Source of the DNA: Convolutriloba macropyga
Taxonomy: Eukaryota
Direction of reading: 5' to 3'
DNA length: 64,000 bases
Assembly: GCF_964194025.1 (NCBI RefSeq)
Contig: NC_134470.1
Coordinates: 77,438,001-77,502,000 of the forward strand
Shown here: positions 1 through 64,000 of the stretch, piece after piece
How the letters are laid out: every line of letters begins with the position of its first letter
Position numbering within the stretch: position 1 is the first letter of the stretch
Notes under the pieces: generated by a model
The model's input: only the letters and a program-made list of their open reading frames with translations
Told to the model about the DNA's origin: nothing
Databases searched by the model: none
Program-made: the position numbers and the translations under genes

Positions 1-111
1 AATGTCATCGACAACTTTTTTTGCCCCCACTTCGTAAACCTCTTCCTGAGTGGAATCGGGACCACAGACAGCGTCGAAGTTGTACTTCTTTTCTCTCCCT
101 TCCACTTGAAC
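1..111 (-). CDS. Kinesin motor gene, coding exon 2 (runs off the window start); kinesin-1/KHC-like
   Basis: Hand translation of the minus strand from 111: VQVEGREKKYNFDAVCGPDSTQEEVYEVGAKKVVDDI, the kinesin 'Y.FD.V....SQEEVY...AK.IV.D' block just before the P-loop. Preceded by acceptor ...TAGCTTGCAG; phase 0 matches exon 1. Not in the ORF track. Confidence 0.9.
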
Positions 112-473
112 CTGCAAGCTATAAAGGTTCCCTCAATGTTTCATACGAACACTACTACTAAGTCGCACGTAATTTTTGAGTCGCACAATGGTCTGATCAG
201 AGATGTTTTGGGTCGCACTATGGTCGCACGATTTCTTGGGTGGCAGTACAGTCTGATCAGAGGGCAGTCTGGGAAATGGTCTGATCAGACCTGTCTAGGG
301 TCAGGCACCTAAACCTGGGTGCCATGCCCTGTCTTTTTTTTATCTCGGTTTAAGTTATATTTAGATGAGTGCTTTTTCTTGTACGTATTGGTTAGCCTAC
401 CGGGCAGACATTGAGATGAGGCGAAACTGAGTTGAAATTAAGCCCAGCACAAATCAATAAGGCATAAGAAAAA

Positions 474-634
474 GGATCTTTTTCGTTTGTGCCCCCCAGT
501 ACATTATGCTCCTCCAAGTTAAAGAGCACGTGCCATTACATGGTAAATGCTTATGTAAAAATACGGCACGTGCGTCTGGGGGGGTGCAAATAACATGCAC
601 CCACTAAGCTTGGAGTCACATACGGAAAAGATCC
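474..634. mobile_element. MITE family A copy (diverged)
   Basis: Ends GGATCTTTTTCGTTTGTG...CACATACGGAAAAGATCC; internal sequence is the reverse complement of the 1348 and 1947 copies; no clear TSD. Confidence 0.75.
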
Positions 635-1347
635 CAAACAAGTTCTCTAATTGCTTTAGACCACCTGTCCAAGGTTTCCCGCTTTTTCAACCCTACTAAT
701 TTGGCCCCCTATCATTTAATCACGATTTCACGCACTCTACATTAATTTGATTGTATTCAAATTATTAAATTCAGCTAACAAAATGGCACTATTAAGCTAA
801 ATTCAATCCATTAATTTTGGTTGCTCTCGTTATTAGTAACAATTGGACGTGAAGGATCCTACAAGGAAATTTGTTCATGCAGATTTAACAAAAAATCTCT
901 TGTTTCTTTTTTAATGATGTTTGATAACAAAGATTTGTTGCTCCATTTGGTTACCTTCCGTTTAAGTAATACGAATTGTTTGGTCCAGATGCAGAAATTT
1001 ATTCTGCTGAACCAAGAATTACTGAAACCAAGCAGTCTAACACAGCACTCATAACAAAGAAGTGAATATTTTAAAGCCTAAATTTTCATCAAAAGGAGAA
1101 GAAAAATCAACAAGTGGGCAATCAATTAGAAAGATTTTGACCAGACAAACATTTTTGTATGAGGAAGTTTGTTTAGGCTTTTATCAAATAGTTTTTTCAT
1201 CAATCCAGTTTTATAGTAATTTTTTTCAAGCAAACTTTTTAGTTCATAAAAAAGAATTTGAATTGTTGATCCGACAAACATCATGTCTATCGGGACAAAC
1301 TATTACATAAAAAGTCACTTAAAACTGACTAATTCAATTGGTTTGTT

Positions 1348-1514
1348 GGATCGTTTCCGTTTGTGCCCCCCCAGCTTACTGGGTGCATATTATTTGCAAC
1401 CCCCAGACGCACGTGGAATATTTTTACATGATGATTTACTATGTAATGGCACGTGCTCTGTAATTGGGGGGAGCATAACGCACGGGGGGGGGGGGGCACA
1501 AACGGAAAAGATTC
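1348..1514. mobile_element. MITE family A copy (GG-terminal TIR, 8-bp TSD; Merlin-like)
   Basis: TIR GGATC(G/T)TTTCCGTTTGTGCCCCCC; flanks GGTTTGTT / GGTTTGTC (7/8). Confidence 0.85.
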
Positions 1515-1820
1515 GGTTTGTCTTTTTCTGCATTTTTTTCGGTTACATAACAATTTATCCAATGCCATTATACCCACTGCCATTATACCCAATTCACATT
1601 GTTATTTTCGTTCCATAATCAGAGCACTAATTGGCAGAAAATAGCTTTTACACGTATGATTTAAAAAGCGGGTAATTTAATCTCTTGTTCGGTTGTGATA
1701 GTTTCATATCAAGTCCCACGGGCCGCTGAGGCATGGCCATGGCCATTAAGTATGTTATAACATACGGGTAATAGCGACTGCTAATTTGTTGTCGGATTAT
1801 TGAACGAAGATATCAAAGTA

Positions 1821-4800
1821 CATTGGTTATAATGGCATTGGGTATATTGGCATTGGTTATAATGGCATTGGGTATAATGGCATTGGGTTTATTGGCATTG
1901 GGTATAGTGGCATTGGGTATAATGGCATTGGGTATATTGGCATTGGGGATCTTTTCCGTTTGTGCCCCCCCCAGCTTAGTGTGTGCATATTATTTGCAAC
2001 CCCCAGATGCACGTGCAATATTTTTACATAATGATTTACTATGTAATGACACGTGCTCTGTAACTGGGGGGAGCATAACGTACTGGGGGGGCACAAACGG
2101 AAAAGATCCGGCATTGGTTATAATGGCATTGGGTATAATGGCATTGGGTATATTGGCATTGGCTATAATGGCATTGGGTATAATGGCATTGGGTATATTG
2201 GCATTGGGTATAGTGGCATTGGGTTTAATGGCATTGGGTATAGTGGCATTGGGTATAATGGCATTGGGTATAATGGCATTGGGTATATTGGCATTGGGTA
2301 TAATGGCATTGGGTATAGTGGCATTGGGTATATTGGCATTGGGTATATTGGCATTGGGTATAATGGCATTGGGTATAATGGCATTGGGTATAATGGCATT
2401 GGGTATAATTGCATTGGGTATATTGGCATTGGTTATAATGGCATTGGGTATAATGGCATTGGGTATATTGGCATTGGATATAAGGGCATTGGGTATAATG
2501 GCATTGGGTATATTGGCATTGGGTATAGTGGCATTGGGTTTATTGGCATTGGGTATAGTGGCATTGGGTATAATGGCATTGGGTATAATGGCATTGGGTA
2601 TATTGGCATTGGGTATAATGGCATTGGGTATAGTGGCATTGGGTATATTGGCATTGGGTATATTGGCATTGGGTATAATGGCATTTGGTATAATGGCATT
2701 GGGTAAAATGGCATTGGGTATAATGGCATTGGGTATAGTGGCATTGGGTATATTGGCATTGGGTATAGTGGCATTGGTTATAATGTCATTGGGTATAATG
2801 GCATTGGGTATATTGGCATTGGATATAGTGGCATTGGGTATAATGGCATTGGGCATATTGGCATTGGTTATAATGGCATTGGGTATAATGGCATTGGGTA
2901 TATTGGCATTGGTTATAATGGCATTGGGTATAATGGCATTGTGTATATTGGCATTGAGTATAGTGGCATTGCGTATATTGGCATTGGGTATAGTGGCATT
3001 GGGTATAATGGCATTGGGTATATTGGCATTGAGTATATTGGCATTGGGTATAGTGGCATTGGGTTTATTGGCATTGGGTATATTGGCATTGGGTATAGTG
3101 GCATTGGGTTTATTGGCATTGGGTATAGTGGCATTGGGTATAATGGCATTGGGTATAATGGCATGGGGTATATTGGCATTGGGTATAATGGCATTGGGTA
3201 TAGTGGCATTGGGTATATTGGCATTGGATATATTGGCATTGGGTATAATGGCATTGGGTATAATGGCATTGGGTATAATGGCATTGGGTATAATGGCATT
3301 GGGTATAGTGGCATTGGGTATATTGGCATTGGGTATAGTGGCATTGGTTATAATGGCATTGGGTATAATGGCATTGGGTATATTGGCATTGGTAATAATT
3401 GCATTGGTTATAATGGCATTGGGTATATTGGCATTGGTTATAATGGCATTAAGTATAATGGCATTGGGTATATTGGCATTGGGTATAGTGGCATTGGGTT
3501 TATTGGCATTGGGTATAGTGGCATTGGGTATAATGGCATTGGGTATAATGGCATTGGGTATATTGGCATTGGGTATAATGGCATTGGGTATAGTGGCATT
3601 GGGTATATTGGCATTGGGTATATTGGCATTGGGTATAATGGCATTGGGTATAATGGCATTGGGTACAATGGCATTGGGTATAATGGCATTAGGTATAGTG
3701 GCATTGGGTATAGTGGCATTGGGCATATTGGCATTGGTTATAATGGCATTGGGTATAAAGGCATTGGGTATATTGGCATTGGGTATAGTGGCATTGGGTA
3801 TAATGGCATTGGGTATATTGGCATTGGGTATATTGGCATTGGTAATAATTGCATTGGTTATAATGGCATTGGGTATATTGGCATTGGTTATAATGGCATT
3901 AAGTATAATGGCATTGGGTATATTGGCATTGGGTATAGTGGCATTGGGTTTATTGGCATTGGGTATAGTGGCATTGGGTATAATGGCATTGGGTATAATG
4001 GCATTGGGTATATTGGCATTGGGTATAATGGCATTGGGTATAGTGGCATTGGGTATATTGGCATTGGGTATATTGGCATTGGGTATAATGGCATTGGGTA
4101 TAATGGCATTGTGTACAATGGCATTGGGTATAATGGCATTAGGTATAGTGGCATTGGGTATAATGGCATTGGGTATATTGGCATTGGGTATAATGGCATT
4201 GGGTATAGTGGCATTGGGTATATTGGCATTGGCTATATTGGCATTGGGTATAATGGCATTGGGTTTAATGGCATTGGGTATAATGGCATTGGGTATAATG
4301 GCATTGGGTATAGTGGCATTGGGTATATTGGCATTGGGCATAGTGGCATTGGTTATAATGGCATTGGGTATAATGGCATTGGGTATTTTGGCATTGGATA
4401 TAGTGGCATTGGGTATAATGGCATTGGGCATATTGGCATTGGTTATAATGGCATTGGGCATATTGGCATTGTTTATAATGGCATTGGGTATAATGGCATT
4501 GGGTATATTGGCATTGGTTATAATGGCATTGGGTATAATGGCATTGGGTATATTGGCATTGGGTATAGTGGCATTGGGTATAATGGCATTGGGTATATTG
4601 GCATTGATTATAATGGCATTGGGTATAATGGCATTGGGTATAGTGGCATTGAGTATAATGGCATTGGGTATATTGGCATTGGTTATAATGGCATTGGGTA
4701 TAATGGCATTGGGTATATTGGCATTGGGTATAGTGGCATTGGGTATAATGGCATTGGGTATTTTGGCATTGGTTATAATGGCATTGGGTATAATGGCATT

Positions 4801-5646
4801 GGGTATATTGGCATTGGTTATAATGGCATTGGGTAAAATGGCATTGGGTATATTGGCATTGGGTATAGTGGCATTGTGTTTATTGGCATTGGGTATAGTG
4901 GCATTGGGTATAATGGCATTGGGTATAATGGCATTGGGTATATTGGCATTGGGTATAATGGCATTGGGTATAGTGGCATTGGGTATTTTGGCATTGGGTA
5001 TATTGGCATTGGGTATAATGGCATTGGGTATAATGGCATTGGGTATAATGGCATTGGGTATAATGGCATTGGGTATAGTGGCATTGGGTATATTGGCATT
5101 GGGTATAGTGGTATTGGTTATAATGGCATTGGGTATAATGGCATTGGGTATATTGGCATTGGATATAGTGGCATTGGGTATAATGGCATTGGGCATATTT
5201 GCATTGGTTATAATGGCTTTGGGTATAATGGCATTGGGTATATTGGCATTGGTTATAATGGCATTGGGTATAATGGCATTGGGTATATTGGCATTGAGTA
5301 AAGTGGCATTGCGTATATTGGCATTGGATATAGTGGCATTGGGTATAATGGCATTGGGTATATTGGCATTGAGTATAATGGCATTGGGTATATTGGCATT
5401 GGGTATAGTGGCATTGGGTATAATGGCATTGGGTATATTGGCATTGGGTATATTGGCATAGGTTATAATTGCATTGGGTATAATGGCATTGGGTATATTG
5501 GCATTGGTTATAATGGCATTGGGTATAATGGCATTGGGTATATTGGCATTGGTTATAATGGCATTGGGTATAATGGCATTGGGTATATTGGCATTGGGTA
5601 TAGTGGCATTGGGTATTTTGACTTTGGGTATAATGGCATTGGGTAA
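1821..5646 (+). repeat. 15-bp tandem minisatellite, consensus GGCATTGGGTATA(A/T/G)T, roughly 240 units
   Basis: Directly visible 15-bp periodicity; accounts for all the repetitive ORFs in the track here. Confidence 0.98.
1947..2109. mobile_element. MITE family A copy inserted into the 15-bp array
   Basis: Perfect TIR GGATCTTTTCCGTTTGTGCCCCCC; GGCATTGG duplicated on both sides (1939-1946, 2110-2117), out of register with the array. Confidence 0.9.
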
Positions 5647-5780
5647 ATTGTCCTGACACCATTTTTTGCACTGAGCTACAAAATTTTCTAGGGGAAATAG
5701 AATGCTTCCTGGAGTTTAACTCCCTGCGGCCAAGTAACATCAAACAATTTAATCTGGATTTTTGAAGTTGAAATTTCGAA

Positions 5781-5906
5781 TATTTCCCATTATAGCCCCG
5801 CCCCTAACTTAGTGGTCAGACGACCTATAACCCCAATCATCATTGTAAATATATCACAATGGGGAGCCATAATTTCATGGGGGGGGGCTATAATGGGAGA
5901 GACACC
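5781..5906. mobile_element. MITE family B copy (diverged)
   Basis: TTTCCCATTATAGCCCC...GGGGCTATAATGGGAGA; internal AACTTAGTGGTCAGA matches the 17417 copy. Confidence 0.7.
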
Positions 5907-6108
5907 AAAATTCTATCAACATTGATATGAAAAATGGAATGTTAACAAATTCTGTGAAAATGTTCAGTCGCCACCTCGTTACATAGCTAATCCCCTATAA
6001 TTTTAATTGAATTTCCTGGAAGAGTCCGGAAACGTAAATCCCAAAAGTTAAGTTAAACAGCTCAAGTTAACAAAAATAACTCCAACAAGTGTCAATGTTG
6101 ATATAGTC

Positions 6109-7254
6109 TGTAGAACTTGGTAAATCCTACTTTTCTCGCAATATTTCGCAATAAAAATGGATACAACTTGAATTTCGAAAATCGGTTACCATCAAAATGC
6201 TAGTAAGACTGTTGGCTTGCGATTCATGGCCATTTGACAGACCAAGCTATTATGGAACAAAAAAAGGTTACTTAGAAGTTGAGGGGGTGCAATATTGATT
6301 TTCTGATAGGTACCGAATTTGTAAAAGTTAGTTATCATCAGGTATTTATCTCAGTGCGGTTAAACTTGGTAGGCAGTTAGTGCATACCGTTGGGCAAGTT
6401 CCGTTGTTGTCAGTTTTGGGGAATTTGTTCTAGAGATACCGTGGGGGGACTTTAAACTTCCAAATAAGGCTTAAATTCTTGAGTTCATAGTTTGACCGAC
6501 TGATTAATTGGTAGCGTCATAAGTCTGATACTGCTTTTGTTTTAGTTTGAATAGCTTGAATAGAAGTCAGCAATGTATAAGGAAGGCATTCAGGTCATTC
6601 AATTTTTCTTTTGAAGTCTTAACAAACTTTACGTAAGAAAGGCTTACCTAATGTGGTCTATAAAGTGAAGTGAACAGATTCTTTTGTTTTGATAATTCTT
6701 GTAAATTGTTGCTTGATAAGTTACTAAGGAGTAGAACCACAACATTACCAAAGCAGTATCAAAACACAGCTGTAGCTTATGAGTTGACCTGTAGAGAAGT
6801 TGTGAGAACAAAAACACTGTTGAGGGTATTGAATTGACTTGATAAATTGAGAACACCGGTTCGCGCGCTTGAAAATCAGAACGCTTGAGAACACCAAACA
6901 ACCGCATCTAGATCAAGTGGCTTGATTGAGAGCTTGTAGAGTTAGAAAATAGTAGCTCTCTAGTGGTGAATTTGGTTAAAGTTGTGAACCATCTTATTAT
7001 AAAACCCTGGTTGATTATTGATTTGATTTTGTTATCTTTTACATTTTCTGTTTATTCATTTGATGTTATTTGATTATTCAACTCAGTTCATTATTCTAAC
7101 TAGAGTTTCTTACATCCGACAAGAGCAACGTGGGGACAAAATAACCGTCCGATAGAGGTCCGAGAGCCATCAAAACACCCCTTCCAATTTGTTAGAGTTT
7201 TGGGCGCTAGTCGGTCCCCAGCTAGTCAGCCTAAGCAAAGTACAAATATCTACA
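6109..7254 (+). repeat. 5' LTR
   Basis: TGTAGAACTTGGTAAATC...ATATCTACA; nearly identical to the 3' LTR from ~6250 onward. Confidence 0.92.
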
Positions 7255-7255
7255 G

Positions 7256-7273
7256 TGGCGCTCCTGGGTGGGC
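7256..7273 (+). promoter_or_regulatory. Primer-binding site, probably tRNA-Asn
   Basis: TGGCGCTCCTGGGTGGGC one base after the LTR end; complementary to a ...GCCCACCCAGGAGCG-CCA 3' end, which resembles animal tRNA-Asn(GTT) as I recall it (tRNA identity not verified). Confidence 0.75.
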
Positions 7274-8215
7274 CATCTCGAGATTTCTTGGCGGTTGGAG
7301 TGTTTTGGCGGCTATGGTGGTTGTAGTTGGACGTTGGACTTTGCAAGTGCGAGCAACAAAAGAGAGTGAAGAATTGACTTGTGCGACAGCGAGCGAAGAA
7401 GAAAGAGAAATCCATGGACAGAATCAAGTCGGGTCTTGACGGAGAGAGTGTTCAGTTGAGTTGGAGTTTGACTGTTGGTATTGTTAACATTTAGTTTTCC
7501 TTGAGACTAGAGGAGATTGAGTTTTGACTTAGTCAAGAGCGTAAGTTGCGTGAGACTGAGTTTGTACAGAGAATTGAGTAGAGTATCGGCTTTCTTAGAA
7601 GAAGGTTGTTACAGGGCCTTGGCCTAGATCAAGAGATTTGCGAGGCAAGGTAAAGAGAGAGAAGTGAGAAACAGAGGTAGTCTAAAGAGAGAAAAGCTAA
7701 GTGAGAGCAAGTTACTCAAGACTGTCATTGTTAGTAATTGGCTTCCTTGAGAAGAAGAGGGCCAGTTCAGAGTATCGAGAACTTGGACCAGGAAGTTGTC
7801 AAGCTAGTATTTGACAAGTAACAGTTGCGTGTGTAAGGTTTGGTGAGTATAGAGTAGTGTATAGAGAGATTAGATTTGATGGAGAGGGATTTTCCACGCG
7901 GTTTTTGTTTTTTTTAATACTGGAGGAACAAGAGTTAGAGAGTTTGACTCTGAGGGAGAGAGCAAAAAGAAGTTTGAGAAGTAGGCCAGTGTTGGTTCAA
8001 CAGCAGCAAGATTTCAGTTAAGATTGGCAAAGCAGATTAAGTCAGGTTAGAGGAACAGTAGTTACTGATAGGAGAGGATGAACTGGGCTTAGAGTGATAG
8101 GCTAAGGGATCTTCTCAGAGAGAGAGGACTGCTGGATAGAGTAGAAGAGTTAGAGTTGAGGAACACCACTAGTAAGTGGAGAGGGGAAAAAGAAAAACAT
8201 AATTATTTAGTAAAC

Positions 8216-11200
8216 ATGGATTGGAGTGCGTTCCCGTTTGTAGAGAATTTTCCGTCGGAAAGGTTTCCGAAGTGGGAAGACTGGAAGTTGTACTACCTTG
8301 ACGTTGTAGACGTTTTACAAATGAGTGAGGATCTAGCTATGTCGTCAATGCTTGGTCTATTGAGAGGATGGGCGTTGCAAGCGGTTTTGCATTTGCCTTA
8401 CAGATTCTGGTTTTCGGAAACTGGTGAAGTGGTAATGTCGTTAGAACAATACTTTGACATCATTGACGAGAGACTATCTTTAATAAAGGGGAAAAACTGT
8501 GATCATACGGATAGTAGTAGAAGTAGGGGAAGAAATGTACCGGAAGAGAAAGCGGAGAGTGAGAATGGTCAAGCAGAAGGTAAGATAAAAGACTCTTTAA
8601 GCAAGACCTCAGAGGAAGATTCTGAGCTTAGTGAAGTTGGTTCGGATTTAGTGGGAACAGAATGTGGTAGCCAAGATGAAGCAATGAGGAAGTTCCAGAA
8701 CGTGGTGGATTTGCTACAATTGAGTGAGGAGCAAGCAGAACAATTAGGTCCGAGTATGTTGGGAGAAGTAAACGGGGAAGAGCAAATAGGTATTAAGTAT
8801 CGATACGATCAAAGAACCGGACAGGAAATAATTGTGATCCCTATTGAATGGCTTGAGACAAATGTTGCTTCTACAGATTTCAAAAAAGAGTCAATTGAAA
8901 GTTTTGATGAAGAAACGCGTCGAGGAAATGAAGTTGAAGAATGCAAATATTTTGATGAAGAAAAAGAATAGAGAGTTACAGTCACAAAATAAAAAGAAAA
9001 TTGAGGAAAAGCAGCGCCGTAAGAGGCAGATGCATGTTGATATAAAGAGCAAGAAACAGAGAAGACTACAGGAAGAGAATAGGGGAAAATTCTTGTCTAA
9101 GTTGGAGAAAGTAGTTACGCCTGAAGGTTTTGTCTATTACGTTGACAACTATTCAGCGAAAAATGGAGGTGATGACTGCTTTCCCAATAGCGACTCTGAC
9201 AATGGGGGCAGTGAGGATGAGGAAGTTGAGTTTCGCTCTGAACAGAATGAGTTGGCTGTTTGTACTCAAGAGAAGAACAGCGACTGCTTAGATCTCTTGT
9301 CACCTGAGTTTTTGTCTCTAGTAGGAGGCGGTGAAGTCGATATGAAAGAGATAGAATCCAATCAAAGAACTTTTGCAGAAAGCCTAGCTGAAGACTACCT
9401 TAGAGCTACTTGGAATGAAGAGATTGATACTGTAATTGAAGAAGTCCCGTGTGTAGTTGAGAGAAAGGGTTGTGCATCTAGTAGTGTTGAAGAGGAGACT
9501 TTTCAAAACGGAAATAAAGTCAGAGAGAAAAGTAATGGTTCCGTTTGCCCCGTGAGCGTTAGTTCTGAACACTGGCAATGTACAGACTTACAAACAAATA
9601 GGATTGGAGAAACTTTTAGACAGGTTGAGTGGAGTGGCAACCCGGGTGACTTAAAAGGGAAATGGCTAAAGCTTTGGGCAGCTAATAATCCACAAGGGGA
9701 TGCAGTGGTTAAGGAGTTTCAGGCTGAGTTCGACACTAGATCAGGGGCAGTTGTGGACTTCGAAAATGATAGGAGCGTAGTCCAGAGTCCCAAAAATTTG
9801 AACAGACGAGATAGGATTCAAGTATTGTCGAGGGGTTGTGAAGCATGTCTGTAATGGGATACAGCAGGAGTTTTTGAATCGAGCGAAACTAGCGCGTCAG
9901 CTACTGGCTTGGAAGAAGGGTTTGACAATTGCACTTCAACTGAACAAGACGACCAACTCGAGGTGATTTCGAGAGCTTCCGATGGAGTTGTGTCTTGGGG
10001 GACAGCTGAGGTGTTTACGGTACCAAAGCCAACAAAAGAGAAAGCTCATTGGATTTGCAATCTTGACCACTGCAAATTGGCAGGGGAATTTACAAAGAGG
10101 ACAGATAACGAATTCCAGAAAGGACCTCAACTGCTATCGATGGCGAGAATGATAACTTTTCAAAGAGTGTTTGAACATACGGCACCAGCGATCAGGAAGG
10201 AATGGGAGTTTGGGCAAGCTTCGTTGGTTGTTTCAAGCAAGGAGAGCATTACAGCTTTAAACGAGTTTGAAACCGTTGATTTGAAGAAAAAGGTTCAATT
10301 ACTAGGCAGAGCTCGTGATACCATTGTGAAGTGGGATGCTGCATCAGATTTTCCTCAGTTGGATGCAGTTTTTGAGTCGCTTGTTATGTTAACAGACAAT
10401 TTTCAAAGCTATAACGAAGTAGTAGAGACTTCTAGTCAATTTCAACTTTGAGGAGGAGGAAGCAGTGATGTCACGGATAGGCAAAGGCGTGTGGAATCTT
10501 GCGATAAATTGTTGGTTTTCAGGACATCTGTTGAAAACGTTTTGAGTTGGTTAGAGTTCTTGCTTGTTCTAATGTTTGGTACCATGAAAAGTTTTTGGGA
10601 GTTTGAGAGATCCAATGACTCACAGATCTTAGCAGAAAAACAGAATAACCGGGATCAGCAGGACCAGGTCTTAGGATTTTCATTGGTGGAAACAAACAAG
10701 TTGAGACAAGAACCAGGTTTTAAAAAGCTCAATCAAGTGTTTATGAATTACGTTTCAAGGTCTGAAAAATGTCAATTGGTTCAAGAGAGTGCGATGGACA
10801 CATCAAACTTTCCTTCCAGTAGTGAAAGTATGCAGGGATGTTAATGTGAGTTTGAACAGTCAAGCAGTGTGGAGTGTAGCAATCAGAGGCTTCGGTTAAG
10901 ATTGAGAATTGAAGCGGGTCACGGAGTGGTTTTAGCAATCAAGAAAACCCCTCTGCTAAAGATGTCCTCAGGAAAAGAAACATGTTTGAAGTTCAGTAAA
11001 CGGCGAAGTGTGAGTTTTGGTGGAAAGTATACAAAGAGGTACTTGAGGAAGTTTGTGAAGATGAATGAAAGAAGTGGAAAGCAGGCTGAACTAGGCAAAG
11101 GCAAGGAAATCTCTAGTACTGACGAATCGGTCAAAAATACAGATGTAGAGGAGGCTCAACCAGACTTGACAACGAATGCGTTGTGTGTGATCACAACCGA

Positions 11201-11907
11201 GGAGTTTCACTTTCGGTCTACTCTTGACAGTGAAGCTGAAAACTCCTTGGGACAATCAGAAGTTATTGATGTCATGACTTCAGATAGAGTGGAAGATAGA
11301 TATCTGCACGCCCAATTGAACGCAGAAGTCGAGGGAACAGAGGAATTACGGAGTTTTAATGAGGGAGATTTAGGGCACAGCAATGTGTGGATGGTTGAAA
11401 GAGACTCTGATGACCTGTGGTTCCGAATGGGAGTGGCGTATAATTGTGTTAGTCAGGGCCACGGTCCTCGGAAAGAATGTTATCCCTTTTCTTTGGGGTC
11501 TTTAAACGACTTTGGGAGCAGAAGCGAGGAGGTTGATTCAATGCCAATTGTATGGTCCCCATCTGCCAATAGCACGTGATGTAGTCTACAACAGAAGAGA
11601 GGAGTCTCAGTCGGTAGTCAAATTGCATCTTGCGTTGATGGGATTGGCGGGCGATGTCCACAGCAGAAGGGAGGAGTTCTTTCAGGGAGGATTCTGTTTC
11701 AACGGTTGTCGAGACTCGTTGTCACGAGGGACAATTTGGCTTCAGACGAGTTGGAAGGACAGACGGAGCAGGCTGAAGCTGATGAAGAGATGGTGTTGGA
11801 GGAGGAGGCCTCCAGATGTGAGGTGTTGGTCCAGAGAGGAGATGGGCGGACATCCTTTCAAGCATAGAAGGAAGAAAGATTTTGAGGAAGTACAGTCGGT
11901 TTCGTAA
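8216..11907 (+). pseudogene. Disrupted ~1,200-codon ORF of the LTR element: gag-like N-terminus plus long acidic region
   Basis: Track ORFs 8844, 9909, 10491 and 10869 share one frame, separated by single stops; 8156 and 11512 join by frameshift. N-terminal WEDWKLYYLDVVDVLQMSEDLAMSSMLGLLRGWA resembles retrotransposon capsid N-termini. Confidence 0.6.
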
Positions 11908-12741
11908 AATTCAGCACGATAGCCTCTTTTATTTTGGTATCCTATCATTGTGTTTAAAATTAGTTTCTGTGTCTAATCATTGGTCGGTAGAGTGCTAAAG
12001 TAGGTCCGAAGAATTGATTAATGGAGTTAAGTTTGTTTAAATGGTGAAATATTTGCTTGATATTGTTACCCAAATTCTAACTGGTAGAGGGTGCATAGAG
12101 TATCTGTGGTTAAACACAGAAACTTGTTTTGTGAATATTGTGTAGAGTAAGCTAGTTGTATATAACAAACCTCGAAGTACTTTTACATAGGTGAGTTGAA
12201 CCAATTTAATTGAATTTGGAGTTACCGAAATTGTTGAAATTGAATTTTTGGTGAAATGGCCGGGGGAAATGATGAAAAATTTCGATGGTTCAACTAATCG
12301 GTTGTTTTGTAGATAAGACGTAACAGAGATTGCTATTGAGTTGTCTCTTTATTAGTTGTTATATGTGTTATATCTATATACAGAGACAATTTTCTAATTT
12401 GTATAATACTTCTAGTAGTTTCAGCCTTAATTGTTGATTTGAATTCATATGCTGTAAATTTGGTAAAAGTTCTAGATTAAAACATTGATGTACTGATGCT
12501 TATATGGAGATAGCGATGGTTCACAATTTGATCTACTAGGCCTAGCTTAAGTGAAAATAACTGCTGTGATGTGTTGTGGATTAAAAAAAAGGAAAAAGTA
12601 AGGTATGCATGAAGCAAAATCTGCTGATAAGTGAGCCTAGATATAAAAACCAGACAACCAGATAATTTTTTTTAAGATTAAGCTTAGTTAAGATTTAAGT
12701 CAAATGCCAGTTTTAGCAATTATTCGGGAGAATAATAGTGT

Positions 12742-12753
12742 AGAAGGGAGGAG
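12742..12753 (+). promoter_or_regulatory. Polypurine tract
   Basis: AGAAGGGAGGAG immediately before the TGTAGAAT start of the 3' LTR. Confidence 0.8.
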
Positions 12754-23850: not shown

Positions 23851-26800
23851 TCGGTTCTCGGACGCCCTCTTCTTCGCAGCTTCACAAATGACCTGTACGA
23901 AGGACTGATGTTATCTGATACATATATATGCAGATAGTCGCAAAATACTTACAATTGGTCAAAAAGATTACTTATTTCAGCGTAATCTTAAAAGTTCAGA
24001 CAATTGAGTGAAAAAACTTAGTGTGGAACTTGCAGTGCGCACTTGGAAAATGCATACTCAGAGGTCATTTTCAGAGATGCATACTTATTGGGAAACCGGA
24101 GGTTAAAGACTGACGTTTTCGTCACCAAAATTTTCACAGGCTCTTCATGAGGAGCGTCTGAAAATAATGACTCCTATAGTCTCGACTAAATTGTCCCCAA
24201 GAAAACTTATCATTAAACTTGAACTCAATAAATATTTTTTCCTTCTGCTAAACTTTACGCTCCTACTCTAAAAAGAAGATTCTGCGATTTACAAGAAGTA
24301 CAAGCCGTTCATAGAATCGTGTTGCGTTTTAAATTGAGTAACATAAGGCAAAAGAAGTGCTGAACAAATTCCTCTTCAAAATTATCAGAACCATGAACAG
24401 AATAGATATTTACTCTTTTTTGCATATTCAATTGAAGAAACGAAAGGATGTGGCTGGTAACGAAACAAAATGTCTCCTCGATGTCTGAAATGGTTATATT
24501 TACGAGTAACCGTAAACTAATATCCCTTCGGATTTGACTAATTTAGGAGGTCATGAGATCAATGAAGTCATAATGATTGTTAAAACATATATACGAGATG
24601 GTTAAATTAGAGAAGAACAAAGGAATAGCAATTACTTGCACCATTATTTGAGTTAAATTACATATCAAATAAAACAATTTACAGCCGTATGATAGAGTTT
24701 TATTGTCTCTTCTGGGATTATTAAAGATGCAGTCGAATTTTTTTCAAACTTTTAATAAAATATTTGTGTTTTTTTTGTCATTTTTTTTACTTTTCCGAAC
24801 TTTTTTGATGTGCAAATTTTTTTCTTCTTTCGATCCGAAGTTTTTGATAAGCAACAGGCTTCCGTCGGACCTAGATTTTAACGTCAATTCCTGTCCTCAC
24901 AATGCCTCGTTGGATTTTCATCTCGACAATTTTCCTGCTGTTTAGAGTTCCAATTTTTAGGAGTTTATCACTGTTGGTCAATTAAACTCAAGATCAAAGA
25001 TTTCGTGGACCCCTGTGATACCTGTTTATTCATTAATAACTGTTCATTTCACTTAGTGCAGTAAAATTGGATACGATGTCATAATTTAGTTCATATTTCA
25101 TTTTGACCTTCATCCTCACCTCACGTTTCCCAATTTACCTCTTGTCAATATTTCACGTTTCCCGCTTGAAGTTACTTTGATTTAGTTGATTGTTATTTCC
25201 CACCATGTGATCAGACATGTCTGTTCACCTGATTTTGTTTGTTGACAAAATTATTCCTCTTAAATGTCAATTCAATATCAGTTGCTTCAATCTTTTGTGT
25301 CCGCTCCGCAAGATCAAGTTTAGAATTCAGTAAGCATTTTGCCTTGCAAAAACCAACTACAATTGAAAGTGTGTCTTCGCATGGCGAAGCCGACGGTATT
25401 TTAATAAACTACATGGCGCAGTCAGCAAACAAACAAACTCCCCTAAGAATTGACGCCGATGGGAAAAGTGGAGGGAAGAGTATAAATTATCCTTGCTCTC
25501 CGAGGAAAACATCATTCTAAACAAACTTCTCGGCCCGAAACCTGATATGGCCCAACTTCTCCATATATTTTTGGCTCAAATAGTTAATAGAATATTTTGG
25601 TCATACTAAAATCAGCGTCGTATTAAATGTTTTTTTTTCTCGCTGGCTATACTGTCTGAGGTACGAAAAAAGTGGTCAATTTTCCGTTCAATCCCAATCG
25701 CCTGTTCGTTCACGCTTATTTACCGCATTGATTTGCAATTTAAACAGAAGAACGTTGAGACTCAAATTCAATTGCTCTGTTGAACAAGTCGTCAATTAAT
25801 AATGTGCTGAACCATTCAAGTTTGCCAAAAACAAAAAATTGAATAAAAAATATTAAGATTTTTGCTGGGAGTTATGTTCCAACTGAGTTGATTTTTTAAG
25901 ATATGTTTAACATGACCCGGAAAACTGACATTGCTCTTAATTGATACTGCTAAAAATCAAGTTTTCGGTTTGCGGGTTGAGAAAGCTGTTGTGATTAGGC
26001 AACTGTTCACTTGGCTTCGAGCTAGATTTATCCCGTTTTGAAAAAAAAACAACTCGGGCACATCGGAAACTCAGGACAAAAACAAGTTCAAGTGATCCAT
26101 TTGTTCTGTGATTAGATAGGTATATTGGGATTGAACGGAACCAGGGAGAATCATGCTGTGAAAATTATTTATCTTCCTCACAGCATACAAAATCATCAAT
26201 TTCAGTCTCAGCGATGTTATTTTGTCTTAAGTTCTACTTGATAAATTTTTAGAATTTGCAAGAAATTAATCATTTTCAGCAAGACATCTATACAATTCCT
26301 TGTTTTTGGTGAAATTTATTGAGAAATGTGTCTATAACCCAATTTATTGGCTCCTCAAAAAATATCTGAGAACCGAACAGCAGTTTTGAGATATTTTGAT
26401 TGTTTGCGACTACTGAACTCTCTTTCACAAAAAATATGTACGGCTTAGAACTTCTGTTGGCTACCGTGATGGTTGTCACCAGTGTGGGACATTATGATCT
26501 TTAAGCCGCACAAATGAGCAAGTAGAATACTATAGGGATCGGCTCTCGGACGCCCTCTGCTTTGCTTCTTCATAAAAAACCTGTATGAAGTACTAATGTT
26601 CTCTGATACATATATATGCAGATGATCTCGAAATACAGTCAATTGGTCAAAAACAAATCGAAAAGTCAGCATAATCTTAATAATTCAAAGAGCTGTGTGA
26701 CAAATTTTCAGTTGGGACTTGCATTGCGTTTTTGGAAAGTTGCACACAGGTCATCTTCAGAGGTAAACACTCATTGAGGAACTTTGGTCGCAAGTTAAGA

Positions 26801-28593
26801 TTCCGCTCTAGTCAAAAAACATTTTTCACAGGCTCACAAGACCCTGAGGAGCGTCTGAAAAAATATGTCACCTATAGTGTCGAACAATTTTTCCCCCAAT
26901 TTGAAAAGCTTTTATTACATTTGGTCTATATAAATTATTTCTTTTCTGCTAAATTTTACGCTATTACCCTAAAAAGAAGAATCTGCGGTTACAATACCAG
27001 AAATACAATCTGCGTATAGAATCGTGCTTCGCATTGAAGCCACCAATTTAAGGCAAAATAAGTGCTAAACGATATCCTTTTCAAAATTAGCAATGCATTG
27101 AACCGAATAGGGAAGCACTCCATTTTTGATTATTCAATTGGGTTAAATTTCTTCATTACTAAAAATTGATATGGATAAATTTTAACGATCACAATAACAA
27201 AACATCTGTATATGGCAACACATGGAGAAAATTGGGCAAAAAGAGTTGTCAGTGTACTTTAACAATTAATGGGTTCAGTAGACAGTAATGGGAGCGGCGG
27301 AAACACAACAACAACAACTTCAGATGTAGAAATGACTAAAAAGACTTTAGGCATTTGAATATCACGTTCAAGCAGACGAATTAGACACTTTGAATTAAGC
27401 TAGGGTGTACAGTATAAAAATAAATCAAAATATTTTTGTGTTATGAGTCGATTTCAACTTCTTTGGTATGTTTATACAATGATGAAACCAGTCGAACCAG
27501 TCAAAAGTAACGGCAAAAAAAACATTCAGAATCTTGAGTATAGTCAAAATTTTGATTTCTTTTCCTGTATTGTTAATATTTTATTTAACACCTACCAGGT
27601 TACTAGTTTTGAAATCTCTCAGTTGATTTGGTAGTGAATTCCATCTTTTTTGATTTGATATGGAAAAAATATCCATAAACTGTTCTGTGGTCATTGAAAA
27701 AAAATTTTGGCTCAATTAGTTAATAGAAAATTTTGCTTGCTCGTGGTAAAATCGGCGTTGTATTAAATGTGTTTTTTCTTGCTGTCTAAAATGTCTGAGG
27801 TACGAAAGAAGTGGTCATTTTTCCGTTCAATCTTAATCACTTGTTCATTTAAGCTTTTTTTGTCGCAACTATTTGCAATTTAAACAGAAGAATGTTAAGA
27901 CTCAATTTCAATTGCTCTATTGAACAAGTCGTCAATTAATAATGTGCTGAACCATTCAAATTTGCCAAAACAATAAACTGAATTAAAATATTATGACTTT
28001 TGCTGGGAGTTAAGTTTCAATTTAGTTGATATTTTTAGATACGTTTAACATGACTCGGAAAACTGCCTTCGCTATTAATTGATACTGCTAAATATCAAGG
28101 ACTGGCAAGTGAAGTACTATAGAGATCGGTTCACGTACACCCTCTGCTTCGCAGCTTCATACATGACCTGTACGACGGACTGGTGTTATCTGATACTTAT
28201 ATATGCAGATAGTCCCACAATACTTACAATTGGTCAAAAAGATTACTTATTTCAGCGTAATCTTAAAAGTTCAGAGCATTGAGTGAAAAAACTTAGTGTG
28301 GAACTTGCGGTGCGCACTTGGAAAATGCATACTCAGAGGTCATTTTCAGAGATGCATACTTTGGGAAACTTTAGTTGGAAGATAGGACCGGAGGTTAAAG
28401 ACTTTGACGTTTTCGTCACCAAAATTTTCACTGGCTCTTCATGAGGTCTAAAAATAATGTCTCCCATAGTCTTGACTAAATTGTCCCCAAAGAAAACATT
28501 TCATTAAACTTGAACTCAATAAATTATTTTTCGTTCTGCTCCTAATCTAAAAAGAAGATTCTGCTATTACAATACAAGAAGTACAAACCGTTT

Positions 28594-29197
28594 ATTGCTA
28601 TTCCTTTGTTCTTCTCTAATTCAACTACATAGTATGTATGTTATAACAGTCATTATAACCCTAAATCTCATGACCTCTTTAATTAATCAAATCCGAAGGT
28701 ATGTTTGTTTAAGTTTACTCGTAAATATAAACTTTTCAGACACCGAGGAGATATTTTGTTTCGTTACCAGCCACATCTTTTCGTTTTTTCATTTGAATAT
28801 GCAGAAAGGAAGTAAATCTCTATTCTGTTCATTGTTCTGATAATTTTGGAGAGGAATTTGTTGAGCACTTCTTTTGCCTTACGTTACTCAATTTAAAACG
28901 TAAGATAAAAGAAGTGCTAAACAAATTCCTCTTCAAAATTATCAGAACAATGAACAGAATAGAGATTTACTTCCTTTTTGCATATTAAATTAAAGAAACG
29001 AAAGGATGTGGCTGGTAACGAAACAAAACGTCTCCTCGGTGTCTGAAATGTTTATATTTACGAGTAACCGTAAACAAACATACCTTCGGATTTGATTAAT
29101 GGATTTGATTTGAGGTCATGAGATTTAAGGAGTTATAATGACTGTTAAAACATACATACTATATAGTTGAATTAGAGAAGAACAAAGGAATAGCAAT
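28594..29197. repeat. ~600-bp imperfect palindrome (two ~300-bp arms, ~11-nt spacer near 28885)
   Basis: ATTGCTATTCCTTTGTTCTTCTCTAATTCAACTA... is the reverse complement of ...TAGTTGAATTAGAGAAGAACAAAGGAATAGCAAT, and pairing continues to the centre. Confidence 0.9.
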
Positions 29198-32100
29198 TAA
29201 TTGCATCATTATTTGAGGCCTATTTGAATGAAGTTACTTATCAAATAAAACAATTTACAGTCATATGATAAAGTTTTATTGTCTCTTCTGGGATTATTAA
29301 AGATGCAGGCGAATTTTATTCAAACTTTTAATAAAATATTTGTGTTTTTTTGTCATTGTTTTTACTTTTCCAAAAATTTTTGGCGTACAAATTTTTTCTT
29401 CTTTTGATCCGAATTTTTTGATAAGCAACAAGCTTCCGCCGGACCTAGATTTTAACGTCAATTCCGGTCCTCACAATGCCTCGTTGGATTTTAATCTTGG
29501 CAATTTTCCTGTTTTTAGAGCTCCAATTTTTAGGAGTTTATCACTGTTCGTCAGTTAAACTCAAGATCAAAAACTTCGTGGACCCCTGTGATACCTGTTT
29601 ATTCATTAATAACTGTTCATTTCACTTAGTGCAGTAAAATTGGATACGATGTCATAATTTAGTTCATATTTCATTTTTACTTTCATCCTCACCTCACGTT
29701 TCCCAATTTACCTCTTGTCAATATTTCACGTTTCCCGCTTGAAGTTACTTTGATTTAGTTGATTGTTATTTCCCACCATGTGATCAGACATGTCTGTTCA
29801 CCTGATTTTGTTTGTTGACAAAATTATTCCTCTTAAATGTCAATTCAATATCAGTTGCTTCAATCTTTTGTGTCCGCTCCGCAAGATCAAGTTTAGAATT
29901 CAGTAAGCATTTTGCCTTGCAAAAACCAACTATAATTGAAAGTGTGTCTTCGCATGGCGAAGCCGACGGTATTTTAATAAACTACATGGCGCAGTCAGCA
30001 AACAAACAAGCTCCCCTAAGAATTGACGCCGATGGGAAAAGTGGAGGGAAGAATATAAATTATCCTTGCTCTCCGAGGAAAACATCATTCTAAACAAACT
30101 TCTCGGCCCGAAACCTGATATGGCCCAACTTCTCCATATATTTTTGGCTCAAATAGTTAATAGAATATTTTGGTCATACTAAAATCAGCGTCGTATTAAA
30201 TGTTTTCTTTCTCGCTGGCTATACTGTCTGAGGTACGAAAAAAGTGGTCATTTTTCCGTTCAATCTTAATCACTTGTTCATTTAAGCGTTTTGTCGCAAC
30301 TATTTGCAATTTAAACAGAAGAATGTTAAGACTCAATTTCAATTGCTCTATTGAACAAGTCATTCATTATTAATGTGCTGAATTATTCAAATTTGCCAAA
30401 ACAATAAACTGAATTAAAAATATTATGATTTTTGCTGGGAGTTAAGTTTCAATTTAGTCGATATTTTTAGATACGTTTAACATGACTCGGAAAACTGACT
30501 TCGCTATTAATTGAAACTGCTAAAAATCAAGTTTTCAGTTTGCGGGTTGAGAAAGTTGTTGTGATTAGGCAACTGTTCACGAGGCTTCGAGGTAGATTTA
30601 TCCCGTTTTGAAAAAAAAACTCAGGACTCGGGCACAAAAACAAGTTCAAGTGATCCATTTGTTCTGTGATGAGATAGGTATATTGGGAATGAACGGAACC
30701 AGGGAGAATCATGCTGTAAAAATATTTATCTTCCTTACAGCATACAAAATCATCAATTTCTGTCTCATGAGCGATGTTATTTCGTCCTAAGTTCTACTTG
30801 ATCGATTTTTACAATTTGCATGAAATTAATCATATTTAGCAAGACACCTATACAGTTCCTTGTTTTTGGGGAAAATTATTGAGAAATGTGTCTATAACCC
30901 AATTTATCGGTTCCTCAAAAAATATCTGAGAACAAAACAGCACTGTTTGAGATATTTCGATTGTTTGCAACGACTGAACTCTCTTTCACACAAAATATGT
31001 ACGGCTTAGAACCTCTGTTGGCTACCGTGATGGTTGTCACCAGTGTGGGACATTATGATCTTTAAGCCGCACAAATGAGCAAGTAGAATACTATAGGGAT
31101 CGGCTCTCGGACGCCCTCTGCTTTGCTTCTTCATAAAAAACCTGTATGAAGTACTAATGTTCTCTGATACAAATTTATGCAGATGATCTCGAAATACAGT
31201 CAATTGGTCAAAAACAAATCGAAAAGTCAGCATAATCTTAATAATTCAAAGAGCTGAGTGACAAATTTTGCAGTTGGGACTTGCAATGCGTTTTTGGAAA
31301 ATTGCACACAGGTCATCTTCAGAGGTAAATACTCATTGAGCAACTTTGGTCGCAAGTTAAGTTTCCGTTGTCGTCAAAAAACGTTTTTCACAGGCTCACA
31401 AGACCCCGAGGAGCGTCTGAAAAAATATGTCACCTATAGTGTCGAACAATTTTTCCCCCAATTTGAAAACCTTTATTACGTTTGGTCTATATAAATTATT
31501 TCTATTTTGCTAAATTTTACGCTATTACACTTAAAAGAGTAATTTGCGATTACAACAACGAAATACAATCTGCGTATAGAATCGTGCTTTGCATTGAAGC
31601 CACCAATTTAAGGCAAAATAAGTGCTAAACGATATCCACTTCAAAATTAGCAATGCATTGAGCCGAATATGGAAGCACTCCATTTTCGCCTATTCATTTG
31701 GGTTAAGTTCTTGGTTACTAAAAATTGATATGGATAAATTTTAACGATCACAATAACAAAACATCTGTAAATGGCAACACATGGAGAAAATTGGGCAAAT
31801 AGAGTTGGCAGTGTACTTTAAGAAGTAATGGGTTCAGAAGGCAGTAATGGGAGCTGTGGAAACACAACAACAACAACAATAACAACTTCAGATGTAGAAT
31901 TGACCAAAAAGATTTTAGGCGTTTGAGTACCACGTTCAAGCAGACGAATAAGACACTTTGAATTAAGCTAGGGTGTACAGTATAAAAATAGATCAAAATA
32001 TTTTTGTGTTATGAATGGATTTCAACTTCTTTGGTATGTTCATACAATGATGAAACCAGTCAAAACAGTCAATAGTAACGGCAAAAAACATTCAGAATCC

Positions 32101-35100
32101 TGAATATAGTCAAAATTTTGATTTCTTTTCGTGCATTATTAATATTTTATTTCACCTACCCGGTTACTAGTTTTGAAATCTCTAAGTTGTAGTAGTGAAT
32201 TCCATTTTTTTATGTGATATGGAAAAAAAGTCCATAAACTGTTCTGTGGTCATTGAAAATAATTTTTGTCTCAATTAGTTAATAGAAAATTTTGCTTGCT
32301 CGTGGTAAAATCGGCGTTGTATTAAATGTGTTTTTTCTTGCTGTCTAAAAGGTCTGAAGTACGAAAGAAGTGGTCATTTTTCCGTTCAATCCTAATCACT
32401 TGTTCATTTAAGCTTTTTGTCGCAATTATTTGCAATTTAAACAGAAGAATGTTAAGACTCAAATTCAATTGCTCTATTGAACAAGTCAAGTCATTCATTA
32501 TTAATGTGCTGAATCATTCAAATTTGCCAAAACAATTAACTGAATTAAAAATATTATGATTTTTGATGGGAGTTAAGTTTCAATTTAGTCCATATTTTTA
32601 GATACATTTAATATGACTCGGAAAACTGTTTTTGCTATTAATTGATACTGCTAAATATCAGGTTTTGAGTTTAGGGGTTTAGAAAATTGTTAAGATTAGG
32701 CAACTGTTTACGAGGCTTTGAGCTAGATTTATCCCGTTTTGAAAAAAAAACAACACGGGCACATCGGACACTAAGGACAAAGGAGGTTTATTGCGATTGA
32801 ACGGAACCGGGGAGAATAATGCTGTAAAACTATTTATCTTCATTACAGCATACGAAATTAGCAATTTCTGTCTCATGAGCAATTTATTTTTGTATTTGAA
32901 TGAAATTAATCAGATTTAGCAAGACATCTATACATTTCGCTGTTTTGGGTGGAAAATCTTGAAATGTAGGAACTTGAGAAAAGTATCTATAACCCAATTT
33001 TTTGGCACCTCAAAACGTTTCTGAGAACAAAACATTACTTATTCGAGAAATTTTGATTTGTAGATACAAGTGCTCTGTCTTTCACGCGAAAATTGTCCGG
33101 CCTAGAATTAATTTTGGCTACCATCATGGATGTTACCAATATGGGACACTATGATCCTAAAATCGCAGAAATGGGCAAGTAGAACACTTTAGGGATTAGT
33201 TATCGGACGCCCTCTGCTTTCCATCTTCATAATTAACCTGTTTGAATTACTGATTTCCTCTGATACATATACATGAAGATTGTCTCCAAATGCTTTCAAG
33301 TGGTGGGAAAAATTACGAAAACTCTGCATAATCTTTATAATTTAGAGTGCTGAGTTAAAAAATTGGAACTTGCAGGTCGCACTTGGAAAATGCGCACAGA
33401 TCATCTTCAGAGATACATAATATTTGAGCAAATTTAGTCGCAAAATGGGATAGAAGACGTTTCTGTTCTCAGCAAAAATGATTTTTCAGGCTCACTTCGT
33501 TTTTGCATATTCAATTGGGTTAAATTCTTAATTACTAAAAATTGATATGGATAAAAGTTAACGATCACAATAAAAAAATGTCTGTAAATGGTAAGATGTG
33601 GGGAAAATCCGGCCGAAAGAGTAGGCGATGCACTTTAAAAAGTAATGCAATTGGGAGCTAGTAATGGAAACTGCGAAAGCACAACAACAACAACAACAAT
33701 AACAACTTCAGATGTAAAAAGCACTAACAAGATTGTATGCGTTTCAATCTTACGTTCAAGCAGACGAAGAAGACTTTTTAAATAAGGCTCAGGTGTGCAG
33801 ATTAAAACTAAATCACAACAAATTGGTGTTATATCGAATTCAGCTTCTTTGCTGTGTTTTTACAAGATGAAACCTGGCGAACCAATTGAAACTCACAGCA
33901 CAAAAACAATCAGAATCTCTTAGAAAAGTCATAAGTTTGATTTCGTTTAGTGCTTTTTTAACATTTTTATTATCACCCACGCTGTTACCAAATTTGAAAT
34001 CTGTTAGCTGATTTGGTAATGAATTCCATTTTTTTTGATGCAGCATGGAAAAAAGTTGTCAATATAAAAATTGTTCTGTGGTCATTGAAAAAAAAAATTT
34101 GCTCAATTAGTTAATAGAATATTTTGCTCATGGCAAAATCAGCGTCGTATTAAATGTGTTTTTTCTCGCTGGCTATACTGTCTGAGGTAGGAAAAAGGTG
34201 GTCAATTTTCCATTCAATCTTAATCAACTGTTATTTTACGCTTTTTTGCAGCGATTTTTTTGCAATTTAAACAGAAAAACAATTTTAAGACTCGAGTTCA
34301 ATTGCTCTGTTAAACAAGTCATTAATTTTAAATGTGATGAACCATTCAAGTTCTCCAACACAATTAATTGAAATAAAAAAATTGAGATTTTTTCTGGGAG
34401 TTAAGTTCCAATTGAGTCGTTATGTTAAGCATACAATATTAACAATTTCTGAGCAACATATTTTTGTCGGAAGTTCTACTTGACCAGTTTTTAGAGTTTG
34501 AACGAATTTAATCAAATTTAGCAAGACACATATGCAATTCATTGTTTTAGATCAAAACTCTTGAAATGTAGGAATTTGTGAAAAGTCTCTACAACCCAAT
34601 TTCTTGTCCCCTCAAAAAGTTTCTGAGAAGAAAACAGCACTTATTTGAGAAATTTTGATGGTGGGACACAACTGAGCTCTCTTTCAAGCAAAATATGTAC
34701 GGCACAGAAGTACTTTTGGCTACTATGATGGCTGTCATCAGTGTCAGACACTATGATTTTGAAATCGCACAAATTGGCAAATAGAATACTATAGGAGTTG
34801 GTTCTCGGACGCCCTCTGCTTTGCATCATCATAATTAACCTGTTTGAAGTACTGATTTCCTCTGATACATATATATGCAATGTCTCAAAAATGCTCACAA
34901 TTAATGGGAAAAATAACAAAATCTGCATAATCTATACAAGTTAGAGTGCTCAGTTAAAAAATTGGGACTTGCAATGTGCACTTGGAAAATGCGCACAAGG
35001 TCATCTTCAGAGATACATACTAATTGAGCAACTTTAGTCGCAAAAGGAGATGGAAAACGTTTCCGTTCTAAGCAAAAAAGTTGGTTCTAGGTTCAGAACA

Positions 35101-36349
35101 GCTTGAGGAGCGTCTGAAAACAAAGTCTCCTATAGTGTCGAACAAATTTTCTCCAAAAATGCAAAACCTTCATTACAATTTTTCTCTATAAATTTTCTGC
35201 CTTTCTGCTGTACTTTACGCTACTACCTTAGAAAAAATCTACGATTTTATTACCAGAATTACAATCGCGCCATGCTTTGAAACCATCAATTTAAAGCAAA
35301 ACAAGTGCTATAATATTTCCTCTTCAAAATTAGCAAAACGTTGAACAGAATAGAGAAGCACTCCAATTTTGCATATTCAGTTGGGTTAAATTCTTTATTA
35401 CTAAAAATTGCAATGGCTAAATGTTTACGATCACAATAAAAAACGTCTGTACAGGGCAAGACAAGGGAAAAATTGGGCCGAAAGATTTTGTGATGTACCT
35501 TAAAAGGTAATGCGATCGGGAGCTAGTAATGAAAGCTGCGAAAACACAATAACAACAAAAATAACTTCAGATGTAGAAGGAACTAACAAGATTTTATGCG
35601 TTTGAATTTTATGTTCAAGCAGACGAAAAAAACTTTCTAAATGCGGCTAAAATGAACAGATTAATAACAAATACAACAATTGGTTGTATAGATTGATTTC
35701 AGCTTCTTTGGCGTGTTTTTTCAAAGATGAAATCTGTCGAAACAATCGAAACTCACGGCACAAAAACAATCAGAATCTATTACAATAGTCATAATCTTGA
35801 TTTTGGTTAAAGTTTTATTAAAAAATTTTTTTAATACTCACCGTGGTACCAGTTGCGAAATCTCTAAGCTGATTTGGTAGTGAATTCCATAATTTTTGAT
35901 GTGGCATGAAAAAAAAATTTCAATATAAAAATTGTTCTGTGGTAATAGAAAAAAATTTTTGGGTTATTTACTTGATAGAATATTTTGCTCATGGTCAGAT
36001 CAGCGTCGTATTAAGTGTGTTTCTTCTCGCTGGCTATATTTTCTGAGGCACAAAAGAAGTGGTCACTTTTCCGTTCACCTGTTCATTTACGCTTATTTGC
36101 TGCGATTATTTGCAATTTAAAACAGAAGACGAAAGTTAAGACTCAAGTTCAATTGCTCTGTTGAAAAAGTCATTAACTGTTAATGAGCTGATTTATTCAA
36201 GTTTGCCAAAATTATTGATTGAACAAAAAAAATTAAGATTTTTGATTGGAATTGATTTCCAATTGAGTAGAAATTGGAAGGTATGTTTAAATTAACTCGG
36301 AAAACTGACAATGTTAAAAATTGATACTACTAAAAATTAACATTTCATA

Positions 36350-37563
36350 GACTTTTTGGTTACGTAGATATCTTCTATTATTGTGTCATGGGACTTGTTT
36401 TCTGATCATTTGGTGAAAAACAAGGAATCTTTTAGGAAAAGTGCACATTTATTGATGTTCTTTAAAGGAGTTTCCCAACTTTTCTATGTTTGAATCCAGT
36501 GATTTCATTTGTGCATTGTAATTAAATATAATTTTGAAGCTTGAAGCTTTCAAGACTTTTTGGTTACGTAGATATCTTCTATTATTGTGTCATGGGACTT
36601 GTTTTCTGATCATTTGGTGAAAAACAAGGAATCTTTTAGGAAAAGTGCACATCTAATTGATGTTCTTTAAAGTAGTTTCCCATCTTTTCTATGTTTGACT
36701 CCAGTGAGTTCATATGATGTTATTAAAACTAATTGTGAAGCTTGAAGCTTTGAAGACTTTTTGGTTACGTAGATATCTTCTAATATCGTTTCATGTGACT
36801 TGTTTTCTGATCATTTGGTGAAAAACACCTAATCTATTTTGAAAAAATGCACATTTAAATGATGTTCTTTAAAGGAGTTTCCCAACTTTTCTATGTTTGA
36901 ATCCAGTCATTTCATTTGTGCATTGTTATTAAAGATAATTTTGAAGCTTGAAGCTTTCAAGACTTTTTGGTTACGTAGATATCTTCTAATATTTTTTCAT
37001 GTGACTTGTTTTCTGATCATTTGGTGAAAAACACCTAATCTATTTTGAAAAAATGCACGTTTAGTTGATGTTCTTTAAAGGAGTTTCCCAACTTTTCTAC
37101 GTTTGACTCCAGTGATTTCATTTGTGCATTATTATTAAAACTAATTTTGAAGCTTGAAGCTTTCAAGACTTTTTGGTTACGTAGATATCTTCTAATATCG
37201 TTTCATGTGACTTGTTTTCTGATCATTTGGTGAAAAACACGGAATCTATTTTGAAAAAATGCACATTTAGTTGATGTTCTTTAAAGGAGTTTCCCAACTT
37301 TTCTATGTTTGACTCCAGTGAGTTCATTTGATGTTATTAAAACTAATTTTGAAGCTTGAAGCTTTCAAGACTTTTTGGTTACGTGGATATCTTCTAATAG
37401 CGTTTCATGTGACTTGTTTTCTGATCATTTGGTGAAAACACGGAATCTATTTTGAAAAAATGCACTTTTAATTGATGTTCTTTAAAGTAGTCTCCCAAAT
37501 TTTCTATGTTTGACTCCAGTGATTTCATTTGTGCATTGTTGTTGAAAATAATTTTGAAGCTTG
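36350..37563. repeat. ~205-bp tandem repeat, 6 copies
   Basis: GAAGCTTG anchor at ~36536, 36737, 36943, 37149, 37351 and 37556. Confidence 0.95.
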
Positions 37564-38602
37564 TATAATAAGATATGAAAAGGAATGGAAACAACGGCTT
37601 TGGAGAAATTCAAATGTGTTGCTTCGACAATACGGTTTCAGCGAACACTCCAACCAGCAGGTTTTATGGGAAAAAATGCATCCTTCTGGCAACGTTCCTA
37701 ACAAAACTACCGGAAAAACAACTGTTTAATGTCTCTAAATAAGTGATCACGAAAAAATGTGTAATGAAAAACTCTGCTGTCGGATTTCGGTAATTATGAT
37801 TTTTTATCCAAAAATTGAACGGCCGCTACAGCGGTGAAACTCGTTACCTTTGAAAAGCAGTCAAACTGTTTCTCTCTAATTGAATTTCTGAACCTCCTGA
37901 TTATTTTCTCTGTCAAAAGTATTGAAATAGCTGCTTTTTAAAATAAAATCCGAGTTCGTAAGCTTTTTGGTTTTCATCTATGTCCTATGTCCTTCTTGCT
38001 CTCGTTGTACTTTTGTTTTGTATTCCACGTCAAGTAATTCAGTTTTCATTTTTTGTTCGCTATTTAGAATAAAAATTTACCTGTAACATTGTTTCGGTTT
38101 GGTTTCAGAGATTTCTTTGTTATCTTTTCATCTTCAATAGAGGGAAAAAATTAGGCAATCACCTTTTCATTGTATCAGCGTTACATCATTATTAATAGCT
38201 ATGCGAAAATTTCGTACATATAAATTGACCAGAAATGGTCCATCACGGATCCATGGGGGCACACCTCTGACTATTCTTCATCCGGTTTGAAAAAATAGAG
38301 TTGAATTTTATATGATAAAGCATAACAGAGAAAAATTTTGATCAGATTCCAGGCATCGCTGCTAAATCCCATTGTCTGATTTTTCCAATAGAATATTATG
38401 AGATATGGCAACAAATGCTTTAGAGAGAGCTGTATGTGCGGTTTGGACAAAAATGTTTCCATCAATATTTTTTATGAGAAATAATTAGAGGCTTTTGTTG
38501 TTGCCTCTAATTAAGCTAATGAAGCTCCAGCCTTTTTCTAAGTGTCATAAGACTCAAAATAAAACTTAGAGTTTGCTGTCTGTTTCATTTCAATTAGGCT
38601 TG

Positions 38603-38763
38603 AGTAGTAGTGAAAATGCCTGTATTTTAACGGGGGGACCTGTCCCCCCCCCCCCCGTTAAAATACTGGCATGGCCTTTTTTAGTTATCCTCTTAGAATT
38701 TCCCTATAAGAGCGGAATAAAACTTAGCTGTTTCATTTAGTTCTTCGAACAGTTTCATGCTTT
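38603..38763 (+). repeat. Polinton left TIR
   Basis: AGTAGTAGTGAAAATGCCTGTA...CAGTTTCATGCTTT, inverted at 58365-58522. Confidence 0.95.
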
Positions 38764-39549
38764 CTTGTCTCAGCAAGAATTTAGACAAATCAAATTAAGA
38801 TAAAATTTTTTGATATTAATAAAATTTATAATGTAACGAACCTTGTACATCTGGCACATTGAAGACGGGGTCGAGAAAGTAATCGAAAATAAAATGGAGA
38901 AATAAGGTAATAACTATGAAACAAATGAAATTTCTCTTATTAATTAATATCAATCGTTCAATAAAAAAAAACGAAAACTGGCAAAATTAGAAACATTGAA
39001 GTTAATAACCAATACAAGGTACCAAAAAAAGAAACAAAACAAACCTACATCAAAGAGTTTCAATTTCTAAGCAGTTTTTGAGTTTCTCATTTTCTAATCA
39101 GTTGACTCCAATATTTTGTTGAATGCATTTGAACCACCCAACTGTTGCTAGCAAAAGTTTACCCATTATTCACAAAAACTATTTAACAGTAGCGCAAAAA
39201 TTCCCACAAAACTCAATTCGCCTAAATTTTTTTTATCAGCGTGTGAGCTCTTTAACGAACAAGAAACATTTGATCACGATATTACGCTTAAACTTAGACC
39301 GTACGTTGGTCTTATTGGAATTGACAATTCGTCGTTAGATTATCAATTTAAAAGTTTTAAAGTCCTTCGGTTACATGCAGTTTTGCGTGACGCTGGGTGT
39401 TTTATATACGAAAGATATAACCGAGGATCTGGATACTCTTATATGCTTCCGTGGAAAAGCAGCAACTGTTTTAGCGGTCATTTGTCGGGAGTTTTGTTTT
39501 GTTTATATATAAATGTTTTTCATCTGGCAATTTTTCATTTATTGGAACG

Positions 39550-40176
39550 CTGAGCAGCGAAACAGTTGTGTTAGACGTTGAAGGGTTTCGTCACAGAAAA
39601 GAAAAATTTATTGTTAAAGAACTTGGTGTTTGCACCGAGGACTATCTCGACTGCGTGTCATTTTTACCTTCAACAAGTTATAGTGAGTTAACAACTCAAC
39701 AAAAGCAATCTTTCAGTTGGTTGACTAAAAATTTGCACGGCATTGAGTGGGACCCAGGAAACTATCCCTACATTTATCTCACGCAAATAATTCAAAGCGT
39801 TCGCTTGAGGAATCCGGGTGCAATATTGTATGCTAAGGGAGAGGAAAAAGTAAAATTTTTGTCAGATTTGCTTGAGTGCTCTATTATTGATCTGAATTCA
39901 CTCGCGTGTCCTTCGATATCTGTGAACTAATTTACACAAAACTGTCAAAAACATTCAATGGGCAAAAACATTTTCAACAAACATTTTGCCAAAGAAAAAG
40001 CCATTTTCTATTTCAACTGGTTAACAAATGAGAGAGGAATTGACGAAAGTGGAAGCACCCTTGCCACCGAGTTCAACAGTTTGCGACTTGATTACGGGGG
40101 ACGGAAATCTGAGTCTTTCAATTTCCAAAGAGAAAACCATAAAAACCGGAAACCAGTTTTTACAGAGAAAAGTTAA
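39550..40176 (+). pseudogene. DEDD-fold nuclease-like protein resembling Maelstrom/arenavirus NP C-terminal domain
   Basis: VVLDVEGF...VKEL...LHGI...YAKG...IIDL, one in-frame TAA (39928), then CQKH...KH(F)A in the same frame as track ORF 39958. Start codon uncertain. Confidence 0.65.
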
Positions 40177-40321
40177 ATTGTTGCTGACTGAGGACGAAAT
40201 TCGCTCATTTACTCATTTAGTTTATTATATTGAACCTTTTCTTCAGTGGAGAAAGCAGAATGTCTCAACCCAGAGTCTGTCCTCCGAGACTCTTACTGAT
40301 GTCGAAACACCCGGTTGGTGA
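40028..40321 (+). CDS. Small hypothetical Polinton protein
   Basis: ATG-initiated 97-aa ORF in the gene-dense co-directional block; no motif recognised. Confidence 0.3.
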   Translation: MREELTKVEAPLPPSSTVCDLITGDGNLSLSISKEKTIKTGNQFLQRKVKLLLTEDEIRSFTHLVYYIEPFLQWRKQNVSTQSLSSETLTDVETPGW

Positions 40322-40545
40322 AGAAATTGACAAGAACGATCCTTCACTGCCGAAGGTGATTCAACACTTGGTGAAGGAAGAAAGAGTACACAAAATTGTT
40401 CCTTATGGAGAAAATGAGCGACTCCCGGAGTGCTTTGTGGTTCATATGAAAGACTTTCTAACTGACTTCAATTGATATGAATTGTTTTATATAGAGTGAC
40501 TTCTTCTCAATATATTTTTTTTAAAAAAAATTATTTTGTCCTGAG

Positions 40546-40821
40546 ATGGAGGGAGTAACAGTAGATCAAGCTGACGCTGTTGTAGAAGAAGGTTTTTTTG
40601 AAAAAGAAAGTAGCAGCAAATCTTCATGGAAATTTTGTAATCAAACAACGTTGCCACGGTCAGAAGTTGTATTTTTCGTTCAAATGTTTGTTATTTTACT
40701 GCTGATATCACTTTGTATTGTTAAATTAACCATTTTAAAACCAAATTTTGAAGAAACTTCAGTTTTGATATTAATATTGTCAAGTTTAGTTGGATGCATT
40801 TTACCAAATCCAAGACTATGA
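40546..40821 (+). CDS. Small two-TM membrane protein upstream of the packaging ATPase
   Basis: Two hydrophobic stretches ending LSSLVGCILPNPRL; its stop overlaps the ATPase start (ATGA, 40818-40821). Confidence 0.7.
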   Translation: MEGVTVDQADAVVEEGFFEKESSSKSSWKFCNQTTLPRSEVVFFVQMFVILLLISLCIVKLTILKPNFEETSVLILILSSLVGCILPNPRL

Positions 40822-41545
40822 ATAAGATTATATCTACGCATGATAGAGTCTTTATGGCCGTTGCAGGGCCTTCAGGTTGTGGCAAAACAGAGTTAATTTT
40901 TTAAATGTTGATTGCAAACATATTTTAACCAAAATTTAACAACATCATATTTTTATACAGAGAAATGCAACAAATATACTTCAAAATGGAGAAAACACTT
41001 GGTGTTACGTTTAAAAAGTACGCCAATTTGCCAATTTAGAATTTTTGAATAGCCTTGCAAACTGTCTTCTGATAATAGAGGACTCGTGCGAAGAAATTTA
41101 CAATGACAAAGAATTTGTTAAATTGGCCACTGCAGGGCGTCACAAAAACATTAATGTTATTTATATCAAGCAGAACCTTTATCAACAGAGCAAGTGGTCT
41201 CGTACAATAGACTTGAACACGACACATATCATTTTGTTCAAATCAGCCCGTGATATTCAACATGTCAAATTTGTAGGTAAACAGTTGAACCTTGTTACAT
41301 TTTTAAAACATTGCTATCAATTGGCAACGAAGGAACCATTTGGGCATTTGCTTATCGATCTTGATCCAAAGACTTCTGATTGTTTACGATACTGTTCATA
41401 TATTACTGAGCCAGGTCCTTCAGTTTTCTATCTTCCATCTGATAAAGCAGAAACAACTCCTCTAAACAATGAAAGAGAAAAAATTATCCATACTGAAGCA
41501 AATGGTGCATTTGCAGCCAAAACAATTAAGGAAATATTTGCGTAG
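40818..41545 (+). pseudogene. Genome-packaging ATPase (A32/FtsK-HerA family)
   Basis: Walker A GPSGCGKT (~40867), Walker B LLIIED, arginine motif AGRH, QNLY, IDLNTTHIILFK; two stops and a frameshift caused by a GCCAATT duplication. Confidence 0.93.
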
Positions 41546-41768
41546 TTGTGATAATGATGCTATACTGGTTTTGTGTGAATGTCTTCACAATCTTTTACTG
41601 GGCCAAGTTAGAGTGAAAGTATGAGACTTAGAAAATTACAGACACATATTTGAAGGCGTTCTCAAGAAAAAATCATCAATGGTTAAACGGCAAGCACTTC
41701 TACTAACAAAAACCGGTTTCCAACTGGTTCAAATCATTATTAAATTTTGTTTCATCCATTTGAGTTAA
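41502..41768 (+). pseudogene. Conserved small basic Polinton protein (CEC..N.L.G.V type)
   Basis: Hand translation MVHLQPKQLRKYLRSCDNDAILVLCECLHNLLLGQVRVKV*DLENYRHIF..., one internal stop; partial second copy from 42451. Confidence 0.6.
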
Positions 41769-43343
41769 GCAATCTCAACTTCTGAAGAGTTTATTTTGAT
41801 TCCCAAAAATCAGTTTATGACGGAGCAACCATTTTCCTCGCAAATTCTAAAAGATCCCAGAGTTCAGCATAGAAGTGCTCAATTTTCGTTTTTGAACAGT
41901 ATGCGACCAAATGAAAACACTGACAAAGAGAACCAAAAAATTTTGGATACAAGGGAAACAACTGATTCAACTGAGTTGTCAAAAGTACATGCAGACAAAG
42001 TTCTTCAAAATCTCAACATGCTAGTGCCACCGAAACTTACCAGGACGGAAAAAATGGTTAATCTCATTAAAGAGTCAAAAAACGTTGTTATAGACAAAAA
42101 AAGAGAATTTCATTGTTGGCGGAACAGCGACAGGAATAAATGTTCCCATTTTTCTCTATGACTGGCAGCAACCAACTACAAAAATAAATAATCCAGATTA
42201 TTTCAAGATTCTAGAGGCTTTAAACATAAAAGAGGACTTGGTGATCAACAGTAATGCTAAAATTGAGATCCGGAAAAGAACTCAAAGAGTTACCAAACCA
42301 AAAAGAAAAAGGAAACTTTTGCACCAAAAAAAATCAAGCACAAAGAAAACAGCCAATTACTTACAGAGGAATCCTCAGACGCCAGAAGTGGTTTCGAAAC
42401 CTCAAAGGAAGACAGAACTCAGCAAGAAAAGGACCGGGAGTTAAAATATATTTGCGTAGTTGTGATAATGATGCTATACTGGTTTTGTGTGAATGTCTTC
42501 ACAATTTTTACTGGGCCAAGTTAGAGTGAAAGTATGAGACTTAGAAAATTACAGACACATATTTGAAGGCGTTCTCAAGAAAAAATCATCAATGGATAAA
42601 CGGCAAGCACTTCTACTAACAAAAACCGGTTTCCAACTGGTTCAAATCATTATTAAATTTTGTTTCATCCATTTGAGTTAAGCAATCTCAACTGCTGAAG
42701 AGTTTATTTTGATTCCCAAAAATCAGTTTATGACGGAGCAACCATTTTCCTCACAAATTCTAAAAGATCCCAGAGTTCAGCATAGAGGTGCTCAATTTTC
42801 GTTTTTGAACAGTATGCGACCAAATGAAAACACTGACAAAGAGAACCAAAAAATTTTGGATACAAGGGAAACAACTGATTCAACTGAGTTGTCAAAAGTA
42901 CATGCAGACAAAATTCTTCAAAATCTCAACATGCTAGTGCCACCGAAACTTACCAGGACGGAAAAAATGGTTAATCTCATTAAAGAGTCAAAAAACGTTG
43001 TTATAGACAAAAAAAGAGAATTTCATTGCTGACGGAACAGCGACAGGTATAAATGTTCCCATTTTTCTCTATGATTGGCAGCAACCAACTAAAAAAATAA
43101 ATAATCCAGATTATTTCAAGATTCTAGAGGCTTTAAACATAAAAGAGGACTTGGTGATCAACAGTAATGCTAAAATTCCGATCCGGAAAAGAACTCAAAG
43201 AGTTACCAAACCAAAAAGAAAAAGAATCAAGCACAAAGAAACCAGCCAATTACTTACAGAGGAATCCTCAGACGCCAGAAGTGGTTTCGAAACCTCAAAG
43301 GAAGACAGAACTCAGCAAGAAAAGGACCGGGAGTTAAAATATA
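41537..43343 (+). repeat. Internal tandem duplication (41537-42450 / 42451-43343)
   Basis: Near-identical ~0.9-kb copies with AAATA microhomology at the junction. Confidence 0.95.
41796..42444 (+). pseudogene. Hypothetical Polinton protein upstream of integrase (copy 1; copy 2 at 42709-43340)
   Basis: Track ORFs 41796+42238 and 42709+43151 are near-identical, frameshifted at an A-run. Confidence 0.5.
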
Positions 43344-44229
43344 CGAAAGGTCCCGGAGCATAAGGAGGCATAAAAAATCTCCAAAAAAGCACAAAATTGA
43401 AACCAAGTAAAGTGAAATTGCTCCCAGAGGGCAAAAATGCCCACACAAAGCATAAAAATTATAGAAAAAGATTTCCAACACTGAAAGTTACTGCTTAAAA
43501 CATAAATGAGATTTGGTCGCTAGACTTGGCTTATGTGGATAAATTGGCAAAAGACATCAAAGTTGTAAAATATTTGTTGGTTGCGGTCGACTGTCTCTCA
43601 CCTTATCTACGCGTCGAACCCTTAAATTCAAAGTACGCTACAACAACAGCTGATGCGTTTAAGAATATGATAAAGAACAAGCAACCTAAAAAAGTGTGGG
43701 TAGATGCTGGTACAGAATTTAAGGGCTCCTTCAGCACTCTTTTTCAGAAAAAAGATATTGAAGTTTATAAAACATTCAGCGAAAAAAAGTCAGCATTTGC
43801 GGAAAGAAATATACGCGCAAGAATTTGATATACAAGTATTTAGAGGACAAATGGACATACTCGTATATTAATCAATTGCAGAGCTTTGCACAAACCATTA
43901 ACTCTAAAGTCAACAGAGCAACGGAAATGGCGCCCAATAAAGTTACAAAGAAAGACGTTCCTTACTTGATATCATTAATTTTTAATACATCAGCAAAACT
44001 ATTTCGTCGACAAAATTTTTACGTTGGGGACTTTGTGCGAATATCAAAAGCGGATCTTCCTTTTAGAAAAGGATACAAGGAAACATTTACCAACGAAGTT
44101 TTCGAGATTTACGATATACCTACAACAAATCTTCTAGTCGCAACCCAAGAGCCAGTCAAAGGAAAATTTTACGAGATAGAGTTGGTCAAAGTTAGAGACA
44201 TCAGTAGTGAAATAACAAAACATGAATGA
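43340..44229 (+). pseudogene. Retroviral-like (rve) integrase of Polinton type
   Basis: YTKGPGA*GG...RKRFPTLKV...NEIWSLDLAY (D), VWVDAGTEF (D), KSAFAERNIR (E), VGDFVRISK...FRKGYKETFTNEVF; two stops and one frameshift. True start not located. Confidence 0.93.
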
Positions 44230-45084
44230 ATTCACGGTCCACTTAGTTTCATCAGCCTCAATGATTATTTTCCCTCAAAGCACCTTGTCCTCATTCACAA
44301 ATTATTTCAATGAAGAAATTAATTTGGAGGGGGATTGGCGAGTTGCATTAAATGAAATTATCTTCCCGCCAGAAATAAATCAAGTGAACAAAAGTGATCT
44401 GAAGATATTTTCTTCTGAAGGCCTTAAGTTTAATGAGAAAAGTATTCCATTTGAAGCAGTCTCCAGACCATACGGAGGAGAACGAGCTACCATTGGAATT
44501 GGTTCCTATGAAAACCGTGACCATATTTTGAGATCCTTAAAAACAGCTAGCGGATTGCCTCATTTTGACTATCAATTTAACAAAATCAACGGAGTTTCAA
44601 TCCTCTTTTTTGGTAAAAACGAAGGAATTACTTTTCCGGATAACGAAATTCCAAGTATCCTAGGTTTCGAAGGTATTCATGATGGGCTTGGTTATCATAT
44701 TGGATACAAAATGTTGGACACTTTTGAAAATCTGACCATGGCAGATGACGAAGAAAAAAATTTGCTGGTGATTTTCCTTTTGATTTGTCTGCAGGGAAGC
44801 AACTGACTTTTATTTACGTTAACATAATTGAGTATCAATACGTAGGTGATACTAAAGCTCCGCTTATTCAAGTCATTGATTCAAAACAACGCCTGAAGAA
44901 GGGTAGCCCCTGCGAAATAGAGCCAACACACAGAACTGTTTTCAGCAACTTGGAATACAAAAAGTTACTATCAAAAAATTTTCAGTCAATTGAAATTCAA
45001 TTGCGGACAGAAACCGGACAATTAGTTCCATTCGTTGGAACGGGAAAAGTTATTTTGACATTAAATTTTAAAAAATTCGACTAA
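44222..45084 (+). pseudogene. Minor capsid protein (penton, single jelly-roll)
   Basis: MNEFTVHLVSSAS..FP...SSFTN....I.LEGDWRVAL.EI at the N-terminus and YVNIIEYQYVGDTKAPLI...SIEIQLR...LVPF..GKVILTLNFKK at the C-terminus; one frameshift near 44760. Confidence 0.88.
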
Positions 45085-45470
45085 ATGGAAGCCTACTATC
45101 AACAGCAATTGGTATCACCATAATTTTCAGGACACTATCGCCAACGAAGAACTGGTTTTGGGCTTTAGCGGCAGGTATTGGCAGAGCTGCATTACCGATT
45201 GCAAGAAAGTTTCTTTGGCCTGTAGCCAAAAAGTTTCGACGTGAATTAATTTTTCAAGCAGCTCCTGAGCTGGTAGAGGCTGTCAAAAAGAAAAAACACT
45301 CCCAAACAAGCACTGAAATCAACTGTCTGAAAAATTGTACAAAAACAAATTGGAGGATCATTGGTCAAAAAGAAGAACATCAAGAAAAAACAGACGAAAA
45401 AGCCGTTCAAAGACCATTCGCAGAAAACAACCTCTGTCGAGAAATCGGTCTCAATTCTTCTCTAAAGTTC
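45085..45470 (+). pseudogene. Basic core/membrane-active precursor-like protein between penton and MCP
   Basis: MEAYYQQQ...FSGHYRQRRTGFG, then (frameshift) amphipathic LAAGIGRAALPIARKFLWPVAKK and a Lys-rich tail; position and motif typical of Polintons. End approximate. Confidence 0.6.
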
Positions 45471-45473
45471 AAA

Positions 45474-46804
45474 ATGTTTACTAGTTTACTGCCCGCAGAG
45501 GCAACACACACCACACTTGATTTGTTTGAAAAACAACCTCTGCTAGTTACATTTGATAATGCTTTTACTCAAAAAGTTGGACCTTCCTACTCCCCTGATG
45601 GTCCAATGCTTGAGTTTGAAGTTATGGGTGACAGGAACGATTTCATAGATTTGCAAAAACTTCTCCTTGAAATTAAATGCAAAATCTCCCGAAACAATGA
45701 CGGTGATTTAAGGACATGAACTGATGCTACAAATACAGACTCGCCATACTTAAGCAACAACGCACTGCATTCTTTATTTTCGGAATGCACTGTATCTGCT
45801 AACGGTGTTAAAATTTCCAACACAAACGGAAATTATGCACACAAAGAATTCATTGAAACAGAATTTTTGTCAGGAAAAACTGCAAAAAACACATGGCTAG
45901 TTTGTCAAGGATATTATTACGAGGATGAGCCAGCAAAATTTGATGGCACCGACGGTCGCGCCGAGGATGTTACAGAGAGATAACCCTCGTAGCAAACTCC
46001 AATGAAAATTAATTAATTGGGAAACCATCCAGTGTCATTCTAACGTGTAATAAACACCTGCTCAGTGGTATTACTCTGAGAATTTCATTCAGAAGATCCA
46101 CAAATTCAGGAAGATCTGTTATTTCCTAGTCAAACATCTTTTACAAAGCTAAAATAATTGAGGCTAATCTGTATTTTAGAAGAATGACAGTATCGGATCA
46201 TGTTTTGACGGCAATTGAGAAAACTCTACTAAAAACACCTGCAGAGTATCGCTATACAGAGGTTTCACCAAGCAAATTTTTAGCTACGACTGGTGTTCAA
46301 AGTTGGAGACAACAATATGTCTTCTCAAAGGAACCAATTCGAAGAATGATTGTCGCGATGACAACAAACCGCGCGTACCTTGGCACAAATCGAACAACAT
46401 CTTTTCTTTATCAGAAGTTTGATCTGAGTCAAATTGTTATTTATCGTAACGGACTTCCAATAGTTGGCACGCCCATTTCAACCGCCTCTAATCAAAGGCT
46501 TTATTTTAATACGCTTGAGGCTTTAGATTTTCTTGATAATGGTCGTCCTGGCATATCTCTATCAGATTATCCCCACCATTTTATTATGGCCTTTGTATTA
46601 ACTTCAACACAGGAAGCATCACACGATTTTATTCACCCTGAACTGACAAACTGTTCAATTTCAGTTGAGTTAACGTTTTCGAGAGCATTGACAGATAACA
46701 TTGGAATTTTGTTTTTGGGAGAACGAAGTTCCACATTTTACGTGTCATCTGAGAGAAAAGTCACAAAAAACACACTTATTACATACCCAGTGACTAATGG
46801 TTAA
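45474..46804 (+). pseudogene. Major capsid protein (double jelly-roll)
   Basis: LDLF...LEFEV.G...FIDL, NNALHSLFSEC.V..NG..IS....YAHK.FIET, P.R.IVAM, F.LT...; several stops and frameshifts. Confidence 0.9.
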
Positions 46805-47081
46805 TAATGATAATGTTAAAATTGCCAAATTGATCAACAAATGTGTTCATTTAAAATTTCTGTTTTGCGGAGTATTCCCAGCTGATAGTTTTTCTAAGCT
46901 ATTTGCAGACTCTTTTATTGTAGTTAATGCATCCGATGCTGGAACTATAGGAACTCATTGCCTACTCGTCTGCAAAAAAAACGACAAAATTTATTTTGCT
47001 GATCCATTGGGAAATTCGCTGGAAATCTACTTGAGTTGTGACAAAATAAACTTTTTTGGTGGTATGCAAACGCAAAATTAG
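46797..47081 (+). pseudogene. Adenain-like cysteine protease, truncated copy A
   Basis: FCGVFPAD...IVVNAS....GTH(C)...YFADPLG; C-terminus deleted at 47032. Confidence 0.8.
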
Positions 47082-47182
47082 CAATTTTATTTTTGTCCAA
47101 GTTTGGTTTACAAAAGAAAAGAAGAAAGCGGAATGACTTTTGAAATTGTCGAAAATAATCAGGAGAACGTTCGTAAATTGCG

Positions 47183-47644
47183 TCAGCCATTGTATTTGTC
47201 TATCCTGTAGGCTAAGTTCTTTTTCTGTGCTAGATGTTTCTTGACTTTCGATAGGGGTTGACTCTCGCTTTCAGAATTCGTATCGTTGGTTGAACGAATA
47301 TGTTGTGAAAATCTATCGTTCTCGCCTTCTTTTCTTTTATTCGCCTTAGATGTAACTTTTGGAGGCTCAGTTTGTACTGTTAAAGGAACCTATGCGTCCT
47401 TTGAATCGATCAGATCTCTGATTCTGTGGATATGTTCCGCTAGTCTATCAAATTCTGAAAGAGAAAGGTTTACTTTTTGGGAGAGTTTGTAATCATCATC
47501 ACTTTGGTTGTTCCTTCTGAACTGTTTTATTGCAACATAGGTACCAGAAGTTTCATAGGTTTTAGTTGAGACCCTTACATTTCTTTTTGCAGTTTCTGAG
47601 ATATCAAATTCTATGTCTTTCTCGAGGGTCTCAGATTTTTCCAT
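47183..47644 (-). pseudogene. PC4-like ssDNA-binding protein (copy B at ~50081-50495, partly deleted)
   Basis: RNVRVS...YVAIKQF...KVNLSLSEFDRLAEHIHRI follows the PC4 pattern (R.VSV...IDIRE....KGISL..EQW..L...I..I). The TAG at 47390-47392 is GAG in copy B, extending the frame to 47183. Confidence 0.55.
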
Positions 47645-49035
47645 TTTTATGCACTCAGCTGCTATACTGTTTATTACAAGAGAATAAAATCAAATGAATT
47701 GTTGGAAAAGGAAATAAAGTTGAAGTACTACACTTTATGCAAAACACATTATCACAGAGCTGCTAGACTTTGAGCACTACAAAAATGTGATTGGTCGACA
47801 ATAATTCCTCAGAACCTAAATCGTATTAATATAAAACCATAATTGCGAAGAAACTCTAGTGTATTTGAGCTATAGTCTACAGTACATAGCTTTCAAGAAA
47901 CCCAATTACAATAAAATAAAAGCAAATGTTAGAAATTGAACTTTGGTCCAGGAGTGATAAAACCCAGACCAAATACCATAAAAACTATACGCAATTTAGC
48001 CAACTTATTGAACAGAATACATCTTATCTCTGGGGTCAATGTCAAAACCATAAGATAATAAAATACACTCTGTTAAGTTGTTTGCCAAAAGCAATCGCTT
48101 ATCAGTCTGGGTTTACACCTGTTCTGAATTTAACTTAGTGCAAAACTTTGTATAAACAAATAAAACTTTACGACATACAGTTCTCAACCACAATACGCAA
48201 GTGTTGAAAAGTGAACAAATTCCTTGTTTATATTCCTTGAGCATTTTGTCGTTTTCAACAGTCAAATTTTTGTTGCAGTTCTTGAAATAAAAAACATAAA
48301 ATGTCTCCAGTAGTTATTATTCTGAAAAACGAGAAAAGCTTAGAGAAAAGAACAATAGCTTTTGAAACAAACCGGAAAGACACAATCGTTATTATTGAAC
48401 AAGTATGGACGAAGGATACCTGGGTTACATCAAATCACATGTCACTTCCGGTTGTTATGTTTGTTTTGACCCAGTCATTTCGTTTTATTGGATTTCGTAA
48501 CAAATTACACCAGAGAGTTTATAATTGACACCTTTGTCCTTGAAACAAATGTTCGGAAGATCTTCTACGACTACGACTTGAAAGAAATTCCTTTATACGA
48601 AAATCAAGAAGGATATTGGAGAGATCTCGAAAAGCTCGAGGCTCTCTGGAAAATTCCCAATAGTGATAGCCATGATTGGGAATTTAATGACAGTGAAAAC
48701 TATCTGAATTTCCCACCAGAGACTCCTACTACACCAGTGTTTCTATCAATAGATGATCTCAACTGCTCGGACAGTCAAATGACTCCACCCGCATGGCGAT
48801 GTCTTGCACCCAAAAAACGAAAAAAATGTCAGTATTTCTGACAAAGATTGAGGAAATCGGATCCAGAGAAAAGCTGATAAACAGAATGAAACTATATTGA
48901 AGAGAAAAAACTGCTATAATGTTCAATTTATTCAATCTTACTAACTCTCTAACACAATATTGAAACGAATGAAATTGTACTATCTTTTGAAATTTTTTTT
49001 ATTGTAGCTAACTCTTGAGAACAAACACTACAATG

Positions 49036-49425
49036 AATGTGTTCATTTAAAATCTCTGTTTTGCGGAGTATTCCCAGCTGATAGTTTTCCTAAGCTATTT
49101 GCAGACTCTTTTATTGTAGTTAATGCATCCGATGCTGGAACTATAGGAACTCATTGGCTACTCGTCTGCAAAAAAACGACAAAATTTATTTTGCTGATCC
49201 GTTGGGAAATTCGCTGGAAATCTACTTTGCAGTTTGCAAACAGCTAAACAGTTTCTATGGAGAAGTGATTCAACTGTATACATTGATACCAATTCAAAAA
49301 ACTAACTAAAAACTATGTGGTCTGTTTTGTATTTAAATTGCTCATGTTATTTTTAGCATTAAATACTCTTACACAATGTACATGAATGATGATGACTTAC
49401 TCCGATTTGCAAAGCAAATGCTTTA
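49036..49425 (+). pseudogene. Adenain-like cysteine protease, copy B (5'-truncated, catalytic residues present)
   Basis: GTHW (His), FADPLG (Asp), PIQKTN*KLCGLFC (Gln/Cys); frameshift and stops. Confidence 0.85.
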
Positions 49426-49471
49426 ATTCATTTTTTTAGTTACTCCTCTGTTTTCAGTTAAAGAAACGATC

Positions 49472-50088
49472 TCAATGAAAATTTAGTTTTTTGTAATTTT
49501 GTTCAAATACAAATTTTACAAACAACGTTTCACTGTCAACATTAAGCAAACCGTAACCACTAAGTTTAATATCAATAATTTTTGAAAATTCAGCGTAGTG
49601 TTCATTGTAATATATCTCCACAAAGCGTTGATTAGTCAAAAGTGGTACAAAGTCTGTTTGAGTTTGAACATTTTGATTTACAGCATGGCAAATGCTGGGT
49701 AGTTTCTTCATAGAAAAAAGTTTCTGTGCAGATTCTGTTGTTGTAGACAGTAGTCAACTGCGTCAATAAGTTTTTCCAAAATTGGTCCGTGAACATCGAA
49801 CCCGTCCAAATCCTAAATGAGACATTTAAAGCAGGTAAACAAACACGGTATTGCATAAGCTTTTGAGCTGTCGGTTCCTTCTAAGCTTGATAGTTTTTCA
49901 GATGAAATTAGGACATGGAAATGAACAGAAGAGTTGTGACAAAATAAACTTTTTTGGTGGTATGCAAACGCAAAATTAGCAATTTTATTATTGTCCAAGT
50001 TTAGTATACAAAAGAAAAGAAGAAAGCGGATTGGTTTTTGAAATTGTCGAAAATAATCAGGAGAACGTTCGTACATTGCGTCAGCCAT
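49472..50088 (-). pseudogene. Hypothetical ~200-aa protein with an HUH-like motif
   Basis: Track ORF 49813 (AYHQK...VHFHVLI) reads through one TAG and one frameshift into ORF 49472; truncated copy at 47033-47190. Confidence 0.45.
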
Positions 50089-50777
50089 TGTATTTGTCTA
50101 TATTGTAGGCTAAGTTCTTTTTCTGTGCTAGATGTTTCTTGACTTTCGATAGGGGTTGACTCTCGTTTTCAGAATTCGTATCGTTGGTTGAACGAATATG
50201 TTGTGAAAATCTATCGTTCTCACCTTCTTTTCTTTTAATTGCCTTAGATGTAACTTTTGGAGGCTCAGTTTGGACTGTTAAAGGAACCTCTGCGTCCTTT
50301 GAATCGATGAGATCTCTTTGGGAGAATTTGTAATCATCATCACTTTGGTTGTACCTTCTGAACTGTTTTATTGCAACATAGGTACCAGAAGTTTCATAGG
50401 TTTTAGTTGAGACCCTTACAATTCTTTTTGCAGTTTCTGAGATATCAATAAACTGATCGCAGAATTCTATGTCTTTAGGGTTTCAAATTTTTCCATTTTT
50501 ATGCACTCAGCTGCTATACTGTTTATTACAAGAGAATAAAATCAAATGAATTGTTGGAAAAAGAAATAAAATTGAAGTACTACACTTTATGCAAAACACA
50601 TATTCACAGAGCTGCTAGACTTTGAGCACTATAAAAATGTGATTCGTCGAGAATAATTCCTCAGAACCTAAATCATATTAATATAAAAGCATAATTACCA
50701 AGAAACTCTAGTGTATTTGAGCTATAGTCTACAGTACATAGCTTTCAAGACACCCAATTACAATAAAATAAAAGCAA

Positions 50778-50990
50778 ATGTTAGAAATTGAACTTTGGTC
50801 CAGGAGTGATAAAACCCAGACCAAATACCATAAAAACTATACGCAATTTAGCCAACTTATTGAACAGAATACACCTTATCTCTGGGGTCCATGTCAAAAC
50901 TATAAGATAATAAAATACACTCTGGTAAGTTGTTTGCCAAAAGCAATCGCTTATCAGTCTGGGTTTACACCTGTTCTGAATTTAACTTAG
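50778..50990 (+). CDS. Small hypothetical Polinton ORF (copy A at 47926-48138)
   Basis: ATG ORF present in both duplicate copies; no motif recognised. Confidence 0.3.
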   Translation: MLEIELWSRSDKTQTKYHKNYTQFSQLIEQNTPYLWGPCQNYKIIKYTLVSCLPKAIAYQSGFTPVLNLT

Positions 50991-51152
50991 TGCAAAACTT
51001 TGTATAAACAAATAAAACTTTACAACATACAGTTCTCAACCACAATACGCAAGTGTTGAAAAGTGAACAAATTCCTTGTTTATATTCCTTGAGCATTTTG
51101 TCGTTTTCAACAGTCAAATTTTTGTTGCAGTTCTTGAAATAAGAAACATAAA

Positions 51153-51734
51153 ATGTCTCCAGTAGTTATTGTTCTGAAAAGCGAGAAAAGCCTAGAGAAA
51201 AGAACAATAGTTTACGAAACAAACCGGCAAGAAACAATCGTTATTATTGAACAAGGATGGACAACTTTTACCTGGGTTACACCAAATCACATGTCTCTTC
51301 CGGTTGTTATGTTAGATTTCATCCAGTTATTTCGTTTTGAAAAAGCATTACTAAAAGGCTCCCAGTACACATTGGATTTCGTAACAAATTACACCAGAGA
51401 GTTTATATTTGACACCTCTGTCCTTGAAGCAAATGTTCGGAAGATCTTCTACTACTGCGACTTGAAAGAAATTCCTTTATACGAAATTCAAGAAGGATAT
51501 TGGAGAGATCTCGAAAGTATCGAGGCTCTCTGGAAAACTCCCAATACTGATAGCCCTGATTGTGAATATATTGACAGTGAAAACTATCTGAATTTCCCAC
51601 CAGAGACCTCTACTACACCAGTATTTCGATCAGTAGACGATCTCAACTGCTCGGACAGTCAAGTGACTCCACCCGCATGCCGATGTCTTGCACCCAAAAA
51701 ACGAAAATTTGTCAGTAATTCTGACAAAGATTGA
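51153..51734 (+). CDS. Hypothetical 193-aa Polinton protein (broken copy A at 48301-48841)
   Basis: Intact ATG ORF with S/T-P-rich tail and PKKRK. Confidence 0.55.
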   Translation: MSPVVIVLKSEKSLEKRTIVYETNRQETIVIIEQGWTTFTWVTPNHMSLPVVMLDFIQLFRFEKALLKGSQYTLDFVTNYTREFIFDTSVLEANVRKIFYYCDLKEIPLYEIQEGYWRDLESIEALWKTPNTDSPDCEYIDSENYLNFPPETSTTPVFRSVDDLNCSDSQVTPPACRCLAPKKRKFVSNSDKD

Positions 51735-54658
51735 AGCAATCGGATCCAGAGAAAAACTTGATAAACAGAATGAAACTATACTGAAGAGAAAAAACTGCTA
51801 TAATGTTCAATTTTTTCAATCTTACTAACTCTCTAACACAATATAAAAACGAATGAAATTGTACATTCTTTTGAAATTTTTTATTGTAGCTAACTCTTGA
51901 GAACAAACACTACAATGAATGTTTTGGAAAGCAACAGAGGGATACTACTGGGACTAGTACTTGGTAAATTTTTAGGGGAAACAATAAAAAAAAGAGAAAG
52001 ATCAAAGAAATCGAACAATTTCAACATTTATCATAAAACCATAATATGTGCTCAGTTGAGAAAAACGACTAAAAATTTGCAAAATTCTGAAAATACATAA
52101 CAAAAAATCTTCTCTTGTGTGAGCGGGTGTCTGTAAAACATACCGCTTATAGTGTTGCTCTATTGTTGAAATACATTCAACAATTCATTAAACGAAAAGT
52201 GGACAAAATCAAAAAAATGAAAAAATCTCGATAATTTTGCACAACAAACAAATACAAAATTTCCAAAGTTATTTTCCCTTTTGAGGAAAAATTTTTTGCT
52301 GAAAACACGATTTTTGGAATCAGCGACCTCGAAAACATGGCGTAGCCGCCGTTTTCGACCCGTTTTTAACGTATTCTGTTATAGTTTTTAAAGATTTTTG
52401 GACCCCCAAATTCTCCTCTATAGGCTCCAATATTGTACTCTGAAAGAAATGTAAAAACGAAAAAGAAAGTTTAAAAAGGGCACTTTCCCCTCTTTCAATG
52501 AGGTCCTAAATCTTAAGCATCATCTCTAGTATCTCTAGTATATATTCTAATCAGAGTGTAAGAGAAAGCTCACATTTTTTTCAAGTTAAAAAAGCGAAGC
52601 ATTTTTAATGAAGAATAAAAAAAAACTAAACTAAAGGAAGCGTAAAGGTTTGAATTTAGCGAGTACCGAAGAAGTACTTGCGGTGGATTGGCGCAGACAC
52701 AAGGTGGAAAAGGTTTTCCAGACTTGTGTTCCTCTTTTCTTCAGGGGTAAGGAATATTTTGGTATTTCATAAGATCAACCAGGCGGAAGTGCTCATTTCC
52801 AGCAACGTCGAGCATCATTACCAGCCCCTCAATAGTTTTTAGAAGAATTCCTGTATAATTTTTTTTTGTGGAGGGTGGACTCATTGAATATCACCGTTAT
52901 TTCTTTGATGATATGTTTTCTGTAGGGGAAGATATAGGAGCGCGAGAATGATTTTTGTTCACAATCCAAATTAGAATTTAGAATTGCGATTAGAATTTGA
53001 AAGAGAGTTAATAGACTAAAGAGACTGAAAAGTGTGACTTAAATGCAAAATTTGGAAAATGAGGGTAGGTGATCTTCCGGTTGCCAGCTACTAATCAAAG
53101 TTTACTACCAATATTTAACACATTTAACCAAACCCAAAACAAAAATAAAATTTCCTTACAAAATAGACTTGATACAGAAAACCAGTTGTTACCGCTGGCT
53201 TTGATCCTGTGGAACTTCAATCGAGCGGTAGGCCGCACCTTGGCACCCCAGAGTGTAAAACATAAACTGGCGGTACGTTTGACCAAAACATTGTTTAACA
53301 ATTGAATTAGGAATAAGGAGTGGTGACCATTCAACTCAAATTGATTTTAAGTGGGTTGTATCTGAGCTCCATTCCCTTTGGGTACCGAATCAATCGTAAA
53401 AACTTCGAGTCCTTCGGAAAACTGAATGAACACAGATTATAGCCAAATGTTAAGGTTAAATTCAAAGAACTGATAAGAACAAAAATGTTTATGGAAAAGA
53501 GGGTGTATCTGAAGTCTACGTAAGTTCCTCTCAAGCTAGAACACCGTTAGGATTGGGCGTAGTGGTTTCATTTGATCATTCTTTTCGGTACGAAACACTC
53601 ATTTTCAAAAAATGGTAGCTATCAGAAAGTTGATCAAACTCAAACTTTGCCTACTGTTTGCTTAAAGCTATTTGCGGAAATGAGCTGCCAGTGTGATATC
53701 TGCCAGAAAATTTTTCAAGTTTCCACAGCTTAAGAAGACATCGAAAGGCGATGCACAACATCAAAACCCAGAACAAGCCACTTCAATGCAATGATTGCAA
53801 CTTCGAATCACCGTCGCTAGTCGGAATGATCCAACATACAAAGCAACTGCATGGATCCGAAACCATTCATCATTGTGTTTTTTGCAGCAAAACTTGTTTA
53901 CTGAAATCAGTGTTCGACGATCATATGAATCTAAATCACGGAATGCCCCAGTGGAGAAACAATGGATGCAGTGGTGACCTACCCGTGATGTCAGCAATAA
54001 GTTACGGTCGATTCAATTGTACACGTCAGGCAACGAAAACGACATGCTTGAGTATCTCATGAGTCAAAAACATGAGATTCAACAGATCATCAGAAGTGAG
54101 ACTGCAGCGTGACCGAAGAAAATTCAATTTGCAGCAAAAATAAAAATGTTGAAAGACGTATCTGAACAAGAAGAACCAGAACACTTCAATTTTTTCATAA
54201 ACTCAGAAATAACCATTGTCTACCCTGGGGAGAATCTGGCAGATGAAATGTTCTGGAATAAAGTTGAACAAATAATAAACAGTATCTCGAAAGTAACAAC
54301 AAATGGAAGCGGATTGGCGTTTCGAAAAGCTTCTGTAATCCGAAATAAAAATTGTCAAGGTTCTCCCCAATTCGTGCTGGCTCCTACATTGCTTTGCCAG
54401 TGAAGTACCAATCAGAGCAATCGCTACTGAACATCAGGAACTATCAAGATCCGATATGCTTTCTGTTTTGCTCCACTTATTCTATGGACCCCCACTCGTG
54501 AACGAAGACACCACTTGGCGAACAAAGCGAAGTTTTTCTCTGTACGGACCAAAAAACCCAAAGGCTCATCAACCGTATGGTAATCACCAGATGCTTATGC
54601 CTGTGGACGAAATTGGTATATTCGAGAACGAAAACGATGTCCAAATAAACGTTTTTCG

Positions 54659-54761
54659 TTGAGTCAAGCTTTAGATATATTTTATGGTTTAGCAACTTTA
54701 GTAACAATTTCAACTCATTCTTCTACGATCCAAAAAACAGCAATATTTTTCTTTGTTTCAG
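54659..54761 (+). other. Putative spliceosomal intron 1 in pPolB (donor degraded to TTGAGT)
   Basis: Acceptor TTTTCTTTGTTTCAG; removal joins INVFR to LNEKEELIPY...VVDLLLL in frame. Confidence 0.55.
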
Positions 54762-57328
54762 ACTTAACGAGAAGGAAGAACTCATACCGTATTGAGTTCC
54801 CAAGAAGTAGGATCAAGAATTTGTGGTTGACCTTCTGCTACTAAGCGACGGTAAAATTTTCCACTACGCCCTCATCACTGAGTTGGTAAATTTAGTACAG
54901 AAAGTTCGTGGTAGAAAACTTCATTCACGTTCTCAAAATTGCCGAAATTGTTTTCATGTAAATAGCAACATTGAAGTAATGGAAAGACAAAAAAACTTTG
55001 TAGCAGCTATGAAGCGGTCCACATTAAAATGCCGAAAGAGAATGCGTGCATTCTAAAATTCAAAAAGTTTCAAGCCAGGTCCTTTGCCCTGATTGTGTTA
55101 CATTTCGACCTAGAGTCTCATCTACTAAATGTGCACACAGCATTGAATAACCCAAAAATAAGTTCAAGTAACAACATTGAAAAACATGTTCCGTCGGGCT
55201 TTTGTATAACAGTCCACACAAAACAGCTAATGTTCAAATTGGTACGCTCACCAAACTGTATGTCCGATTTTATAAAAACAATAGAAAGTCTAGCATATGA
55301 TATTCACAACAGAAAACAACAACATAAAATCTTCACTGGTCAGCTCGGTCAAACCACAAGTGAAGCTAAAGCCTGCTGGACCTGTGGTTTGGTTTTCAAT
55401 GCACAAGATATCAAAGTGTTAGATCATTGCCACTACTCGGGTGAGTTCCTCGGTTGGGCGCACAAAACATGCAACTTGAAGCGTAGAAGTCTAAATTTCA
55501 ACCCCGTGGTTGCCCACAACCTATCAAACTATGACTTGCATCATATATGTCAAGCTATTCAATATTGCAGCTCTAATAGTAAACTGCAAGTTATCCCTCA
55601 AACAGATGAAAAGTATATATGTCTGATAACCAGAGTAAAAGTTGGCGAGTACAAAAACAAAAAAGGAGAAGTGATTGAATTTTTCAAAAATATGCGCTTT
55701 CTCGACTCTTTCCGATTCATGGGACTGTCACTTGAAAAATTGGTGTCTTTTTGCCTACAGAGGGATTTAAATTTTTTGATAACCATTTCGAAGAGAAATT
55801 TGCAAAAAAGCAAATAAAGTTGTTGCATCAAAAAGGTTTGTACTCTTACAGTTACTTTGACAATTTTGAAAGGTTCAGTGAAAAACGTTTGCCTCCCCTA
55901 AACAAGTGGAAAAACACATTAGCTGGTTGTGAAGTTTCTATAACACTGGAAAACCTGGCGCATGCTAAACAAGTTTTCCGAACGTTTAAATGCAAAACAT
56001 TGAGCGATTATCACGATTTGTATCTGACAACTGACACCCTACTGCTGGCTTGTGTGTTTGAAAAATTTCGCAAAGTGTGCTATGAAACTTATGGCCTTGA
56101 TTGCGCTCAGTATTTCTCTGCAGCAAACTTAGCGGGTGATGCATATCTCAAAACATGTATTATTAACGTTAGGCTGCTTGAAGAGAGAGCATCTTGATAT
56201 GGCAGGAAGTCTTATGCGCGGTGTTATGTCCTCAGTTTACTCGAGTAGACTTTTCAAAGCTAACAACAAATAATTGCCGGATTTTGATAAAACAATTGAG
56301 AGTTCCTTCGGTTTCACAATCGACGCAAATAATCTCTATGGGGGCATAATGCAAACCTGTTGTCTACCAATTGGTGATTTTGAGCTCGTTGAGATGTCAC
56401 TGAGTGAGCTGTTGCAAACCCCAGAAGACTCACCATACGGCTTCATCGTGGATGTGGACCTGGAATATCCCCCGAAATTGCACGACATTCAGAGTGACTA
56501 TCCACTTGCTCCAACCAGAGAGTCTGTCCAAGTTATCTGGTTGAGTCAATACCAGGAGAATCTGAGAGAGAAAATGAATGTAAGGGTTAGTACGAAGAGC
56601 AAAAAACTGCTCCAAACTATGTTTGTCAAGCCCCACTATTTAACACTTTACACTATTTAACTTTACAGCTGTATTCGGAGCTTGGTCTGAAAGTGACTAA
56701 AGTTCACCGAGTGCTCAGATTCTTGCAAGGATTTTGGTTAGCTCCCCATATAGAGTTGAATAGCAGAAAGAAAGAGCAGGCTGCAAACAAATTTGACGAA
56801 AATTTCTTCGAATTAATGATAAATAGTGTGTACGGGAAAATGTGTGAAAATCCGAGAAAACTTACCAACGTCATGCTAGTAAGATCCAAGAAAGAGCTGC
56901 TAGAACAAAGCGCAAAGTTTAACTTTAAGTCGTTCAAAGTTTTTAACCCGAACCTGCAGTAACTCTTCGTCGCACTGAGTTCACTTGATTAAAGCCGTTG
57001 ATCATTGGAGCCACAATACTGGATCTCTCCAAGATGTTTATGTTCAGGTTTCATTATAAAATAATGAAAGAAAACTTTGCTTGCAAACTTTAGTACAGTG
57101 ATACAGACTCCCTGACGTATGCAATTATGACAGGAGACCTCTACGGTGACCTTAAAAACCATCCCATTCTTTATAAAGAATTCGATTTTTCGAACTACCC
57201 AAAGGAAGCAAGCCTCTACAACCCGAGCAATAAAAAGAAAGTCCTCAAAATCAAAGATGAACTGGCGGGATCAGTAATGACAGAATTTGTTGGAATCAAA
57301 TCCAAGATGTACTCCATAATCACAGCAG

Positions 57329-57510
57329 GTATGTTTTTCCAATTGTTTTACTTATCCAAAAAAACTTTGCAATTATGGTCTTTAAAATTCTGAGACTTCT
57401 AGATATGTTTAATCAAAGCAAACAACTCAAAATTTTTTAATATAAAACCAAAAGGCTAACAAAATTCCGGTAACGAAAAACGAGGAAAAAGATTTGTTTT
57501 TCTCATTTAG
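57329..57510 (+). other. Putative spliceosomal intron 2 in pPolB
   Basis: CAG|GTATGT donor, TTTTTCTCATTTAG acceptor; removal yields KSKMYSIITADTQKKSMKGI. Confidence 0.8.
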
Positions 57511-57716
57511 ATACCCAGAAAAAGAGCATGAAGGGCATATCCCTCTCCACACAACGCTTATTCAATCACCAGTCTTTCAAAAAAGTCCTTGAGCAACAAT
57601 TTTTACAGTACGCACGATCAAAGTTTATTGTCTGCCTACGACGATAAACGCTTTATTTTCGACGACGGTATAACAAGCTACCTTTTGGCCACTAATTGTA
57701 GACGAAGTTTGCATGC

Positions 57717-58064
57717 GTGAATAACTGGGACGTAAATATGGACAACACCAACAATTCTGAAGGGGCAGAAACTACTCTTGGTAACGGCGACGAACGCCCG
57801 GAAATACAAAGTTTGAATTCAAGCACGCTGGGTGATAGGTCAGACAACAGTTTCAAGGAGACAGATTGGGGTTTCCTTCAACGCACGTCCAATGAAAGTG
57901 AGTTGGAAGTACATAGCTGTGAAGTGAGCGAGGAACCGCGAACACCCAGTCATAACGAATTCATTTTATTTGAAGCTGAAGAGAGCGACGAGGAAACCCC
58001 AGTTGTTCCTCACAAGCGTGCACGGCGTTTAATTTTATATGAATCTAGTTTTGACTCCAATTAA
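57717..58064 (+). CDS. Acidic low-complexity ORF after pPolB (separate gene or polymerase tail)
   Basis: 115-codon open frame rich in E/S/D, ending KRARRLIL. Confidence 0.35.
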   Translation: MNNWDVNMDNTNNSEGAETTLGNGDERPEIQSLNSSTLGDRSDNSFKETDWGFLQRTSNESELEVHSCEVSEEPRTPSHNEFILFEAEESDEETPVVPHKRARRLILYESSFDSN

Positions 58065-58364
58065 AAACAATCAAAAACTTGCTTTAAACTTTTTTGCATG
58101 TTGGTAATTTAGTGAACAGAACTGGTAAAATTTATGGAAGAAAAATTTTGTTTGTGTGCTGATAATGTGCCGGGCAAAATTAGCCCGTATTTTCTTTATT
58201 CCCAACGGTTATTGATTAGAAGCAAAAGTTTGGACTAACGCCTTGAAGCTAATTAAATTCACTTGTACTTTTATCTCTGATAAGCTAAGAAAAGAATGCA
58301 GAAATTGTTAATACAAACACCAACCGACTTTCATGGTTAGAAAGGGGAAAACAAAATTCAACTC

Positions 58365-58522
58365 AAAGCATGAAACTGTTCGAAGAATTAAATGAAACAG
58401 CTAAGTTTTATTCCACTCTATGTTAGGGAAATTCTAAGAGGATACCTAAAAAAGGCCATGCCGGTATTTTAACGGGGGGACAGGTCCCCCCCCGTTAGAA
58501 TACAGGCATTTTCACTACTACT
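58365..58522 (-). repeat. Polinton right TIR
   Basis: AAAGCATGAAACTG...GCATTTTCACTACTACT, inverted match to the left TIR with a few mismatches and indels. Confidence 0.95.
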
Positions 58523-60698
58523 GGTTTGATAGCAATTGTTGTTTTTTGTTACAAAAGGTCCCAGTTGATAGTCATTTTATTTCCCTGATAAGTTCTATGC
58601 TATCACATTTTTTCGTATTTCGGTTTTGTTTTGCATTCCTTGTCTAACCATTAAGTTTTCAGCAGTTTTACTGTTAACAACTTTGAATAATCTGCCTTAC
58701 AATTGAAGCGCGATTATCCAGAGCCTTGTTTAAAATTGATATCCTTGTATTAAACTTTATTTGAACATCACTGCGATCCTGTGGCATTAAGTGCGTCAAT
58801 ACTTGAAGACTTTAAGGTGTAAAAACATTTTTTAAAGTTTAATGCGTTGAGCAAAAGTCACCCAGTAACGAAACGTGTTGCTGGGTCCAAAAGCGTAGTC
58901 TACGTTCTTTGATTAATTTGATTGGTATTAAACCGTCGGTGCGGGATTTGACTCCACGCACACCCATCTAGAGATTTATCAGAAAACCTTTCTCCTGAGT
59001 CAGTTTGGGTTTGTTCATGATAACCCGTGACACTACAACCAAAAAGACTTTTCGGCATTTCTATGATGCAAGAACATAAGAGCATCGCGCTCGGAAGATG
59101 AGGTTTTTAGCCAAAACATATCTTATGAGACATATAGACATTGGAGATTGCTCAAATGTTTGGTTCGGACAATTTTGTTTCAGTCAAAACTCTAACAAAC
59201 TGATTCTTTGACAAAATATTGCATCGCTGTAGAAACGCTTCTAACTAAACTACAAAAACCTGCTTTTTCTTGTCCCTAAATAAATTACCAAGAATGAAAT
59301 GTATAATTAAAAACTCTGCTGTTGGAATTCGGATGTTAGAATGTTTTTAAACCGAAATCGGAGCGCCGCTACTGTGGTGAAACTTGTTACCTTTTGATAT
59401 GCAGCCAGTTTGATTCCTTTTAATTGAACTATTCAAATTCCAGAATTTTCTCGCAGTGTCAAGGCATTCAAAAACCAAAGACCGAAAACTGTTGATTTTT
59501 TACTTTTAATATGTTTAATTGAAATTATCGCTTTTTTGATAAGAAAATCCTAGTTGGTAGGCGTTTCGTTTTTCGGGTATATACTAAGTCCATCTTGTTC
59601 TCGTGGTAGCACTCTTTTGTATTCCTGTTCAGCCTTTCAGTTTTCATTTTTCGCATTTGATTTTTTAAATTAATTTTAACGCGTATCTTTTGTGTGTTTG
59701 ATCCCAAGTTTTTTCTAGTATTCTTTGGTCTTTACTGGAAGCCAAAACTAGTCAATCATTTTTTCATAGTATCAACGTTATATCAATATTAATAGCTGAA
59801 CAAAGATCGGTTATATATGAATTGAACGTATATGGTCCATCACGCAACCTTGAGGAATCTTATTCTAGCCAGTTGTTTAAAAAAATAAGATATGGAGTTA
59901 TCGTTTCACGTAATTTTTCACTAGTTTGATGTTTTTACCACCTGCAGTGAGTTTTATGGCTTGGGCTTCTAGGTGTTTGTCTGAAGTCATAAATTCCTTT
60001 TCTTGAAACAGAATTGTGTTCTTGATAATTCAAGCTACCCGCTCACCGTTGCTTCTTTCTTTGGGCCTGTTTTCTTGGATTATACTGTAGCCAGATGGGC
60101 TTTTGAGGATAGATTTTCCATTGAGGTTGGTCTTCTGGATGGCGGCTATTTGCATGTTATTCTTCTGCTTCCAGTCACTGATGTTTAGTTTTTGTTTGAG
60201 ACCATTACAATTCAGTTGAATGCTGAGGTTTGTGTTGTGAATGGTGAAACTTTGCGTTATATGTGCTTCTATTAGCTTGCACCAGAAGCAGCGTTTTCAG
60301 TCGATCTTGTTGTTCCATTGCTCCAACTGTAAGTTGGTGCAACTCAGATGTACCAATCCTCCGCGGCCGCACCAGGTGTCGTATTGATTCCAGTTGCTAC
60401 GGTGACAACGAACACGATGTGTTTGGCCGGGATTTGTTTCAATGCTGCCGAGGATGATAAGAGGCAGGGCAAATATGCGTTTTCTAGTCAGATACATACT
60501 AGGAACAAAAAAATACTGGATTTGCCTCTTCCTGAACTGCACTTGCAAGAGACTGGACTTGCAAGAACTCGTTTCTCGCAGTCTGTGTACAGTGTGTATG
60601 GATACTGGGTGCGTTTGCCCGATCGTAGTTCTGCCGCGTGGAGGCGTCCATACTTGAGAACCTTCGTTCCAATGATGCTTTGTAGATACCGGGGAGAT
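58523..60698 (-). mobile_element. Degenerate non-LTR retrotransposon fragments (2A-like motif, PHD-like Cys/His cluster, APE remnants)
   Basis: LIILGSIETNPGQ...RCHR...WCGR..LVHLSC; LTETKL near 59170-59188. 59300-59850 is also similar to 37760-38250. Confidence 0.5.
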
Positions 60699-60898
60699 NN
60701 NNNNNNNNNNNNNNNNNNNNNNNNNNNNNNNNNNNNNNNNNNNNNNNNNNNNNNNNNNNNNNNNNNNNNNNNNNNNNNNNNNNNNNNNNNNNNNNNNNNN
60801 NNNNNNNNNNNNNNNNNNNNNNNNNNNNNNNNNNNNNNNNNNNNNNNNNNNNNNNNNNNNNNNNNNNNNNNNNNNNNNNNNNNNNNNNNNNNNNNNNN
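60699..60898. other. Assembly gap
   Basis: Run of N. Confidence 1.
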
Positions 60899-63800
60899 AA
60901 GCCCGACTAGCTTTGAATATATAAAAAAAATTCTTTTGAATTTGTTTTTTTTCTGTAGTTAACAAAACTTTATTTTTATCTTTCGATTTTGGTGGATTTT
61001 TTTGGAGGAGCGCTGCACGCAGTGTTTATCGCAAATCTCGCTTTTATTTATTTTTTCTTGTAAAGGTTTCTGGTGATCTCTGCGTTTTGTTATTTTTCTC
61101 TCTGTACAAAGAACGTTTCCCGAAAAGGTTCAAAAATGTTATTAAGGTTCAAATCAGTTCCCTCAGCTGGTTTCAAGCATAACAAAATTTTTACCTGAAA
61201 AAGTGTTGAAAAGTCTGACAAACGATTTTTTAGAGGAAAATCCCTAGCAAAAGTCCTTGTTTTCAAACAAAGTGTTTGTGTTACATTGCAAGTTTAACTG
61301 TTGGTTGCTTTTAGTTTATAAATTAAGAATAGATCAGAATAGAGTTTTGTTAAAAAATGGAATGAAAACGGAATATCAAATAATCATTTTTACACTTTTA
61401 CATGCAAAAATTCTAAATCGCACGCATTTGTGGAATAAACATGTTCATGAGATTAAGGCTATGCCGATTGATAATCGCAATGAAATTGGGGAGAAATTTG
61501 GACTACCATTGAAATTGCTACTCGTAATGACCTAATAGGGTGTTTTTATCAGTGAAAAAGCAAAATGAAAAAAATGCTTTACATAAATAGCAAGTTTGTT
61601 TTCTTTCATTTTAGTTTTCCGTAGTTAATGACTGACTGAAATTTTAAAGCAGAATTTAAAAATGGATACTTGACTCTTCATTTATTAAGATCCAATTTTT
61701 TGTTGATTGAGTTTCTCCCAAACCTTATCGAAACTCTCTTTCGTGTTAAAAGTAAAGTTCCTCAGAAAGAAATTCGAATGTAATTTGGGTTTCTTGGTCC
61801 AGACCTTTAAAAAATCGAAGAAGTTCAATATTACAAAGTTACAATACTAAGTGATTTCAGTTGAAAGCATTTTTCATTCATACATCAATTATTTTTCGAC
61901 CATTTGAGTTTTTGAAAGTTTTCTATCTCTTCCTCATTTGGTAGAAGATAACTGAGCGGGGTCGGAACATTTCGTGCAAACGCACATTATCGAACCTCCT
62001 TGTTTTCTTTAAAGTTTGTGCTGAGACATCGCTAAGACATCATCTCTTTTATGAAGAACAATTGCTTTAAATTGTGTTAACTTTTTTTCTGATGCTCAAA
62101 ATATTTAGTCTTCTGCTCCATATCTTTAGAAATGTGTTTTTTGAGCTACTTACCTTGATGAGAAACTATTTCGCTAGTTTTTCAAATAGTGTTAATTCGT
62201 TCCAGTTCTATGATACAGTTTGAGCACAATCTTCCCGAGAAATAATTAGCACTGCACGCAGAGTTCATTTTAAAGTCCCACTTTTTTTTAAATTTTCTTG
62301 TAAAGTTTTCTGTTGATCTCTGCTTTTTATTTTTTCTCTCTAAATTTAACATGTACATTGAACTTATCTTTCTTTGGTTAAATTTTACCCTTGAAACCAG
62401 ATCTGAATTATTGCCCTTACAATGATGCCTTCGCAAAATTGCCATCACTTTCAATTCCTTATTTTAATGATAGCTTTCACCTGTTTCTCAAAAAAGTTTC
62501 GCGCCTGTCAGTTCTTGTTTTTGACATTTTTCCAGGGGGGCTTTTGTTGTTTCTTAATCCGAATTGATTATTTGTCAAAAATTATAATTAAGCGCTTAAC
62601 CGGTTTAGTAAGATTGGTTCATAATTACCTAATTTAGAGTCCGGTATCAGATATAATTGAAAATTTAATTGATCGCCAAAATTATATTGAGAGCCGTTTT
62701 CACAAAAATAGGGACTTCTATTCAGTTTAAAAACCGACCAAATTCAGCTTCGCCAGAAATTACAAGTTATAACTTCAAGTTTGGTTTATCACTGCGCGAA
62801 ATTTCTTAAGTAAAGTTGTCCTCTGTTTTCCAGAATTTTAGAAGCTTCCTTAATTTAACTTGAGATTTGGGATTTGACGTTGCTTTTACGTTCCCCTTTT
62901 TAAAGTTCTGCTTGATACTTTCGGGGGAAAATTGTAGATTGAAAGTGACAGTCTGAAGCTAACTTGGTTATCAATCTTTGTTTGCAATATTTATAACTAG
63001 GCAGGTTATGATAAAGTTATAAATCAGTCCAGTAGTCTCAATATTAATATCAAGGTGAACTTGAGTTTATTTTCCCTCTTGTATTTTATCACTGCAATCT
63101 GAAATGTCATTTTGATTGCGTATGAACAATTTTAAACTTGTTTACGTTGTTTATTATGCAATCAAAAAGGTGGAGTCAATTTTGGTTTCACTCAAGTTTA
63201 GTTTATTTCCCCCCTTAATTTTGGGAGGAACATTTGGATTCGATCAGATTTTCTATCACAGCATTTTATAACTCATTTTCTGATAACTTTGAGGTTAATT
63301 ATTAATATTATCCATAAGGTGACAATGTAAAGCAGACAGAGAAAATTCAGCAAAGTTATTTCCAGCTCCAGAAAAAGAGAATTAAGTCCCTGAAGTAAAA
63401 AATAGAATTTGAATATTTAGCAGAATCTTATTTATTTTAGCACAGTCCTGTTTGAAAGATTCGCAAAATGGCGGATTTAGATTTAGAAACAGTTTTCTCC
63501 GGTCGCTTTCGTGTTTGTTTATTTTTGACTTTTTGTAAATTGTTTGTTGGACTTACCGTCTGTTTTTATTACAGGTTGTTCAAACGTGACACTAAAGTGA
63601 ACACAGGTGAGTGGAATCTGTTTATCCTGTTTATCCTTGTCCTTTTTGGGTTTCAAGACTCTTAAGATCAGACAAATAAGATTAATTAGCAACTTGGCTA
63701 TTGTCCGATGTAATAGTTCTGGCGCCGAGATCTAAGCTGAAGATTATCAACTAATACTTGCGGCGCTTTAACTTTATTTATTTTTGGTGCTATTTTGCAT

Positions 63801-64000
63801 AGCTCTGCTTTCTAAATTGCCTGTTTCTTTTTCACAATTTCAGCCTTGACGAAAGTTTTCATTAGAATTCACCCAACTTTCCAAATCTATTTGCGGATAA
63901 GGAGGTTTATACCGGCTAGACTTTTTTGTTAAGCCAATTTTGGCCGATCGGTACCTTTTTGCGGACAGACCGAAAATTGGTATAATTTAAAAGCTCTGGA

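Follow-up and report, generated by a model that had tools for sequence, protein, structure and literature searches.

A decayed MAEL-like gene in a Polinton of Convolutriloba macropyga and the viral family to which it very probably belongs

What does a protein that recalls both the piRNA factor Maelstrom and the exonuclease of arenavirus nucleoproteins (NP) do in a Polinton? The question is raised by one open reading frame (ORF) in the window, the 64,000-nucleotide stretch of Convolutriloba macropyga DNA analysed here, which a preliminary description read as a Polinton-encoded nuclease of this kind and as a candidate counter-defence against RNA silencing. The ways in which germline DNA viruses and transposons escape piRNA silencing are still poorly understood. 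The ORF is very probably a decayed copy of a conserved MAEL-like adintovirus gene, and it lies about 0.95 kb inside a decayed Polinton/Maverick element with terminal inverted repeats. The features of the element and of the gene are as follows (residue 1 is the codon at 39550).

38603..58522, Polinton/Maverick (adintovirus-like) element, decayed, 19,920 bp; inverted repeats 38603-38763 and 58365-58522, 89% identity
38603..38763, left terminal inverted repeat, starting AGTAGTAG
58284..58522, right terminal inverted repeat
39152..39553, + strand, upstream ORF, conserved, no assigned function; its stop overlaps the start of the MAEL-like gene
39547..40176, + strand, MAEL-like DEDDh-fold gene (predicted fold), broken copy; folded domain about residues 1-163
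39574..39582, + strand, D-x-E, putative first two DEDDh positions, D9 (39574) and E11 (39580), on model strand 5-13
39619..39621, + strand, E24, first predicted zinc ligand, on the model's second strand (K23-E24 is 39616-39621)
39736, + strand, H63
39835..39849, + strand, K-G-x-E-K motif, K96-G97-x-E99-K100
39907, + strand, C120
39943..39999, + strand, C-x2-H ... H-(C)-A-x2-K, with predicted zinc ligands 132, 135 and 146: C132 (39943), H135 (39952), H145 (39982), F146 (39985), K150 (39997)
41015..41545, + strand, packaging ATPase fragment, by synteny with the integrase and capsid genes, no Pfam match of its own; presumed in part from motifs
43499..44229, + strand, retroviral-type integrase, frameshifted; Pfam rve E 1.1e-6, under the curated cut-off
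44216..47081, + strand, genes for minor and major capsid proteins and for the protease, each fragmented; by gene order and tblastn, Pfam silent
54975..57393, + strand, B-family DNA polymerase, fragmented, by putative motifs A, B and C; pieces unmatched by Pfam

The Polinton context proposed for the ORF was borne out by the terminal inverted repeats, by the rve match and by the gene order (upstream ORF, MAEL-like gene, ATPase, integrase, capsid genes, protease), which is kept in all four of the divergent copies that were fetched with 10 kb. The tblastn searches behind the capsid and protease names were made to metagenome loci with rve and Peptidase_C5 neighbours. Other copies of the element match the right repeat across about 240 bp, so part of the left arm has been lost; the flanking 6-mers (38597-38602 and 58523-58528), compared as a 6-bp target duplication, agree at five of six bases. 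The upstream ORF has no Pfam match, is 65% identical in a second subfamily of genome copies, and also accompanies the MAEL-like gene in three distant loci (L076, L079 and L086) at 35-37% identity. Another conserved ORF (40025-40321, + strand, other frame) overlaps the C-terminal tail of the MAEL-like gene and is 65-68% identical in the second subfamily. The element further contains near-identical ORF pairs at 41769/42682, 42094/43007, 47390/50081 (- strand) and 48470/51138, and internal duplications span 41769-43363 and 46794-51734. Elsewhere in the window are a long 15-bp tandem array (1960-5700, >230 units), whose GC skew is strong and which is open for 1,200 aa on either strand, and a palindrome at 28682-29100 (204-bp arms, 93% complementary; related second copy at 24322-24632) that looks like a miniature inverted-repeat element.

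Every motif that the preliminary description listed was found where it had been placed, in a single + frame (DVEG 39574, KEL 39616, HGI 39736, AKG 39832, IIDL 39883, CQKH 39943 and H-F-A 39982), and both of its later DEDD-equivalent positions (39847 and 39997) do encode lysine. From the order of strands and helices in the model, K100 would stand at the third acid position of a DEDD site, the place of D466 in Lassa NP, and the spacing relative to published Maelstrom and NP sites (PMC4408791 and PMC3429428) suggests that His145 occupies the DEDDh general-base position and K150 the fourth acid position. The window copy itself is dead, because it has no start codon at 39547-39549 (present in 47 of the 52 genome copies examined), carries an in-frame TAA at 39928-39930 (translated as X), and has lost its last zinc ligand, Phe replacing Cys at position 146 (39985) in this copy alone among the 52. 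Read on in frame, the ORF ends with a stop codon at 40174-40176, and from 40025 onward it shares its sequence with the next ORF.

Is the gene as dead as this copy? The host genome contains at least 150 copies (150 of 3,566 candidates were scored and all matched), at 64-100% identity, and 10 of the best 12 have no stop. Of the 52 examined copies, 35 have a start codon, are free of stops and keep every one of the 13 motif residues, a share biased upward because the 52 were picked mostly from stop-free ones. Changes common to at least three of 40 near copies have a pN/pS of 0.14 whereas private changes have 0.80 (both over residues 1-158, ahead of the overlap with the next ORF), the pattern expected if an active element keeps the gene and its copies decay after insertion; between the two genome subfamilies dN is 0.23 with dS saturated (ratio about 0.09). 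The MAEL-like gene is under purifying selection. A host gene is ruled out, as the copies sit in Polintons. Incomplete copies of the element that contain the gene are arranged in tandem in the host genome at C3:343805-353594, C7:58066435-58077304 and C10:46749325-46753375, with spacings of about 4.6, 3.4 and 1.8 kb.

Beyond this genome, 110 proteins match the ORF at E<=1e-3 in a sequence search, and a profile of 12 relatives matches 2,502 cluster representatives (50% identity) at the same threshold among 1.84 billion. A chance order of motifs is ruled out by the 110 proteins, the 150 genome matches and the 2,502 profile matches, and the expectation that similar ORFs exist elsewhere held, in these clusters, in metagenome Polinton loci and in structure matches among viruses. 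Ten cluster look-ups returned 'hypothetical protein' for three and no name for the others, and scans of IMG/VR found no relative. In metagenomes a motif scan picked out 47 loci, all 47 of which hold family members; a Polinton hallmark gene is present at 17 of them, 13 recognised by tblastn with window genes and four more by Pfam PF21738, which was run on 55 of 93 long ORFs. Among loci of at least 2.5 kb, 11 of 17 have a hallmark gene, and of the six without one three hold only a fragment. In eight of the 47 loci the MAEL-like gene directly follows the major capsid gene.

Residue conservation was counted in 91 relatives (the best 150 of the 2,502, of which 87 cover the domain, plus four near relatives). 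The predicted zinc ligands are kept in most of them (E24 in 90, C132 in 90, H135 in 69 and Cys146 in 89), in agreement with the E-C-H-C site to be looked for in siblings and with the remark that the TTT codon in the H-F-A of the window is one change from Cys. At the first pocket positions, D9 is found in 86 and E11 in 66 (Q in 23); the lysine motif is similarly conserved (K96 88, G97 88, E99 73, K100 87), as are H63 (87), C120 (88), H145 (60) and K150 (68, with N in 20). No relative has an acid at position 100 or 150, which fits the incomplete acidic tetrad seen earlier, and 60 of the 91 have D-E-K-K at the four putative pocket positions. In a quick tree the relatives fall into an E/K branch (n=66, His145 in 57) and a Q/N branch (n=23, His145 in one), with an SH-aLRT of 94; the zinc His is retained in just 45 of the 66 E/K members. 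A search for longer fused forms of 532-2000 aa found none, which is weak evidence. Among individual proteins, P0253 (1,521 aa) has seven stretches that match the family profile and is apparently a tandem multi-domain form, the fold is matched as well by A0A0K1Y8R3, a viral protein of 1,022 aa, and P0277 and P0293, both of the Q/N branch, carry a C-terminal BIR (inhibitor of apoptosis) domain fused to the family domain.

The existence of a MAEL-like Polinton gene is very likely already known, because MAEL is already drawn on adintovirus maps. Supplementary Fig. S2 of Starrett et al. 2021 (PMC8502044) carries the label four times, apparently, by its machine-read layout, on the Bos-associated insect, the Ladona and two Spodoptera maps; the word 'mael' is absent from the main text of that paper. 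On one map MAEL comes right after Penton and Hexon, a Polinton accessory gene in the same place as in the eight metagenome loci, whereas the window gene lies close to the left repeat and ahead of the ATPase. 'Mael-associated' polintons also appear in a preprint (10.1101/2025.02.07.637071), according to which just one of two polinton groups of insects is linked to mael, and the label is found in a further preprint as well (10.64898/2026.07.28.741253). In the passages concerned the name is a label alone, with no pocket analysis or function beside it. Given the labels, the gene order and a structure match (a Drosophila-associated adintovirus 2 protein, which the model matches at E 2.9e-10), the published MAEL-labelled proteins are very probably members of this family, and the preliminary description overstated the novelty of the gene. 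A search of the literature on maelstrom/mael together with adintovirus, polinton, maverick and bracovirus, outside subscription papers and bioRxiv supplements, found no functional study of a viral MAEL gene among the titles and abstract openings listed. The present analysis adds how large the family is, the selection acting on it, the lysine pocket and the split into two branches, and the link to ichnoviruses.

The fold and the E-C-H-C zinc site are predicted, from AlphaFold models of the window protein (pLDDT 85) and of the intact natural relative P0089 (pLDDT 91.5). Both models have a DEDDh fold, and all their top structural matches in VIA-align and Foldseek are DEDDh proteins. With the window model, the VIA-align Z scores are 11.9 for DinG exonuclease, 11.4 for a TREX1-like protein, 11.1 for DnaQ, 10.7 for Bombyx Maelstrom (9nhc, with the longest alignment, 155 residues), 10.6 for Drosophila MAEL, 10.1 for LCMV NP and 9.8 for Lassa NP. 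With P0089 they are 12.8 for DinG (rmsd 4.2, 154 aligned), 12.0 for 3'hExo, 11.7 for 9nhc (4.2, 160), 11.4 for 4ybg (3.7, 157), 10.2 for Lassa NP (3.5, 142) and 10.0 for 5af0 (4.1, 158). MAEL chains score Z 9-11.7 over the two models, and with P0089 three of them align 157-160 residues whereas the other rows with Z of at least 9 align no more than 154. By Foldseek E-value DnaQ, TREX1-like, REXO2 and RNase T lead; with P0089, 9nhc_F has rank 11 yet the top TM-score (0.59) and the lowest rmsd (3.9) among the matches listed, and with the window model the NP rows have the lowest rmsd and MAEL is absent, again among the matches listed. Because Z-score and E-value disagree with TM-score and alignment length, the fold by itself leaves the choice between MAEL and a generic DEDDh protein undecided.

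The structure search proposed as a check on the preliminary description supported the DEDDh fold, but neither MAEL nor NP stood out in it when matches were ranked by Z-score or E-value. The generic DnaQ-type DNase that had been named as the contrary outcome is ahead on these same measures (DinG and DnaQ), and 9nhc_F is ahead by TM-score for P0089. In ESM features the nearest neighbours are unnamed, mostly arthropod clusters (0.91-0.95), followed among named families by Maelstrom, PF13017 (0.88, 165-168 shared features), and arenavirus NP is further off (0.77, 97 features); the two queries count as one source, and 0.88, being below 0.9, is a lead only. Of the double likeness to Maelstrom and arenavirus NP, it is the Maelstrom side that stood up better. 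Pfam Maelstrom (PF13017) matched none of 92 members at E<=0.1, Pfam runs on single proteins and on the 92 members assigned none of them to a MAEL, arenavirus or exonuclease family, and PDB sequence searches with the protein and two profiles gave nothing below E 0.2. An HMG box was likewise searched for with no match, and relatives of 209 aa begin at the nuclease fold. Among predicted viral structures the best matches (E 1e-12 to 3e-6) are the unnamed Q4FEW2, ORFs of Glypta and Apophua ichnoviruses and the Drosophila-associated adintovirus 2 protein.

How, then, does the family compare with the proteins it resembles? Published descriptions place the zinc ligands of Bombyx MAEL at E137 (on strand 2), C290, H293 and C302, and its pocket at D122, N124 and R306, with R306 bonded to D122, in a protein that is nuclease-inactive and binds ssRNA (PMC4408791). 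The step from D9 to E24 is +15, like that from D122 to E137, C132-x2-H135 matches and, with the last Cys position, precedes the last helix as in a MAEL domain, and K150 stands four past position 146 as R306 does past C302. The metazoan MAEL domain (PF13017; PDB 4YBG, 5AF0, 9NHC) shares with the viral family the DEDDh fold, the E-C-H-C spacing, the first Asp, a basic residue four past the last Cys and an incomplete acidic tetrad. Unlike it, the viral proteins have no HMG box, a domain of about 165 residues and no Pfam match, are 10-16% identical to it in structural alignments, retain E11 and His145, and add the conserved K96, K100 and C120-P121. The Lassa NP active site is given as D389, E391, D466, D533 and H528 (PMC3429428), and the step from H145 to K150 is +5, like that from H528 to D533 when compared by residue numbers. 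Arenavirus NP exonuclease likewise has a DEDDh fold (Z 9.8-10.2), a D-x-E start and a zinc motif of the same kind, and its identity to P0089 is the highest among the VIA-align rows (18-19%); it differs in having all four acids, where the family has Lys at two, in digesting dsRNA, and in an N-terminal nucleocapsid domain which the family does not have (its lower ESM similarity was given above). MAEL and the arenaviral exonuclease are reported to have the zinc motif in common and to form sister branches in a structure tree (PMC7968707, PMC2628886). Since the spacing matches both Bombyx MAEL and Lassa NP, the family appears to combine their zinc signature (predicted) with a D-E-K-K-H pocket that neither has as described in those sources. 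The protist MAEL of Entamoeba, EHI_192630, has a MAEL domain with E-C-H-C as in the family, but unlike the viral proteins it retains DEDD, and it is active as an exoribonuclease (PMC4408791). The banchine ichnovirus ORFs GfV-D6-ORF1, GfV-B38-ORF1 and AsIV-cont00151/163/150-ORF1 match by predicted structure at E 9e-12 to 3e-3 and 20-30% identity; they are shorter (106-166 aa) and belong to wasp-domesticated, non-replicating viruses.

Judged from residues and spacing, the protein is most probably no canonical two-metal exonuclease. With a late acid in none of the 91 relatives, and hence no complete D-E-D-D-H site, exonuclease chemistry of the arenavirus type is unlikely, and the NP-like RNase of the preliminary description is disfavoured. 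RNA is the somewhat more probable choice of ligand, small-RNA silencing is a tentative choice of target, and the reading I prefer, just as tentatively, is that of a pseudo-nuclease that binds RNA and would help the virus by disturbing small-RNA (piRNA/siRNA) silencing in the host. A Maelstrom-type, zinc-stabilised DEDDh-fold protein would bind RNA without normal two-metal cutting; two lysines would occupy the places of metal-binding acids, pair with D9 and E11 and grip RNA phosphates, a pairing that would resemble R306-D122 of the inactive, RNA-binding Bombyx Maelstrom. Most speculatively, the protein might coat viral transcripts or piRNA-target duplexes and so become a rival of the host's own Maelstrom in target-engaged PIWI complexes. 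Genes for proteins of AGO and PIWI type, presumably assigned correctly to these clades by their motifs, are present in the host, and its PIWI genes are split in exons. A review places Maelstrom, together with Gtsf1, in the target-engaged Piwi complex (PMC13269885). Packaged polydnavirus genomes are described as having no replication genes and as acting on the parasitised host (PMC4553618), and relatives in non-replicating ichnovirus genomes hint at a host-directed role.

Several observations weigh against parts of this pseudo-nuclease reading, and the other explanations draw on them. Against a PIWI decoy are the absence of an HMG box from the family (in Bombyx pull-downs it is the HMG box, not the MAEL domain, that is needed for Siwi binding; PMC8881725), the indecisive fold searches, and the failure to find a host Maelstrom: although PIWI-type genes are present, a six-frame PF13017 scan of the host genome, from which introns may hide the gene, returned none. 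The scan returned none of the MAEL-like copies either, and its sole match (E 0.9) was to a LINE reverse transcriptase and was rejected as a chance match. Pure binding is countered by the general-base His (57 of 66), which with D and E in the main subfamily fits catalysis equally. An active nuclease of changed chemistry, in which D9, E11 and His145 coordinate at most one metal, K96, K100 and K150 stabilise the phosphate in place of the missing metal, and the targets of cutting are small RNAs, dsRNA or the short nucleotides that serve as immune signals, would account for the D-E-K-K pocket of 60 of the 91 relatives and for the presence of that His in 57 of 66 E/K against one of 23 Q/N members, as if a catalytic set were kept or lost together; MAEL domains have moreover been described with endonuclease activity in vitro (PMC8881725). 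This is nonetheless rather unlikely, as two of the four metal-binding acids are missing in all 91, Bombyx MAEL is inactive (PMC4408791), and the Q/N loss lies on one side of a single branch (SH-aLRT 94, quick tree) and so represents one event, not repeated covariation.

A piRNA target is also made less obvious by the ichnovirus genes, which would act in somatic cells of the caterpillar. These relatives in packaged genomes, the two BIR anti-apoptosis fusions with the host-defence context they suggest, and the use by arenavirus NP of the same fold against innate sensing (PMC7968707) would suit a general somatic shield against innate nucleic-acid sensing, which in infected cells would cap the ends of viral RNA or DNA, or conceal them from sensors and Dicer, independently of PIWI and the germline; yet Maelstrom, the closest of the named families, acts in the piRNA pathway, the fusions number 2 of 92 and the binding is putative, and I consider such a shield unlikely. 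Still less probable is a housekeeping role in which the protein would bind or trim the ends of viral DNA in replication, integration or packaging. DNA-acting DEDDh proteins (DinG exonuclease, TREX1-like, DnaQ, ExoX) do come first or tie in the fold searches, and the gene does directly follow the major capsid gene in the metagenome loci counted above, but the link of mael to only one of two insect polinton groups (10.1101/2025.02.07.637071) sets it apart from the core genes, relatives are also present on ichnovirus circles that do not replicate, and the zinc motif is a trait of MAEL and NP (PMC7968707).

The boldest reading, to which I give a low probability, is that of a Polinton mimic of a core piRNA effector, a Maelstrom-fold protein with a remodelled D-E-K-K-H pocket that would displace host Maelstrom from target-engaged PIWI or destroy the guide-target duplex, giving escape from germline silencing; its large family would comprise a pocket-retaining and a pocket-degenerate branch, and would have been re-recruited by parasitoid wasps into ichnoviruses. 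Because Maelstrom is known to belong, with Gtsf1, to the target-engaged Piwi complex, a small viral look-alike that has no HMG box and is under purifying selection would offer a direct test of the decoy model, and the lysine-substituted pocket could help to decide if MAEL-type domains need DEDD for RNA cleavage.

What the first reader, a model, noticed from the sequence alone, without database searches (positions are those of the whole stretch)
49472..50495. PC4-like SSB gene coupled to a small HUH-motif gene: a possible ssDNA nicking module in a Polinton
Seen: two minus-strand genes with overlapping stop and start (ATGGCTGA). The second reads RFLLFF...FAYHQK...VHFHVLI (HFH at 49915-49923)...TCFKCLI. 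Knowledge: Rep_2-type HUH endonucleases (pMV158 RepB) show FLLY, an upstream His, HYHVL and a Y-L motif in similar order; here TGT (Cys) is one change from TAT (Tyr). HUH nucleases are not part of the canonical Polinton gene set. Inference: with the TIR hairpins, this might be a nicking/excision or rolling-hairpin accessory system. The evidence is short motifs in a pseudogene, so this is a hypothesis only.
Basis: inference. Interest (0 to 1): 0.7.

Follow-up and report, generated by a model that had tools for sequence, protein, structure and literature searches.

The report
Tyrosine-less HUH protein in Polintons
A virus-like jumping element in this animal genome carries a conserved gene pair. 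One protein is predicted to fold like a single-strand DNA binder, and the other is predicted to fold like the nicking enzymes of rolling-circle viruses but lacks their cutting tyrosine, so it likely grips the element's DNA rather than cutting it the usual way.

Summary
The gene pair is real. It is a broken copy inside a 19.9-kb Polinton (38603-58522). Open copies elsewhere in the genome encode 158-aa and 201-aa proteins. Gene 1 models as a PC4-like ββββα fold, a gene type already labelled in adintoviruses. Gene 2's N-terminal domain models as a Rep/NS1-type HUH fold: the top 7 rows are all HUH Reps, but at only Z 4.3-5.3. Three His and two Cys are kept in 93-95% of 102 homologues. The HxH gene sits beside the protease gene in 20 of 20 sampled copies, is under purifying selection (dN/dS 0.10-0.26), and is kept by multi-copy families with no polymerase hit. 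Best reading (0.5): a captured Rep/NS1 nuclease domain turned into a metal-stabilised DNA-binding protein that works with an SSB. Tyr-independent cutting is not excluded (0.22). I did not find it in print in my searches.

The parts
38603..38763 (+). Left terminal inverted repeat of the Polinton, starting AGTAGTAG; G-run/C-run hairpin at about 38616-38672
   Evidence: 89% inverted match to 58365-58522; z -7.45, 0 of 200 shuffles as stable; flank GGCTTG against GGTTTG on the right = 6-bp target duplication, 5 of 6 match
58365..58522 (-). Right terminal inverted repeat
   Evidence: (z -4.46)
50081..50496 (-). Gene 1, PC4-like ββββα domain with a basic/acidic unstructured tail; broken in this copy (frameshift near 50477, in-frame deletion near 50314)
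   Evidence: fold from a related family's copy
49472..50088 (-). Gene 2, N-terminal Rep/NS1-type HUH domain (about aa 18-111) plus a small helix-helix-hairpin C-terminal domain; broken here (stop 49813-49815, frameshifts near 49718 and 49492)
49915..49923 (-). HUH motif (H56-x-H58)
   Evidence: His in 94 of 101 and 97 of 102 rows
49939..49959 (-). Upstream conserved His44 (49957-49959) and Cys50 (49939-49941), likely third and fourth metal ligands
   Evidence: 94 of 100 and 93 of 100 rows; His44 region aligns to the RepB His39 strand
49822..49845 (-). Motif-III helix: conserved Cys82 (49843-49845) and the variable position 89 (49822-49824) where Reps carry the catalytic Tyr
   Evidence: C82 97 of 102; Tyr at 89 in 21 of 102; register inferred by eye
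46945..47689 (-). Partial duplicate of the pair: gene 1, and gene 2 cut off before the HUH; part of a tandem duplication (46840-49043 against 49036-51925) that also splits the protease gene
46794..47081 (+). Adenovirus-type protease gene, 5' part (remainder near 49036-49400), tail-to-tail neighbour of gene 2; label recalled from motifs
43499..44229 (+). Retroviral-type integrase (broken)
   Evidence: Pfam rve E 1.1e-6, below the curated cut-off
54975..57393 (+). Protein-primed DNA polymerase B fragments (broken); label recalled from motifs
   Evidence: weak Endonuclease_7 hit E 0.034

Best explanation
Gene 2 encodes a conserved protein predicted to fold like a Rep/parvovirus-NS1 HUH nuclease domain; it keeps the metal-binding histidines but lacks a conserved catalytic tyrosine, so it likely acts as a metal-stabilised DNA-binding protein on the Polinton's own ends, with the neighbouring protein, predicted to be PC4-like, likely holding the melted single strands. 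Shown: the gene pair, its conservation, synteny, purifying selection and the absence of any invariant Tyr. Predicted: both folds. Inferred: a His3-Cys metal (probably zinc) site; capture from a parvovirus-like NS1 or other Rep; binding to the termini; helping the polymerase (own or borrowed), the integrase or the packaging ATPase load there. This is the role that the nick-dead origin-binding domains of SV40 large T and papillomavirus E1 play (recalled).
For: Fold: 7 of the top 7 and 13 of the top 15 rows in the wide search are HUH-fold chains, including nick-dead E1 and large T (best RepB Z 5.3, rmsd 3.4, 89 aligned); 17 of the first 17; 21 of 22 named viral rows are Rep/NS1. H44, C50, H56, H58 and C82 at 93-95%; best Tyr columns 72% and 70%; 29 of 84 rows with all three His have no Tyr in the whole motif-III helix; Tyr89 needs 7 changes on a 70-row quick tree. 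RepB-family controls keep the Tyr in 10 of 10 rows. dN/dS 0.10-0.26 in 7 unsaturated pairs, like the protease at 0.16-0.18. Beside the protease in 20 of 20 sampled copies and in an independent metagenome contig. Kept in 18 of 18 copies of three families with no polymerase hit beyond it, with Leu at position 89 in the 16 printed. Two invertebrate parvovirus NS1 entries show the same H..C..HYH layout but keep the Tyr (compared by eye).
Against: Z of about 5 is below the tool's caution level of 8 and only about 1 above the best unrelated row (4.3); no Foldseek hit reaches E 0.001; profile-profile probability against RepB is only 10.9%, over the two His strands. A full metal site kept at 93-95% is what an active nuclease would also keep; nick-dead E1 and large T domains lost these His (recalled). 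Nothing here shows binding to the termini, and the ends differ between families. The C-terminal domain has no assigned fold.
Confidence: 0.5

Rival explanations
1. A Tyr-independent HUH nuclease: the His/Cys metal site activates water, or the invariant Cys82 serves as nucleophile, to nick single-stranded or hairpin DNA at the element's ends for excision or end resolution.
For: Three-His site intact and C82 in 97 of 102 rows on the motif-III helix; the Cys before the HUH coexists with Tyr in two NS1 entries, so it does not by itself mark a dead site; polymerase-less families keep the gene and one has a fold-back end of about 240 nt; a non-Tyr (His) nucleophile is known in the relaxase MobM (recalled).
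Against: C82 is seven residues before the Tyr position and, by the RepB layout, probably about 10 Å from the metal (inferred); hairpins are absent in 3 of 7 families folded; no shared loop sequence seen; the integrase can make 3'-OH ends (recalled).
Confidence: 0.22
2. A transcription module: the PC4-like protein is a co-activator and the HUH-derived protein a sequence-specific activator of the capsid genes, as parvovirus NS1 is (recalled).
For: PC4 is a transcription cofactor as well as an SSB (PMC7549692 passages); the pair is kept where the polymerase is lost but capsid, protease, ATPase and integrase genes stay; an earlier unchecked note reports a TBP gene in another Polinton of this genome.
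Against: No activation domain or promoter target identified; the fold matches are replication initiators; no expression data.
Confidence: 0.17
3. The first reader's canonical tyrosine nickase, with the Tyr at motif III or supplied from Y113 or Y179 or by another subunit.
For: HUH fold and motif; Y113 in 71 of 102 and Y179 in 55 of 76 rows.
Against: Position 89 is Tyr in 21 of 102 and scattered on the tree; Y113 is Phe in 17 rows; both Tyr columns are about 20 points below the His/Cys columns in the same rows; 0 of 15 close rows have Tyr89.
Confidence: 0.07
4. The fold match is a chance likeness of a small α/β zinc domain unrelated to HUH proteins.
For: Middling Z, no significant sequence match.
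Against: HUH chains from plasmids, CRESS viruses, parvoviruses and polyoma/papillomaviruses fill the top of three searches, and the HxH falls on the central strand (E56-62) with His44 ending the preceding strand.
Confidence: 0.04

Closest known systems
pMV158 RepB origin-binding/nuclease domain (Rep_2 / Rep_OBD, PF01719; PDB 8amu, 3dkx)
   Same: Joint best fold match (Z 5.3, rmsd 3.4, 89 aligned); His on the strand before the HUH, as His39 with His55/His57 (PMC5030251 passages); about 200 aa with a small C-terminal domain and no helicase.
   Different: No conserved Tyr99 equivalent; Cys instead of Asp42 in the loop (inferred); below the Pfam cut-off (2 of 102 rows at E 0.079); encoded by a linear integrating element.
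Parvovirus NS1 nuclease domains (ichthama-/chaphamaparvovirus rows; Parvo5797 and Parvo5276 NS1 in PMC11071296 supplement file 2)
   Same: Best named viral fold rows (prob 0.99, TM 0.37-0.38, E about 0.01); same H..C..HYH[VI]L layout by eye. Capture of NS1 by a larger dsDNA virus has a precedent in fowl adenovirus ORF12 (passage).
   Different: No SF3 helicase; motif-III Tyr not kept; an extra invariant Pro-Cys before the helix. Descent from NS1 was not tested by a tree.
Nick-dead origin-binding domains of SV40 large T and papillomavirus E1
   Same: Same fold (Z 3.5-4.2); no catalytic Tyr; model for the proposed role (their inactivity is recalled).
   Different: Those lost the His pair and are fused to a helicase (recalled); this family keeps three His and stands alone.
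HUH endonucleases of Mriyaviruses and Mriya-like PLVs (PMC11253617; bioRxiv 10.64898/2026.06.19.733378)
   Same: HUH gene in a mid-size double-jelly-roll dsDNA virus.
   Different: Predicted active and paired with helicases and no polymerase; here the gene lacks the Tyr and sits in integrase/pPolB Polintons of an animal.
PC4-like proteins (human PC4, Burkholderia BPSL1147, phage T5 homologue) and PC4-labelled adintovirus genes
   Same: ββββα fold (human PC4 Z 6.5, rmsd 2.8, 64 of 66 aligned; Foldseek prob 1.00); 35 'PC4' occurrences in an adintovirus annotation file.
   Different: No sequence-level membership: Pfam PC4 in 1 of 14 rows at E 0.13, and no match to the host's PC4 exon.

Membership tests
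HUH Rep/NS1 tyrosine endonucleases | Rep-type α/β fold | tested here: met
   pLDDT 86.9 model; top 7 rows HUH Reps, Z 4.3-5.3, rmsd 3.1-4.0, 81-89 aligned; moderate strength only
HUH Rep/NS1 tyrosine endonucleases | Conserved His-hydrophobic-His on the central strand | tested here: met
   94 of 101 and 97 of 102 rows; strand E56-62
HUH Rep/NS1 tyrosine endonucleases | Further metal ligand on the preceding strand | tested here: met
   H44 in 94 of 100 rows, aligned with the RepB His39 strand; geometry not inspected
HUH Rep/NS1 tyrosine endonucleases | Invariant catalytic Tyr in motif III | tested here: not met
   Tyr in 21 of 102 at the inferred position; no Tyr column above 72%; 29 of 84 rows have no Tyr in the helix; control RepB set 10 of 10
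HUH Rep/NS1 tyrosine endonucleases | Fused SF3 helicase (CRESS Rep, NS1) | tested here: not met
   199-229 aa in open copies; longest of the 150 listed of 452 representatives is 318 aa, no Pfam hit in 11 longer or odd members
HUH Rep/NS1 tyrosine endonucleases | Hairpin origin with a conserved nick site | tested here: inconclusive
   Terminal hairpin in 4 of 7 families folded; loops differ
HUH Rep/NS1 tyrosine endonucleases | Nicking and covalent protein-DNA adduct | not testable with these tools
   needs a bench assay
Rep_2 / Rep_OBD (PF01719) | Score over the curated cut-off | tested here: not met
   2 of 102 rows at best E 0.079; 0 matches in the genome
PC4-like fold, type II | ββββα topology | tested here: met
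   (related family's copy; four strands 14-61, kinked helix 62-79)
PC4 (PF02229) | Score over the curated cut-off | tested here: not met
PC4-like fold, type II | Homodimer that binds ssDNA | not tested
   no complex model or assay
Polinton/Maverick | TIRs with AGTAGT ends and 6-bp target duplication | tested here: met
   end motif as in PMC8097293 passage
Polinton/Maverick | Integrase, pPolB, ATPase, protease, capsid genes | tested here: inconclusive
   integrase by Pfam rve E 1.1e-6; the other labels are recalled from motifs in broken frames and come from no call

The most novel reading that the evidence does not exclude
These Polintons carry a tyrosine-free HUH nuclease that cuts by water or cysteine chemistry and, with its own PC4-type SSB, releases or resolves the element's ends. 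That would supply the missing excision step of Polintons and explain how polymerase-less, fold-back-ended families keep multiplying.
Probability: 0.2. Interest if true: 0.85.

Novelty: new variant of a known kind. Interest (0 to 1): 0.52.

Why it matters
How integrated Polintons leave the chromosome and start replicating is unresolved (recalled). Here a whole lineage of them has fixed a Rep/NS1-like domain next to an SSB-like gene, and keeps both even after losing the polymerase. If the protein is inert, it is an independent case of a nickase turned origin binder, and unusual in keeping its metal site. If it cuts, it is a new HUH chemistry. Either result can be had from a 200-aa protein and short oligonucleotides. 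The PC4 half alone is ordinary for this virus group.

Tried and rejected
Cys-from-Tyr decay in this copy: rejected. Translational coupling through ATGGCTGA as a conserved feature: rejected, overlap in 2 of 13 families. Sequence searches that named nothing: Pfam; PDB sequences (Mcr-1 and DdmE hits at E 0.02-0.1 taken as chance); ESM Atlas, no usable hit; plasmids; IMG/VR, 53 pattern hits and 0 relatives. No endogenous NS1 helicase found for a tree, and that search's control rang nowhere. No RNA holder listed; this says nothing on expression. The C-terminal domain was not folded alone. The careful tree did not finish; the quick tree is quoted. Literature: paper searches and term look-ups in PMC8502044, PMC11071296, PMC8097293, PMC10748475, PMC11296320 and bioRxiv 2025.02.07.637071 found no HUH gene described in animal Polintons. 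PMC11071296 file 2 was cut when stored, figures are not held, bioRxiv supplements are closed and subscription journals and Repbase were not searched, so an existing label cannot be excluded.

Full report
Setting. The finding lies in a Polinton/Maverick bounded by inverted repeats at 38603-38763 and 58365-58522, with AGTAGTAG ends and a 6-bp flank duplication matching at 5 of 6. Broken frames for an integrase (Pfam rve E 1.1e-6), ATPase, capsid proteins, protease and pPolB lie inside (labels other than the integrase are recalled from motifs). A tandem duplication (46840-49043 against 49036-51925) left a partial second copy of the pair at 46945-47689.

Observation. The overlap ATGGCTGA and the HFH at 49915-49923 are there. 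By itself the motif is weak: 65% of 2571 shuffles of the element give such a motif. A DNA search of the genome gave 67 matches from 40 scored candidates. In the 30 loci fetched, natural open frames give a 158-aa gene 1 and a 201-aa gene 2. The window copy is a pseudogene of both.

Gene 2 family. A single-sequence search gave 52 homologues, many at 32-48% identity. A profile search gave 452 clusters at 50% identity, of which 150 were listed; many are fragments or decayed copies and none is named. In a 102-row alignment (chosen for length and coverage from the 196 proteins and the genome copy) five residues stand out: H44 94/100, C50 93/100, H56 94/101, H58 97/102, C82 97/102. The best Tyr columns are Y179 55/76 and Y113 71/102 (Phe 17). 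Of the 84 rows that keep all three His, 16 have Tyr89 and 29 have no Tyr in residues 83-93. On a quick tree of the 70 of those rows that are at least 170 aa long, Tyr89 needs 7 changes. In the 15 close rows (14 open copies plus the window) it is Cys 13, Phe 1, Ser 1. Ten plasmid RepB-family proteins used as control keep the His pair, the upstream His and the Tyr in 10 of 10.

Fold of gene 2. The model has mean pLDDT 86.9. Against 48,161 chains the first seven rows are RepB, nanovirus, circovirus and vientovirus Reps (Z 4.3-5.3, rmsd 3.1-4.0, 81-89 aligned), and 13 of the first 15 are HUH-fold, including E1, large T and AAV Rep. The best unrelated row has Z 4.3. The second look gives 17 of the first 17. 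In the viral library no row reaches E 0.001, but 21 of 22 named rows among 50 are Rep or NS1, the best being ichthama- and chaphamaparvovirus NS1. Each score is middling, and the tool warns that Z under 8 can be a common arrangement; the case rests on the consistency plus the HxH on the central strand. Profile-profile alignment to RepB covers only the two His strands (probability 10.9%). The motif-III register is therefore my inference by eye: strand Y-A-I, then P-C-L-x-x-x-F-x-89-L, lines up without gaps with RepB's strand and M-Y-L-Y99-L (Tyr99 and ligands His39/Asp42/His55/His57 from PMC5030251 passages). The conclusion that no Tyr is invariant does not depend on that register. Two invertebrate parvovirus NS1 entries in the supplement of PMC11071296 show His..Cys..HYH[VI]L followed by a Y-L motif III. 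This suggests an NS1-like donor, and shows that the first Cys is compatible with a Tyr-bearing site.

Gene 1. A related family's open copy, folded with 68 rows, gives four strands and a kinked helix, the type II PC4 topology (PMC7549692 passages). Foldseek ranks PC4 homologues of Burkholderia and phage T5, Pur-alpha and MoSub1 first (E 0.01-0.04, prob 1.00). VIA gives human PC4 Z 6.5 over 64 of 66 residues, tied with a propeller that covers only the strands. There is no sequence-level membership. PC4-labelled genes are already in an adintovirus annotation file (35 occurrences).

The module. The order capsid, protease, then HxH and PC4 on the opposite strand recurs across the diverged families. 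Of 150 protease hits I took 20 where I had not yet noticed an HxH hit: 20 of 20 have the HxH gene and 18 of 20 the PC4 gene within 2.5 kb. The sample is limited to relatives of this protease. An independent metagenome contig has the same order. dN/dS is 0.10-0.26 in 7 of 8 HxH pairs (1 saturated); 0.10-0.17 in 4 of 8 PC4 pairs (3 saturated, one close pair 0.99); and 0.16-0.18 in 4 protease pairs. The overlap is not conserved (2 of 13 families).

Ends and polymerase. The window's ends fold into a G/C hairpin (z -7.45 and -4.46). Of 10 other families, 6 had an end that could be folded: 3 hairpins, 3 not (rough doublet shuffles, one start possibly misplaced). pPolB was found in 7 of 10 sampled elements. 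Two of the other three are TIR-bounded elements of about 13.1 and 12.6 kb with integrase, ATPase, capsid, protease, HxH and PC4 but no pPolB hit; one has a fold-back end of about 240 nt. In 18 further copies of those three families, pPolB was hit in 0 in the stretch beyond the HxH gene, an element end was matched in 17, and both window-family controls had pPolB. Their other arms were not searched. The 16 motifs printed have Leu at position 89. The ends of the 4 copies of one such family are 81-88% identical to the window family's first 96 nt, which fits borrowing a polymerase in trans. This extends an earlier unchecked note on a polymerase-less, hairpin-ended Maverick with a Rep-like gene, and adds that the protein lacks the Tyr even there.

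Mechanism. Most likely (0.5) the HUH domain was captured, lost its nucleophile, kept a His/Cys metal site, and now binds the element's own DNA at or near the ends while the PC4-like dimer holds melted strands; the binding target and partners are inferred. A Tyr-independent nuclease (0.22) remains open because the metal site is as conserved as in active enzymes. A transcription role (0.17) fits PC4's other function and retention in polymerase-less families. A canonical Tyr nickase is unlikely (0.07), and a chance fold likeness less so (0.04).

What is known. Active HUH genes are described in Mriyaviruses and Mriya-like PLVs (PMC11253617 and bioRxiv 10.64898/2026.06.19.733378, passages). I saw only passages or term counts of PMC8502044 (main text and one supplement file), PMC11071296 (main text and six files, one cut), PMC8097293, PMC10748475, PMC11296320, PMC4046053, PMC6431247 and bioRxiv 2025.02.07.637071, and search listings. 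None describes an HUH-fold gene in animal Polintons. Unseen figures, supplements, Repbase and subscription papers could hold a label. Verdict: a real, conserved, probably lineage-limited module; a new variant of a known kind; interest 0.52.

Noticed in passing
L091:1078 to L130:674 (G000 C7) and L097:1114 to L132:230 (G000 C3); L136-L153: Three multi-copy Polinton families with no pPolB hit that keep integrase, ATPase, capsid, protease, HxH and PC4; one shares its terminal 96 nt (81-88%) with the window's family, suggesting a non-autonomous partner.
   Followed up: partly
window 38603-38700; L089, L093, L095, L101, L103, L108 termini: Every folded family end has a run of six or more G about 25-45 nt inside the terminus, whether or not a hairpin forms; a candidate binding site.
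   Followed up: no
window 46840-49043 and 49036-51925; 41534-42450 and 42448-43343: Two internal tandem duplications in this copy, of about 2.2 kb (splitting the protease gene) and 0.9 kb.
   Followed up: partly
window 51138-51734 (+), duplicate 48286-48841: Unassigned gene of about 190 aa transcribed away from the PC4 gene, conserved across families and moved to the other arm in polymerase-less elements; no Pfam hit.
   Followed up: no
L097:4075-5135, L091:4321-5405: Two accessory frames before the ATPase: one resembling a parvovirus-type phospholipase A2, one a DEDD/Maelstrom-like gene (labels recalled).
   Followed up: no
window 53697-54062: C2H2 zinc-finger-like frame just before the polymerase fragments (weak Pfam hits).
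   Followed up: no
window 28591-29200, with inverted partner 24322-24632: Long near-perfect palindrome (204-nt arms, 11-nt loop) outside the Polinton.
   Followed up: no
window 1960-5660 and 36343-37563: A 15-nt tandem array and a tandem array of about 205 nt units.
   Followed up: no
L064:1168-2181: A copy in which the PC4 and HxH frames run together as one 337-aa frame; single case, probably decay.
   Followed up: no
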